Shown piece after piece: positions 1 through 64,000 of a stretch of 64,000 nucleotides of DNA. Every line of letters starts with the position of its first letter. Positions within the stretch are counted from its first letter, which is position 1. A program made the position numbers and the translations under genes. The notes beneath the pieces are model-generated. The model was given only the letters and a program-made list of their open reading frames with translations, had not been told where the DNA came from and searched no databases. This stretch comes from Escherichia coli (GTDB lineage: Bacteria; Pseudomonadota; Gammaproteobacteria; Enterobacterales; Enterobacteriaceae), in NCBI RefSeq assembly GCF_003018115.1, contig NZ_CP027457.1; one strand, written 5' to 3'.

Positions 1-291
1 ACTAAGCAGTGTTGGGATGATAATGCTGCGTGTTTTATAGAAACTGGCACCCAGTACCGCGAAGCCGACCAGCGTGGGCACGAAACGGCGTGTATCGTGC
101 ATCACTTCTGGTGCGGTAGAGACAACCAGCAGAGCGCATATCGAGGCGATGCCAATGGTGTCGAGCAAAATACCTACCGCGCCACGTTTGGTTGGGCGGG
201 CATTACCCACACGCAGGCGCAGCGGCAAATAGCGGAAGCAATAATTCGCTGCGCCAACCAGTAACCCAAGCAGCAGAACCTCATAGCTCAT
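1..291 (-). CDS. ygaH: AzlD-family small subunit of branched-chain amino-acid exporter (YgaH); 3' end cut by window edge
   Basis: Minus-strand frame from ATG at ~289-291 stays open to position 1 and reads [23 protein letters not shown]..., hydrophobic; start overlaps ygaZ stop. Absent from ORF track because it has no in-window stop. Confidence 0.7.
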
Positions 292-1018
292 CGGGCGCTC
301 CTTGCCAGAATGCCTGGATTAACGCAGTGAGGCAGCCACAGACAATGCCTGCCAGAATGGCGACGGGAATAGAAAATAGCGTTACGCCTGCAAGGGCACC
401 AACTAACGCTGCGGTAACGCAAAGAGATTGTTTGCGCTGGAAAGAGGCGAGCAGGAAACTCATAAAGAGTGCCGGAAGCATAAAACCTAATGCTGCTTCA
501 ACGGCGGGATAACCTTGCAGCAAGCCGCTGCCGGAGAATGCCCCTATTACCGTACCAAATACCCACGATGACCATGAACTGAAGGCAATGCCGATCATCC
601 AGTTCTCGCTCCAGCGGCGATTATTGCGTACCAGTTTTGCGGTGGCGGCGGCAAAAACCTCATCCGTCAGGCCAAACGCCCATAGGGCGGTTTTCGATTT
701 TTGCAGACGCTGAATAATACGGCTACGCAGTGACGGGCCATACAAAACATGGCGAACATCCATTGCCATGACGGTCAGTGCAGCAACCCACAAACTACTC
801 CCTGCTGCCAGCATCGCGGTAATGACGAACTGGCTCGCGCCTGCATAAATGATGCAGGAGAAAAAAACGCTTTCGAGAGGAGAGAATCCCAGACGGGTCG
901 CATTCAGACCGAACGCAAAGGCCACCGGAATATAACTAATAACAATCGGTAAACTGTCTTTGCATCCTTCCATGAAGGTCGCCGAACCAGGAGCAGGCTG
1001 TGGAGTAGGGCTTTCCAT
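281..1018 (-). CDS. ygaZ: AzlC-family branched-chain amino-acid (valine) exporter subunit
   Basis: 245-aa [24 protein letters not shown]..., multi-pass membrane protein; conserved position upstream of ygaH. Confidence 0.85.
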
Positions 1019-1141
1019 AGAGTGTACGCTTAACGATTGTTAATATTATAAATAGACTGAATGAATATCTTAACCTTATCAGACTGATGGGCTTCTTAAC
1101 ACCCTTATAAGTGTAAAGCCACGAAAACGGTTGCTGATTGC

Positions 1142-2326
1142 TTAATTTGCGGCTTCCTGACGATGAAAACCTCGCCACCAGACCAGTAAGTTAACCAGGG
1201 CAATCGTCGCGCCAGCCAGACAAACGCCAGCCCAACCGCCATGTTGCCAGGCTGAGGCTGAAATTAGCGAACCGGCGGCACCGCCAATAAAGTAGCTGGT
1301 CATGTAACCTGCGGTCAGGCGATTACGCGCATCAGGGTGTATTCGATAAATTACCGTCTGGTTAGTGATATGCACGCCCTGAACGGTGAGATCCAGCACC
1401 AGGATTCCGATAATCAACGCCAGTACGGAAGTGTGACCAAACCAGATCGCCAGCCATGAAAGTAATAGCAGCAGCAGACCGAAAGTTGTGGTGTGGTGCG
1501 ATTTGCCCTTATCGGCAAAACCGCCCGCCGGACGAGCGCCCAACGCTCCGGCAGCTCCCGCAAGTCCAAACAGACCAATTACACCATCGCTGTAGTTAAA
1601 AGGTGGAGCGGCAAGCAAAAAGGCCATTGAGGTCCAGAGAATGCTGAAATTGGCAAAGGTCAGGCAGCCCAGCAACGCGCGGGTACGCAGAATTTTATCG
1701 CTGATAAACATACTGAAAACGGAACCCAACAACTGTGGGTAGTTGAGGTGGGTTTCTGATTTCATTTGTGGCAGACCACGCCATAATGCCAGCGCCATCA
1801 GTGCCATTAACACCGAGGCAACCCAAAAGACGGTGCGCCAGCCGCCGAGATTCGCCAGCAATCCGGCAACGGTCCGTGCGAGTAAGATCCCCAACAGCAG
1901 ACCGCTCATAATAGTGCCAACCACTTTGCCGCGTTTGTCCGGTGAAGCCAGCGTCGCTGCCAGTGGAACCAGAATTTGTGCCACGACTGAGAATAAACCG
2001 GTTAATGCCGTACCGAGGATCATCATCGCCAGCGACTGACTGCTGGCAGTGATTAACATGCCGCCTGCCGCCAGTAAGGTCATCGAGACAATCAGGCGGC
2101 GGCGTTCAAACATATCACCGAGGGGAACAAGAAACAGTAGACCTGCGGCATAGCCCAACTGCGCGGCGGTAACAATAAAGCCTGCCGAACTGGCGGAAAG
2201 GGAAAAGTTACGCGCGATGGTGTCGAGCAATGGCTGGGCGTAATAATTACTGGCTACCGCCAGACCGGTGGCGATAGACATCAGCACGATCAGCGCCGGG
2301 CTAAGCTCATGATTAGGTTTGGTCAT
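1142..2326 (-). CDS. ygaY: MFS-family transporter, intact 394 aa
   Basis: 394-aa ORF with 12-TM-like hydrophobic profile and MFS-type motifs; sits between ygaZ and proX. Confidence 0.75.
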   Translation of the reverse strand: MTKPNHELSPALIVLMSIATGLAVASNYYAQPLLDTIARNFSLSASSAGFIVTAAQLGYAAGLLFLVPLGDMFERRRLIVSMTLLAAGGMLITASSQSLAMMILGTALTGLFSVVAQILVPLAATLASPDKRGKVVGTIMSGLLLGILLARTVAGLLANLGGWRTVFWVASVLMALMALALWRGLPQMKSETHLNYPQLLGSVFSMFISDKILRTRALLGCLTFANFSILWTSMAFLLAAPPFNYSDGVIGLFGLAGAAGALGARPAGGFADKGKSHHTTTFGLLLLLLSWLAIWFGHTSVLALIIGILVLDLTVQGVHITNQTVIYRIHPDARNRLTAGYMTSYFIGGAAGSLISASAWQHGGWAGVCLAGATIALVNLLVWWRGFHRQEAAN

Positions 2327-2428
2327 TATTTTTGTTCATCAGGTGATGATTAAGCTGGAAATCAATAATAGCGGATGTTGATGAATATGGGATGAAAGAT
2401 AGATTGTTGAAATGTGCGATGTGGTTTG

Positions 2429-2465
2429 TAGGCATGATAGGACGCGTTAGCGTCGCATCAGGCAT
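2429..2465. repeat. REP (repetitive extragenic palindromic) element
   Basis: gtaggcatgataggacgcgttagcgtcgcatcaggc is an imperfect palindrome of the GCCTGATGCGACGC REP type, in the ygaY-proX intergenic space. Confidence 0.6.
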
Positions 2466-2517
2466 TGTGTACAGAGCGGCGGATGAGGCAAAAACGCCTA
2501 ATCCGCCCGAATAAAAA

Positions 2518-3510
2518 TTACTTCTGCGCTGCCAGCGCCTCATTCACCCAGCCATCGAACTGCTGCTGGTGGGCTTTGATCCAGCCATCAACATGGCCCT
2601 GAATATCGCCTTCTGAGGCTTTGCCGTCATGCATAATGGCGTTCTGGGCGTTAATATCTGCCACTGGCAACTGCATAATGGCAAACAGTTTCGCTGCTGC
2701 CGGGTTTTTCTCGGCCCAGGCTTTATTGGCAACGATATGCATGGTGCTGACCGGGAAGCCGTAATTCGCGCCATTCGGCAGTTTGGTATCGGCATTTTTA
2801 TCGCCCGGCAGTGCAGAGAACGGCACCTGCAACCAGACCACATCTTTCCCTGGCTTCAGCTCATTACTCACCCAGTACGGCGTCCAGGTGTAGTAAAACA
2901 CCGGTTTGCCCTCTTTGTAACGACTGATGGTGTCAGCCATCATCGCCGCGTAGTTCCCCTGATTATGCGTCACGGTATTGGTCAGTTCATACGCGGCAAG
3001 CTGGTGGTTGATCGCACCTTCGCAGCCCCAGCCAGGGTTACAGCCAGTCAAATCCGCTTTACCGTCGCCGTTGGTATCGAACAGTTTGGCGATCTTCGGA
3101 TCTTTCAGTTGTGCGATGTTGGTGATTTTGTACTGGTCGGCGGTTTTCTTATCGATCAGGTAACCCTGTGCCGCGCCGTTAACAAATACCCCTTCACGAT
3201 AAAATTTCTTATCGCCACCGGCAGCTTCGTACATGTTGTCATGCAGTGGCGTCCAGTTCACGGCGGTGAAGGTTGCATCGCCGGAAGCAAGCGAGGTGTA
3301 GCCAACGTTGTAATCCACTTCGCTGGGTTTATTGACGGTATAACCTAATTTCTCCAGCGCACGACTGACCAGCAGTGTCTGGAAGGTTTCTTCGGTGATG
3401 GTGCTTTGAACTGGATTAACAGTAATGCCTTTGCCCGGCAGATCGGCAGCAAAAGTTTGTGTAGAGATAAGCGTGGCAAACGCTGTCGCAAAAAGTACGC
3501 TATGTCGCAT
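2518..3510 (-). CDS. proX: Glycine betaine/proline ABC transporter periplasmic binding protein
   Basis: ORF 2518..3558; likely start [21 protein letters not shown] (signal peptide) at 3510; ProX-like sequence; proVWX order. Confidence 0.9.
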
Positions 3511-3566
3511 TGTTATTCCTTTTTTTGGCAGGGTGATATGCCCGGCGTCACCGGGCAAGTGCAGAG

Positions 3567-4631
3567 TTACTTAATGAATGGGCGGGTCAGCAGACCGACA
3601 GGGCCAGTGGTGTACCAGCGACGGTTGCCGCGACTGCGTGAGTCGCGCCCAACGGCCTGCGTCAGGCGATCGAGGATAATGGCGAGGATCACAATCCCGA
3701 CGCCGCCAACGGTGGCAAGCCCCATATCCAGACGACCGATACCGCGAAGTACCATCTGACCCAGCCCGCCGACGGCAATCATCGAGGCAATGACCACCAT
3801 AGAAAGGGCCAGCATCAGCGTCTGGTTAACGCCCGCCATAATGGTCGGCATCGCCAGCGGTAACTGAACTTTGAACAGCATCTGGCGCGGGCTGGCACCG
3901 AATGAGCGCGAGGCTTCAATCAGATCCGCCGGAACCTGGTTAATCCCCAGAATGGTCAGACGGATAATCGGCGGCAGAGCAAAGATGATCGTCACCACCA
4001 CGCCCGGCACGTTACCGATACCAAACAGCATGACGATTGGCACCAGATAAACAAACGCTGGCGTGGTCTGCATGGCATCAAGCAGTGGACGAATAATTTT
4101 CGCCGCTCGTGGACTTCTCGCCAGCCAGATCCCCAACGGCAAACCGATGACGATACAGAACAGCAGGGCGGTTAACACCAGCGCCAGAGTCACCATTGCC
4201 TGCGACCAGGCACCGATTGCGCCGATGGCAATCAGCGAAACCAGCGTCGCCACACCCATTCCGACCCCGGAAATCTGCCAGGCGATGAGAGCGAAAACGA
4301 TAATCGCCACCGGTGCGGGCATACCCAGCAGCAATTGCTGGAAACCGTTGAGGATATAATCAACCGGAACGCGCACGCCCTGGAAGACGGGACGGAAATG
4401 GGTAACAACCCAGTCGATCCCTTCAGTGACCCAACTGTCGAGCGGGATCAGCGTTTTATGGAACGGATCGAGAATATTAAAATGCTCGACGTTTGGCGCA
4501 GGCGTACTGGTCAGCCAGTCAGCACCACCACCGTCAGTCGGTGCAGTCGCCGGTGTACCCCAGGCGTCTGCGGATTGCACGGCACTGTCCGCCGCTGGCG
4601 TGGTATCCCACGGATTATTTTGATCAGCCAT
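3567..4631 (-). CDS. proW: Glycine betaine/proline ABC transporter permease
   Basis: 354-aa ORF, hydrophilic N-terminus followed by ABC permease membrane domain; overlaps proV stop. Confidence 0.9.
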
Positions 4632-5826
4632 TATTTACCCCCTCACGATCTAAAGCGCGCAGCAGCATTCCTTTCGAAATGATGCCGACATACTGTTGGT
4701 CCTCGTCGACCACGGGCACCGCACAGGGTGCCTGTCCGACATGAGAGAGCAACTCGCTAAGAGGCGTTTGTGCATCGACTGCTAACGGCGCATCAATCAG
4801 CGCCGCATCAAGACCTTGCTGCTGCGTTAACGCGGTTTTAAGCGAATCGATGGAAACTGCGCCGACAAACTTATTACCGCGTTCGATAACGTAGCCATAT
4901 TCGCGATCTTCATCCTGCAATAATTTCAGTGCCGAACGTGGGCCGAAGCCAGGGGTTTTACGAATTAAGCCATTCGGTGTCCGGCGGGCAATATCTTTCG
5001 CACTGAATACCTGACTAATATCAACGCCACGGAAGAAGGTACGGACATAATCATTCGCCGGATTATTGAGAATTTCATCCGGTGTGCCGACCTGTACCAC
5101 TTCACCATTTTGCATAATGGCAATTCGGTCGCCAATACGCATAGCCTCATCGAGATCGTGGGAAATAAAGACAATGGTGCGCTGATGTTTCGCCTGTAAT
5201 TTTACCAGCTCATCCTGCATCTCGGTGCGAATTAATGGATCGAGCGCCGAGAAGGCTTCGTCCATTAATAATATATCCGGATTAATCGCTAACGCGCGGG
5301 CTAATCCCACACGTTGACGCATCCCGCCAGAGAGTTCATCCGGGTAGCTGTGGGCATAATTTTCCAGCCCGACCTGACGCAGTGCATCAAGGGCTTTTTC
5401 CCGGCGTTCTTCGGCATTAATTCCGGCCAATTCCATACCGAACGCAGTATTGTCCAGCACGGTCATATGCGGCATTAAGGCAAAGGACTGGAAGACCATC
5501 GCAATCTTTTTTCTGCGCACCTCACGGAGTTCGGCATCGGATATTTTGGCAATATCCACACCATCAATCAGCACTTGCCCGCGGGTGGGTTCAATCAGGC
5601 GATTGAGAAGGCGTACCATTGTGGATTTACCCGAGCCGGATAATCCCATGATGACAAATATCTCGCCTTCTTCAATGGCCAGACTGGCGTCTTTTACGCC
5701 AAGCGATAGCCCAGTTTTTTCCAGAATTTGTTCTTTCGAAAGTCCTTGTTCGATATATTTGAACGCTCGCTGTGGATGCTCGCCAAATATTTTATAAAGA
5801 TTTTTAATTTCTAATTTAATTGCCAT
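4624..5826 (-). CDS. proV: Glycine betaine/proline ABC transporter ATPase
   Basis: Walker [13 protein letters not shown] signature LSGGMRQR, C-terminal CBS-like region; start set at [15 protein letters not shown] (ATG 5824-5826) rather than the longer ORF-track extension. Confidence 0.9.
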
Positions 5827-6180
5827 GCAATAGAAAGATTCCTTTATTTGTTTATGTCGATATATTACCCAATGGAAATAGTCACTTTTTTCTACCCTAA
5901 CATACTGAGAATCTGAGGCAACCCCTGAGGGCAAATGTGGCATGAATATTGATGCGAGCAAATCGCCGGAATTTCCCGTGATATAAGGGCTGAGAGCAAA
6001 TCGAGAAAAGTTGATATTTTTTGTCATAGATGGCGAAAAAACGCCTGAATATTGTAGTTTCAGGCGAATAATGCAACAGAGTATCAGTGTAGATCACCAC
6101 AAAATATTTGCGTGATAAAAAGCTATTTGGCGGGAATTATTTCCCTGCTGCGGGTAGTGATATTTTTGAAAATAACACCC
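5827..6180 (-). promoter_or_regulatory. proU (proVWX) promoter/leader region
   Basis: Intergenic AT-rich region upstream of proV; the osmoregulated promoter is expected here by gene order; individual elements not resolved. Confidence 0.4.
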
Positions 6181-7149
<969 letters not shown>

Positions 7150-9294
7150 TTAAAGTGCACAGGAGACGCAGCCTTCAATTTCAGTGCCTTCCAGCGCCAT
7201 CTGACGCAGGCGAATGTAATAGAGCGTTTTGATACCTTTGCGCCAGGCGTAAATCTGCGCTTTGTTGATATCGCGAGTGGTGGCGGTATCGGGGAAAAAC
7301 AGCGTCAGCGACAGCCCCTGATCGACATGGCGAGTCGCTTCCGCGTAGGTGTCGATGATCTTTTCTGCGCCAATTTCGTAAGCGTCCTGATATAGCGCCA
7401 GATTTTCGTTAGTCATAAACGGGGCAGGGTAGTAAACGCGTCCTGTTTTGCCCTCTTTGCGTATCTCTACTTTCGCCACAATCGGATGAATACTCGACGT
7501 AGCATGGTTGATATAAGAGATAGAACCGGTTGGCGGCACCGCCTGGAGATTCTGGTTGTAAATGCCGTAGCGCATCACGTCATCGCGCAGCTGCGCCCAC
7601 ATCTCACGGGTAGGTAACGTAATACCGCTGCGGGCAAACAGTTCGCCAACTTTCGCCGTTTTCGGCTGCCAGTTACCTTGCAGATATTGGCTGAAATATT
7701 CACCACTGGCATAGCGTGACTGTTTGAACCCGGCGAAGGTTTGACCGCGTTCGCGCGCCAGCAACATCGAGGTACGCAGGGCGTGCCAGGTGATGGTATA
7801 GAAATAGAGATTGGTGAAATCCAGTGCTTCCGGCGAACCATAAGCGATGCCTTCTCGCGCCAGATAACCGTGTAAATTCATCTGCCCCAGTCCGATGGCG
7901 TGCGAGGCGGCATTTCCGGCTTCGATGGACGGCACGCTGCGGATATGACTCATATCTGATACTGCCGTTAAACCGCGCACGGCAGTCTCTACCGTGCGGG
8001 CAAAGTCGGGAGAATCCACGGTGTGGGCAATATTCAACGAACCTAAATTGCAGGAAATATCATGGCCTGTACGGGCATAGTCGAGATTCTCGCCATACTC
8101 TGATGCGCTGTTAACCTGCAAAATTTCTGAGCAGAGATTGCTCATATTTATGCGCCCGGCGATAGGGTTAGCACGGTTAACCGTGTCTTCATACATGATG
8201 TAGGGATAGCCGGACTCAAACTGGATTTCTGCCAGTCGCTGGAAGAAATCACGGGCGTTGATGTATTTTTTGCGGATGCGTTCATCGGCGACCAGTTCGT
8301 CATAGTGTTGGCTGATGGGCACATCGGCAAACGGCTTGCCATAAACCCGCTCAACGTCATAAGGCGAAAACAGCGCCATCTGCGCATTCTCTTTTGCCAG
8401 ATGGAAAGTGATATCCGGGATCACCACGCCCAGCGACAGTGTTTTAATGCGGATTTTTTCGTCGGCATTTTCCCGTTTTGTATCGAGAAAACGCAGGATA
8501 TCGGGATGATGAGCATGTAAATAGACTACCCCAGCCCCCTGACGCGCGCCGAGCTGGTTGGCATAGGAAAATGCGTCTTCCAGCATTTTCATCACCGGGA
8601 TCACGCCAGAAGATTGATTTTCAATACGTTTAATTGGCGCGCCCGCTTCCCGCAGATTCGACAGCAAAAATGCCACGCCGCCGCCGCGTTTCGACAGTTG
8701 CAGTGCGGAATTTACCGCCCGACCAATCGACTCCATATTGTCTTCAATACGCAGTAAAAAACAGGAAACCAGTTCGCCGCGCTGCTGCTTACCGCAGTTG
8801 AGGAATGTTGGCGTGGCTGGCTGAAAGCGTCCAGACAGCATCTCATCAGTCAGTTGCGTCGCCAGCGTCTCATCGCCTTGTGCCAGCGTCAGCGCCACCA
8901 TCGTGACTCGATCGGCAAAATCTTCCAGATAACGCTTACCGTCGAATGTCTTCAACGTATAGCTGGTGTAAAACTTCCATGCCCCAAGGAATGTCTGGAA
9001 ACGAAAACCGCTGGCGTGCGCGTGGGCAAACAGCGTAATGACAAAATCGCGAGAGTAGCGATTAAGGGCACTTTCATCATAGTAACCTTCGTTAACCAGC
9101 CAGTTCAGGCGCTGCTGCTGGCTACTGAAGGTCACACTGTTCGGACGCACATGCGTCGCAATAAAGGCGTCAACGGCCTGGCGGTCTTTATCGAACTGAA
9201 TGCGACCTGCGCTATCGTAGAGGTTAAGCATCGCATTCAGCGCGTGATAATCCATCGTTTCCTGCGTCAGGCGTTCTGCGGTTGTCGTTGCCAA
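7150..9294 (-). CDS. nrdE: Class Ib ribonucleotide reductase alpha subunit
   Basis: 714-aa ORF with RNR large-subunit features (NLCSEI active-site region, C-terminal CxxC tail). Confidence 0.9.
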
Positions 9295-9677
9295 AATTCG
9301 GTTACTCCTTTACGAACGTTTTCGATATCGCTTTGCGTACCCATGAGTTCAAAACGGTACAGCCACGGCACGCCGCATTTCTGAGCAATCACATCTCCGG
9401 CACGGCCATACGCCTCACCAAAGTTGCGATTACCCGAAGCAATAACGCCGCGAAGCAACGCCCGGTTGTGCTCGTCGTTTAAAAAGCGAATTACCTGTCG
9501 TGGCACCGCGCCAGCCGTACCGCCGCCGCCGTAAGAGGGCACGATCAGGATGTAAGGCTCGTCTACCTGAATCCGTTCCCGCTCATTGAGCGGGATGCGC
9601 ACCGCGGGCAGACCTAAACGTTCGATAAAACGCTGCGTATTTTCGGAGCTGCTGGAAAAGTAGACGAGCTGGCTCAT
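9267..9677 (-). CDS. nrdI: Flavodoxin-like NrdI
   Basis: 136-aa [24 protein letters not shown]...; overlaps nrdE start and nrdH stop. Confidence 0.9.
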
Positions 9678-9919
9678 GCACTGGCCGCGTGTGGCGCTGG
9701 ATGCAGACGATTGATCATGTCCGGGCGGAAACCAGACCAGCTAAGATCGCCTGCAATCACTACCGGCAACTGACGAAAGCCCTGAGCACGCAACGCTTCC
9801 GCCGCTTCAGGAACGCGATCGACATTAATCATTTCAAAATCAAAGCCCCGGTTTTCCATCGCCCGTTTGGTGGCGTGGCACTGAACGCAATCGTTACGAG
9901 TGTAAATAGTAATGCGCAT
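9674..9919 (-). CDS. nrdH: Glutaredoxin-like NrdH redoxin
   Basis: 81-aa [24 protein letters not shown] with CVQC redox motif. Confidence 0.9.
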
Positions 9920-9992
9920 GATTCGTATTTCCGTTTAAAATGAAGATACGGCGCGATGATACGCGTCGGGTTGTCTCTCTGTTGATACAGAG

Positions 9993-10039
9993 ATACTAGA
10001 TGTAGTTGAAAAAAGATTCAACCACACAATATATAGCAA
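9993..10039. promoter_or_regulatory. Candidate tandem NrdR boxes in the nrdHIEF promoter
   Basis: Two AT-rich 16-bp imperfect palindromes (atactagatgtagttg and acacaatatatagcaa) about three helical turns apart, roughly 75-120 bp upstream of nrdH. Confidence 0.4.
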
Positions 10040-10166
10040 ATAGTGGTCGAAATTACCCTGGATATGAGCGTGACGGGGTAGGGGGATTTTTGTGATTCAC
10101 CAGGCAAAAAGAAACCCCGAAGACAGGCTTCGGGGTCAAAGACGCGTATTTATTATCATTGTTGCA

Positions 10167-10496
10167 CTACGATTTGCGCATACTTAACAGTGCGCCGATA
10201 AAAATACCTACCGCAGCTGCTGTACCCACGCTACACCAGGGTCTTTCACGAACAAAAGAATCCGCGCAGCCAACGGCATCGCGTGCGGCTTGCTGGACGC
10301 GAGTACGACCATGCATTCGCGCCCTGGTTTCTTTCAGCAATGCCTGAGCTTTACTGCGTGCGGCTTCAGCTTCCCCTTTGGCGTCGCTGCCCCAGGACTT
10401 CAATACAGATTCGAGGCTGTCAGCTAATTGATTGACATCATTCTGGATATCCTGCACGCCATCATCAACGTCGTTGCGGTTCGGTCGGTTAAACAT
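10167..10496 (-). CDS. ygaM: ElaB/YqjD/YgaM-family membrane-anchored protein
   Basis: ORF 10167..10508; start taken at MFNRPNRNDVDD; C-terminal hydrophobic anchor GTAAAVGIFIGALLS. Confidence 0.8.
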   Translation of the reverse strand: MFNRPNRNDVDDGVQDIQNDVNQLADSLESVLKSWGSDAKGEAEAARSKAQALLKETRARMHGRTRVQQAARDAVGCADSFVRERPWCSVGTAAAVGIFIGALLSMRKS

Positions 10497-10647
10497 ATGA
10501 TCCCCCATTAGAATTCGATGTAATTTTCAGTGTAGACCATAATTTTCTTAACTGAGGTTCATCGCGGCTTTATGGACTTTTCTGAAAGCGTTGTGAATGC
10601 GCAATCAGGTAAGGTAGGCCCGCGGTTGATAATAACGAGGATCAAAT

Positions 10648-10992
10648 ATGTATTTACGACCAGACGAGGTGGCGCGCGTACTTGAAAAAGTCGGTTTTAC
10701 TGTCGATGTGGTAACCCAGAAAACGTATGGTTACCGCCGTGGGGAAAATTATGTCTATGTTAATCGCGAAGCGCGAATGGGACGTACCGCACTGGTAATT
10801 CATCCAACATTAAAAGAACGTAGTTCGACACTGGCTGAACCCGCTTCCGATATTAAAACTTGCGATCATTATCAACAATTTCCGCTCTATTTAGCAGGCG
10901 AGCGACACGAGCATTACGGTATCCCGCATGGCTTTAGTTCGCGTGTTGCGCTTGAACGTTATTTGAATGGTTTATTTGGCGAAGCCAGTTAA
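10648..10992 (+). CDS. ygaC: Uncharacterized protein YgaC
   Basis: 114-aa [24 protein letters not shown]...; conserved position. Confidence 0.8.
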
Positions 10993-11028
10993 AGACGCGA
11001 CTGGCGATGCCAGTCGCGAAAAGAAGAG

Positions 11029-11478
11029 TCAGGCTTTTACCTGCTGGTAACGGCTGACTTTAAACAGTCGGCGGCAATAATCGAGGAAGTAGCCATAAAC
11101 CGCCCCCATCAACATCGAAACAACGATGTTTGAACTGACCGCCGCCATAATCTGACGCCAGTCTGCGCCCACCACTAACAAGATCGCCACATACACCGGT
11201 GACTGGAACGTCACATAAGCCAGGATATCCGCCAGATTTTTTATCCAGCCCGACGGGCTAACTTTGCGTGCCGCGCGCATAAACAGATCGCGGTACATAC
11301 CGTATGGCCATGCAATTAAGATGTTCACCGGAATCGCTACCAATCTGGAATAAAAAGACTGTTCGAAGCTCATTCCGGAGAGGAAAACTTCAATACACAT
11401 GTTCACGACAGAACAGTAAACAACCATCGCGAACGTATCTGCAACTGCATGACGCAAGCGTGACTGCGGTGAGAACAT
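11029..11478 (-). CDS. alaE: L-alanine exporter
   Basis: 149-aa hydrophobic [24 protein letters not shown]... Confidence 0.8.
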
Positions 11479-12145
11479 GCTAATGCTCCTTAATAAAAGC
11501 GTAATGGGATGTTAATGGAGATGAAAACAGTGGATCTCATTGCCATCTGCATTTTCGCATAGCGTATATCGCTGGCTATGACTAATCAATTAGTGAAAAA
11601 TTCTTATTTAGTCAGTTTTTGTAGATAAAATATTCCGTAACGGCTCGTTTTTTGTACATTGTGGATTTTTACATGCCGATATGATTTATTTTCAATTAAA
11701 TCAATTAGATATGACCTTGCCTTTAATTTCACTAATGAAAGTTTGGGAGTGAGGTAACGCTATAAGCGTAGAGAATTCGGTGTATGTCGTGACCGTGTCA
11801 TTTACAGCATTTTTTATGCCAGAAAATGTACATTAACAGCAGAAAGCACCAGTGAGGGGTGTTTTCTTTTATTCTGTTATATTGCATTTTTATTCACTTC
11901 GGTTTTGTCAGGCTTGCGGAATTAGCGTGCAGAGAGCGCCGTTCTGTTCACCAATAATCTAAATTACTCATCAAAATGGCTAATATATAATCTTGAAATT
12001 ATTCTGAGAGTTTCAGAAAATAACAGCTGAAATAATCTCGCGCAGGACTGTAAATAGATTAAATTTTGTGGAAATATAATAAGTGATCGCTTACACTACG
12101 CGACGAAATACTTTTTTGTTTTGGCGTTAAAAGGTTTTCTTTATT

Positions 12146-12550
12146 ATGTCCGTAATGTTACAAAGTTTAAATAACATTCGCACCCTCCGTGCGATGGCTC
12201 GCGAATTCTCCATTGACGTTCTTGAAGAAATGCTCGAAAAATTCAGGGTTGTCACTAAAGAAAGACGTGAAGAAGAAGAACAGCAGCAGCGTGAACTGGC
12301 TGAGCGTCAGGAAAAAATTAGCACCTGGCTAGAGCTGATGAAGGCTGACGGAATTAACCCGGAAGAGTTATTGGGTAATAGCTCTGCTGCTGCACCACGC
12401 GCTGGTAAAAAACGCCAGCCGCGTCCGGCGAAATATAAATTCACCGATGTTAACGGTGAAACTAAAACCTGGACCGGTCAGGGCCGTACACCGAAGCCAA
12501 TTGCTCAGGCGCTGGCAGAAGGTAAATCTCTCGACGATTTCCTGATCTAA
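12146..12550 (+). CDS. stpA: H-NS paralog DNA-binding protein StpA
   Basis: 134-aa [35 protein letters not shown]... with C-terminal [12 protein letters not shown]-binding motif; preceded by a long AT-rich leader. Confidence 0.9.
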
Positions 12551-12596
12551 TTACTGAGGCCGGATGTCGCTGCTAGGGCGCGTCCGGCGTCGCTTC

Positions 12597-13121
12597 TCAA
12601 GCTCGTTGGTTCCACGGCATCTTATCTAACAACCTTGCCATTCCACAAAAACCGCTGATTCCTGCAAACAGTAACCCGGCACCAACAAAGCCACTTAATA
12701 AGAAGAAACCGCTATTTACGGTATAACCCAGTACAACGCCGATTAATATTAAACCACCCGCAGCGATCTGCACCTGGCGCATTAACGGCAAGGGTTGAGA
12801 TTTATTTACCGCTACTGGCAATCCAGCTCTTTTCCAGCCATCAATCCCATCTTCGAGTAAAAATATTTCTGCGGGGGCGGCAATCGCTGCTAATTTATCG
12901 GCGTTATTACTGGTGCGTTTACCTGCCTGGCAGTGGAATATAATTTGCTCGCGACGTAATTTAGGTGGAAGACCTGACTGTTCCAGCACGGATAATGGAG
13001 CCAGATCTGCTTCAGGAATATGTTCACGAAGATATTCATCAGCATCACGAATATCGATTAACTTTGCGCCGCGTGCGATTAATTCTTGTGCATCATGCGG
13101 CGAAATGGTTGTCAAAGCCAT
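12597..13121 (-). CDS. ygaP: Membrane-anchored rhodanese (thiosulfate sulfurtransferase)
   Basis: 174-aa ORF; rhodanese active-site region CQAGKRT; C-terminal TM helices. Confidence 0.85.
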
Positions 13122-13130
13122 AGTGACTCC

Positions 13131-13430
13131 TTACGGACAATAGACATTTTTCAGGGTGGCGATAATGGCATTTACCGCCTCATTTTTAATGGAATATAGA
13201 ATGCGTTGGGCATCCCGTTGGCTGTCGATAAGCCCTTCGTCCCGCATACGAGCGAGATGCTGTGATGTCGCAGAGGCACTCAGTCCGGTAATGCGCGTCA
13301 GCTCTCCCGCGCTGGTGCCGGGGGAACCGCTAAGCATGCACAGAATCAGCAATCGTTTAGGATGGCTCATTGCTTTCAATAAGGCCGCTGCCTGTTCGGC
13401 ACTGGCCTGTAATTGCGCGAGTTCAGTCAT
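13131..13430 (-). CDS. ygaV: ArsR/SmtB-family transcriptional regulator
   Basis: 99-aa ORF with wHTH; operon partner of ygaP. Confidence 0.85.
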   Translation of the reverse strand: MTELAQLQASAEQAAALLKAMSHPKRLLILCMLSGSPGTSAGELTRITGLSASATSQHLARMRDEGLIDSQRDAQRILYSIKNEAVNAIIATLKNVYCP

Positions 13431-25630: not shown

Positions 25631-26980
25631 ATGTTAATTAATAAAAGCAACGGATTTAACGCTAGCGCAGTTTGGGGTAGTGGAAGTTATAATGAAAATA
25701 GATCTTCTAAACACATGGAGCTACTAGCTCATAGTATTGTAAAATTAATTTGTAAGGAAGCTGCATCAGAGACGTATCGCGGTGCTCTTGAAGTTTTACA
25801 AAAAATAATGTCTGAATGTATATATCATGAAGGCAACGCCTTTGTCATTATGGGAGCTGGAGAACAATTAAAACGTATTAAATATGATGTTGATGAAAAT
25901 AACTTAAAGGTATTCAATGTACACTTTGATAATAATGAAGCGTTAGTTACTGATGGTGAGCCTGACGTAGTATGTTTAAGCAAGCAGGTCTGGGAAAATC
26001 TTCTCATTAAACTAAAGCTGGAGAACAAAGAAAATACGGCTTCTGAAGTTCATGAATCAGCGAATAAAGGTGAGGTTGAGCAATTAGTTGAATGCTCTAA
26101 GAGAAATGAACAGACCCTTTTCGATAATATAAGAAAAAGTGATTTTCATGTTGGTTCACTTAAGCCAGGTAGTATGAATAGTGTTATTTTAGAAATGCCA
26201 CCAAATGTCTGTATGGAACCACGTAATTCATATGAAAACAAAATAGATGAGGTTTCATCTTTGTCAGAGCCAAAGGAACACACCATAGATATTCAAGAAA
26301 AAACAGATGCGTTTGTGAAGAAGTTCAAGGGGGTATTATTTGATAAAAATACAAGGTCTTCAGAGCTTCTGTTTAATTTTTATGAATGTTGCTATGTGTT
26401 TTTACCAAGAGCGCAGCCTCAGGATAAAATCGAAAGCTATAATTCAGCACTGCAAGCTTTTTCCATCTTTTGTTCATCTACGTTGACACATAATAATATA
26501 GGCTTTGATTTCAAGTTATTTCCAGAAGTCAAGCTGTCTGGAGAACATCTTGAAACGGTATTCAAATACAAAAATGGCGATGATGTCCGGGAGATAGCCA
26601 AAATTAACATTACTCTCCAAAAAGAAGAGGGTGGCTTATATAATCTACGTGGATTGGATTTTAAGGGATGCTTCTTTTCTGGACAGAACTTCAGTAACTA
26701 TGATATTCAATATGTGAACTGGGGAACGTCATTGTTTGATGTTGATACTCCGTGTATTTTTAATACGCCTGCTAACCATGAGAGTTATGAAAAATCATTA
26801 AAACCTGTAAGCGAAAACGGTTTAAATGGAGTCTTATCTGATCGTAATAAAAAAATAAAAATGATCACGGGTGTGGCACCATTCGATGATATTTTATTTA
26901 TGGATGATGACTTTGATGATAACTCCCCTGAGGATGCTCCCATTGAGAATAGTCCTGTTGTGAATAGTCCCCTTGTATGA
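25631..26980 (+). CDS. Uncharacterized AT-rich 449-aa protein (ypjC-like) with C-terminal pentapeptide-like repeats
   Basis: Long ORF with RBS gaggaa upstream; residues GLDFKGCFFSGQNFSNYDIQYVNWGTSLFD fit a pentapeptide-repeat pattern; position between tRNA-Ile and the pin remnant. Confidence 0.5.
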   Translation: MLINKSNGFNASAVWGSGSYNENRSSKHMELLAHSIVKLICKEAASETYRGALEVLQKIMSECIYHEGNAFVIMGAGEQLKRIKYDVDENNLKVFNVHFDNNEALVTDGEPDVVCLSKQVWENLLIKLKLENKENTASEVHESANKGEVEQLVECSKRNEQTLFDNIRKSDFHVGSLKPGSMNSVILEMPPNVCMEPRNSYENKIDEVSSLSEPKEHTIDIQEKTDAFVKKFKGVLFDKNTRSSELLFNFYECCYVFLPRAQPQDKIESYNSALQAFSIFCSSTLTHNNIGFDFKLFPEVKLSGEHLETVFKYKNGDDVREIAKINITLQKEEGGLYNLRGLDFKGCFFSGQNFSNYDIQYVNWGTSLFDVDTPCIFNTPANHESYEKSLKPVSENGLNGVLSDRNKKIKMITGVAPFDDILFMDDDFDDNSPEDAPIENSPVVNSPLV

Positions 26981-27299
26981 AGTTCTAAAAGTAGTTTTCA
27001 ATGATAAATAAATGGCTATTTTTACGAAGAGATAATAACGTAGATTTAAACAATATGTATTATTGATTGAGTAAATGGGATTATTCTTCACACTACATCC
27101 ATTTTAGTGTCACTACCAAAGAAAAAGGGGCTACGTTTTCATGTAACCCCTTGATTTATTTGGTGGGCTGGCAGTGACTGAATTGGTGCTGTAATTGGTT
27201 GAAATATTTCATCTAATGTCTGGTTCAACTTTCCTTAGCTGCCTGAAAGTTTTTTGATCTTACCCAGCAATAACAGCGTTACGGTGCACCACGCCTGAC

Positions 27300-27525
27300 T
27301 GAAGAACTGCGTGCTCAGGGTTACCACTTCAACGTAAAACTGTGGCAGGAGGTCCGGTCTGAAAAAACTGCACAGGACATCATCGGCAGGGAACGCACTG
27401 GTAGTCTGTAAACTGAACCGACTGGGGCGCAGTATGTGGCATCTTGTCGTGCTGTTGGAGGAGCTGTGCGAACGTGGTATTAACTTTCGTGCTCTGGCCC
27501 AATCTATATTTGCCCAACAATGGGG
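27300..27525 (+). pseudogene. pinH: Remnant of a Pin/Hin/Gin-family DNA invertase (pinH-like fragment)
   Basis: Plus-strand translation ...[48 protein letters not shown] aligns with the central part of the intact invertase at 58439..59005 (LSAGDTLVVWKLDRLGRSMQHLVTLIEELRQRGVNFRSL); no N-terminal catalytic Ser region. Confidence 0.65.
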
Positions 27526-27906
27526 GGACGGAAGCTGTAAAAGTAAAATAATCTGCGATCTCAGATTTATTGAGTGATTTTTATGTGAGCAGAAGATATT
27601 CATCAGAAACGATTATGTAAATCATTTTATTTTGCCGACTGCCTGATTGTCGAAAGAAAAGAATACGCCCGTGTTTCCTGAATAGATTGACTTTTTTATC
27701 CAACCACACTTCAGCGCACTGCGTTTAAAAAATGCCTCATTCTTATGCGGAATATCATCATTTCATCATGATGTCTTTGATGAGCGGTGAACACAATACA
27801 CTTGCGCTGTCTCTTCAGGATGAATCCCCTGGTCTGGTGCCTGTGGGCTGATGTTGCAGCAAAGCTAAGGTCGCTTAAACGCTACTCAGTATTCACTTTT
27901 CAGAGG

Positions 27907-30900
27907 ATGAAATTTATGAACAGGACCAGTCCCCATTATTGTCGCCGCTCAGTACTTTCCTTATTGATATCTGCCCTGATATATGCCCCGCCCGGGATGG
28001 CGGCCTTTACTACTAATGTTATTGGTGTGGTAAACGATGAGACTGTAGATGGTGTCCAAAAAGTAGATGAACGAGGTACAACAAATAACACTCATATTAT
28101 CAACCATGGCCAGCAGAATGTTGAAGGCGGGGTATCCAATGGAAGTATTATTGAATCGGGTGGATATCAAGATGTAGGAAGGCATAATAATTTTGTGGGG
28201 CAGGCTAATAATACAACCATTAACGGGGGCAGACAGTCAATTCATGACGGGGGTATTTCCACAGGTACGACAATCGAGAGTGGCAATCAGGACGTTTATA
28301 CAGGTGGTATCAGCAATGGAACGACAATTAAGGGTGGTAATTCACACATAAGTGGGGGGACTGCGAATGGAACAATCATTGATGGTGGCAGCCAACGAGT
28401 AACAACTCAGGGGCATGTCGACAGTACAACGATAAATAAGTCTGGCTCTCAGGACATCACGCAAGGAAGTCTGGCAACGAACACAACCATAAATGGTGGT
28501 CGACAGTATGTTGAACAGAGCACAGTAGAAACAACAACCATTAAAAATGGCGGTGAGCAAAGAGTATATGAGAGCCGTGCGCTGGACACGACGATTGAAG
28601 GCGGAACTCAGTCTCTGAATAGTAAGTCAACGGCAAAAAATACGCAGATCTATTCTGGTGGCACGCAAATTGTTGATAACACCAGCACCTCGGATGTTAT
28701 TGAAGTTTATTCCGGTGGCGTGCTTGATGTTAGTGGTGGTACGGCAACAAATGTTACCCAGCACGATGGTGCAATTTTAAAAACAAACACTAACGGTACG
28801 ACGGTGAACGGTACGAATAGTGAAGGTGCATTCTCCATCCACAATCACGTGGCAGACAATGTGTTGCTGGAAAACGGTGGTCATTTAGACATAAACGCAT
28901 ATGGTTCGGCAAACAAGACGATTATCAAAGATAAAGGAACAATGTCAGTTTTAACCAATGCTAAAGCTGATGCGACCCGAATAGATAATGGCGGGGTTAT
29001 GGATGTTGCCGGAAACGCGACAAATACCATAATTAATGGTGGCACACAGAATATTAATAATTATGGCATAGCCACAGGCACTAATATCAACAGCGGAACG
29101 CAAAATATCAAAAGCGGCGGGAAAGCTGACACAACAATTATATCCTCCGGGAGCCGGCAGGTTGTTGAGAAAGATGGTACGGCAATTGGCAGCAATATTA
29201 GCGCCGGAGGCTCACTGATTGTCTATACCGGCGGTATTGCACATGGGGTTAACCAGGAGACGGGCAGTGCTTTAGTTGCCAACACGGGTGCAGGGACTGA
29301 TATCGAAGGATACAACAAGCTCTCTCACTTCACTATTACCGGAGGGGAGGCTAATTATGTTGTGCTGGAAAATACCGGCGAACTGACGGTAGTGGCTAAA
29401 ACCTCGGCGAAAAATACTACCATTGATGCTGGCGGTAAGCTGATTGTCCAGAAGGAGGCTAAAACAGATAGCACCAGACTTAATAATGGCGGCGTTCTGG
29501 AGGTTCAGGACGGTGGTGAGGCTAAGCATGTTGAGCAACAATCCGGCGGCGCATTAATTGCTTCCACGACCTCCGGAACACTTATCGAAGGAACCAACAG
29601 TTATGGTGATGCTTTCTACATCAGGAATTCAGAAGCTAAAAATGTAGTGCTGGAAAACGCTGGCTCATTAACAGTCGTCACTGGTTCCCGGGCAGTTGAC
29701 ACGATTATTAATGCCAACGGCAAAATGGATGTTTATGGAAAAGATGTTGGCACTGTACTCAATAGTGCTGGCACCCAAACAATATATGCCAGTGCCACTT
29801 CTGATAAAGCAAATATCAAAGGTGGCAAGCAAACGGTATATGGTTTAGCCACTGAAGCAAATATCGAAAGTGGTGAACAAATTGTTGATGGCGGGTCAAC
29901 AGAGAAAACACACATCAATGGTGGCACGCAAACCGTTCAGAATTATGGTAAGGCAATCAATACCGATATCGTCTCTGGCCTACAACAAATTATGGCAAAC
30001 GGGACAGCGGAAGGTTCCATTATTAATGGGGGTTCACAGGTAGTTAATGAGGGCGGTCTGGCTGAAAACTCGGTGCTTAATGACGGCGGCACACTCGATG
30101 TGCGGGAGAAAGGCAGCGCAACGGGGATACAGCAGAGTAGCCAGGGCGCTTTGGTTGCAACCACCAGGGCGACGCGGGTCACAGGAACACGCGCGGATGG
30201 CGTCGCGTTCAGCATCGAGCAGGGTGCGGCGAACAATATCCTGCTGGCAAATGGCGGCGTGTTAACCGTGGAGTCAGACACCACTTCCGCCAAAACACAG
30301 GTCAATACGGGCGGACGGGAGATCGTCAAAACAAAAGCCACTGCGACAGGCACGACGCTCACCGGCGGTGAACAAATTGTCGAGGGTGTGGCGAATGAGA
30401 CAACAATTAACGACGGCGGAATACAAACAGTTTCAGCTAACGGAGAGGCAATAAAAACAAAGATCAATGAAGGCGGAACGCTGACAGTCAACGATAATGG
30501 CAAAGCGACAGATATCGTCCAGAACAGCGGTGCCGCTCTCCAGACGAGCACGGCTGACGGTATTGAAATCAGCGGTACTCACCAGTACGGCACTTTTTCC
30601 ATTTCCGGCAATTTAGCGACCAATATGTTGCTGGAAAATGGCGGTAATTTATTGGTATTAGCAGGTACCGAAGCTCGCGACTCCACGGTTGGCAAGGGTG
30701 GGGCAATGCAAAACCTGGGTCAGGACTCCGCCACAAAGGTTAACTCTGGTGGGCAATATACCCTTGGGCGGTCAAAAGATGAGTTTCAGGCTCTGGCCCG
30801 GGCAGAAGATCTCCAGGTCGCTGGCGGGACGGCAATCGTCTACGCAGGTACGCTGGCGGATGCATCGGTCAGTGGCGCGACAGGAAGCCTGTCGTTAATG

Positions 30901-32502
30901 ACGCCACGGGATAATGTTACGCCAGTTAAACTCGAAGGGGCGGTCCGGATTACCGATAGCGCGACATTGACTCTGGGAAATGGCGTCGATACAACGCTTG
31001 CCGACCTGACGGCTGCCAGCCGGGGCAGTGTCTGGCTTAACAGCAATAATTCCTGTGCAGGCACCAGCAACTGCGAGTATAGAGTAAACAGTTTGCTACT
31101 TAACGACGGTAATGTTTATTTATCAGCACAAACAGCAGCGCCTGCCACAACTAACGGTATCTACAATACGCTGACAACCAATGAACTTTCCGGTAGCGGT
31201 AATTTCTACCTGCATACCAACGTTGCAGGCTCCCGGGGCGATCAACTGGTCGTCAACTACAACGCCACTGGTAATTTTAAAATCTTTGTTCAGGATACCG
31301 GCGTCAGCCCACAGTCTGACGACGCGATGACGCTGGTGAAAACAGGGGGAGGGGATGCTTCGTTTACGCTGGGCAATACCGGCGGTTTCGTTGATCTTGG
31401 GACCTATGAGTATGTCCTGAAAAGCGACGGCAACAGCAACTGGAACCTGACCAATGATGTCAAACCCAACCCGGACCCCAACCCAAATCCAAATCCGAAG
31501 CCAGACCCAAAACCCGATCCAACGCCAGACCCAAATCCAAAACCAGACCCGACTCCCGAGCCAACGCCGACACCCGTTCCGGAGAAACGCATCACGCCTT
31601 CTACCGCAGCCGTACTCAATATGGCAGCAACATTACCGTTGGTATTTGATGCTGAGCTAAACAGTATTCGCGAGCGGTTGAACATAATGAAAGCGAGTCC
31701 ACACAACAATAATGTCTGGGGGGCGACGTATAACACCCGTAATAATGTCACCACCGATGCGGGTGCCGGGTTTGAGCAGACGCTGACAGGAATGACAGTG
31801 GGGATCGACAGCCGTAATGATATTCCTGAAGGAATTGCCACGCTGGGCGCTTTTATTGGTTATTCCCATTCACATATCGGTTTTGATCGCGGAGGACATG
31901 GCAGTGTGGGCAGTTATTCTCTGGGCGGCTATGCCAGTTGGGAACATGAAAGTGGTTTCTATCTGGACGGTGTCGTGAAGCTGAACCGTTTTGAAAGTAA
32001 CGTAGCCGGTAAAATGAGCAGCGGTGGAGCCGCCAATGGCAGTTACCACAGCAACGGGCTGGGCGGTCACATTGAAACCGGGATGCGATTTACCGATGGT
32101 AACTGGAACCTGACGCCGTATGCATCGTTAACGGGGTTCACCGCTGATAACCCTGAATATCATTTATCCAATGGCATGGAATCGAAATCAGTCGATACCC
32201 GCAGTATATATCGTGAACTGGGTGCAACGCTGAGTTACAACATGCGTCTGGGGAACGGTATGGAAGTTGAGCCGTGGCTGAAGGCGGCTGTGCGCAAAGA
32301 ATTTGTCGATGATAACCGGGTGAAGGTGAATAATGACGGTAATTTCGTCAATGATTTGTCGGGCAGACGTGGAATATACCAGGCAGGTATTAAAGCCTCA
32401 TTCAGCAGTACGTTAAGCGGGCATCTCGGGGTGGGGTATAGCAACGGTGCCGATGTGGAATCCCCGTGGAACGCGGTGGCTGGTGTGAACTGGTCGTTCT
32501 GA
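27907..32502 (+). CDS. ypjA: AIDA/YpjA-type autotransporter adhesin
   Basis: Start MKFMNRTSPHYCRRSVLSLLISALIYAPPGMAA (signal peptide); glycine/threonine-rich repetitive passenger; proline-rich PNPDPNPNPNPKPDPKPDP linker; C-terminal beta-barrel ending ...AVAGVNWSF. Confidence 0.85.
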   Translation: MKFMNRTSPHYCRRSVLSLLISALIYAPPGMAAFTTNVIGVVNDETVDGVQKVDERGTTNNTHIINHGQQNVEGGVSNGSIIESGGYQDVGRHNNFVGQANNTTINGGRQSIHDGGISTGTTIESGNQDVYTGGISNGTTIKGGNSHISGGTANGTIIDGGSQRVTTQGHVDSTTINKSGSQDITQGSLATNTTINGGRQYVEQSTVETTTIKNGGEQRVYESRALDTTIEGGTQSLNSKSTAKNTQIYSGGTQIVDNTSTSDVIEVYSGGVLDVSGGTATNVTQHDGAILKTNTNGTTVNGTNSEGAFSIHNHVADNVLLENGGHLDINAYGSANKTIIKDKGTMSVLTNAKADATRIDNGGVMDVAGNATNTIINGGTQNINNYGIATGTNINSGTQNIKSGGKADTTIISSGSRQVVEKDGTAIGSNISAGGSLIVYTGGIAHGVNQETGSALVANTGAGTDIEGYNKLSHFTITGGEANYVVLENTGELTVVAKTSAKNTTIDAGGKLIVQKEAKTDSTRLNNGGVLEVQDGGEAKHVEQQSGGALIASTTSGTLIEGTNSYGDAFYIRNSEAKNVVLENAGSLTVVTGSRAVDTIINANGKMDVYGKDVGTVLNSAGTQTIYASATSDKANIKGGKQTVYGLATEANIESGEQIVDGGSTEKTHINGGTQTVQNYGKAINTDIVSGLQQIMANGTAEGSIINGGSQVVNEGGLAENSVLNDGGTLDVREKGSATGIQQSSQGALVATTRATRVTGTRADGVAFSIEQGAANNILLANGGVLTVESDTTSAKTQVNTGGREIVKTKATATGTTLTGGEQIVEGVANETTINDGGIQTVSANGEAIKTKINEGGTLTVNDNGKATDIVQNSGAALQTSTADGIEISGTHQYGTFSISGNLATNMLLENGGNLLVLAGTEARDSTVGKGGAMQNLGQDSATKVNSGGQYTLGRSKDEFQALARAEDLQVAGGTAIVYAGTLADASVSGATGSLSLMTPRDNVTPVKLEGAVRITDSATLTLGNGVDTTLADLTAASRGSVWLNSNNSCAGTSNCEYRVNSLLLNDGNVYLSAQTAAPATTNGIYNTLTTNELSGSGNFYLHTNVAGSRGDQLVVNYNATGNFKIFVQDTGVSPQSDDAMTLVKTGGGDASFTLGNTGGFVDLGTYEYVLKSDGNSNWNLTNDVKPNPDPNPNPNPKPDPKPDPTPDPNPKPDPTPEPTPTPVPEKRITPSTAAVLNMAATLPLVFDAELNSIRERLNIMKASPHNNNVWGATYNTRNNVTTDAGAGFEQTLTGMTVGIDSRNDIPEGIATLGAFIGYSHSHIGFDRGGHGSVGSYSLGGYASWEHESGFYLDGVVKLNRFESNVAGKMSSGGAANGSYHSNGLGGHIETGMRFTDGNWNLTPYASLTGFTADNPEYHLSNGMESKSVDTRSIYRELGATLSYNMRLGNGMEVEPWLKAAVRKEFVDDNRVKVNNDGNFVNDLSGRRGIYQAGIKASFSSTLSGHLGVGYSNGADVESPWNAVAGVNWSF

Positions 32503-32512
32503 CCATCAACGA

Positions 32513-32536
32513 AAAAGCCCACATCTGTGGGCTTTC
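32513..32536 (+). terminator. Rho-independent terminator downstream of ypjA
   Basis: Hairpin agcccacatctgtgggct followed by a T-run, immediately after the ypjA stop. Confidence 0.6.
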
Positions 32537-32663
32537 ATGTCGCCAGGAGCCGCGGCTCCTTTGCGTATCCTTTTTTGTCTCCTCACCGTCTGGTCGGTGT
32601 CCTGCTGAGACTGCTAACTTCCTGTTTTTGTTGGTGTTGTCCTTACACCGTCCAATCATGATT

Positions 32664-32708
32664 GGTGGAGCTGGCGGGAGTTGAACCCGCGTCCGAAATT
32701 CCTACATA
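32664..32708 (-). repeat. tmRNA (ssrA) 3'-end-like sequence: prophage att core copy
   Basis: Minus strand reads gtaggaatttcggacgcgggttcaactcccgccagctccacca, i.e. the acceptor/T-arm end of tmRNA with CCA; no upstream tmRNA body, so this is a partial duplicate. Confidence 0.7.
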
Positions 32709-32792
32709 CCATTTTCACTATAATAAAAACATTAACTTGCGTTTAAAATCAGTAAGTTAGTATTATCTTGTGTTTGCTCGTTTTACTCATTT

Positions 32793-33839
32793 TTAATGCT
32801 CTGTCGCCAATCTGTCGCCATTGTAGGTCAACGAAGGTTGAGCCTTCCCTTTGTTTGTTATAATTTCATCAAAGATAGCTGGATTATTATCTTTCAGTAA
32901 TCTTGCTAGTATAATGATTTGCCCAGACGAGCCATCATCCTTGAATGAAAGGAAATTATCGGTAATATCAAGAATATCAATGGTAAATTTGAAGTAAGTT
33001 TCAATTGTATCGCCAAGCTCAATGCTGGACATGAAGTTAGTAACCATTTCATATCCATCAAAGTATAAAGTTGCATGTTCATTTAACTCCATTGGAGTTA
33101 GGCAAAGCATTCGATTAAGTTCGGATAAGTGTTTTTCTATTGAATGAAGAGATTGCATTTGACGGATTAAAACTTCGTCAAACTGAGAGCCATGATTAGA
33201 TGAATGTATCTTCTCTAGGTTTTTTAGTATATCAACCCAGTGATTATTCACTTCACGTATGTATTCTTTATCTGTATTTTTAGGCCGTCCCTTCTCTGGT
33301 GAGCTATTTATGAAAATATATCTATATAGATGTATTGGGTAGTTAATTTTATAACTTATCTCTTTAGTACCATAATGACGTTCGCGTTTAATGGTTTTGT
33401 TAGGTAAATTGGTGAAATAATCAGTAACGAACTTTAGATGGCTATAGTAGCTATCAGATAGATTCTTTTGCTTGGTTTCCTCAATTTGTCGGTTTGTTTG
33501 AACTGTGCGGTGTATGTTTGCTACGACAGCAACAAATGGTATGGACAAAGAAAGTAAGGCGATAGGAAGCTTGCTAATTGCAATGAAATTATTAAAGCCC
33601 TCACTATCAAATTGAGGGGAATGTCCAAGCCAGGAAAATATACCAAAGTATATCGCTGAAAATACAGGAATCCTAAGTGATTGTTTAAATAAGTATTGAC
33701 TTGTTAATGGCCTTTCATCCATGTTAAAGCCTTTTTTTGATACGCATAGATATAATTCAAGGCATATATATAAAAAATATATTATGATAAGTAAGTACGA
33801 TATCCATGGGTATTGTTGGATATAGTTATTAACAAACAC
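32793..33839 (-). CDS. Prophage cargo: uncharacterized membrane-anchored protein (348 aa)
   Basis: Very AT-rich ORF between att core and integrase; N-terminal hydrophobic helices (YLLIIIYFLYICLELYL, IPVFSAIYFGIFSWLG, LPIALLSLSIPFVAVVANI) followed by a soluble domain; start overlaps the integrase stop. Confidence 0.6.
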   Translation of the reverse strand: MFVNNYIQQYPWISYLLIIIYFLYICLELYLCVSKKGFNMDERPLTSQYLFKQSLRIPVFSAIYFGIFSWLGHSPQFDSEGFNNFIAISKLPIALLSLSIPFVAVVANIHRTVQTNRQIEETKQKNLSDSYYSHLKFVTDYFTNLPNKTIKRERHYGTKEISYKINYPIHLYRYIFINSSPEKGRPKNTDKEYIREVNNHWVDILKNLEKIHSSNHGSQFDEVLIRQMQSLHSIEKHLSELNRMLCLTPMELNEHATLYFDGYEMVTNFMSSIELGDTIETYFKFTIDILDITDNFLSFKDDGSSGQIIILARLLKDNNPAIFDEIITNKGKAQPSLTYNGDRLATEH

Positions 33840-34868
33840 TTTCTAATTTTCTCCATCCAAGGTTAGCAAGAGGATTTTTGGTTACAGCATCTTCCAGATG
33901 GTCGGGAGCGAAGTGGGCGTAAATCATTGTCATTTTTATATCGACATGGCCCAGAATATCGCGCAGCACCAGTATGTTTCCGCCATTCATCATAAAGTGA
34001 CTTGCAAATGTATGTCGTAATACGTGTGTGCATTGCCCTTCTGGTAGCTCGATGCCAGCTCGTTTTACCGCACGTTCAAAAGCTTTCCTACAAGGTGTAA
34101 ATAATTTTCCCCTATTCTTAGGCAGTTCTTCATATAAATCCTTTGAAATAGGCACTGTTCGGTTTTTCTTTCCTTTAGTCTTGGTATAAGTGATACGGTA
34201 TTTTGACACCTGATGACTCTGCAGGTTTTCGGCTTCGCTCCAGCGTGCGCCGGTGGCCAAGCATATTTTTGCAATCATCAGCAGACTGGGGCTTTGAGAA
34301 TCAGCACAGGCATCCAGCAGACGTTTAATTTCTTCCGGGGTCAGGAACGCCAATTCACCCTCAGCAATTTTAAATGTTGGCAGCCCAGCAAGCGGGTTGG
34401 GGGCTGCCAGTGGCCCAGCTTTTTCAGTGTACCAAAAACAGATGATAGGTTGCGCTGTTCAAGATTTACCGTGCGGGGCTTAACGGGCGACATAAGCGTG
34501 CCATCTTCATTTCGTACTTCACCTTTTAACCGTGCTTCGCGGTATTTCGTAAACTCACCAGCTGTCAGTTCTGAGGCGATGGGATCGCCTAGACCATTAC
34601 AGATAATTCTAAGTTTCGCCATGAGGCGCTTGGGGTCTGCGAGTGTTTGACCATACAGGGAATACCACAGCTCAATTAATTCTGATAGATGTCGCCGATC
34701 TTCCTTTTCCCCTAGCCATGGTTTTTTGTTCACTTCTTCCATTGTGAAGCTTTCAAACGCAATGGCTTCGCCTTTGGTAGCAAATTGCTTACGCACGCGC
34801 TTACCATTGCGTCCATTGGGATAGCACTCACACAACCATTTTCCGTTCGGCTGTTTTCTGATGGTCAT
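33829..34868 (-). pseudogene. int: P2/186-family tyrosine integrase, split by an apparent frameshift in a C-run (as assembled)
   Basis: N-terminal half (ORF 34341..34868, MTIRKQPNGKWLCECYPNGRNGKRVRKQF...) and C-terminal catalytic half (ORF 33829..34353, ...GARWSEA...HVLRHTFASHFMMNGG...LGHVDIKMTMIYAHF) are in different frames; frames meet at the G/C homopolymer near 34399-34403. Confidence 0.8.
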
Positions 34869-34871
34869 AAG

Positions 34872-35510
34872 TTAGAGGTTCTTGATTACTTTGACTGCAC
34901 GTCCTAGGACTTCCACATCATCTACAGAACATTCAAATGAAGTGTCATCTTGGTTAACTACTATTTTGTTTCCGGGTATGCGCGCAATTTTGACGATGCT
35001 TTTAACTCCGTCCATATCGACTAACCAGAAGCCATTACTGACTTGTTTAACAGACGTATCCACTACAAAGCTATCATTAGCTGTTTTAACAAATAAAGCG
35101 TTGGATGAGTCACCATCGAGCAGGCTGCTATCAAGAAGAATTTCATCACTTGGCTGCAGTTCGCCGTTCTTCAGTTCAACACGTTTGATGCTAGGAGCGA
35201 CGATCTTAGAAAGTGGTCTTACAGTGACAGGAGGTTCATTTTTGAGATTTGTTTCTTCGTTCTCACACGCATACATATCTCCTTGACCAGTAGCCAGCCA
35301 TAGAAGGGAAACTCCTGTTTCAAGGGCACATTGGATTACCCATTCGGCAGGAAAGCTATCCCTTAAGTATCTGTTAGCCATAGTGCTTTTTGATACTTCC
35401 AGATGTTCGCAGAGCTGCTGTCGTGAGCTGAAGTTGTAAGCCTTAATAAGCCTATTAATCGCATCGCGCCCACCACTATCATTCCCCGCCTTGATTAAAC
35501 TCATAATCAA
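34872..35510 (-). CDS. cI: Phage 186-type CI immunity repressor
   Basis: 212-aa ORF with N-terminal HTH and C-terminal region matching remembered 186 CI blocks (CALETGxxLxWLxTGxG, WLVDxxGxxSI, FECxxDDxxxLGR). Confidence 0.75.
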   Translation of the reverse strand: MIMSLIKAGNDSGGRDAINRLIKAYNFSSRQQLCEHLEVSKSTMANRYLRDSFPAEWVIQCALETGVSLLWLATGQGDMYACENEETNLKNEPPVTVRPLSKIVAPSIKRVELKNGELQPSDEILLDSSLLDGDSSNALFVKTANDSFVVDTSVKQVSNGFWLVDMDGVKSIVKIARIPGNKIVVNQDDTSFECSVDDVEVLGRAVKVIKNL

Positions 35511-35620
35511 ACCTCTTGATGTATATAAAAAGTGATCCTAATATCCATCCATGGTTTGAAAAGCAAAACCAAACCACATAAAACAAGATAAAACGAAACC
35601 AAACTAAGAGATACTGCACT
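35511..35620. promoter_or_regulatory. Divergent lysis/lysogeny promoter-operator region (pR/pL-like)
   Basis: Short AT-rich space between divergent cI and apl; individual operators not resolved. Confidence 0.45.

Positions 35621-64000: not shown

Follow-up and report, generated by a model that had tools for sequence, protein, structure and literature searches.

TCDB lists YgaY (P76628) as 2.A.1.36.3, a member of the YnfM (acriflavin-sensitivity) family with function unknown (PMC5417439). The founding member of this family, the E. coli MFS protein YnfM (b1596; TCDB 2.A.1.36.1), has been reported to be a proton-dependent, CCCP-sensitive glutarate exporter of BL21(DE3), a strain in which deletion of ynfM alone abolished detectable glutarate export (PMC12622518). 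In the genome of K-12 MG1655 (NC_000913.3), ygaY (b2681; UniProt P76628) is annotated as a pseudogene of 1178 bp (2808316..2809493), in the order proX-ygaY-ygaZ. For metabolic engineers the K-12 locus is a routine neutral site of integration (PMC11566304, PMC11731478), and it has also served as a neutral deletion control (10.1101/072470). A chromatin study of proVWX in K-12 found that H-NS bridges ygaY DNA to the proVWX downstream regulatory element and that ygaY transcripts, though low, are detectable and rise after osmotic shock (10.1101/2023.07.10.548347). In the searchable literature on ygaY we found these pseudogene and integration-site uses, the chromatin study and the TCDB table entry, and no experiment on the intact protein.

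That ygaY is intact in other strains and a pseudogene in K-12 is already known: the pseudogene is part of the reference annotation, and thousands of genomes have the intact allele annotated. To this we add the precise nature of the lesion, the finding that it is recent and restricted to K-12, and the evidence for selection on the intact gene. We consider it very probable that the locus described below is the ancestral, functional form of this YnfM-family MFS gene and that the K-12 lineage carries a recent 7-bp loss-of-function allele.

An intact ygaY between proX and ygaZ

The window analysed here is a stretch of 64,000 nucleotides from E. coli (contig NZ_CP027457.1). Its ygaY gene (Table 1) lies on the minus strand, opens with an ATG codon and encodes 394 amino acids, with the TAA stop inside the end coordinate of the ORF listing. 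The first-pass annotation had described a continuous MFS-type ORF of this length between ygaZ and proX, and the description is upheld by the ORF itself and by its match to Pfam PF07690 (MFS_1; 142.2 bits against a gathering cutoff of 33.4, E 2.6e-41, in two stretches). Secondary Pfam matches were obtained to Sugar_tr and to MFS_4 (residues 31-381). A chance ORF is ruled out by the MFS_1 score together with an identical annotated RefSeq CDS: the locus of E. coli F9792 is 100% identical to the window ygaY and is annotated, with identical start and stop, as WP_000165699.1, 'MFS transporter'.

In the RefSeq annotation of F9792, the genes upstream of ygaY are proVWX, and those downstream are ygaZ, ygaH, emrR (mprA) and emrA; the K-12 gene has the same neighbours as that of the window (proVWX upstream; ygaZH, mprA and emrAB downstream). 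The exact protein sequence is found in at least 1000 public contigs, with the UniRef name 'Putative uncharacterized transporter YgaY', and several phylogenetically separate strains encode this same protein, WP_000165699.1. A megablast search with positions 1020..2520 of the window recovered the locus from 5,418 of 5,426 complete E. coli genomes, on the chromosome in every case. The gene is a chromosomal core gene of E. coli.

Table 1. Features of the ygaY locus, in window coordinates
Feature	Position	Strand	Basis
ygaZ, downstream neighbour, AzlC-type L-valine exporter subunit	281..1018	-	ORF and annotation
Promoter-like site TTAAGA-17-TATAAT, 10/12	1045..1073	-	ygaY-ygaZ spacer; consensus scan, pattern match only
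ygaY CDS, intact, 394 aa and TAA	1142..2326	-	ORF; MFS_1 142 bits; annotated as WP_000165699.1 in F9792 and in BL21
Perfect 7-nt tandem duplication, GGCGGCA x2 (coding strand)	2059..2072	-	Alignment with NC_000913.3
Segment of about 90 bp directly upstream of the ygaY start, near-invariant in nine strains	2327..2417	-	proX-ygaY spacer alignment
REP/BIME-type palindromic unit just past the proX stop, copy number strain-variable	2418..2517	.	Spacer alignment
proX, upstream neighbour of ygaY	2518..3510	-	F9792 RefSeq annotation, transferred to the window from the identical locus

The similarity to F9792 extends over positions 1..32668 of the window, which are 99.97% identical between the two strains (10 SNPs, 1 indel); divergence begins adjoining ypjA. 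Positions 32669..64000 hold a P2-family prophage with integrase, capsid, tail and DUF262/GmrSD-type cargo genes, and in F9792 this position is occupied by another integrative island, which carries Hxs radical-SAM genes. At 25631..26980, on the plus strand, the window has a single 449-aa ORF of the 'YpjCB family', where K-12 annotates two genes, ypjC and ypjB.

The K-12 lesion and its distribution

The first-pass annotation had stated that ygaY is disrupted in K-12 and had named a pairwise alignment as the check. The pseudogene annotation of NC_000913.3 and a 7-bp deletion bear this out, and in the alignment the K-12 gene is neither intact nor identical to that of the window. The window gene (1185 bp) and the K-12 pseudogene differ at 24 columns of a global pairwise alignment. 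Seven of these columns are a single run of 7 bp missing from K-12, at gene nt 255-261 (window 2066..2072). The remaining 17 are substitutions at third codon positions, all of them synonymous; 1161 of the 1178 aligned bases (98.6%) are identical, and outside the indel the encoded residues are the same.

The gap falls in the tandem duplication listed in Table 1, whose context in the window is CT-GGCGGCA-GGCGGCA-TG, covering codons 85-90 and encoding L-A-A-G-G-M. With both units the window gene reads through to 394 aa, whereas K-12, which keeps one unit, shifts frame at codon 88 and stops: its original frame continues ...L-L-A-A-C-stop, for a product of 88 aa, and contains 14 stops. The other 306 codons of the K-12 gene are unchanged but lie in another frame. 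One repeat unit was deleted in K-12, most likely by replication slippage, and the resulting 88-aa stub ends within the third hydrophobic segment of the protein.

To follow the deletion through the species, we searched 5,417 complete E. coli genomes with 101 bp of K-12 sequence that have the deletion junction at their centre. A perfect match was obtained in 353 of them. In the other 5,064 the alignment covers 108 bases of the subject and needs a gap of 7, meaning that both units are kept, a count that refers to the seven bases at the junction and includes at least one genome (PCP06021) in which ygaY is nonetheless disrupted. The 353 genomes were assembled independently and share an identical junction, which refutes the notion that the frameshift arose from an error in sequencing or assembling the K-12 reference genome. 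PGAP likewise marks the ygaY interval as 'frameshifted' in other, independent assemblies of K-12, as it does in HT-946, a strain with the same pseudogene sequence as K-12. No point in support of an artefact was found, and we give this explanation practically no weight.

The names of 60 of the 353 carriers, sampled evenly, were then inspected. All recognisable names were those of K-12 derivatives or of transconjugants in a K-12 recipient. They include MG1655, BW25113, BW2952, C600, J53, JM109, MC4100, TG1 and RP437, as well as S17-1, ET12567, EPI300, NEB Turbo and O16:H48 mouse-colonisation isolates; a few carriers have uninformative names, and their coordinates are K-12-like. The first-pass annotation had presented the locus as a case of strain-level decay versus retention. 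This holds in that the K-12 gene has decayed and the window gene is intact, but not in the sense of a broad polymorphism from strain to strain, given that the deletion occurs in 353 of 5,417 genomes and that the recognisable sampled names belong to K-12. Decay of ygaY is a trait of the K-12 lineage, and the window shows the species norm.

An independent natural loss was noticed in PCP06021, where a deletion fuses the first 159 bp of ygaY to ygaH (positions 3195..3657 of the PCP06021 locus). Most of ygaY, the whole of ygaZ and the beginning of ygaH are missing as a result.

The window also contains a second and more striking case of a gene that is intact here and decayed in K-12. A ygaQ-like ORF of the alpha-amylase family, 750 aa long, is intact at 21992..24244 on the minus strand. 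Its K-12 counterpart, ygaQ (b4462), has the same length and is annotated as a pseudogene; at codons 111, 346 and 614 it has an in-frame TAG where the window has TGG. F9792, the nearest relative of the window, has a nonsense codon of its own at codon 413 (C at window position 23008, T in F9792).

Ancestral state, age and selection

Two sequences taken alone cannot separate a tandem duplication from the deletion of one unit, and on this ground the polarity might be the reverse: the short K-12 form would be ancestral and the window form would have arisen by a frame-opening 7-bp duplication. The full-length MFS protein, however, is obtained only from the long form, which is present in 5,064 of 5,417 genomes, among them the phylogroup-diverse CE10, O157:H7 and BL21, whereas the short form is confined to K-12 derivatives as far as the recognisable names among the 60 sampled carriers go. 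In GCA_026012295.1, an assembly labelled E. fergusonii that serves as outgroup, the gene is intact, encodes 394 aa and has 93.2% nucleotide identity to the window ygaY; it lies in the context proVWX-ygaY-AzlC/AzlD-MarR-EmrA, equivalent to proVWX-ygaY-ygaZH-mprA-emrA. Since the gene of this outgroup is both intact and syntenic, we take the intact form to be ancestral. The outgroup encodes L-A-A-G-G-M as CTGGCAGCTGGCGGTATG, with different codons and without a perfect repeat. The genome survey, the carrier names and the outgroup sequence together refute the reversed polarity, whose probability we regard as negligible. As judged from these codons, the slippage-prone repeat of E. coli ygaY is a by-product of synonymous codon choice.

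The deletion of one unit in K-12 is also recent. Two natural strains, LZHX12 and 51008369SK1, share the haplotype of K-12 but retain the 7 bases, and across the 1185 bp LZHX12 differs from K-12 at the indel site only; it is this zero-substitution distance that makes the lesion recent. Both strains have a T at gene nt 262 (G to T, Gly88Cys), exactly at the repeat. In this haplotype, the closest to K-12, the repeat accordingly reads GCGGCAT x2 and not GGCGGCA x2. Deletion of one unit from either version of the repeat yields the K-12 sequence, and residue 88 of the K-12 ancestor is therefore beyond recovery.

Nine alleles were compared by the Nei-Gojobori method: those of the window, CE10, O157:H7, BL21, EC69, 24A16CRGN010, MEW and strain 73, and a 'repaired K-12' sequence made by inserting GGCGGCA, which assumes the window version at residue 88. 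In pairwise comparisons dS reached 0.17 while dN was at most 0.0046, with dN/dS between 0 and 0.06. Between the window and the E. fergusonii-labelled outgroup, 71 of 81 differences lie at third codon positions. The rare length variants of YgaY seen in its 90% cluster mostly keep the frame and fall at short repeats: a gain of LMA in an LMALMAL run, a loss of L in a poly-Leu run, and a loss of LSWLA in a Shigella dysenteriae entry. One further variant is a C-terminal truncation of 10 residues. These patterns indicate that the intact ygaY is under sustained purifying selection and is a working gene.

Expression, transport role and significance

The segment of about 90 bp upstream of ygaY (Table 1) presumably holds its expression signals. 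A simple scan of this segment found no consensus sigma-70 promoter on the minus strand, and no Shine-Dalgarno sequence is evident upstream of the start, where the leader AACAAAAATA is A-rich. Beyond it, the REP/BIME unit that follows proX is present in one copy in the window, K-12, O157:H7 and CE10 and in two copies (an additional 100 bp) in BL21 and strain 73, while strain MEW has about 360 bp of unrelated sequence in its place.

With no recognisable promoter or Shine-Dalgarno sequence upstream, and with the K-12 region drawn into an H-NS-mediated bridge and its transcripts low (10.1101/2023.07.10.548347), ygaY could be cryptic in the window strain as well, for instance through H-NS silencing, in which case retention of the ORF would have no functional meaning. 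We consider this improbable. A silent gene does not sit well with a dN/dS of 0 to 0.06 across phylogroups, with differences from the outgroup that are concentrated at third positions at 93% identity, or with length variants that mostly keep the frame; moreover, ygaY transcripts are detectable even in K-12 (10.1101/2023.07.10.548347). A functional gene in the window, lost recently in K-12, is our preferred reading.

As to what YgaY transports, an NCBIfam search, in which no equivalog reached its cutoff, gave no substrate assignment. The best full-length NCBIfam similarities are to exporters, namely SotB (PRK03545, residues 11-390), Cmx/CmrA and Bcr/CflA, all below their cutoffs. YgaY is a member neither of the SotB family (NF002921; 63.8 bits against a cutoff of 401) nor of Bcr/CflA (TIGR00710; 50.4 against 200.9 bits). 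A sequence search of the PDB returned weak MFS matches only, the best being GlcP (E 3e-8) and SotB, whose chain 6kki, a solved 12-helix structure, aligns over residues 13-383 (E 5e-4). A Kyte-Doolittle scan gave 10 hydrophobic segments, but it is crude, merges neighbouring helices and is too coarse to count them.

The comparison with YnfM is closer. The two proteins align from end to end (residues 1-390 against 20-414) with 26% identity over 409 columns (BLASTP, 79 bits, E 2e-20), and they have in common a D-x-x-x-R-(R/K) motif in the TM2-TM3 loop, although their identity is only 26% and their genomic contexts differ. The MFS motif A, G-x-x-x-D-(R/K)-x-G-R-(R/K), belongs to the TM2-TM3 loop and is echoed in the TM8-TM9 loop. 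Both copies can be read directly from the YgaY sequence: the N-half copy is degenerate (L69-G70-D71-M-F-E-R75-R76-R77, with E for G) and aligns to L-S-D-A-I-G-R-K of YnfM; the C-half copy is cleaner (G268-G-F-A-D272-K273-G274-K275). Because its best full-length similarities are to exporters and YnfM is a CCCP-sensitive exporter, YgaY may be a proton-coupled exporter of a small organic solute, a role to which we would give roughly even odds. Redundancy with YnfM in glutarate export is unlikely. This candidate was rejected on the behaviour of BL21(DE3), in which ygaY is intact and detectable export was nevertheless lost, under the conditions of that study, on deletion of ynfM alone.

A more ambitious version of the exporter role can be proposed from the position of the gene. 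Since ygaY has the osmoprotectant-uptake genes proVWX on one side and the valine-export genes ygaZH on the other, all on one strand, and no terminator-like site was found by scanning between ygaY and ygaZ, it could be co-expressed with ygaZH. The terminator-like matches of the scan fall inside the coding sequence and are within what shuffled sequence would be expected to give. The promoter-like site in the ygaY-ygaZ spacer (Table 1), a pattern match, is possibly a separate promoter for ygaZH. That the intact YgaY is a conserved working exporter missed by decades of K-12 genetics, co-expressed with ygaZH and acting on a related solute of the amino-acid or osmolyte type, is a long shot that we put forward as speculation.

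The presence of an intact ygaY in the window matters little beyond bookkeeping. The gene itself, on the other hand, is a real and uncharacterised transporter gene: K-12 lacks an intact copy while the gene is under strong purifying selection elsewhere, and YgaY is for this reason out of reach of K-12-based screens. Should it indeed prove to be an overlooked exporter, wild E. coli would possess an efflux capacity that K-12 does not.

Follow-up and report, generated by a model that had tools for sequence, protein, structure and literature searches.

The nrdHIEF promoter region of Escherichia coli: paired NrdR boxes over the promoter and a Fur-like site cluster at the nrdH start codon

Results

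Gene layout of the ygaM-nrdH region

The window (the whole stretch of DNA analyzed, 64,000 nucleotides) is E. coli chromosome, and thousands of complete genomes share the approximately 1 kb around positions 9920-10166 at 99-100% identity. RefSeq annotation in E. coli genomes that are 99.9-100% identical gives the order ygaM - nrdH - nrdI, and 9920-10166 is the ygaM-nrdH intergenic region. The genes lie on the minus strand, so the region reads backwards in the window. The open reading frame list and the RefSeq annotation place nrdH, the first gene of nrdHIEF, at 9674..9919 (-) with its ATG at 9919, followed by nrdI (9267-9677 (-)), nrdE (7150-9294 (-)) and nrdF (6181-7140 (-)). The product of the operon is a manganese-dependent backup ribonucleotide reductase. 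Upstream of nrdH and on the same strand is ygaM (10167..10508 (-)), a member of the ElaB/YgaM/YqjD family with its stop codon TAG at 10169..10167.

A terminator scan, an inverted repeat and a fold identify the ygaM intrinsic terminator at 10103..10137 (-), which consists of the hairpin GACCCCGAAG-loop-CTTCGGGGT (10137..10113) and the T run that follows it. The distal 65 bp of the region (10103-10166) are the ygaM 3' end and this terminator. An Rfam scan of 9600-10600 returned no match near the gathering thresholds, and its four weak matches come from the terminator hairpin. The stretch 9900-10190 has 99.3% identity to K-12 derivatives. These results identify the region as the already characterized promoter region of the class Ib ribonucleotide reductase operon nrdHIEF. 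An earlier note on this DNA had called all of 9920-10166 the nrdHIEF control region; the identity was right, the strand is minus, and the distal 65 bp belong to the end of ygaM.

Paired NrdR boxes upstream of nrdH

Tandem NrdR boxes at nrdHIEF were reportedly predicted by Rodionov and Gelfand in 2005, and those of E. coli K-12 are said to have been studied by Torrents in 2007. NrdR operators were defined here as two 16-mers resembling acaCwAtATaTwGtgt, with C at position 4 and G at position 13, separated by a spacer of 15-16 bp that gives integral helical turns between the box centres. Box 1, TTGCTATATATTGTGT (10024..10039 (-)), and box 2, CAACTACATCTAGTAT (9993..10008 (-)), are found 74-120 bp ahead of the nrdH ATG; 15 bp separate them, and the distance between their centres is 31 bp. 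Both boxes contain the critical C4 and G13, and the pair overlaps a conserved TTGAAT-17-TAGTAT at the promoter of a ribonucleotide reductase operon, as is characteristic of an NrdR operator.

The pair matches published probes exactly. The 57-nt microscale thermophoresis (MST) probe for E. coli nrdHIEF, which binds NrdR with a KD of 138 ± 32 nM in the presence of ATP and dATP (PMC12176259), is window 9988-10044 (-) with no base changed, and its stated 5-nt flanks set the limits of the boxes. A second study also carries a probe sequence identical to the NrdR site of the window and describes box-mutant and spacer-variant reporters (PMC12051234). The GFP reporters of this promoter were repressed in vivo at spacers of 15-17 bp and derepressed by box mutations or non-integral spacers, and box positions 4 and 13 were critical for recognition (PMC12051234).

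The NrdR consensus alone is unimpressive at this locus, with three mismatches in box 1 and five in box 2. A consensus-only search of the 64 kb at up to three mismatches returned box 1 and one unrelated match against 0.59 expected; this search was uninformative and was set aside as evidence. A position weight matrix (PWM) was therefore trained solely on four other boxes, those of nrdAB and nrdDG, which avoids circularity. Box 1 scored 11.8 bits and box 2 scored 10.8 bits, ranks 3 and 4 among approximately 64,000 positions, and the summed score of the pair at 31 bp was 22.6 bits compared to 13.0 for the runner-up pair in the window. Conservation was measured in 79 loci from other Enterobacteriaceae, spanning more than 20 genera and fetched with NrdH. 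The best pair sits at -118..-122 from the ATG with the 31-bp spacing in all 79, box 1 is at -120 in all of the related loci, and the conservation of box 2 across them is approximately 100%. The two 16-bp palindromes about 31 bp apart that had been proposed at 9993-10039 are thus correct to the base and coincide with experimentally bound sites. This NrdR half of the earlier reading is right and was already known.

Two single 16-mers elsewhere, at 8728-8743 (inside nrdE) and 24607-24622, score 11.9 bits each, as high as the true boxes. Neither has a partner box at 30-33 bp, and for that reason both are probably chance matches.

Promoter and predicted transcription start

The likely -35 hexamer TTGAAT (10016..10021 (-)) lies in the spacer between the boxes, 17 bp from the likely -10 hexamer TAGTAT (9998..9993 (-)), which is the last six bases of box 2. 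GGTTGAA is invariant in 80 sequences despite its position in the spacer, and across genera neither it nor any part of box 2 shows more than minimal variation. The published reporters preserve TTGAAT-N17-TAGTAT: all of the spacer-length constructs retain TTGAATCTTTTTTCAACTACATCTAGTAT, with changes confined to the bases between box 1 and TTGAAT, and the "mutated boxes" construct retains TA.TAT (PMC12051234). The NrdR boxes have also been reported to overlap the RNA polymerase site (PMC12176259). The conserved hexamers, the constructs that spare them and the overlap with the polymerase site indicate that transcription most likely starts near 9986, approximately 67 nt before the nrdH ATG. A sigma-70 scan preferred a different pair, TCAACA-18-TATCAT, which was set aside as the main promoter: both of its hexamers are poorly conserved across genera, and it is the other pair that the published constructs spare. 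Cappable-seq supplements contained no matching start-site entry for nrdHIEF. A consensus-like Fur 19-mer in Salmonella diarizonae ends 309 bp upstream of the position equivalent to the predicted start; the 19-mer then matches the "-309" Fur box of Panosa et al., which fits a start near 9986.

In the proposed mechanism, the NrdR tetramer loaded with ATP and dATP would occupy 10039..10024 and 10008..9993, with centres three helical turns apart. Box 2 covers the putative -10 and box 1 abuts the putative -35, so bound NrdR would exclude RNA polymerase when dATP is plentiful.

Two further symmetrical elements lie in this stretch. A 10-nt inverted repeat at 10001-10026, TGTGGTTGAA / TTCAACTACA, has arms that are 90% complementary with 6 nt between them. 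The repeat covers the spacer and reaches into the inner edge of each NrdR box, with its centre displaced by 2.5 bp from the midpoint between the boxes. Both the likely -35 and a CCACA half-site similar to the IscR type II motif fall within it, so this repeat may be the site of action of IscR. A search by hand for an IscR type II site found one recognizable half-site, CCACA at 10022-10026 adjoining the -35, and an IscR site was accordingly not annotated. A perfect 7-bp palindrome, TCTCTGT-ATCA-ACAGAGA, occurs at the predicted transcription start (9974-9991); it is the same in K-12-type and O157-type E. coli and is poorly conserved in other genera.

Fur-like sites over the nrdH start codon

Two models were used for Fur: a classical 19-mer PWM built from 16 K-12 operators that are footprinted or gel-shift-verified, with coordinates from Chen et al. 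2007 (PMC2189734), and a 9-1-9 PWM built from 44 sites. The 9-1-9 PWM reproduces the findings of Chen et al. 2007 around nrdH. It detects five overlapping 19-mers in 6-bp phase over the nrdH ribosome-binding site and first codons (9889..9935 (-)). The centres lie at -7, -1, +5, +15 and +21 from the ATG, mostly 6 bp apart, with scores of 5.0, 8.3, 8.8, 4.1 and 8.4 bits. Each single 19-mer is weak (8-9 bits at best). The 45-bp cluster sum of 34.6 bits is the fourth best in 64 kb, three other places reaching equal sums, and compares to sums of 35.5 for tonB, 33.9 for exbB, 32.0 for fecA and 16.9 bits for fur. All 79 loci from other Enterobacteriaceae have a Fur site of at least 7 bits at the ATG, and the median of their cluster sums is 30 bits. 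The cluster of the window is base-for-base the K-12 sequence.

The sequence from -22 to +22 around the nrdH ATG is nearly invariant across genera, synonymous positions included. The block corresponds to window 9897-9941, and more than 20 genera show almost no change in these 22 nt of the 5' UTR and the 7-8 codons that open nrdH. This constraint exceeds that of coding alone and is attributed to the Fur cluster; an mRNA-level element is a possible alternative source, and the conservation at the ATG could owe something to translation signals.

Published ChIP-exo data were used to locate Fur in vivo. Dataset 2 of PMC10164565 lists MG1655 Fur peaks at 2798593-2798627, 2798743-2798772 and 2798753-2798761. 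These are NC_000913.2 coordinates, in which nrdH starts at 2798745 (2800723 in version 3), and the version offset agrees both with the W3110 peak and with the "bases upstream of ygaC" figures of Chen et al. Conversion places the MG1655 peaks at -152..-118 (window 10071..10037) and -2..+27 (9921..9892) from the nrdH ATG, and the start-codon cluster coincides with the latter (peaks P88/P89). W3110 has a single Fur peak at +7..+19 and BL21(DE3) a single peak at 0..+12, both checked against annotated records, and six further strains, including O157 Sakai, have one "intragenic" Fur peak each (PMC10164565). The only nrdHIEF Fur site above 10 bits reported by Chen et al. 2007 (10.1 bits, "728 bases upstream of ygaC"; PMC2189734) is window 9920, at the nrdH ATG. 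The coincidence of the ChIP-exo peaks, the 6-bp-phased 34.6-bit cluster and the conservation leads us to conclude that 9889-9935 is the principal Fur operator of nrdHIEF.

The upstream peak, P87, was called in MG1655 only and by coordinate conversion covers 10037..10071 (-), together with the Vassinova-Kozyrev consensus "Fur box". This older consensus site, approximately 600 bases upstream of ygaC, scored -3.4 bits and gave "extremely weak binding" in Chen et al. 2007 (PMC2189734), and it corresponds to window ~10048. No Fur-like sequence was found at 10037-10071 in this allele, where the best PWM score is negative. In K-12, Fur may make a second contact here, just upstream of NrdR box 1.

The distal Fur-like sequence

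The earlier note had placed a Fur-box core, described as an iron-box-like AT-rich palindrome, near 10148-10166. The string it gave, tatttattatcattgttgc, is present at 10147-10165, one base away. It belongs to a distal Fur-like sequence, TGCAACAATGATAATAAATACGCGT (10142..10166 (-)), which directly follows the stop codon of ygaM and precedes the terminator of that gene. ATGATAAT lies within it at 10151-10158. The best coding-strand 19-mer is AACAATGATAATAAATACG (10163..10145), which matches the 19-bp Fur consensus at 13 of 19 positions. The string therefore exists, but it is hardly palindromic: the site is mainly one good half-site, and its 9-nt arms are complementary at only 4 of 9 positions.

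The classical Fur PWM gave the distal site 9.2 bits, rank 14 of 63,982 positions, and 20 positions score at least 8 bits. Leave-one-out scores of the 16 verified operators have a median of 16.1 and a range of 5.5-21.3 bits; the weaker ones include tonB (5.5), exbB (9.8) and fecA (10.4 bits). The score is moderate and not below every threshold, but is probably no more than chance provides in the window. The 9-1-9 PWM found only two overlapping matches, of 7.3 and 5.5 bits and 6 bp apart, and not a phased cluster around a dyad. Summed over 45 bp, the cluster amounts to 13.2 bits, and 2.1% of window positions do as well or better.

The position and distribution of the site point the same way. It lies at -228..-246 from the nrdH ATG, its centre is approximately 168 bp upstream of the predicted start and beyond the ygaM terminator, and so it is not adjacent to the promoter. 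Among 78 loci scanned, a score of at least 6 bits occurs only in one Escherichia genome with the K-12-type allele (L018), and the site is degenerate in O157-type E. coli, where the homologous bases are GAGACGATGACAAGCAGTA. The window strain differs from K-12 and BL21 by one base at 10162 (GCAACAATG here, GCAAAAATG in K-12). The K-12 A in place of C, the base complementary to 10162, raises the distal site to 12.2 bits, higher than any single site of the start-codon cluster. Fur ChIP-exo in nine strains including K-12 shows no peak at the distal site (PMC10164565). Mapped Fur positions lie elsewhere, at -152..-118 and around the ATG, and the Fur box proposed near 10148-10166 is not upheld. Most likely, the distal site is a half-site that arose by chance and plays no part in the control of nrdHIEF.

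Other Fur-like matches in the window

The consensus-only Fur search at up to three mismatches returned a single match in the 64 kb, at 22598 within a gene, and was discarded as uninformative evidence. This match (22598-22616, GTTAATGTTAATCAATATC, 16/19, 15.0 bits) lies inside an alpha-amylase-family (ygaQ-like) gene, and the K-12 ChIP-exo Fur peak assigned to ygaQ maps away from it, near window 23,900. A second strong Fur-like 19-mer (33919-33937, 14.7 bits) is found beside a site-specific integrase in a segment common to 13 of 5,426 genomes at 80% or greater coverage. Many Fur- and NrdR-PWM matches fall at 23-28 kb (23,000-28,000), which is consistent with AT-rich, probably horizontally acquired DNA.

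Alleles between ygaM and nrdH

Approximately one-quarter of complete E. coli genomes, including O157:H7, have two extra genes between ygaM and nrdH, and 1,388 of 5,421 complete E. coli genomes are without a full-length match to the window allele. The extra genes are a PLP-dependent aminotransferase/GntR-like gene and a carboxymuconolactone-decarboxylase-family gene. The module is found in about half of 80 Enterobacteriaceae species and also in other Escherichia species, and for this reason the K-12-type arrangement of the window looks like a deletion of the module. Comparison of window 10034-10170 with L001 900-3010 shows that the K-12-type and O157-type alleles diverge from NrdR box 1 outward. 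O157-type genomes have TTACCATATCTTGTGT as box 1, and comparable TTCCCATATCTTGT.. forms are seen in many of the other loci with the module. The NrdR PWM pair scores are 8.8-16.7 bits in module-type loci versus 22.6-24.6. An insertion that breaks box 1 was considered for the O157-type two-gene difference and rejected, since the variant box 1 is present and the module is widespread and probably ancestral. The two box 1 alleles, TTGCTATATATTGTGT and TTACCATATCTTGTGT, could mean that lineages differ in the strength of NrdR repression.

Discussion

The nrdHIEF promoter is a textbook case in which nucleotide status (NrdR) and iron status (Fur, IscR) are read by one promoter that turns on the manganese-dependent backup reductase. 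The arrangement that we favor has NrdR over the promoter, Fur over the nrdH start codon and a distal Fur-like sequence that is non-functional, and we place its probability at roughly 85%. Iron control by Fur would act mainly via overlapping weak sites 60-90 bp downstream of the start point. At that distance, a roadblock or a spreading oligomer is likelier than occlusion of the promoter, and Fur probably oligomerizes over 9889-9935 and blocks transcription. The expectation of combined iron and nucleotide regulation from 9920-10166 was therefore sound for NrdR, while the Fur box as it had been placed is unsupported. The correction is that the best intergenic look-alike of the consensus is not the actual seat of Fur at nrdHIEF. 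The true operator is a cluster over the start codon whose single sites are weak, and a scan for one good box would pass it by.

Two other readings of Fur control near the promoter were weighed. The main operator could instead be the Vassinova-Kozyrev site at ~10037-10071, with Fur hindering RNA polymerase or an upstream activator and the signal at the ATG secondary. Peak P87 of MG1655 at -152..-118 (PMC10164565) and the original consensus prediction ~600 bases upstream of ygaC fall there, a 6-12 bit site is centred at -127/-128 in several species or alleles (L020, L031, L033, L094), and the 8-mer CGTAATCA is reported for E2348/69 "at the same position". We regard this assignment as unlikely, because the PWM score is negative in this allele and -3.4 bits in Chen et al. 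2007, the oligonucleotide hardly bound (PMC2189734), the peak occurs in one of nine strains only, and a 9-1-9 PWM site of at least 7 bits within -152..-108 is present in just 3 of 79 loci. It is less probable again that the start-codon block is conserved for translation only (Shine-Dalgarno, start codon, mRNA structure), with its likeness to Fur sites incidental and control by Fur indirect or elsewhere. The block does hold the ribosome-binding site and start codon, the single PWM scores are modest, and the cluster sum is equaled at three other places in the window. Translation would not account for independent ChIP-exo peaks exactly there in several strains, for matches in the 6-bp phase typical of Fur clusters, or for conservation that reaches synonymous sites and extends to -22, past the ribosome-binding site. 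The start-codon cluster is the better candidate for the operator.

The distal sequence at 10147-10165 could itself be a working Fur box at which Fur in its iron-loaded form represses the operon, for instance through a DNA loop to, or cooperation with, Fur bound near the promoter. It matches 13 of 19 consensus positions, its 9.2 bits here and 12.2 in K-12 fall within the range of the weaker verified operators, its two 9-1-9 matches overlap 6 bp apart, and the functional distal Fur box of Salmonella nrdHIEF is a precedent. Distance alone does not disqualify it, since the Salmonella box acts 309 bp upstream of the start. We nevertheless hold such a role to be improbable. The ChIP-exo data have no peak there in nine strains, even in K-12 with the stronger variant (PMC10164565), and the site is not reported by Chen et al. 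2007, whose scan covered the stretch (PMC2189734). The -143 fragment, to which the Fur sites have been ascribed, does not include it, a terminator separates it from the promoter, and its score is ordinary for the window. Neither O157-type E. coli nor any other genus has the site, yet Fur control of nrdHIEF is core regulon in all nine strains, and the Salmonella box lies within a gene missing from this allele, so the two are not homologous. The 12.2 bits in K-12 and the Salmonella precedent leave a slim chance of a minor auxiliary Fur role in K-12-type strains. Slimmer still is the chance that the site is a lineage-specific auxiliary operator that arose after loss of the two-gene module, replaced a Salmonella-type distal box and loops to the start-codon cluster. 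A chance half-site is the reading that we retain for the distal sequence.

The locus resembles known systems closely. The K-12 nrdHIEF promoter (PMC12176259, PMC12051234) has the same 57 bp over both boxes, the same spacer and position and the same flanking genes; there is no substantive difference, and one base change (C for A) lies within the distal Fur-like sequence. Compared to mapped Fur binding (PMC10164565, PMC2189734), our PWM finds the same start-codon positions, whereas the site proposed in the earlier note is 225-245 bp upstream of the mapped positions and matches none of them. In Salmonella Typhimurium, mutagenesis and EMSA showed that a distal Fur box at -309 is required for repression of nrdHIEF (Panosa et al. 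2010, PMC2892513), and it is likewise a Fur-like 19-mer far upstream of the promoter. In Salmonella, by difference from the window, ygaM and nrdH are separated by two additional genes. The likely box, GCTGAAGATAATGTTTATC, which was located by scanning the Salmonella locus L027, lies inside the second of these, and the window is without both genes, which indicates that the Salmonella box and the distal site of the window are non-homologous.

Follow-up and report, generated by a model that had tools for sequence, protein, structure and literature searches.

The window, a 64,000-nucleotide stretch of an Escherichia coli contig (NZ_CP027457.1), holds a protein-coding tract in which proline recurs at every second residue across 39 amino acids (PNPD...PTPVP). 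The gene that carries it is E. coli ypjA/ehaD, which encodes a classical (type Va) AIDA-type autotransporter, a surface adhesin. The mechanical ORF (27787..32502, + strand) opens at a GTG at 27787, and the ATG at 27916 (MNRTSPHYCRR...) agrees with the annotated start. The coding sequence and the features that matter here are:

27916..32502, + strand: ypjA/ehaD coding sequence, 1528 amino acids plus stop.
27916..28002, + strand: probable signal peptide of 29 amino acids, MNRTSPHYCRRSVLSLLISALIYAPPGMA, picked out by eye from the sequence.
31084..31452, + strand: Pertactin-like domain at the C-terminal end of the passenger, forming the final rungs of the beta-helix (Pfam PF03212, 152 bits, ORF residues 1100-1222).
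31465..31581, + strand: Pro-X dipeptide tract of 39 amino acids, 20 of them proline (117 nt, ORF residues 1227-1265, PNPDPNPNPNPKPDPKPDPTPDPNPKPDPTPEPTPTPVP).
31597..31695, + strand: alpha-helix in the barrel pore (alpha-linker), an AlphaFold2 (AF2) helix at fragment residues 182-214, directly before the first barrel strand.
31708..32496, + strand: 12-strand outer-membrane beta-barrel, the translocator domain (Pfam PF03797, 157.6 bits against a cut-off of 26 bits; TIGR01414, 327.8 bits against a cut-off of 16 bits).

High identity to K-12 ypjA and the same chromosomal locus identify the gene as the YpjA/EhaD ortholog. Over 1 kb around the tract its DNA is 97.5% identical to K-12 ypjA, and it is 99.9% identical to ypjA of strain F9792, whose locus, with ypjCB upstream and an annotated ypjA CDS of 4587 nt, matches the window at 99.96% identity across 7.3 kb. 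The ypjCB / pinH-remnant neighbourhood in the window supports the same assignment, and YpjA of K-12 (b2647; EhaD in O157:H7) shares this neighbourhood (ypjCB and a recombinase remnant), the domain order and the Pro-X linker site. The K-12 protein has 1526 amino acids (PMC13101318), two fewer than that of the window, as the difference between the two tracts predicts. The length used here for the signal peptide is that of the 29-amino-acid YpjA entry (YpjA-sp) in the same source (PMC13101318). The gene is known mainly as a biofilm-associated adhesin, and its structure and mechanism have not been the subject of published work (PMC9289746).

The original prediction of an autotransporter gene is borne out by ten stretches of AIDA-type passenger repeats (Pfam PF16168 AIDA, 471 bits) together with the Pertactin and Autotransporter beta-domain matches. 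The 12-strand barrel, the pore helix and a beta-helical passenger with AIDA repeats and a Pertactin-like C-terminal region are features of a classical (type Va) autotransporter of AIDA-I type, as is an N-terminal Sec signal peptide, which the first 29 residues resemble. We took the Pertactin-like domain (31084..31452) to be the autochaperone region; its PDB matches are the C-terminal portions of the P.69 pertactin and Vag8 passengers, and the AF2 model of the fragment (mean pLDDT 83.8) has beta strands continuing as far as fragment residue 134. The barrel strands occupy fragment residues 219-481, mostly at pLDDT>85, and the barrel is homologous to those of BrkA (3QQ2) and Vag8 (7AKV). The ITPSTAAVLNMAA...FDAEL motif of the pore helix is conserved and was found in all homologs compared. 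The tract itself (fragment residues 139-176) is modelled as coil with no DSSP secondary structure and pLDDT<50, a value that stands for no predicted fold and not for a polyproline-II (PPII) helix. It is the only low-confidence coil joining the last beta-helix strand to the pore alpha-helix and the 12-strand barrel. Because nothing else in the model connects the pore helix to the final beta-helix rung, its earlier description as a passenger-to-barrel linker is correct.

More than half of the prolines in the ORF translation (20 of 36) fall within the 39 residues of the tract. Proline frequency elsewhere is 1.0%, and at that background the probability that 20 specified positions are all proline is about 1e-40. 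The strict Pro-X alternation runs over tens of residues, with neither helix nor sheet in the model. The linker peptide had been quoted exactly at the outset, and the coordinates given with it (31461-31584) do contain the tract, overshooting it by 3-4 nt at either end. Two further candidates at this position were set aside: a Pfam Trypan_PARP match to the tract, which at 35.8 bits stays under its cut-off of 100 and is compositional and not homology, and an antisense ORF across it (31404..31841, 145 amino acids, GTG start), dismissed as a by-product of mechanical ORF calling where a GC-rich repeat lies within a well-supported gene.

The original prediction went on to describe near-perfect short tandem repeats in the DNA, prone to slipped-strand copy-number change, and here the evidence points the other way. 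The 19 hexamer units of the tract are of 12 different kinds, its proline codons alternate among CCA, CCC and CCG, no exact direct repeat in it is longer than 13 nt, its sole perfect tandem is CCAAAT x2, and TRF on the tract gave 64-82% matches. DNA self-identity at an offset of 6 was 0.59 in the tract; the remainder of the gene averages 0.26 and nowhere exceeds 0.37. Periodicity is perfect at the protein level but degenerate at the DNA level. The tract lacks the high unit-to-unit identity, with several perfect units, that marks a VNTR. As the DNA repeat is not near-perfect, it is a poor substrate for slippage.

The ypjA tract has one of three lengths, 35, 37 or 39 amino acids, among about 2,500 complete E. 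coli genomes, and its alleles differ by indels of 6 or 12 nt, each a whole number of units. At the ypjA locus, three spread samples (60 rows apiece) contained only spans of 289, 295 and 301 nt; these population counts combine BLAST identity bands with the 60-row samples, so that ypjA-locus alleles below about 1% frequency could be missed. Counted as records at least 99% identical to an allele over about 300 nt, the K-12-type allele occurs in 1,267 records, among them every K-12 derivative sampled, the MS14384-type allele in 459 (with another 324 at 95-99%) and the O157-type allele in 276 (with another 121 at 95-99%), all sampled O157:H7 carrying this one allele. The window-type allele is rare (19 records).

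Compared with K-12, the window tract carries 6 additional nucleotides, one Pro-X unit, at CCAAAT-CCAAAT (39 against 37 amino acids), and three substitutions at X positions (I to N, K to T and D to E). It equals the O157 allele in length but differs from it in internal order. The O157 allele is itself 12 nt longer than those of SMS-3-5 and MS14384, the addition forming a perfect tandem of CCCAACCCAAAT x2, and the PEB21-38-A allele is 6 nt longer than that of K-12. A 298-nt span in O157 strain ERL06-2503 was considered as a 3-nt tract variant and rejected, the tract being the O157 allele and the difference lying in the flank. All proline positions are kept across eight ypjA alleles, with codons varying among CCA, CCC and CCG and the X position among N, D, K, T, E, I and A; the flanks of the tract are 91-97% identical in DNA between alleles. 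Strains thus differ in copy number by whole units, and an identical count in all related genomes, the outcome that was to speak against a variable stalk, is not what we found. The suggested variation in stalk length holds for the existence of these alleles, but not at the level of isolates, as length variation at ypjA is small (one or two Pro-X units), fixed by lineage and stable within lineages.

Copy-number differences among clonal isolates were found only in a paralog that lies between ymgJ and minE. This protein of 1156 amino acids is also annotated 'ypjA' by PGAP, and K-12 keeps only a 344-nt barrel remnant of it. It shares with YpjA 78% protein identity over residues 578-1528, the layout of Pertactin domain, linker, helix and barrel, and the tail of the linker (...PDPTPEPTPTPVP), but has a shorter passenger and occupies another chromosomal locus. 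No NCBIfam model above its cut-off separates the two proteins, and Ag43, AIDA-I and BafA all fell under cut-off. Unlike that of ypjA, the paralog linker is nearly pure (Pro-Asn)n, 45-87 amino acids long, and its DNA is made of long perfect arrays of CCAAAT / CCGAAC, in which perfect period-6 stretches reach 93 nt. Among porcine ETEC, four isolates whose flanks are identical (3,085 + 3,099 nt) have paralog tracts of 79, 81 or 87 amino acids, and a fifth, identical upstream and over 800 nt downstream, has one of 85; the porcine ETEC tracts differ in their (ab)n and (a)n sub-arrays. The (Pro-Asn)n array of the paralog is a truly hypervariable repeat. Long alleles retrieved with the XJ34 query (spans of 319-445 nt) were considered as ypjA expansions and rejected, as all twelve sequenced examples sit between ymgJ and minE; XJ34 was assigned to the paralog by its CDS length of 3,471 nt. 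Because PGAP gives two loci the name "ypjA", comparisons of repeat number that do not separate them would wrongly make ypjA look hypervariable.

The linker site can be followed in homologs, where conserved '...YEY.L...W.L' and 'ITPSTAAVLNMAA' anchors bound it. Citrobacter, Salmonella, Klebsiella, Erwinia, Leminorella and E. albertii have proline-rich low-complexity linkers of very different length and sequence there, and YejO homologs have the same autochaperone and helix motifs with the linker almost absent. Linker length in close relatives ranges from about 5 to 87 amino acids. The YejO-type homologs show that the linker is not needed for secretion, and any benefit of a spacer may be small.

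We consider it probable that the tract is an extracellular spacer of YpjA/EhaD and an interrupted, 'frozen' microsatellite, not a contingency locus. Its prolines alternate with small residues that are polar or charged (N, D, K, T, E). Such a Pro-X sequence should be unable to form helix or sheet, and would most likely take the shape of an extended, fairly stiff, polyproline-II-like rod of roughly 12 nm at full extension. The rod would join the pore helix of the barrel to the beta-helical passenger at its C-terminal end, and may hold the adhesin clear of the outer membrane and the LPS layer. Constraint would then act on composition and periodicity only, leaving proline positions fixed and proline codons and X residues free.

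Infrequent events that add or remove one or two 6-nt units, by replication slippage or by unequal recombination between short repeats, could have produced the three E. coli length classes of 35, 37 and 39 amino acids. Synonymous and X-position substitutions would have scrambled the repeat, so that it is now a poor slippage substrate and the allele is stable within a lineage. The uninterrupted (CCAAAT/CCGAAC)n of the paralog, which shifts in length between near-identical isolates, would show how the linker behaves when pure. As the ypjA length classes differ by 2-4 residues (about 0.6-1.2 nm), a difference unlikely to be functional, variation at ypjA may be neutral.

Pro-X tracts are thought to act as extended, distance-spanning rods in the (Glu-Pro)n/(Lys-Pro)n region of TonB and in trypanosome procyclin (EP/PARP); these resemble the YpjA tract in their alternation, but have no homology to it and a different cellular location. 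Bordetella pertactin has two variable proline-rich repeat regions, R1 and R2, for which a PPII stalk has been suggested, and R2 is unstructured and lies near the C-terminal end (PMC8931430). Like R1 (GGxxP)n and R2 (PQP)n, the YpjA tract is an in-frame proline-rich repeat in an autotransporter with a beta-helical passenger, its unit number varies among alleles and its copy number changes slowly, on the scale of lineages; YpjA also shares the Pertactin Pfam domain, just before the tract. However, the pertactin repeats are built of other unit sequences and loop out from the beta-helix, so that they are not what alone ties passenger to barrel. Pertactin also undergoes cleavage from its barrel, and studies have addressed the immunological relevance of its repeats. 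Another T5a autotransporter, Agrobacterium Aat (Atu5364), has a proline-rich linker from its barrel and alpha-helix to its beta-solenoid passenger, which has been proposed to stay unfolded and to extend the reach of the passenger (bioRxiv 10.1101/2022.02.15.480547). Aat is unrelated to YpjA beyond general T5a architecture, and the description of Aat drawn on here gives neither strict Pro-X alternation nor strain polymorphism. A literature search for ypjA with proline-rich gave no match. The tract is a known kind of spacer in a known gene, and an ordinary feature.

A more speculative extension, which we regard as rather unlikely, is that the linker site of this autotransporter subfamily works as a tunable 'stalk-length dial'. 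The paralog array would then be a contingency locus that resets projection from about 14 to 27 nm, to fit the thickness of O-antigen or capsule or to evade antibody, and synonymous scrambling of the repeat would have locked the ypjA dial at about 12 nm.

Much less probable is antigenic variation, with the tract as an exposed immunodominant epitope comparable to pertactin R1/R2, and with length and X-position changes selected for immune escape and not for spacing. The variety of X residues between flanks that are 91-97% identical, the predicted exposed and unstructured state of the tract, and the variation of pertactin's proline-rich repeats between alleles (PMC8931430) would fit such selection, but the ypjA alleles are few and old, being fixed by lineage, and the description of the gene mainly as a biofilm-associated adhesin (PMC9289746) also speaks against it.

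We find it similarly hard to credit, and give marginally less weight to, the idea that ypjA is an active contingency locus in which slipped-strand mispairing often alters stalk length within a lineage. Length alleles do exist, every indel is a multiple of the 6-nt unit, and the closely related linker of the paralog does behave in this way. Against this stand the degenerate repeat of the window, whose one perfect tandem has just 2 units, the constancy of a single allele through 1,267 records that include many independent K-12 laboratory derivatives and of another through all sampled O157:H7, and the presence of just three lengths in the spread samples. A secretion role, in which the non-folding tract forms the hairpin that starts translocation and keeps the C-terminal passenger unfolded in the periplasm, would suit a Pro-X sequence unable to fold prematurely, a modelled position immediately N-terminal to the pore helix, and the hairpin model of type Va secretion, where translocation begins just N-terminal to that helix, but is the least credible reading, given YejO homologs that retain the autochaperone and helix motifs with almost no linker and a range of linker lengths in close relatives that argues against a length-specific mechanistic role.

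For the window itself the finding matters little: the gene is an annotated E. coli adhesin, and proline-rich linkers between passenger and barrel are a recognised autotransporter feature. The ypjA tract is a lineage marker of 35, 37 or 39 amino acids and not a fast-changing one, and isolate-level phenotypic variation is not expected from it. The (Pro-Asn)n array of the paralog could serve for sub-typing, or for tests of whether adhesin stalk length matters. Should the dial reading prove true, ypjA and its paralog would be a case from nature in which interruption has switched a microsatellite off.

A 1-kb query around the proline-rich tract matched "ypjA: adhesin-like autotransporter YpjA/EhaD" in 2,565 records, with 99.9% identity to strain F9792 and 97.5% to K-12; the window is E. 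coli chromosome. The F9792 locus, the true ypjA locus with ypjCB and a recombinase remnant upstream, is 99.96% identical to the window over 7.3 kb. Translation likely starts at ATG 27916, in agreement with the annotated 1528-aa product; the mechanical ORF start (GTG 27787) lies 43 codons 5' of it. K-12 YpjA has 1526 aa and a 29-aa signal peptide (PMC13101318), and a review describes YpjA as a biofilm-forming adhesin near the self-associating autotransporters, with no published structural work (PMC9289746). The relevant features are as follows.

27787..32502, + strand: 4.7-kb ORF enclosing 31461-31584
31465 to 31581, + strand: strict Pro-X alternation (117 nt, 39 aa, 20 prolines)
Ten AIDA repeats (Pfam, 471 bits)
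ORF residues 1100-1222: Pertactin domain (Pfam)
ORF residues 1310-1549: autotransporter beta-domain (Pfam)

The passenger (27916-31083) also scores 231 bits against NCBIfam TIGR04415, the 'O_hepto_targRPT' strand-loop-strand repeat. This repeat type is heptosylated in AIDA-I and TibA. The match to F9792 ends 167 nt past the ypjA stop codon, and window positions 32669-38668 match, at ~97%, a prophage-like region in 33 genomes with genes for an integrase, CI and CII regulators and a DNA adenine methylase. Thus, a mobile element lies directly downstream of ypjA.

The peptide quoted in the original prediction, PNPDPNPNPNPKPDPKPDPTPDPNPKPDPTPEPTPTPVP, occurs exactly in the ORF translation, and the tract holds 20 of its 36 prolines. 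Since proline frequency is 1.0% elsewhere in the translation, the pattern is beyond chance (about 1e-40). At the DNA level, the tract had been described as near-perfect tandem repeats. Periodicity is real in the protein, and offset-6 DNA self-identity reaches 0.59, whereas equal-sized windows in the rest of the gene average 0.26 and do not exceed 0.37. However, the repeat is degenerate in DNA and "near-perfect" is an overstatement: the 19 hexamer units, each encoding one Pro-X dipeptide, are of 12 kinds, TRF matches are 64-82%, no exact direct repeat exceeds 13 nt, CCAAAT x2 is the sole perfect tandem, and proline codons alternate among CCA (10), CCC (5) and CCG (5). An antisense ORF over the tract (31404-31841, - strand, 145 aa, GTG start) was taken as a by-product of repeat composition.

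An AlphaFold2 model of the C-terminal 482 residues, built from an alignment of 29 homologs (mean pLDDT 83.8, pTM 0.76), bears out the assignment of the tract as passenger-to-barrel linker.

To fragment residue 134: beta-helix strands
Fragment residues 139-176: coil, pLDDT <50 (the Pro-X tract is 138-176)
Fragment residues 182-214: alpha-helix
Fragment residues 219-481: 12-strand barrel

In the model the tract is therefore the sole tether joining the folded passenger to the pore helix. By sequence, Vag8 (7AKV), the BrkA barrel (3QQ2) and the C-terminal end of P.69 pertactin come nearest among solved structures. Conserved anchors flank the linker site: "...YEY.L...W.L", which closes the Pertactin-like domain, lies upstream, and "ITPSTAAVLNMAA...FDAEL", which opens the helix region, lies downstream. 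Between these anchors, homologs from Citrobacter, Salmonella, Klebsiella, Erwinia, Leminorella and E. albertii carry proline-rich, acidic or polar low-complexity segments very different in length and sequence. YejO has almost no residues there; in its homologs P0023 and P0044 the Pertactin-like domain is joined near-directly to the ITPST... helix segment without a proline-rich linker, so the linker is an optional insertion in the subfamily. Together, linker variability and the near-empty YejO site indicate that the site behaves as a variable-length spacer rather than a conserved motif, and is dispensable for secretion as such.

It had been predicted that copy number could vary between isolates. 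A tract-spanning 301-nt query matched 2,525 records, and in three "spread" samples of 60 rows apiece the only spans at the ypjA locus were 289, 295 and 301 nt. Sequenced examples have these tract lengths:

35 aa: SMS-3-5, MS14384
37 aa: K-12
39 aa: window/F9792, O157:H7, O145, D7, PEB21-38-A

The count is therefore not identical everywhere, as expected under the original prediction, but the differences amount to one or two units and are fixed within lineages. One allele is common to every sampled K-12 laboratory derivative, and another to every sampled O157:H7. In identity bands over about 300 nt, the K-12 type accounted for 1,267 records at ≥99%, the MS14384 type for 459 (324 more at 95-99%), the O157 type for 276 (121 at 95-99%) and the window type for 19 at ≥99%. 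DNA alignment of sequenced alleles shows whole-unit indels: K-12 to window is +6 nt at CCAAAT-CCAAAT, SMS-3-5 to O157 is +12 nt as a perfect tandem CCCAACCCAAAT x2, and the PEB21-38-A tract matches the K-12 type with an extra Pro-Asp unit. Proline positions are kept in every allele, while proline codons and X residues vary. In strain 08-3918 (comparison locus L008:401-948), ypjA is truncated by an IS1203 (IS3-family) element inserted inside the tract or exactly at its end, and its reading frame ends ...PKPDPKPDPKPDPKPD*; the gene is annotated as a pseudogene in several other strains, including O145 RM11626 and PEB21-38-A.

The span in record XJ34 is 433 nt and encodes (Pro-Asn)n over 83 aa; used as query, it returned spans between 319 and 445 nt, with every length difference a multiple of 6. 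These were ruled out as ypjA alleles, as fetched neighbourhoods place them between ymgJ and minE, outside the window. There, a 1156-aa paralog (comparison loci L009-L019 and L007, for example L011:3086-3346) shares 78% identity with YpjA residues 578-1528; in K-12, nothing but a 344-nt barrel remnant is left at this position. A small CDS precedes the paralog, similar to the 120-nt hypothetical CDS annotated directly upstream of F9792 ypjA. The paralog linker (45-87 aa) is nearly pure (Pro-Asn)n, encoded by long perfect CCAAAT and CCGAAC arrays with perfect period-6 runs up to 93 nt. It measures 53 aa in O55:H7 DEC5B and 65 aa in O157 strain 493/89. Four porcine ETEC isolates with identical flanks (3,085 nt upstream, 3,099 nt downstream) have tracts of 79, 81 or 87 aa, and a fifth, identical upstream and over 800 nt downstream, has 85 aa; the length differences lie in how many (CCAAAT-CCGAAC) and (CCAAAT) units each isolate has. 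The paralog tract is thus a true hypervariable VNTR with hexamer units. From it one sees how the linker behaves when the DNA repeat is pure, and the ypjA tract behaves like its interrupted, stabilised counterpart.

An extended polyproline-II-like rod is the most likely conformation of the alternating Pro-X sequence. Such a rod rises about 0.31 nm per residue, and would span about 12 nm at 39 aa and about 27 nm at 87 aa. It may keep the beta-helical adhesin away from the LPS layer. Its length would change when replication slips or when repeat units exchange unequally. A preprint proposes the same role for a proline-rich linker in an autotransporter from Agrobacterium (bioRxiv 10.1101/2022.02.15.480547), and a PPII stalk was suggested for pertactin R2 (PMC8931430). 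We rank this spacer rod above three alternatives. Tract variation may possibly be antigenic. A secretion-hairpin role is less likely given that YejO lacks the linker and that linker length ranges over 5-87 aa among close relatives. An active contingency locus at ypjA is contradicted by allele stability.

The ypjA gene is already known, as are proline-rich linkers in autotransporters and polymorphic proline repeats. Our literature search turned up no paper on the YpjA tract polymorphism, which is a small point and of a type already familiar. Both loci are labelled "ypjA" by PGAP, and the shared name can mislead strain comparisons. Possibly worth a second look are the paralog's hypervariable (Pro-Asn)n linker and the annotation ambiguity that hides it.

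What the first reader, a model, noticed from the sequence alone, without database searches (positions are those of the whole stretch)
32600..32720. Prophage junction is marked by a partial tmRNA 3' end next to ypjA
The minus strand carries about 45 nt identical to the tmRNA 3' end including CCA but no tmRNA body, so this is the duplicated att core. The intact ssrA is expected beyond the far (tail-gene) end of the prophage, outside the window. By my recollection of the K-12 map, the ssrA-to-ypjA interval there holds the cryptic prophage CP4-57, so here a different, apparently complete P2/186-family phage uses the same tmRNA site.
Basis: partly seen in the sequence, partly recalled or inferred. 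Interest (0 to 1): 0.5.

Follow-up and report, generated by a model that had tools for sequence, protein, structure and literature searches.

The report
Prophage attR: duplicated tmRNA 3′ end
The 45-base tmRNA fragment next to ypjA is the ordinary right-hand attachment scar (attR) of a Fels-2-type P2/186-like prophage inserted in the E. coli tmRNA gene; this is a well-known arrangement, and this copy has a broken integrase.

Summary
Window 32663-32707 (minus strand) matches the last 45 nt of E. coli ssrA, CCA included, at 45/45. It is unique in the window, and no tmRNA body is present.

It is the attR of a 34-kb Fels-2/SopEPhi-type Peduoviridae prophage:
- Its phage-side arm matches the attP of free phage Cartapus and of Fels-2.
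- Its ypjA-side arm is the sequence that follows ssrA in about 2,500 unoccupied E. coli genomes.
- The adjacent integrase lineage is 93% identical to Fels-2 Int, and Apl is 100% identical.

In a near-identical contig (100% identical over the window's last 5.6 kb), a complete ssrA carrying the same core lies 2.9 kb past the window edge, followed by smpB.

- The prophage is not intact. The integrase has a 1-bp deletion that recurs in at least 24 independent contigs, and both alternative tail-fibre tips are frameshifted.
- CP4-57 uses the same gene but a shorter segment of it (about 14-17 nt, lacking T357). The window's copy keeps T357.

The same junction occurs in 94 of 5,426 complete genomes. 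This is already known biology and of low interest.

The parts
27916..32502 (+). ypjA (adhesin-like autotransporter), the chromosomal gene flanking the junction
   Evidence: tblastn of K-12 YpjA: residues 1-1526 map to 27916-32499 at 97% identity. Annotated as ypjA/EhaD in relatives.
32503..32662 (-). B' arm: the native 160-nt sequence that follows ssrA in unoccupied genomes. It contains hairpins, including the ypjA-proximal AAAGCCCACAnnTGTGGGCTTT.
   Evidence: Same flank, with the same 160-nt length (two short divergent patches), as the K-12 CP4-57 attR flank. ssrA 3' end + this flank is contiguous in 2,519 of 5,426 complete genomes, best match 100%.
32663..32707 (-). att core: 45 nt identical to ssrA positions 319-363 (T-arm, acceptor 3' strand, CCA). 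T357 is retained.
32708..32792 (-). P arm: AT-rich phage-side non-coding arm of attR
   Evidence: Homologous to the attP left arm of phage Cartapus and to the int-side end of Fels-2.
32793..33722 (-). Cargo ORF (309 aa, function unknown) in the variable slot between att and int
   Evidence: 98.7% identical to WP_000344474-type hypothetical protein. No Pfam hit; phrog_17460 of unknown function; weak PADLOC '2TM effector' hit at 8e-5. Relatives carry GapS1, a RES-domain protein or other genes in this slot.
33829..34868 (-). Integrase pseudogene (Fels-2-type tyrosine recombinase) with a 1-bp deletion between 34406 and 34407. This splits it into a 175-aa Int_N fragment and a 174-aa catalytic fragment.
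   Evidence: Alignment to the intact CFSAN051542 int; two tblastn HSPs in different frames; Pfam Int_N and Phage_integrase on separate ORFs. The intact homologue is 93% identical to Fels-2 Int. The exact 175-aa fragment occurs in at least 24 independent contigs.
34872..35510 (-). cI repressor (186/Fels-2 type)
   Evidence: Pfam Phage_CI_repr + Phage_CI_C; 98.6% identical to the TW10690 CI.
35621..35863 (+). apl (excisionase / lytic-switch regulator)
   Evidence: 79/79 residues identical to Fels-2 Apl.
35896..64000 (+). Rest of the prophage: cII, fil, dam, A, dinI-like, cargo, Q-P, O-N-M-L, lysis, baseplate, fibre, sheath, tube, E/E', and T (cut at residue 890 of 1025 by the window edge)
   Evidence: Gene-by-gene tblastn against the intact TW10690 prophage; annotation of relatives.
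42357..44138 (+). Cargo: 593-aa GmrSD_N-domain protein in the A-Q slot (the slot that carries old in P2), with a 111-aa DUF8087 ORF at 41489-41824 (-)
   Evidence: Pfam GmrSD_N 1.6e-22; PADLOC NsnA 8e-31; DUF8087 seen.
56449..58383 (.). Invertible tail-fibre segment bounded by 27-nt inverted repeats. It holds two alternative fibre C-termini, both frameshifted here (+1 A at 56617-56620; -1 C at 58176).
   Evidence: Inverted repeats. The segment is flipped in L016 relative to the window. Indels.
58439..59005 (+). DNA invertase (Cin/Gin type)
   Evidence: 97% identical to the TW10690 recombinase; Resolvase Pfam in relatives.

Best explanation
The 45-nt tmRNA 3' fragment is the core of attR, the int-proximal junction of a roughly 34.2-kb Fels-2/SopEPhi-type Peduoviridae (P2/186-like) prophage that inserted into a previously unoccupied ssrA-ypjA site.

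Mechanism. The free phage carries attP, made of a P arm, a copy of the last 45 nt of ssrA, and its own terminator hairpin. Its tyrosine integrase recombines this with the identical 3' end of chromosomal ssrA. The tmRNA gene is rebuilt from its own body plus the phage-borne 3' end and terminator (attL, off-window at about 66.9 kb). The original 3' end is displaced 34 kb away, next to ypjA (attR, seen here).

The displaced copy has no promoter and no 5' body, so it is not a gene. Its only role is as a substrate for Int + Apl excision. In this lineage the integrase is frameshifted, so the prophage is most likely locked in place unless Int is supplied in trans. Because the attR copy is still wild-type, T357 included, any excision would restore a normal ssrA. 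This differs from CP4-57 in K-12.

Shown: the sequence identities, the arm homologies, the empty site, the far-end ssrA in a near-identical contig, and the frameshift. Inferred: the recombination chemistry and the loss of excision competence.
For: Core 45/45 identical to ssrA and unique in the window. attP in cos-ended phage Cartapus and in the joined ends of Fels-2 has the same core, P arm and hairpin. A table of 16 core copies sorts cleanly into attP, attB, attL and attR arm combinations. The empty attB is contiguous in 2,519 of 5,426 genomes. The intact homologue of the window's Int is 93% identical to Fels-2 Int, and Apl is 100% identical. The published statement that Fels-2 and SopEPhi integrate in ssrA is in PMC3448106. 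L016 is 100% identical to the window's last 5.6 kb and carries a full tmRNA with the core 2.9 kb further on, then smpB. The same layout occurs in CFSAN051542, TW10690 and E6. The int frameshift was seen, reproduced exactly in at least 24 contigs, while 25 neighbouring chromosomal genes show no frameshift.
Against: The far end was not read in the window's own genome, only in a near-identical contig and in relatives. Whether L016's contig has the same ypjA junction was not read. No experimental evidence exists here for integration or excision, and the strand-exchange point within the 45 nt is unknown. A helper Int from another Fels-2-type prophage could still mobilise the element.
Confidence: 0.93

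Rival explanations
1. The fragment is the old CP4-57-type attR (K-12 'psaA'), left by a P4-like island, and the P2-like phage merely lies beside it.
For: The ypjA-side flank is the same sequence as the K-12 CP4-57 attR flank.
Against: K-12 psaA shares only about 14-17 nt with ssrA and lacks T357; here 45 nt are identical with T357 present. The sequence upstream of the core is the Fels-2/Cartapus P arm, not CP4-57. The window contains no CP4-57 DNA and no IntA homologue. The shared flank is simply native DNA, since it follows ssrA directly in 2,519 genomes.
Confidence: 0.01
2. In the source genome the prophage is part of a tandem array. Another ssrA-targeting island lies between ogr and ssrA, so ssrA is much further than about 3 kb beyond the window.
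For: Tandem arrays at ssrA are real: TW10690 and E6 carry a P4-type-integrase island next to the same phage.
Against: In those arrays the extra island lies on the int/attR side, not the ogr side. L016, which is 100% identical to the window's last 5.6 kb, has ogr, a 160-aa gene, ssrA and smpB directly. All six relatives read have ssrA immediately after the ogr-side cargo.
Confidence: 0.04
3. The frameshifts are assembly errors, and the prophage is fully functional and excisable.
For: Two of the three indels lie in homopolymer runs (A-run 56617-56620; C-run at 58176). The 58176 deletion is absent from the closest relatives L016, L019 and L021.
Against: The int deletion is not in a homopolymer (CACTGG[T]CAGCC), and the exact truncated product is called in at least 24 contigs from independent NCBI, ENA and Logan assemblies. 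The +1 A is shared by L016, L019 and L021-L023. All 25 chromosomal genes in the window are intact.
Confidence: 0.03
4. The fragment is a chance match or a functional small or split (two-piece) tmRNA remnant.
For: A weak Rfam hit to permuted tmRNA (19.6 bits).
Against: 0 of 100 shuffles gave a match. The hit is far below the gathering score of 47. There is no 5' acceptor partner, no tag ORF and no tmRNA call. E. coli has a one-piece tmRNA, and it is present intact in the relatives.
Confidence: 0.005

Closest known systems
Salmonella phage Fels-2 (and SopEPhi) integrated in ssrA
   Same: Same gene order, with ogr at the ssrA end and int at the far end. The Int lineage is 93% identical (intact homologue) and Apl is 100% identical. 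The 45-nt core is identical, and the P arm and phage-supplied terminator hairpin are homologous. ssrA integration is stated in PMC3448106.
   Different: The host is E. coli rather than Salmonella, and the cargo genes differ. Here int is frameshifted and both fibre tips are broken. The late region is closer to E. coli Peduoviridae such as phage Cartapus (genus Elveevirus).
CP4-57 cryptic prophage of E. coli K-12 (ssrA-ypjA interval)
   Same: Same target gene and same chromosomal interval. Its attR sits at the same 160-nt distance from ypjA.
   Different: It has a P4-type integrase (IntA) next to ssrA and no phage structural genes. Its attR shares only about 14-17 nt with ssrA and lacks T357, so its excision inactivates tmRNA (PMC10107115). 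The window's element duplicates 45 nt with T357 intact and has no sequence in common with CP4-57.
Coliphage 186
   Same: cI-apl-cII-fil early region and P2-type late genes. Integration into the 3' part of a small RNA gene with a long core that rebuilds the gene (PMC3448106).
   Different: 186 targets ileY/ileX. In this window ileY (24804-24879) is unoccupied. The integrase specificity is different.

Membership tests
attR of a Fels-2/SopEPhi-type prophage in ssrA | Core identical to the 3' end of the host tmRNA gene, running to CCA | tested here: met
   45/45 identical, unique in the window, 0 chance matches.
attR of a Fels-2/SopEPhi-type prophage in ssrA | The phage-side arm equals the P arm of attP in the free phage genome | tested here: met
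   Homologous to Cartapus attP and to the int-side end of Fels-2.
attR of a Fels-2/SopEPhi-type prophage in ssrA | The bacterial-side arm equals the sequence that follows ssrA in unoccupied genomes (attB B') | tested here: met
   The reconstructed attB is contiguous in 2,519 of 5,426 genomes, up to 100% identity.
attR of a Fels-2/SopEPhi-type prophage in ssrA | Adjacent Fels-2-type tyrosine integrase transcribed towards the core | tested here: met
   Position and orientation as in Fels-2. The intact homologue is 93% identical to Fels-2 Int, but the window's copy is a frameshifted pseudogene.
attR of a Fels-2/SopEPhi-type prophage in ssrA | Second core copy at the other prophage end, forming the 3' end of an intact ssrA | not testable with these tools
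   It lies outside the window. It is met in L016 (100% identical over the last 5.6 kb of the window), with tmRNA at window-equivalent 66905-67267, and in CFSAN051542, TW10690 and E6.
attR of a Fels-2/SopEPhi-type prophage in ssrA | Int/Apl-dependent excision that regenerates attP and attB | not testable with these tools
   This needs an experiment. The sequence predicts failure without Int supplied in trans.
P2/186-like phage (Peduoviridae) | Conserved gene set and order (int-cI-apl-cII...A; Q-P/O-N-M-L; lysis; baseplate V-W-J-I-H-G; FI-FII-E-T-U-D-ogr) | tested here: met
   All genes from int to T were found in order at 90-100% aa identity to an intact relative. The nearest phage records are Peduoviridae. 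U, D and ogr lie off-window and are present in L016.
CP4-57-type (P4-like integrase) island | IntA-type integrase and CP4-57 genes between ssrA and ypjA | tested here: not met
   No blastn hit of CP4-57 DNA and no tblastn hit of IntA in the window.
CP4-57-type (P4-like integrase) island | Short attR core (about 14-17 nt) lacking T357 | tested here: not met
   The window has 45 nt with T357.
Functional tmRNA gene | Full-length RNA with 5' acceptor strand, tag reading frame and pseudoknots | tested here: not met
   No ARAGORN call; Rfam 30.7 bits against a gathering score of 47, with only the 3' end aligned.

The most novel reading that the evidence does not exclude
The displaced attR copies in this phage family may record, and buffer, the state of the tmRNA 3' end. 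The window's wild-type copy indicates insertion into an intact, empty ssrA site. Twelve natural genomes (for example CFSAN051542) instead carry the CP4-57-type deltaT357 lesion in the 45-nt attR copy while their ssrA is wild-type. That pattern would arise in one of two ways. A Fels-2-type phage could integrate into, and thereby repair, an ssrA(deltaT357) left by CP4-57 excision. Alternatively, a resident Fels-2-type prophage could shield ssrA when a CP4-57-like island excises from a tandem array. Either way, the prophage would interact with the published CP4-57 'rescue-switch'. Separately, the int-dead prophage seen here in at least 24 assemblies might be retained as a carrier of defence cargo.
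Probability: 0.2. Interest if true: 0.4.

Novelty: already known. Interest (0 to 1): 0.1.

Why it matters
For annotation, it fixes one prophage boundary to the base (32707/32708) and predicts the other (about 66,949). It shows that the ssrA-ypjA interval in this strain holds a single Fels-2-type prophage and no CP4-57. It also flags the element as probably non-excisable because its integrase is frameshifted.

Biologically this is a textbook case of a phage rebuilding the small-RNA gene it integrates into. The only mildly useful nuance is that the attR copy is wild-type at T357. Loss of this prophage would therefore not inactivate tmRNA, whereas CP4-57 excision does.

Tried and rejected
1. I tried to read Williams 2002/2003 ('Traffic at the tmRNA gene') and Pelludat 2003 for core lengths and sublocations. 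None is held, so I compared Fels-2 directly instead.

2. I considered CP019275.1 ('plasmid p13P477T-2', 37 kb, in the phage collection) as a circular attP-bearing episome. Its annotation shows a chromosomal chunk with ssrA, smpB and recN and many frameshifts, so I rejected it as attP evidence.

3. I looked for the source genome among complete E. coli genomes. The best junction match is only 98.3% (CFSAN051542), so the source is not in that collection. Exact-protein look-ups then found near-identical contigs instead.

4. I tested whether the frameshifts could reflect a generally indel-prone assembly. This was rejected because all 25 chromosomal genes are intact.

5. I checked whether the 177-nt 'ssrA' that PGAP annotates at attR in strains 1409 and E6 reflects extra tmRNA homology upstream of the core. 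The alignment shows none that is convincing.

6. The TW10690 DUF262 cargo protein did not match the window's 593-aa ORF, because the cargo differs. I identified the window's ORF by Pfam and PADLOC instead.

Full report
**Observation.** Window 32663-32707 reads TGGTGGAGCTGGCGGGAGTTGAACCCGCGTCCGAAATTCCTACAT on the + strand. This is the reverse complement of the last 45 nt of E. coli ssrA, CCA included, as shown by alignment to a full, annotated ssrA. It is the only copy in the window even with three mismatches allowed, and none of 100 shuffles gave a match. ARAGORN finds no tmRNA in the window. Rfam finds none at gathering score. A permissive scan gives a 30.7-bit partial hit (gathering score 47) in which only the T-arm and acceptor 3' strand align well. 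The + strand ORF that ends at 32502 is ypjA, at 97% aa identity to K-12 YpjA over its full length.

**Chromosomal context.** Window 1-32648 aligns as one block with K-12 from ygaH to just past ypjA (97.6% identity), and all 25 K-12 proteins tested are full-length with no frameshift. In K-12 the interval between ssrA and ypjA holds CP4-57, whose attR is annotated as a 14-nt pseudo-ssrA, 'psaA', 160 nt from ypjA. The window has the same 160-nt spacer. It contains no CP4-57 DNA and no IntA homologue.

**What lies to the right.** From 32708 the window carries a P2/186-like prophage:
- an AT-rich arm;
- a 309-aa cargo ORF;
- an integrase, cI, apl, cII, fil, dam, A and a dinI-like gene;
- a GmrSD-like cargo gene;
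- the genes Q-P, O-N-M-L, lysis, baseplate, an invertible fibre segment with its invertase, sheath, tube and E/E';
- the tape-measure gene, cut by the window edge at residue 890 of 1025.

The nearest phage records are Peduoviridae.

**Proof that the fragment is an att core.** Phage Cartapus is cos-ended. Between its ogr-side cargo gene and its int-side cargo gene it carries the sequence ...AAAATGGT, then the same 45 nt, then AATAAATCAAGGGGTTACG...CGTAGCCCCTTTTT, which is a terminator hairpin. Joining the ends of the Fels-2 record gives the same structure. I tabulated all 16 core copies in the fetched loci, and they sort cleanly into four arm combinations:
- attP = P-core-P';
- attL = ssrA body-core-P', in CFSAN051542, TW10690, E6, L016, L017 and L020;
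- attR = P-core-B', in the window, L010, L011, CFSAN051542 and strain 1409;
- attR followed by a second island, in TW10690 and E6.

The reconstructed empty site (ssrA 3' end joined to the window's B' flank) exists as one contiguous place in 2,519 of 5,426 complete E. coli genomes, up to 100% identity. The window therefore shows a single insertion into a common unoccupied site.

**The integration module is that of Fels-2.** The intact homologue of the window's integrase (from CFSAN051542) is 93% identical to Fels-2 Int. The window's Apl is 79/79 identical to Fels-2 Apl. That Fels-2 and SopEPhi integrate in ssrA is stated in PMC3448106, citing Pelludat et al. 2003. The tmRNA gene as a prophage hotspot in E. 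coli and Salmonella is described in PMC3603311.

**The far end.** The window stops inside the tape-measure gene. An exact-protein look-up returned L016 (GCA_051443285.1, a 100.6-kb contig). L016 has one mismatch to window 46960-56475 and is 100% identical to 58357-64000, with only the invertible segment flipped. It continues 3.5 kb beyond the window and contains the rest of T, then U, D, ogr and a 160-aa gene. Next comes a complete 363-nt tmRNA gene (tag ANDENYALAA) at window-equivalent 66905-67267, whose 3' end is the same 45 nt, and then smpB. Complete genomes CFSAN051542, TW10690 and E6 show the same end. The caveat is that this was read in a near-identical assembly, not in the source genome itself. 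The predicted prophage size is about 34.2 kb.

**Corrections to 'apparently complete'.**
- The integrase has a 1-bp deletion between 34406 and 34407 (CACTGG[T]CAGCC). This splits it into a 175-aa N-terminal fragment and a 174-aa catalytic fragment. The exact 175-aa product is called in at least 24 contigs from independent NCBI, ENA and Logan assemblies, with the same neighbours. L010 is 99.98% identical to window 24341-44868. The frameshift is therefore real and lineage-wide.
- The expressed fibre C-terminus (gp53-like) has an extra A at 56617-56620 relative to TW10690 and E6, and the closest relatives share it.
- The alternative (Collar) C-terminus has a 1-bp deletion at 58176 that L016, L019 and L021 lack. 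It lies in a C-run and could be an assembly error.

In L016's flipped orientation the fibre is an intact 515-aa protein.

**'Same tmRNA site' needs qualifying.** The K-12 psaA matches ssrA only over CCGCCAGC-CCACCA and lacks T357. This is why CP4-57 excision yields an inactive tmRNA (PMC10107115). The Fels-2-type element duplicates 45 nt, and the window's copy keeps T357. Excision here would therefore restore a wild-type ssrA wherever the strands exchange.

**How ordinary it is.** The same junction (P arm + core + ypjA flank) covers at least 80% of a 221-nt query in 94 of 5,426 complete genomes. With this particular cargo gene and ypjA allele, only CFSAN051542 matches across 3 kb.

**Mechanism.**
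- Shown: the identities, the arm logic, the empty site and the rebuilt ssrA in relatives.
- Inferred from established tyrosine-recombinase biology: Int-mediated exchange between attP and the ssrA 3' end. The phage supplies the new 3' end and terminator, and the displaced native 3' end becomes an inert scar. Excision needs Int + Apl. With int broken, the prophage is probably grounded.

**Verdict.** This is a correct, well-read observation of a known phenomenon. Novelty: already known. Interest: low.

Noticed in passing
window 56449-58383 (indels at 56617-56620 and 58176); L016 9499-11413: The tail-fibre invertible segment, bounded by 27-nt inverted repeats, is in opposite orientations in the window and in the otherwise identical L016, so the invertase was recently active. 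In the window both alternative fibre C-termini are frameshifted. The +1 A is shared by the lineage. The -1 C is seen only in the window and lies in a C-run, so it may be an assembly error.
   Followed up: partly
L001 3750-3793 (CFSAN051542 attR); L002 7164-7208 (strain 1409 attR); hits H166-H178: attR copies of this phage family vary at tmRNA position 357. Twelve natural complete genomes have the CP4-57-type deltaT357 in the 45-nt attR copy next to ypjA while keeping a separate ssrA, and strain 1409 has T357C. The only genome where the ssrA gene itself is deltaT357 at an empty site is a laboratory strain (DTU-1). This is compatible with IntA-mediated loss of a CP4-57-like island from a tandem array, or with phage integration into, and repair of, a deltaT357 ssrA.
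   Followed up: partly
window 32793-33722 (-); 41489-44138; L016 19341-19823: There are three variable cargo slots in this phage lineage. The att-int slot holds a 309-aa protein here (phrog_17460, weak 2TM-effector hit), and GapS1, a RES-domain protein or a 343-aa protein in relatives. The A-Q slot holds GmrSD_N/NsnA-like 593 aa plus DUF8087 here, and other DUF262 or AAA proteins elsewhere. The ogr-attL slot holds a BRCT/ligase-like 160-aa protein, or a reverse-transcriptase-domain gene in strain E6. These look like defence hotspots.
   Followed up: partly
L005 6636-6812; L002 7164-7340: RefSeq/PGAP annotates the attR scar in strains E6 and 1409 as a 177-nt 'ssrA transfer-messenger RNA' that overlaps a CDS. 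Only the last 45 nt are tmRNA-derived, so this is an over-extended partial-model hit.
   Followed up: partly
window 24804-24879 (+): ARAGORN and Rfam call a tRNA-Met(CAT). By position this is ileY (tRNA-Ile2, CAU), which PMC3448106 lists as the attachment site of coliphage 186. It is unoccupied here, because the region is colinear with K-12.
   Followed up: partly
window 25631-26980 (+); 27350-27508: ypjC and ypjB form one 449-aa ORF here (YpjCB), whereas K-12 has them split. A pinH-like invertase remnant lies upstream of ypjA, as in K-12.
   Followed up: no
L007 (CP019275.1, 'plasmid p13P477T-2'): A 37-kb record filed as a circular plasmid and included in the phage collection is really a chromosomal segment (prophage plus ssrA, smpB, ratA, bamE, recN) with many frameshifts. 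It is probably a mis-assembly.
   Followed up: partly
H56/H71 (OK490418.1 'Klebsiella phage Kp4865-2'): A record labelled as a Klebsiella phage carries an integrase 100% identical to the E. coli CFSAN051542 Int and about 96% nt identity to this prophage. The host label may be wrong, or the phage may cross genera.
   Followed up: no
window 2431-2508 (-): Rfam naRNA4 (nucleoid-associated ncRNA, REP-derived) hit just above the gathering score, between proX and ygaY.
   Followed up: no

Follow-up and report, generated by a model that had tools for sequence, protein, structure and literature searches.

A gene for a 348-residue membrane protein occupies the slot between the integrase gene and the attachment core of a Fels-2/186-like prophage in Escherichia coli (NCBI RefSeq assembly GCF_003018115.1, contig NZ_CP027457.1). 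We propose, with about an even chance of being right, that this cargo gene is a single-protein abortive-infection defence expressed in lysogens, in which a constant membrane effector is joined to a variable sensor. The analysis covered a window of 64,000 nucleotides of the contig, and the features discussed below are collected in Table 1. The original prediction had left superinfection exclusion, abortive infection and lysogenic conversion side by side as roles for the gene. That general class still stands, and our reading leans toward abortive infection within it because of a remote link between the membrane module and the two-transmembrane (2TM) effector of retron Ec48.

Table 1. Features of the cargo gene and its surroundings (window positions)
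Feature	Position	Strand	Details and basis
Cargo gene, long form	32793..33839	minus	348 aa, GTG start; ORF list; match to PHROG 17460
Cargo gene, alternative short form	32793..33722	minus	309 aa from M40, without TM1; annotation of CFSAN051542
att region, left prophage boundary	32663..32752	minus	3′ fragment of ssrA (tmRNA); Rfam E 7.6e-10
Fels-2/186-type tyrosine integrase (int), frameshifted pseudogene	33829..34868	minus	two ORFs; alignment to intact gene
186-type CI repressor (cI), first gene of the putative leftward cI-int-cargo operon	34872..35510	minus	ORF list; RefSeq annotation and Pfam Phage_CI_repr in homologous loci
TM1 (aa 12-34), predicted accessory N-terminal helix with conserved Y24 and E28	33738..33806	minus	Kyte-Doolittle up to 2.35; AF2 helix 12-34
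Conserved membrane module (aa 40-146)	33402..33722	minus	69-98% identity across clade
Hypervariable C-terminal domain (aa 147-348), predicted cytoplasmic, mixed alpha/beta	32796..33401	minus	AF2 model, pLDDT mostly 80-94

The gene lies just inside the prophage, as had been predicted. An exact 32-nucleotide copy of the 3′ end of ssrA, for which shuffled sequences give an expectation of zero matches, is present on the minus strand at positions 32663-32694, and about 100 nucleotides separate this ssrA fragment, the att core, from the end of the cargo gene. Homology to sister prophages integrated elsewhere begins at query position 363/364, which is 32662/32663 of the window, and this breakpoint therefore marks the prophage edge. 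The window includes neither the complete ssrA gene nor the second att copy.

At its other end the 348-codon minus-strand frame adjoins int, and measurement bears out the claim that the two genes overlap: the GTG start at 33839 overlaps the int stop codon (33829-33831) by 11 nucleotides. Its neighbours in the window are int, cI, the att fragment and ypjA. The gene is also as AT-rich as had been stated, with a GC content of 0.337 (GC3 0.31) against 0.498 for the window (34% versus 50%), and the local GC profile falls to 0.33-0.36 exactly across it. Such a composition is typical of exchanged cargo and was counted toward the defence reading. When the region was scanned for a promoter or terminator belonging to the cargo gene alone, nothing exceeded shuffled expectation.

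The genes cI, int and cargo follow one another in that order on one strand in 72 of the 80 viral loci that carry a family gene, and in diverged loci the cargo start abuts or overlaps the upstream stop codon. The scan of viral contigs used the closer alignment of the family (A2), the wide family alignment (A3) being too diverged. We infer from this operon-like arrangement that the cargo protein would be made in lysogens from pL, as the product of the last gene of the cI-int operon. The integrase is 92.7% identical to that of Fels-2, 91.7% to that of SopEPhi and 94.4% to those of RE-2010 and Cartapus. Relative to the intact 346-aa gene of CFSAN051542, int here lacks 1 bp between 34407 and 34406 and reads as two ORFs (34341-34868 and 33829-34353), so that any translational coupling of the cargo gene to int would be lost in this copy.

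The cargo is an accessory gene in a variable integrase-att slot, as supported by a presence/absence comparison of close phages and prophages whose integrases are 92-94% identical or which share the same site. Among these relatives the slot holds GapS1, a RES-like protein of 401-403 aa, a 222-aa hypothetical protein, a 48-aa ORF, diverged alleles of the cargo family or nothing, and all occupants have a GC content of 31-35%. This agrees with the earlier view that the gene falls outside the canonical P2/186 set, and HMM and structure searches found no homology to a core phage function. The integrase-att position is a minor P2 defence hotspot that accounts for 3% of P2 systems (preprint bioRxiv 10.64898/2026.02.27.708500), and GapS1 is an experimentally validated single-protein defence. 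The occupants compared here were GapS1 (E. coli Ecol_AZ147), Cartapus gp33, RE-2010 gp01 and SopEPhi orfY, all RES-like except GapS1. They share the slot, orientation, AT-richness and tight int junction of the cargo gene, whereas the proteins are unrelated (BLASTP among them gave no matches), and GapS1 is a soluble PD-(D/E)xK enzyme rather than a membrane protein.

Homologues of the cargo protein are started by RefSeq at an internal ATG (M40, window position 33722), which yields 309 aa. Judging from alignments, the 348-aa form is the better supported of the two and the RefSeq start is probably 39 codons late, because the leader stays open in diverged loci and because Y24 and E28, both upstream of M40, are nearly invariant in the family alignment. 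The upstream 39-53 codons of five diverged loci contain no in-frame stops, compared with one to seven in the other frames, and the chance of the leader remaining open by accident is 0.016-0.076 per locus. The RefSeq start would then be a systematic error that deletes a transmembrane helix, and adoption of the 348-aa form would correct it. Some distant family members naturally begin at the M40-equivalent start and have only two transmembrane helices. M40 is invariant within the enterobacterial clade; a dual-start reading of this residue, of the holin/antiholin kind, was set aside, as TM1-bearing clades carry leucine there.

Both hydropathy and the AF2 model agree with the predicted layout of N-terminal transmembrane helices followed by a soluble C-terminal domain. 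Hydrophobic helices are predicted in three places (aa 12-34, 49-71 and 79-109), and the roughly 240 aa that follow are predicted to fold as a mixed alpha/beta domain. Within the conserved module, TM2 (aa 49-71) and TM3 (aa 79-109) would be joined by a short outer loop, and the juxtamembrane helix after them carries the family signature N-I-H-R-T-x-Q-T-x-x-Q-I ... K-N-x-S-D-x-Y-Y-x-H, and H110, Q114 and I119 are invariant in the wide family alignment. Both K/R-rich loops are predicted to lie on the inside, which would place the C-terminal domain in the cytoplasm.

The protein combines a constant module with a highly variable remainder, and across the clade identity drops to 17-32% outside the module. 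Among 65 int-adjacent homologues, the 106-aa N-terminal modules all fall into one cluster at 40% identity (median 48%), whereas the C-terminal domains fall into 13 clusters at 25% and 21 clusters at 40%, with a median pairwise identity of 8%. Despite this divergence in sequence, the length of the C-terminal domain stays constant at 188-226 aa. No structural match to the C-terminal domain or to the protein was found in PDB or BFVD. We propose that the hypervariable domain acts as a sensor or regulator.

The protein belongs to PHROG 17460, a large family without assigned function; the full-length HMM match (E 2e-155) pairs aa 4-332 with positions 2-343 of the 343-position profile. At 50% identity the family divides into 822 clusters, distributed among Enterobacteriaceae, Vibrio, Pseudomonas and others. 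Pfam gave nothing meaningful for the cargo protein, for 37 family members or for P0235, NCBIfam gave no match for the cargo protein at E<=1, and no mention of the RefSeq accession WP_000344474 was found in the literature. Carriers include both tailed P2/186-like phages and tailless Vinavirales prophages, which represent two viral realms. Family members are present in the canonical portal-gpA defence hotspot of P2 (PMC9122126), in one case as two tandem paralogues. In tailless Vibrio prophages, a group with a variable locus reported to be enriched in defence genes, the family gene stands at the end, directly after a LexA-like repressor gene. Elsewhere it follows a RES-domain gene in a PM2-like prophage, lies between lysis and tail genes in a Pseudomonas prophage, or adjoins convergent integrases at prophage ends, and one distant member has an ordinary chromosomal neighbourhood with no mobile-element genes nearby. 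No defence-finder model or functional annotation covers the family, yet it sits where validated anti-phage genes occur.

The link to retron Ec48 is a chain of remote similarities. The wide family alignment (A3) matches that of a distant subfamily (A5) with an hhalign probability of 99.9% (E 6e-33, 236 columns). Members of this subfamily in turn match PADLOC 2TM_IV (E 5e-11 to 3e-5) and NCBIfam NF038235, retron_Ec48_2TM (E 1.5e-8 to 2e-4), covering most of the length of both models. The distant members score 20.8-34.5 bits against NF038235, for which the curated cut-off is 65 bits, and the cargo protein itself is not detected by NF038235 or 2TM_IV. A marginal match (E 2e-4) joins its residues 55-163 to the PADLOC CBASS 2TM effector PDLC00691. 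A tblastn search of plasmids with one family member (P0194) did not find a real retron Ec48 effector sequence. Taken as a whole, the chain suggests a distant, transitive relationship of the cargo membrane module to the retron Ec48 2TM effector, mainly through the membrane module, although similarity among proteins that are rich in transmembrane segments and encoded by AT-rich DNA may be inflated by composition.

The comparison extends to architecture. In the published description (PMC7736814), a type IV retron effector combines a signal peptide with two transmembrane helices, and the three hydrophobic segments found here match this layout as an N-terminal segment and two helices. The transmembrane helices of the Ec48 effector are required for defence, and the system has been proposed to kill the cell (bioRxiv 10.1101/2020.06.21.156273). 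Like Retron-Eco6 (Ec48), then, the cargo protein is a predicted integral membrane protein with an N-terminal hydrophobic segment, two transmembrane helices and a cytoplasmic tail, and its proposed action is likewise membrane damage that leads to abortive infection. It differs in length (348 aa against a model of 219 positions) and in its hypervariable C-terminal domain. Neither a retron reverse transcriptase gene nor msr/msd RNA is present beside the cargo gene (an Rfam scan of 32300-35800 returned only the tmRNA fragment), and no reverse transcriptase was found in nine other family contexts. The trigger would therefore have to be sensed without msDNA.

A similar comparison can be made with CBASS 2TM effectors, in which two transmembrane helices also precede a cytoplasmic segment and to which the cargo protein would correspond as a cell-killing membrane effector. 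The differences are that the cargo gene stands alone, with no CD-NTase or cyclase gene nearby in the window, that its product has no nucleotide-sensing domain such as SAVED, and that the match is weak. A further parallel is lambda RexB, another prophage membrane protein encoded in the immunity region. RexB is expressed in lysogens and is thought to depolarise the membrane on infection; it requires a separate sensor, RexA, and has four transmembrane helices. The searches run found no sequence similarity to RexB or other prophage membrane Abi effectors.

The mechanism that we envisage for abortive infection is as follows. An inner-membrane protein would be made in lysogens as the product of the terminal gene of the leftward cI-int operon. 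Its constant N-terminal part, comprising the optional TM1, two transmembrane helices and the polar juxtamembrane helix, would be an effector module that damages the membrane and has the retron Ec48/Eco6 and CBASS 2TM effectors as distant relatives. The cytoplasmic C-terminal domain of about 200 aa would hold this effector silent and recognise a component of an incoming phage. Upon recognition the protein may oligomerise or open, such that the membrane barrier collapses before the invader finishes its cycle, to the benefit of the lysogen and its prophage.

A more far-reaching version, which we offer tentatively and think somewhat doubtful, is that the gene is the first representative of a widespread branch of Ec48-type 2TM effectors that work independently of retrons, sense phages directly by means of a cytoplasmic domain that is swapped rapidly, and travel as lysogeny-operon passengers in two realms. 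If true, it would define a new single-gene defence family, and would show either a retron effector working without msDNA or retrons capturing a pre-existing stand-alone effector. Should the protein prove protective, a compact one-gene system would join the defence catalogue, and the natural library of C-terminal domains on a constant effector could be used in domain swaps to map specificity. Such a system would also offer a way to study the activation of Ec48-type membrane effectors.

The evidence from location fits superinfection exclusion equally well. Here an inner-membrane protein would block genome entry without killing the cell, and the C-terminal domain would set which injection machinery is blocked. 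P22 SieA, T4 Imm and HK97 gp15 are genome-entry blockers of this manner. A membrane protein in an accessory slot, placed for synthesis in lysogens, is what exclusion would call for, and in several temperate viruses a family member lies next to the repressor gene or an integrase gene. However, no similarity to known Sie or Imm proteins was found in PADLOC, PHROGs, Pfam, NCBIfam, PDB or BFVD, and the only homology signal points to suicide effectors. Moreover, prediction places the large variable domain in the cytoplasm rather than the periplasm, a location better suited to sensing intracellular phage products. We therefore consider exclusion unlikely, while giving it real weight.

The gene might instead serve a lysogenic-conversion or prophage-selfish membrane function unrelated to defence: its product could modify the stress response or the envelope, stabilise the prophage as an addiction-type toxin, or modulate the prophage's own lysis or induction. 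The distant member that resides in the chromosome apart from mobile-element genes is compatible with such a role. Integrase-att slots elsewhere hold conversion genes, including those for O-antigen modification in P22-like and Shigella phages, and this too was counted in its favour. Yet the searches found nothing resembling glycosyltransferases, acyltransferases, holins or known toxins, a housekeeping envelope function would hardly account for extreme diversification of the C-terminal domain on a constant module, and family members share hotspots with validated defences. These points make a non-defence role distinctly improbable. Its specific form as an O-antigen or envelope-modification gene was rejected, given the lack of such homology and the predicted cytoplasmic location of the large domain.

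Resemblance to lactococcal AbiC raised the possibility of a divergent AbiC/AbiP member (Pfam PF16872, putAbiC), which would lower the production of phage capsid protein as AbiC does. Both are single-gene systems of matching size (~340 aa) and layout, with N-terminal transmembrane helices and an extra-membrane domain of about 230 aa (layout of AbiC from the review PMC13064643). Several AlphaFold-database neighbours of the cargo protein (Foldseek E 1e-17 to 1e-10) are named ‘Phage abortive infection protein’, and weak colinear phmmer matches of 9-16 bits to a lactococcal AbiC-like protein cover the last transmembrane helix and the helix that follows. The reference for these comparisons was the AbiC-like gene of lactococcal plasmid p275A and an alignment of 17 AbiC relatives. 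Against that alignment, however, the cargo family and its distant branch gave hhalign probabilities of 0.5-3.8%, which amounts to no detectable homology at the profile level (probability below 4%). The cargo protein and 37 family members have no putAbiC match, and the PADLOC AbiC model recognises the lactococcal protein (E 4e-133) and not the cargo protein. The signature residues of AbiC, invariant in its C-terminal domain (F196, H200, R201 and others), are without counterpart in the cargo protein. Membership of AbiC is thus rejected by profile-profile comparison and is very unlikely; what remains is a resemblance in layout and the weak phmmer matches.

That the gene is a decaying, non-functional remnant of a grounded prophage is hardly credible: int is a pseudogene here and the prophage is truncated in the closest E. 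coli genome, but the cargo reading frame has been kept open in AT-rich sequence, the module and signature residues are conserved, the family is as large as 822 clusters at 50% identity, and the ORF is intact and 98-99% identical among copies from E. coli, Salmonella and Klebsiella. The exact protein sequence is present in public databases from all three genera under the name ‘hypothetical protein’.

The original prediction placed a strongly AT-rich gene just inside the prophage att core, with its start overlapping the integrase stop, and this arrangement is borne out. The cargo gene has a GC content of 0.337 (GC3 0.31) against 0.498 for the whole window, and a sliding profile drops to 0.33-0.36 exactly across the gene and recovers on either side, in int and ypjA. 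Its GTG start falls within the int reading frame, 11 nt from the 3′ end, and an exact 32-nt copy of the ssrA 3′ end begins 98 nt beyond its stop codon (none expected in shuffled sequences), where Rfam also detects a tmRNA fragment (E 7.6e-10). Similarity to sister prophages integrated elsewhere starts at query position 363/364 (window 32662/32663), at the outer edge of the att core, so the left prophage boundary can be set at 32663. Because the ssrA fragment adjoins ypjA, the prophage should occupy the ssrA-ypjA interval, the site of CP4-57 in K-12. ARAGORN found no complete tmRNA gene in the window, which also lacks a second copy of the att core, and therefore the prophage extends past the right end of the window.

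Features of the prophage and its chromosomal flank in the window
Feature	Position	Strand	Description
tRNA-Met gene	24804-24879	+	Chromosomal flank
ypjA/ehaD	27787-32502	+	Autotransporter adhesin gene, 1571-aa ORF; chromosomal flank, left of prophage
att core	32663-32694	-	Copy of ssrA 3′ end
tmRNA fragment	32663-32752		Rfam match
Cargo gene	33839 to 32793	-	ORF, GTG start, 348 aa
Internal ATG (M40)	33722	-	RefSeq/PGAP start, 309 aa
int	33829-34868	-	Two ORFs, 34341-34868 and 33829-34353; stop at 33829-33831
Missing T in int	between 34407 and 34406		Frameshift
Dam-like methylase gene	37383-38300	+	Orphan DNA adenine methylase, early operon
gpA gene	38297-40711		
Small ORF	41489-41824	-	Accompanies 593-aa gene
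593-aa protein gene	42357-44138	+	gpA-portal hotspot
Portal gene	44179-45207		

On sequence grounds the prophage is a Fels-2/186-like member of Peduoviridae. Its integrase shares 92.7% identity with the Fels-2 enzyme, 91.7% with that of SopEPhi and 94.4% with those of RE-2010 and Cartapus, and neighbouring genes encode a 186-type CI repressor, Apl, CII, Fil, a Dam-like methylase and gpA. We compared the slot between int and the att core across prophages that share this ypjA-proximal site and across cultured phages whose int is nearly the same. In strain Ecol_AZ147 it is occupied by GapS1 (508 aa), in KE58 by a 352-aa protein of the same family as the window protein (36% identical), and in strain 100416 by a 222-aa protein that is unrelated. 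Cartapus and RE-2010 have a 401-aa protein with a RES-like annotation there, and its relative orfY (47% identity) fills the slot of SopEPhi. SEN8 has no more than a 48-aa ORF, and in Fels-2 the slot is empty, the record itself stopping 144 nt after int. All occupants have a GC content of 31-35%. Since slot content differs among such close relatives, the cargo gene lies outside the core phage gene set, as had been proposed. GapS1 is an experimentally validated single-protein defence, with E. coli homologues included in the validation (bioRxiv 10.1101/2023.03.28.534373).

RefSeq/PGAP annotation starts this family at an internal ATG, and the resulting 309-aa form drops a conserved transmembrane helix encoded in the 33722-33839 region. 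At five loci whose proteins are 36-45% identical, 39-53 codons 5′ of the conserved module are free of in-frame stops, compared to 1-7 in the other two frames; the chance of such an open segment is 0.016-0.076 per locus at the local 19-34% GC. The upstream segment is also hydrophobic throughout, Y24 and E28 within it hardly vary, and these features together favour the 348-aa form. In every diverged locus examined, the cargo start overlaps or abuts the upstream stop, by 4-nt ATGA overlaps, 11-nt overlaps or direct abutment.

Alignment to the intact 346-aa integrase of E. coli CFSAN051542 reveals that a single missing T splits the window integrase into two ORFs. Prophage excision may have been lost through this frameshift, or it may be a sequencing error instead; if the cargo gene is translationally coupled to int, the coupling would be broken too. 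Of the complete E. coli genomes CFSAN051542 is the closest, and its sister prophage is truncated, with the methylase gene followed directly by a partial baseplate gene (locus L001, 9080-9301), and int and the cargo gene are nevertheless intact.

The protein combines a constant membrane part with a variable remainder. Within the enterobacterial clade, residues 40-146 are 69-98% identical to the window protein, whereas residues 147-348 of the same sequences are only 17-32% identical. Across the wide family H110, Q114 and I119 are invariant and T115, Q118, K125, N126, D129 and H134 nearly so, and conserved polar residues return at intervals of three to four positions on helix 108-136, which, as we read the alignment, suggests a single conserved face. 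Scanning IMG/VR with the two most conserved peptides recovered 80 loci, 72 of which carry cI, int and the family gene in this order on one strand; in the window, likewise, the cargo gene comes last in a cI-int-cargo series. For the 65 complete genes in this set, clustering at 40% identity leaves the 106-aa module as a single group, whose members have a median pairwise identity of 48%. The C-terminal domains, all 188-226 aa long, fall into 13 clusters at 25% and 21 at 40%, with a median pairwise identity of 8%. When more distant E. coli alleles are compared, DNA similarity does not extend beyond nucleotides 121-376 of the gene, which correspond to the module, and this restriction points to swapping of the C-terminal domain by mosaic exchange.

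The exact window protein has database entries from E. coli, Salmonella and Klebsiella, all under the name ‘hypothetical protein’; 13 of 5,426 complete E. coli genomes carry this allele, as does Klebsiella phage Kp4865-2. The protein matches nothing in Pfam or NCBIfam, has no structural match in BFVD and no solved relative by sequence profiles, and its PHROG (17460, E 2e-155) carries no assigned function. Foldseek against the AlphaFold database returned 89 uncharacterised gammaproteobacterial proteins of similar length. The family is absent from PADLOC, and accession WP_000344474 is not mentioned in the literature searched. Searched with a profile, 1.84 billion cluster representatives yielded 822 clusters at E<=1e-3 (128 at E<=1e-30), mostly of 300-400 aa. 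Hydropathy and an AlphaFold2 model (mean pLDDT 81, pTM 0.63) agree with the originally predicted N-terminal transmembrane helices and soluble C-terminal domain. The model has helices at residues 12-34, 49-71 and 79-143, the last running from the membrane into a long stalk that precedes a mixed alpha/beta domain. Judged by hydropathy and the Lys/Arg distribution, the N-terminus would be outside, whereas the 36-56 loop and the C-terminal domain would both be inside.

PADLOC gives the window protein a single marginal match, to the CBASS ‘2TM effector’ model (residues 55-163, E 2e-4). A more distant branch of the family, which hhalign aligns with the window's family over 236 columns (probability 99.9%, E 6e-33), has members that match two independent curated retron models, PADLOC 2TM_IV (E 5e-11 to 3e-5) and NCBIfam NF038235, ‘retron Ec48 family effector membrane protein’ (E 1.5e-8 to 2e-4, positions 10-178 of 219, every score below the curated 65-bit cut-off); neither matches the window protein itself. 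Through this branch, the family is a remote, stand-alone relative of the Ec48 effector outside the retron system. Unlike retron Ec48, the cargo gene adjoins no reverse transcriptase or retron RNA, and neither was present in nine other family contexts inspected. [quoted passage not shown]

Family members also occupy other positions in temperate viruses. In tailless Vibrio prophages of the order Vinavirales, which are reported to have a variable accessory locus with an enrichment of defence genes (PMC11630473), the element ends with a family member that starts at the base after the stop of a LexA-like repressor gene. A distant member in a PM2-like Vibrio agarivorans prophage (L019, 7166-8939) overlaps the end of a RES-domain gene by 11 nt; with RES-like proteins filling the int-att slot of Cartapus and RE-2010, the two kinds of cargo may be functionally linked or interchangeable. 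Two P2-like viral contigs carry members between portal and gpA, one of them as two tandem paralogues. The latter, the 83-kb IMG/VR contig 2850126897_000005 (L091, 2943-5083, and L053), has three family genes in all, one after int and the tandem pair between portal and gpA; on the other contig (L085, 3983-5068) the gene in this hotspot lies beside a PHROG 14996 protein without assigned function. The portal-gpA hotspot has been shown experimentally to hold anti-phage systems (PMC9122126). Elsewhere, a member lies between lysis and tail genes of a Pseudomonas prophage, two other phages have the gene facing a convergent integrase at the prophage end, and one distant member resides in an ordinary chromosomal neighbourhood.

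Both the int-att slot and the other positions used by the family are accessory hotspots containing validated defences. The constant module has distant relatives among the 2TM suicide effectors of retrons and CBASS, and it is joined to a hypervariable domain of fixed size that is predicted to be cytoplasmic. In lysogens, the cargo gene would be transcribed with cI and int from the leftward lysogenic promoter, as we infer from the 186 switch layout, wherein pL faces pR (PMC7498355), and from the tight gene junctions. The C-terminal domain would keep the module inactive and recognise a product of the infecting phage, whereupon oligomerisation or opening of the module would cost the infected cell its membrane barrier. 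We consider this lysogen-expressed, phage-sensing membrane collapse, taken as a whole, about evenly balanced between right and wrong.

The main rival, superinfection exclusion at the inner membrane, is just as compatible with the location, but it accords less with a cytoplasmic variable domain and with the homology signal, and we regard it as unlikely. A non-defence conversion function, or a role that is selfish to the prophage, seems somewhat less probable still. Membership in AbiC was tested directly because some AlphaFold-database structural neighbours are named ‘Phage abortive infection protein’. The reference was an AbiC-like gene from lactococcal plasmid p275A (PADLOC AbiC model, E 4e-133) in an alignment of 17 relatives. 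Profile-profile probability was 0.5-3.8% with either family branch, and phmmer gave only weak colinear matches (9-16 bits) over the last transmembrane helix and the next helix. Membership is rejected on these results and we hold it to be quite improbable; the likeness is one of layout rather than of demonstrated homology. Several family relatives bear the same name in UniProt although the putAbiC domain is undetectable (P0235, one such protein, was checked). That the gene is simply dead is very hard to credit.

Locus type and the idea of a membrane suicide effector both have precedents. The novelty lies in a large family, as yet unannotated, of stand-alone Ec48-like membrane proteins whose C-terminal domain is swapped, carried by temperate viruses of two realms in lysogeny modules and defence hotspots. 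The family is a good and cheap experimental target rather than a categorically new kind of system.

The 593-aa protein in the canonical P2 hotspot of this prophage matches PADLOC models for NsnA (E 8e-31) and PD-T4-2_A (E 2e-18) and a type II restriction enzyme model, making its gene a second candidate defence gene. The Dam-like methylase (PADLOC oMTase, E 1e-110) is of a kind usual in the early operon of this phage group.

Follow-up and report, generated by a model that had tools for sequence, protein, structure and literature searches.

The prophage at ssrA

The stretch of DNA analysed here (the window; 64,000 nucleotides of the Escherichia coli sequence NZ_CP027457.1) spans a junction between the chromosome and an integrated prophage. 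Its chromosomal part is near-identical to that of O169:H41 ETEC genomes (9 SNPs over 32.7 kb), and homology to prophage-free relatives stops at position 32668, within a 45-bp copy of the 3' end of ssrA (tmRNA) that occupies 32663-32707 on the minus strand and matches the ssrA 3' end of LR882990 at 100%. We refer to this int-proximal junction, at which the ssrA sequence is duplicated, as attL; the other junction lies beyond the end of the window. The Logan contigs that carry the element stop 30 nt into the attL repeat, where an assembly graph with k=31 would be expected to break if the att core is duplicated.

Reading inwards from attL, the element encodes a 309-aa cargo ORF, the integrase (int), a 186-type CI repressor (34872-35504, minus strand; PHROG match), an Apl/Cox-like excisionase and regulator (35621-35863, plus strand; PHROG match), CII, Fil, a Dam methylase, gpA, a DinI-like protein, a 593-aa cargo protein and the structural module. 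Taken together, the Pfam and PHROG matches and the ORFs describe a 186-type switch combined with P2-type replication and structural genes, the structural module being full length, and by sequence the element is a Fels-2-like P2/186-family prophage in ssrA. Fels-2 and SopEPhi likewise integrate in ssrA (PMC3448106). Positions 35520 and 35549, within or close to the intergenic switch between cI and apl, carry SNPs private to the window: T and C there, against C and T in all six sister contigs.

Cargo is carried at two places. The 309-aa ORF lies between attL and int (32793-33722, minus strand) and belongs to phrog_17460, a family of unknown function; it has no Pfam match, shows a weak match to the PADLOC 2TM effector (E=8e-5), and is conserved beside the same integrase in relatives. 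The second site, at 41489-44138 between the replication module and the portal gene, holds the genes of a DUF262/GmrSD_N protein of 593 aa and of a divergent DUF8087 protein of 111 aa. The larger of these matches NsnA (E=8e-31) and also PD-T4-2_A in PADLOC, and judged on such matches the interval is likely an anti-phage defence hotspot. In the assembly of SRR8321524 the 593-aa gene is split by an A8 to A7 change at window position 42506.

At the same ssrA site, between ypjA and ssrA, O169:H41 ETEC genomes such as LR882990 carry a different island of 21 kb, with HxsABCD genes, a relaxase and its own integrases. Further out, upstream of the ypjA/EhaD autotransporter gene (27916-32502, following the annotation of relatives), the window has a tRNA-Ile gene (24804-24879) and a short recombinase remnant (27350-27508), which suggests the remnant of an older island.

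The integrase gene and its lesion

The integrase gene (33829-34868, minus strand) is present as two adjacent and overlapping ORFs in different frames. The N-terminal ORF (34341-34868, minus strand) encodes 175 residues, 154 of them native and the remaining 21 out of frame (QPPTRLLGCQHLKLLRVNWRS), and matches the Int_N family (PF24624, E=2e-25, Pfam). The C-terminal ORF (33829-34353, minus strand) opens with a TTG codon, encodes 174 residues that span the whole catalytic domain, and matches Phage_integrase (PF00589, E=3e-26, Pfam). A first-pass annotation made from the sequence alone had already described the two halves as lying in different frames, with the break within 34395-34420, and this description is borne out by the separate reading of Int_N and Phage_integrase. 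Repair by a single base yields a tyrosine recombinase of 346 aa, in which Pfam places Int_N at residues 57-167 and Phage_integrase over the C-terminal part; in the window the two domains do not share one uninterrupted frame, because of a 1-nt deletion.

Residues 170-336 of the repaired protein align with the catalytic domain of the HP1 integrase (1AIH, E=8.5e-68), and the motifs ATGARWSE, HVLRHTFASH, LGH and YAHF are all kept in that alignment. A second solved match of the repaired protein is 5C6K (E=3.4e-54), a chain named 'Integrase'. With 1AIH and 5C6K as the best solved homologues, the earlier assignment to the P2/186-type integrases holds, and on its domain content the gene is a pseudogene of the P2-186-HP1-type tyrosine recombinase family.

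A megablast search of 5,426 complete E. coli genomes returned intact int alleles at 99.5% identity, in which the match is one base longer than the window gene. When the intact alleles of CFSAN051542 and ACN001 were aligned to the window int, the sole indel was a change from GGGGG-CTG-A-CCAGTGG to GGGGG-CTG-CCAGTGG. The site of this deletion is 34406/34407 (gene on the minus strand), where the undeleted form reads CTGACCAG and the window reads CTGCCAG. The base that is gone is the A between CTG and CCAG on the plus strand, outside homopolymers. Its coding-strand counterpart, a T, is the second position of the Ser155 codon, TCA.

This places the lesion a few bases away from where it had been sought. 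The first-pass annotation put the break in a C/G homopolymer, the G5 run at 34399-34403 (C5 on the coding strand, the minus strand), and proposed comparing the length of that run among relatives. We find the run to be five bases long in all 48 int copies compared, intact and deleted alike; what is missing is a single A flanked by G and CC, and the G5 itself is unaltered. The proposed repair is refuted by the same alleles, for where the addition of a base to the G5 run was said to restore ...LGHWQPPNPLAGL..., the intact alleles encode ...LGHWSAPNPLAGL..., a peptide that includes HWSAPNPL. An extra G in the G5 run does reopen the frame, as HWQPPNPL with QP in place of SA, and every intact allele disagrees with that product.

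Distribution of the deletion among assemblies

At the DNA level the deletion was found in each of the six carrier contigs that we retrieved (L006-L011), namely NCBI GCA_946909845.1, an ENA leek metagenome, and the Logan assemblies of SRR8321524, SRR33680639, SRR31617790 and ERR10796150. These contigs show 2-9 SNPs relative to the window over up to 20.5 kb, some of them common to subsets of carriers, and within int they show no difference from it. Since the carriers differ by SNPs from the window and from one another, and do so in shared patterns, they represent distinct strains and not one data set sequenced repeatedly. An identical deletion in 6/6 contigs that differ elsewhere is the mark of a real, inherited pseudogene allele, and we conclude from these comparisons of assembled sequence that the int frameshift is a genuine inherited mutation and not a sequencing error. 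The first-pass annotation had offered pseudogene and sequencing error as the two options, and the recurrence of the deletion in independently assembled contigs favours the former.

The exact 175-aa product is encoded on 18-24 contigs of public assemblies, the longest of 5,001,754 bp, and the intact 346-aa Int on at least 1000. The deletion is missing from the 42 int copies other than L006-L011 that make up the 48 compared. It was found in none of the 70 matching complete RefSeq E. coli genomes and, in a pattern scan, in none of 40 IMG/VR copies, all 40 of which had an intact int. With no occurrence in either of these sets, and with its support coming from draft and metagenome assemblies, the allele is a rare one that marks a small E. 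coli lineage.

The invertible tail-fibre segment and its two frameshifts

Two further reading-frame breaks lie in the tail-fibre region, which has the structure of a Gin/Cin/Pin-type invertible segment. The segment itself extends over 56449-58383 and is bounded by 27-nt inverted repeats (56449-56475 and 58357-58383), and beside it stands an intact serine DNA invertase gene of the Gin/Cin/Pin/Hin type (58439-59005, plus strand; Resolvase, E=3e-53, and HTH_7). The segment supplies alternative C-termini for the tail fibre. In the orientation of the window, the fibre gene H is joined to a gp53-like C-terminal segment (55413-56835, plus strand) followed by its tail-fibre assembly gene (56856-57299, plus strand), and the alternative C-terminal segment, with a Collar domain (57873-58408, minus strand), is accompanied by a TfaE-like assembly gene (57271-57873, minus strand). 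Both orientations occur among assemblies: in two sister assemblies (L022 and L024) the stretch corresponding to 56461-58374 is flipped between flanks that are 100% identical, and an intact H-Collar fibre of 515 aa is encoded. Fibre switching in P2-like prophages and inversion in e14 have been documented previously (PMC4272514).

The H gene with its gp53-like segment is frameshifted, and removal of one A gives a protein of 473 aa. The first-pass annotation was right that this frame is broken, and wrong about the site, which it put in an A-run near 56650-56660. Comparison with relatives of 96% identity located the inserted A in the context GC-AAAA-CAATG, so that the actual lesion is an A4 run at 56616-56619 (plus strand) where relatives have A3; the A6 run at 56653-56658, some 40 nt further downstream, is unchanged in those relatives. 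We found sister fibre segments through a look-up of the TfaE-like protein. A4 is present in eight independent assemblies whose segments are 0-1 SNP from the window, two of them from samples that also have the int deletion (ERR10796150 and ERZ28594605), and A3 is present in seven. Being common to eight independent assemblies, the A3 to A4 frameshift in the gp53-like segment is, on this comparison, real and inherited.

Other look-ups were less productive. Exact-protein searches with the 425-aa frameshifted fibre ORF and with the 87-aa and 86-aa fragments gave no match, which says little, since PGAP emits no pseudogene proteins and start choices vary. The conserved tail protein I, used as a query, led only to P2-like prophages unrelated to this one (6545 blocks) and had no bearing on the lineage. 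Two RefSeq records with A3 and C5 (AP022095 and CM142775) have a fibre region equal in length to that of the window with both of its frameshifts repaired, and PGAP nevertheless annotates H there as a 'partial' N-terminal pseudogene with a separate 'gp53-like' CDS; these calls indicate that annotation of mosaic fibre genes is unreliable even where there is no frameshift.

The Collar segment of the window is frameshifted as well, and addition of one C gives a product of 178 aa. Here the first-pass annotation, which had pointed to a G/C-run near 58172-58180, was accurate: the change is C5 to C4 at 58173-58176 (minus strand), and is either a private mutation or a consensus error. C5 is found in all eight sister segments, which otherwise differ from the window by 0-1 SNP, and in 22 of 22 other loci; an IMG/VR pattern scan gave C5 in ten copies of ten and C4 in none. 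An exact 71-nt search did recover C4 in at least six complete genomes, these being isolate 07-4299 (CP027462.1), where it stands on a diverged prophage, and several K-12 derivatives: DH5alpha (CP025520.1), JW5437-1 (CP014348.1), CV601gfp and ATCC BAA-196. MG1655, C600, J53 and others have C5. The K-12 records compared show no substitutions whatever; with C5 they have an open frame of 262 aa, and with C4 a truncated tail identical to that of the window. JW5437-1 differs by C5 to C4 alone, and in DH5alpha three homopolymers are shortened within a span of 300 bp (G4 to G3, C5 to C4 and A5 to A4). In 07-4299 the tfaE gene is also altered, from C4 to C3. Homopolymer deletions of this kind in the e14 stfE/tfaE-type region of K-12 derivatives and 07-4299 can probably be put down to errors in the consensus, which give rise to spurious RefSeq proteins, of which WP_072301434.1 and WP_172619140.1 are examples.

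We consider it probable that the C4 of the window, alone among the three lesions, is a consensus error, a reading that leaves the other two real and is compatible with our overall interpretation. The sister segments and other loci are unanimous for C5, and C4 turns up sporadically in K-12 derivatives, for which C5 with an open frame of 262 aa is the standard sequence; this pattern resembles consensus undercalling, in a segment that is present in two orientations in culture, and for that reason an artefact is the likelier account. On the other side, no other indel occurs over some 53 kb compared with independent assemblies, which implies a high consensus quality, and the C4 of 07-4299 stands on a diverged prophage, where it could reflect recurrent slippage or recombination. 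That the C4 of the window is instead a private mutation is the less probable of the two readings. We regard as doubtful the further idea that the C5 tract is a real, hypermutable on/off tract in which C5 to C4 has arisen repeatedly, in the window strain, in 07-4299 and in several K-12 derivatives. Were it true, switching by slippage would be layered over switching by the invertase, and the C4 calls would then be genuine, not a long-read consensus error that keeps recurring. The C5 run in this invertible e14-type fibre segment is at any rate a recurrent site of indels in public 'complete' genomes, K-12 derivatives included.

These results qualify the earlier expectation that the prophage would be fibre-defective. 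It stands for the orientation seen in the window and fails for the flipped sister assemblies with their intact 515-aa fibre; the lineage would thus be fibre-defective only in the orientation that the window happens to show. If the C4 is real, and only then, the strain would be fibre-defective in both orientations.

Probable consequences of the integrase deletion

The deletion shifts the reading frame at codon 155, between the core-binding and catalytic domains. The frame thus closes after the 154 native residues and 21 junk residues, the native sequence ending about 15 residues short of the point where 1AIH places the beginning of the catalytic domain, and the catalytic residues R...HxxR...H...Y are encoded in a different frame. 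Tyrosine integrases need linked core-binding and catalytic domains, and because this need is established, we infer from the domain architecture a loss of Int activity. With no functional Int the prophage would be able neither to excise nor to re-integrate. Fixed in ssrA, it would pass down a small E. coli lineage by vertical inheritance, which agrees with its occurrence in several strains with SNPs accumulated among them. Excision deficiency is a reasonable consequence to expect from the sequence. A small amount of full-length Int could conceivably still be made through ribosomal slippage, and a related integrase elsewhere in the genome could conceivably rescue the element in trans.

The stronger proposal, that the split Int is still functional, deserves a closer look. 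It could operate by -1 slippage at a T_TTA_AAA heptamer (34368-34374, minus strand), or by separate production of a catalytic domain from the TTG at 34353. The heptamer, a speculative candidate for a -1 slip site, conforms to the X_XXY_YYZ register in the shifted frame and stands 10 codons after the deletion; a -1 slip there would return the ribosome to the catalytic frame (...KIAEGELAFLTPEE...) and give a full-length Int with a substituted linker of 13 residues. Yet no stable fold follows it, the stimulatory structure sought downstream being absent (z = -0.46 against shuffles), and intact alleles have the same heptamer in another register, which argues that it was not selected for slippage. 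As for the second route, the TTG of the catalytic ORF is preceded, 4 nt away, by an SD-like GAGGG (34351-34362), the resulting fragment could act together with the N-terminal one, and the break falls about 15 residues before the crystallised HP1 domain, so that the fragments approximate whole domains. We know of no tyrosine integrase that works with the core-binding domain on one chain and the catalytic domain on another. Carriers of the deletion show no further int mutation, a point in favour, but at such low divergence their lack weighs little, and the allele is rare (18-24 contigs against at least 1000). A functional split Int is therefore very improbable, and a leaky integrase through slippage at T_TTA_AAA is less likely than the hypermutable C tract. 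A programmed -1 frameshift was considered and rejected: the heptamer is in register, but there is neither structure nor conservation, and the arrangement exists only in a rare deletion allele. A non-functional Int thus continues to be the reading we prefer.

Assembly error and the overall interpretation

The first-pass annotation counted three breaks out of three in homopolymers and saw in this a systematic assembly error. By context, however, the int lesion is outside any run, and of the other two one affects a very short run and the other a run of five; run length differs from that of relatives at the two fibre sites (A3 to A4 and C5 to C4), and at int it does not. Nor are indels scattered elsewhere over the parts of the window compared. 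The chromosomal 32,668 bp of the window, compared with LR882990 and CP024269, have 9 substitutions and no indel, in a stretch that contains 168 homopolymers of at least five bases, and some 20.8 kb of prophage compared with sister assemblies have no indel except at the C site. When independent assemblies are consulted, the int deletion is present in 6/6 and A4 in 8/8, and C4 alone is absent (from 8/8). This leaves room for an artefact at no more than one of the three sites, which is no systematic pattern.

That all three frameshifts are artefacts of systematic homopolymer miscalling, in a prophage that is really intact, can on this evidence be set aside as scarcely credible: mononucleotide runs do hold two of the three lesions, C4 is missing from eight otherwise identical segments, the C5 to C4 change is found in some K-12-derivative assemblies with zero substitutions relative to MG1655 and in DH5alpha comes with two further homopolymer deletions within 300 bp, and reads of mixed orientation may degrade the consensus of an invertible segment, but the int lesion is outside a homopolymer and recurs in six independent assemblies of six, A4 recurs in eight, and 32.7 kb with 168 runs of five or more contain not one indel.

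We put at roughly 0.9 the probability of the overall interpretation, which rests on sequence comparison: a Fels-2-like prophage in ssrA with a genuine int deletion that would leave it with no functional Int, with a real A3 to A4 frameshift in its fibre gene, and with a C5 to C4 change that is likelier a consensus error. The integrase should accordingly be annotated as a genuine pseudogene and not 'corrected'. The ssrA prophage of this lineage is probably immobile, which bears on predictions of inducibility and on its use as a stable lineage marker. For two of the three lesions the site guessed from the nearest homopolymer proved wrong, and comparison of independent assemblies was able to separate real frameshifts from artefacts without recourse to reads. 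The value of the finding is mostly for annotation and quality control.

Comparison with known systems

The closest parallels to the element as a whole are Fels-2 and SopEPhi (Felsduovirus, Salmonella), with which it shares the junction at the ssrA 3' end, CI, Apl/Cox-like, CII, Fil and DinI-like proteins, gpA and the P2-type structure. Among phage records it is nearest to P2-like prophages from Klebsiella, Salmonella and E. coli, a Felsduovirus among them; DNA identity in the early region is about 90% or less to most of the phage records listed, and the best match, Klebsiella phage Kp4865-2, reaches 96% over 77%. In contrast to Fels-2 and SopEPhi, the present element has an E. coli host, a frameshifted int and cargo of its own, consisting of the 593-aa DUF262/GmrSD-like protein and the 309-aa ORF.

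At the level of the integrase, the resemblance is to the HP1/P2/186-type enzymes, for which solved structures exist (1AIH, together with 5C6K and 5DOR, chains named 'Integrase'): the catalytic domain is of the same kind and Int_N lies upstream of it. The difference is that the two halves of the window int are out of frame, owing to the 1-nt deletion at codon 155. The fibre region, for its part, is built like the G segment of Mu, the C segment of P1 and the P segment of e14, with an invertase adjoining a segment of 1.9 kb that holds two fibre C-termini, each with its own Tfa, and its Collar segment is 97-99% identical to e14 stfE/tfaE of K-12. Unlike those systems, it has one alternative, the gp53-like segment, that is genuinely frameshifted in the lineage, and another, the Collar segment, that is frameshifted only in the window assembly.

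Finally, the element can be placed among the cryptic prophages of E. coli, such as e14 and others of K-12, which are likewise retained in the chromosome with damage to genes for mobility and infectivity. As in prophages of the e14 type, the invertase gene is intact, and the fibre segment is found in the opposite orientation in sister assemblies. What sets the element apart from e14 and the K-12 cryptic prophages is how early its decay is, for the other P2-type genes checked are full length and the damage amounts to two or three point frameshifts. We therefore see in it ordinary early prophage decay within a known phage family.
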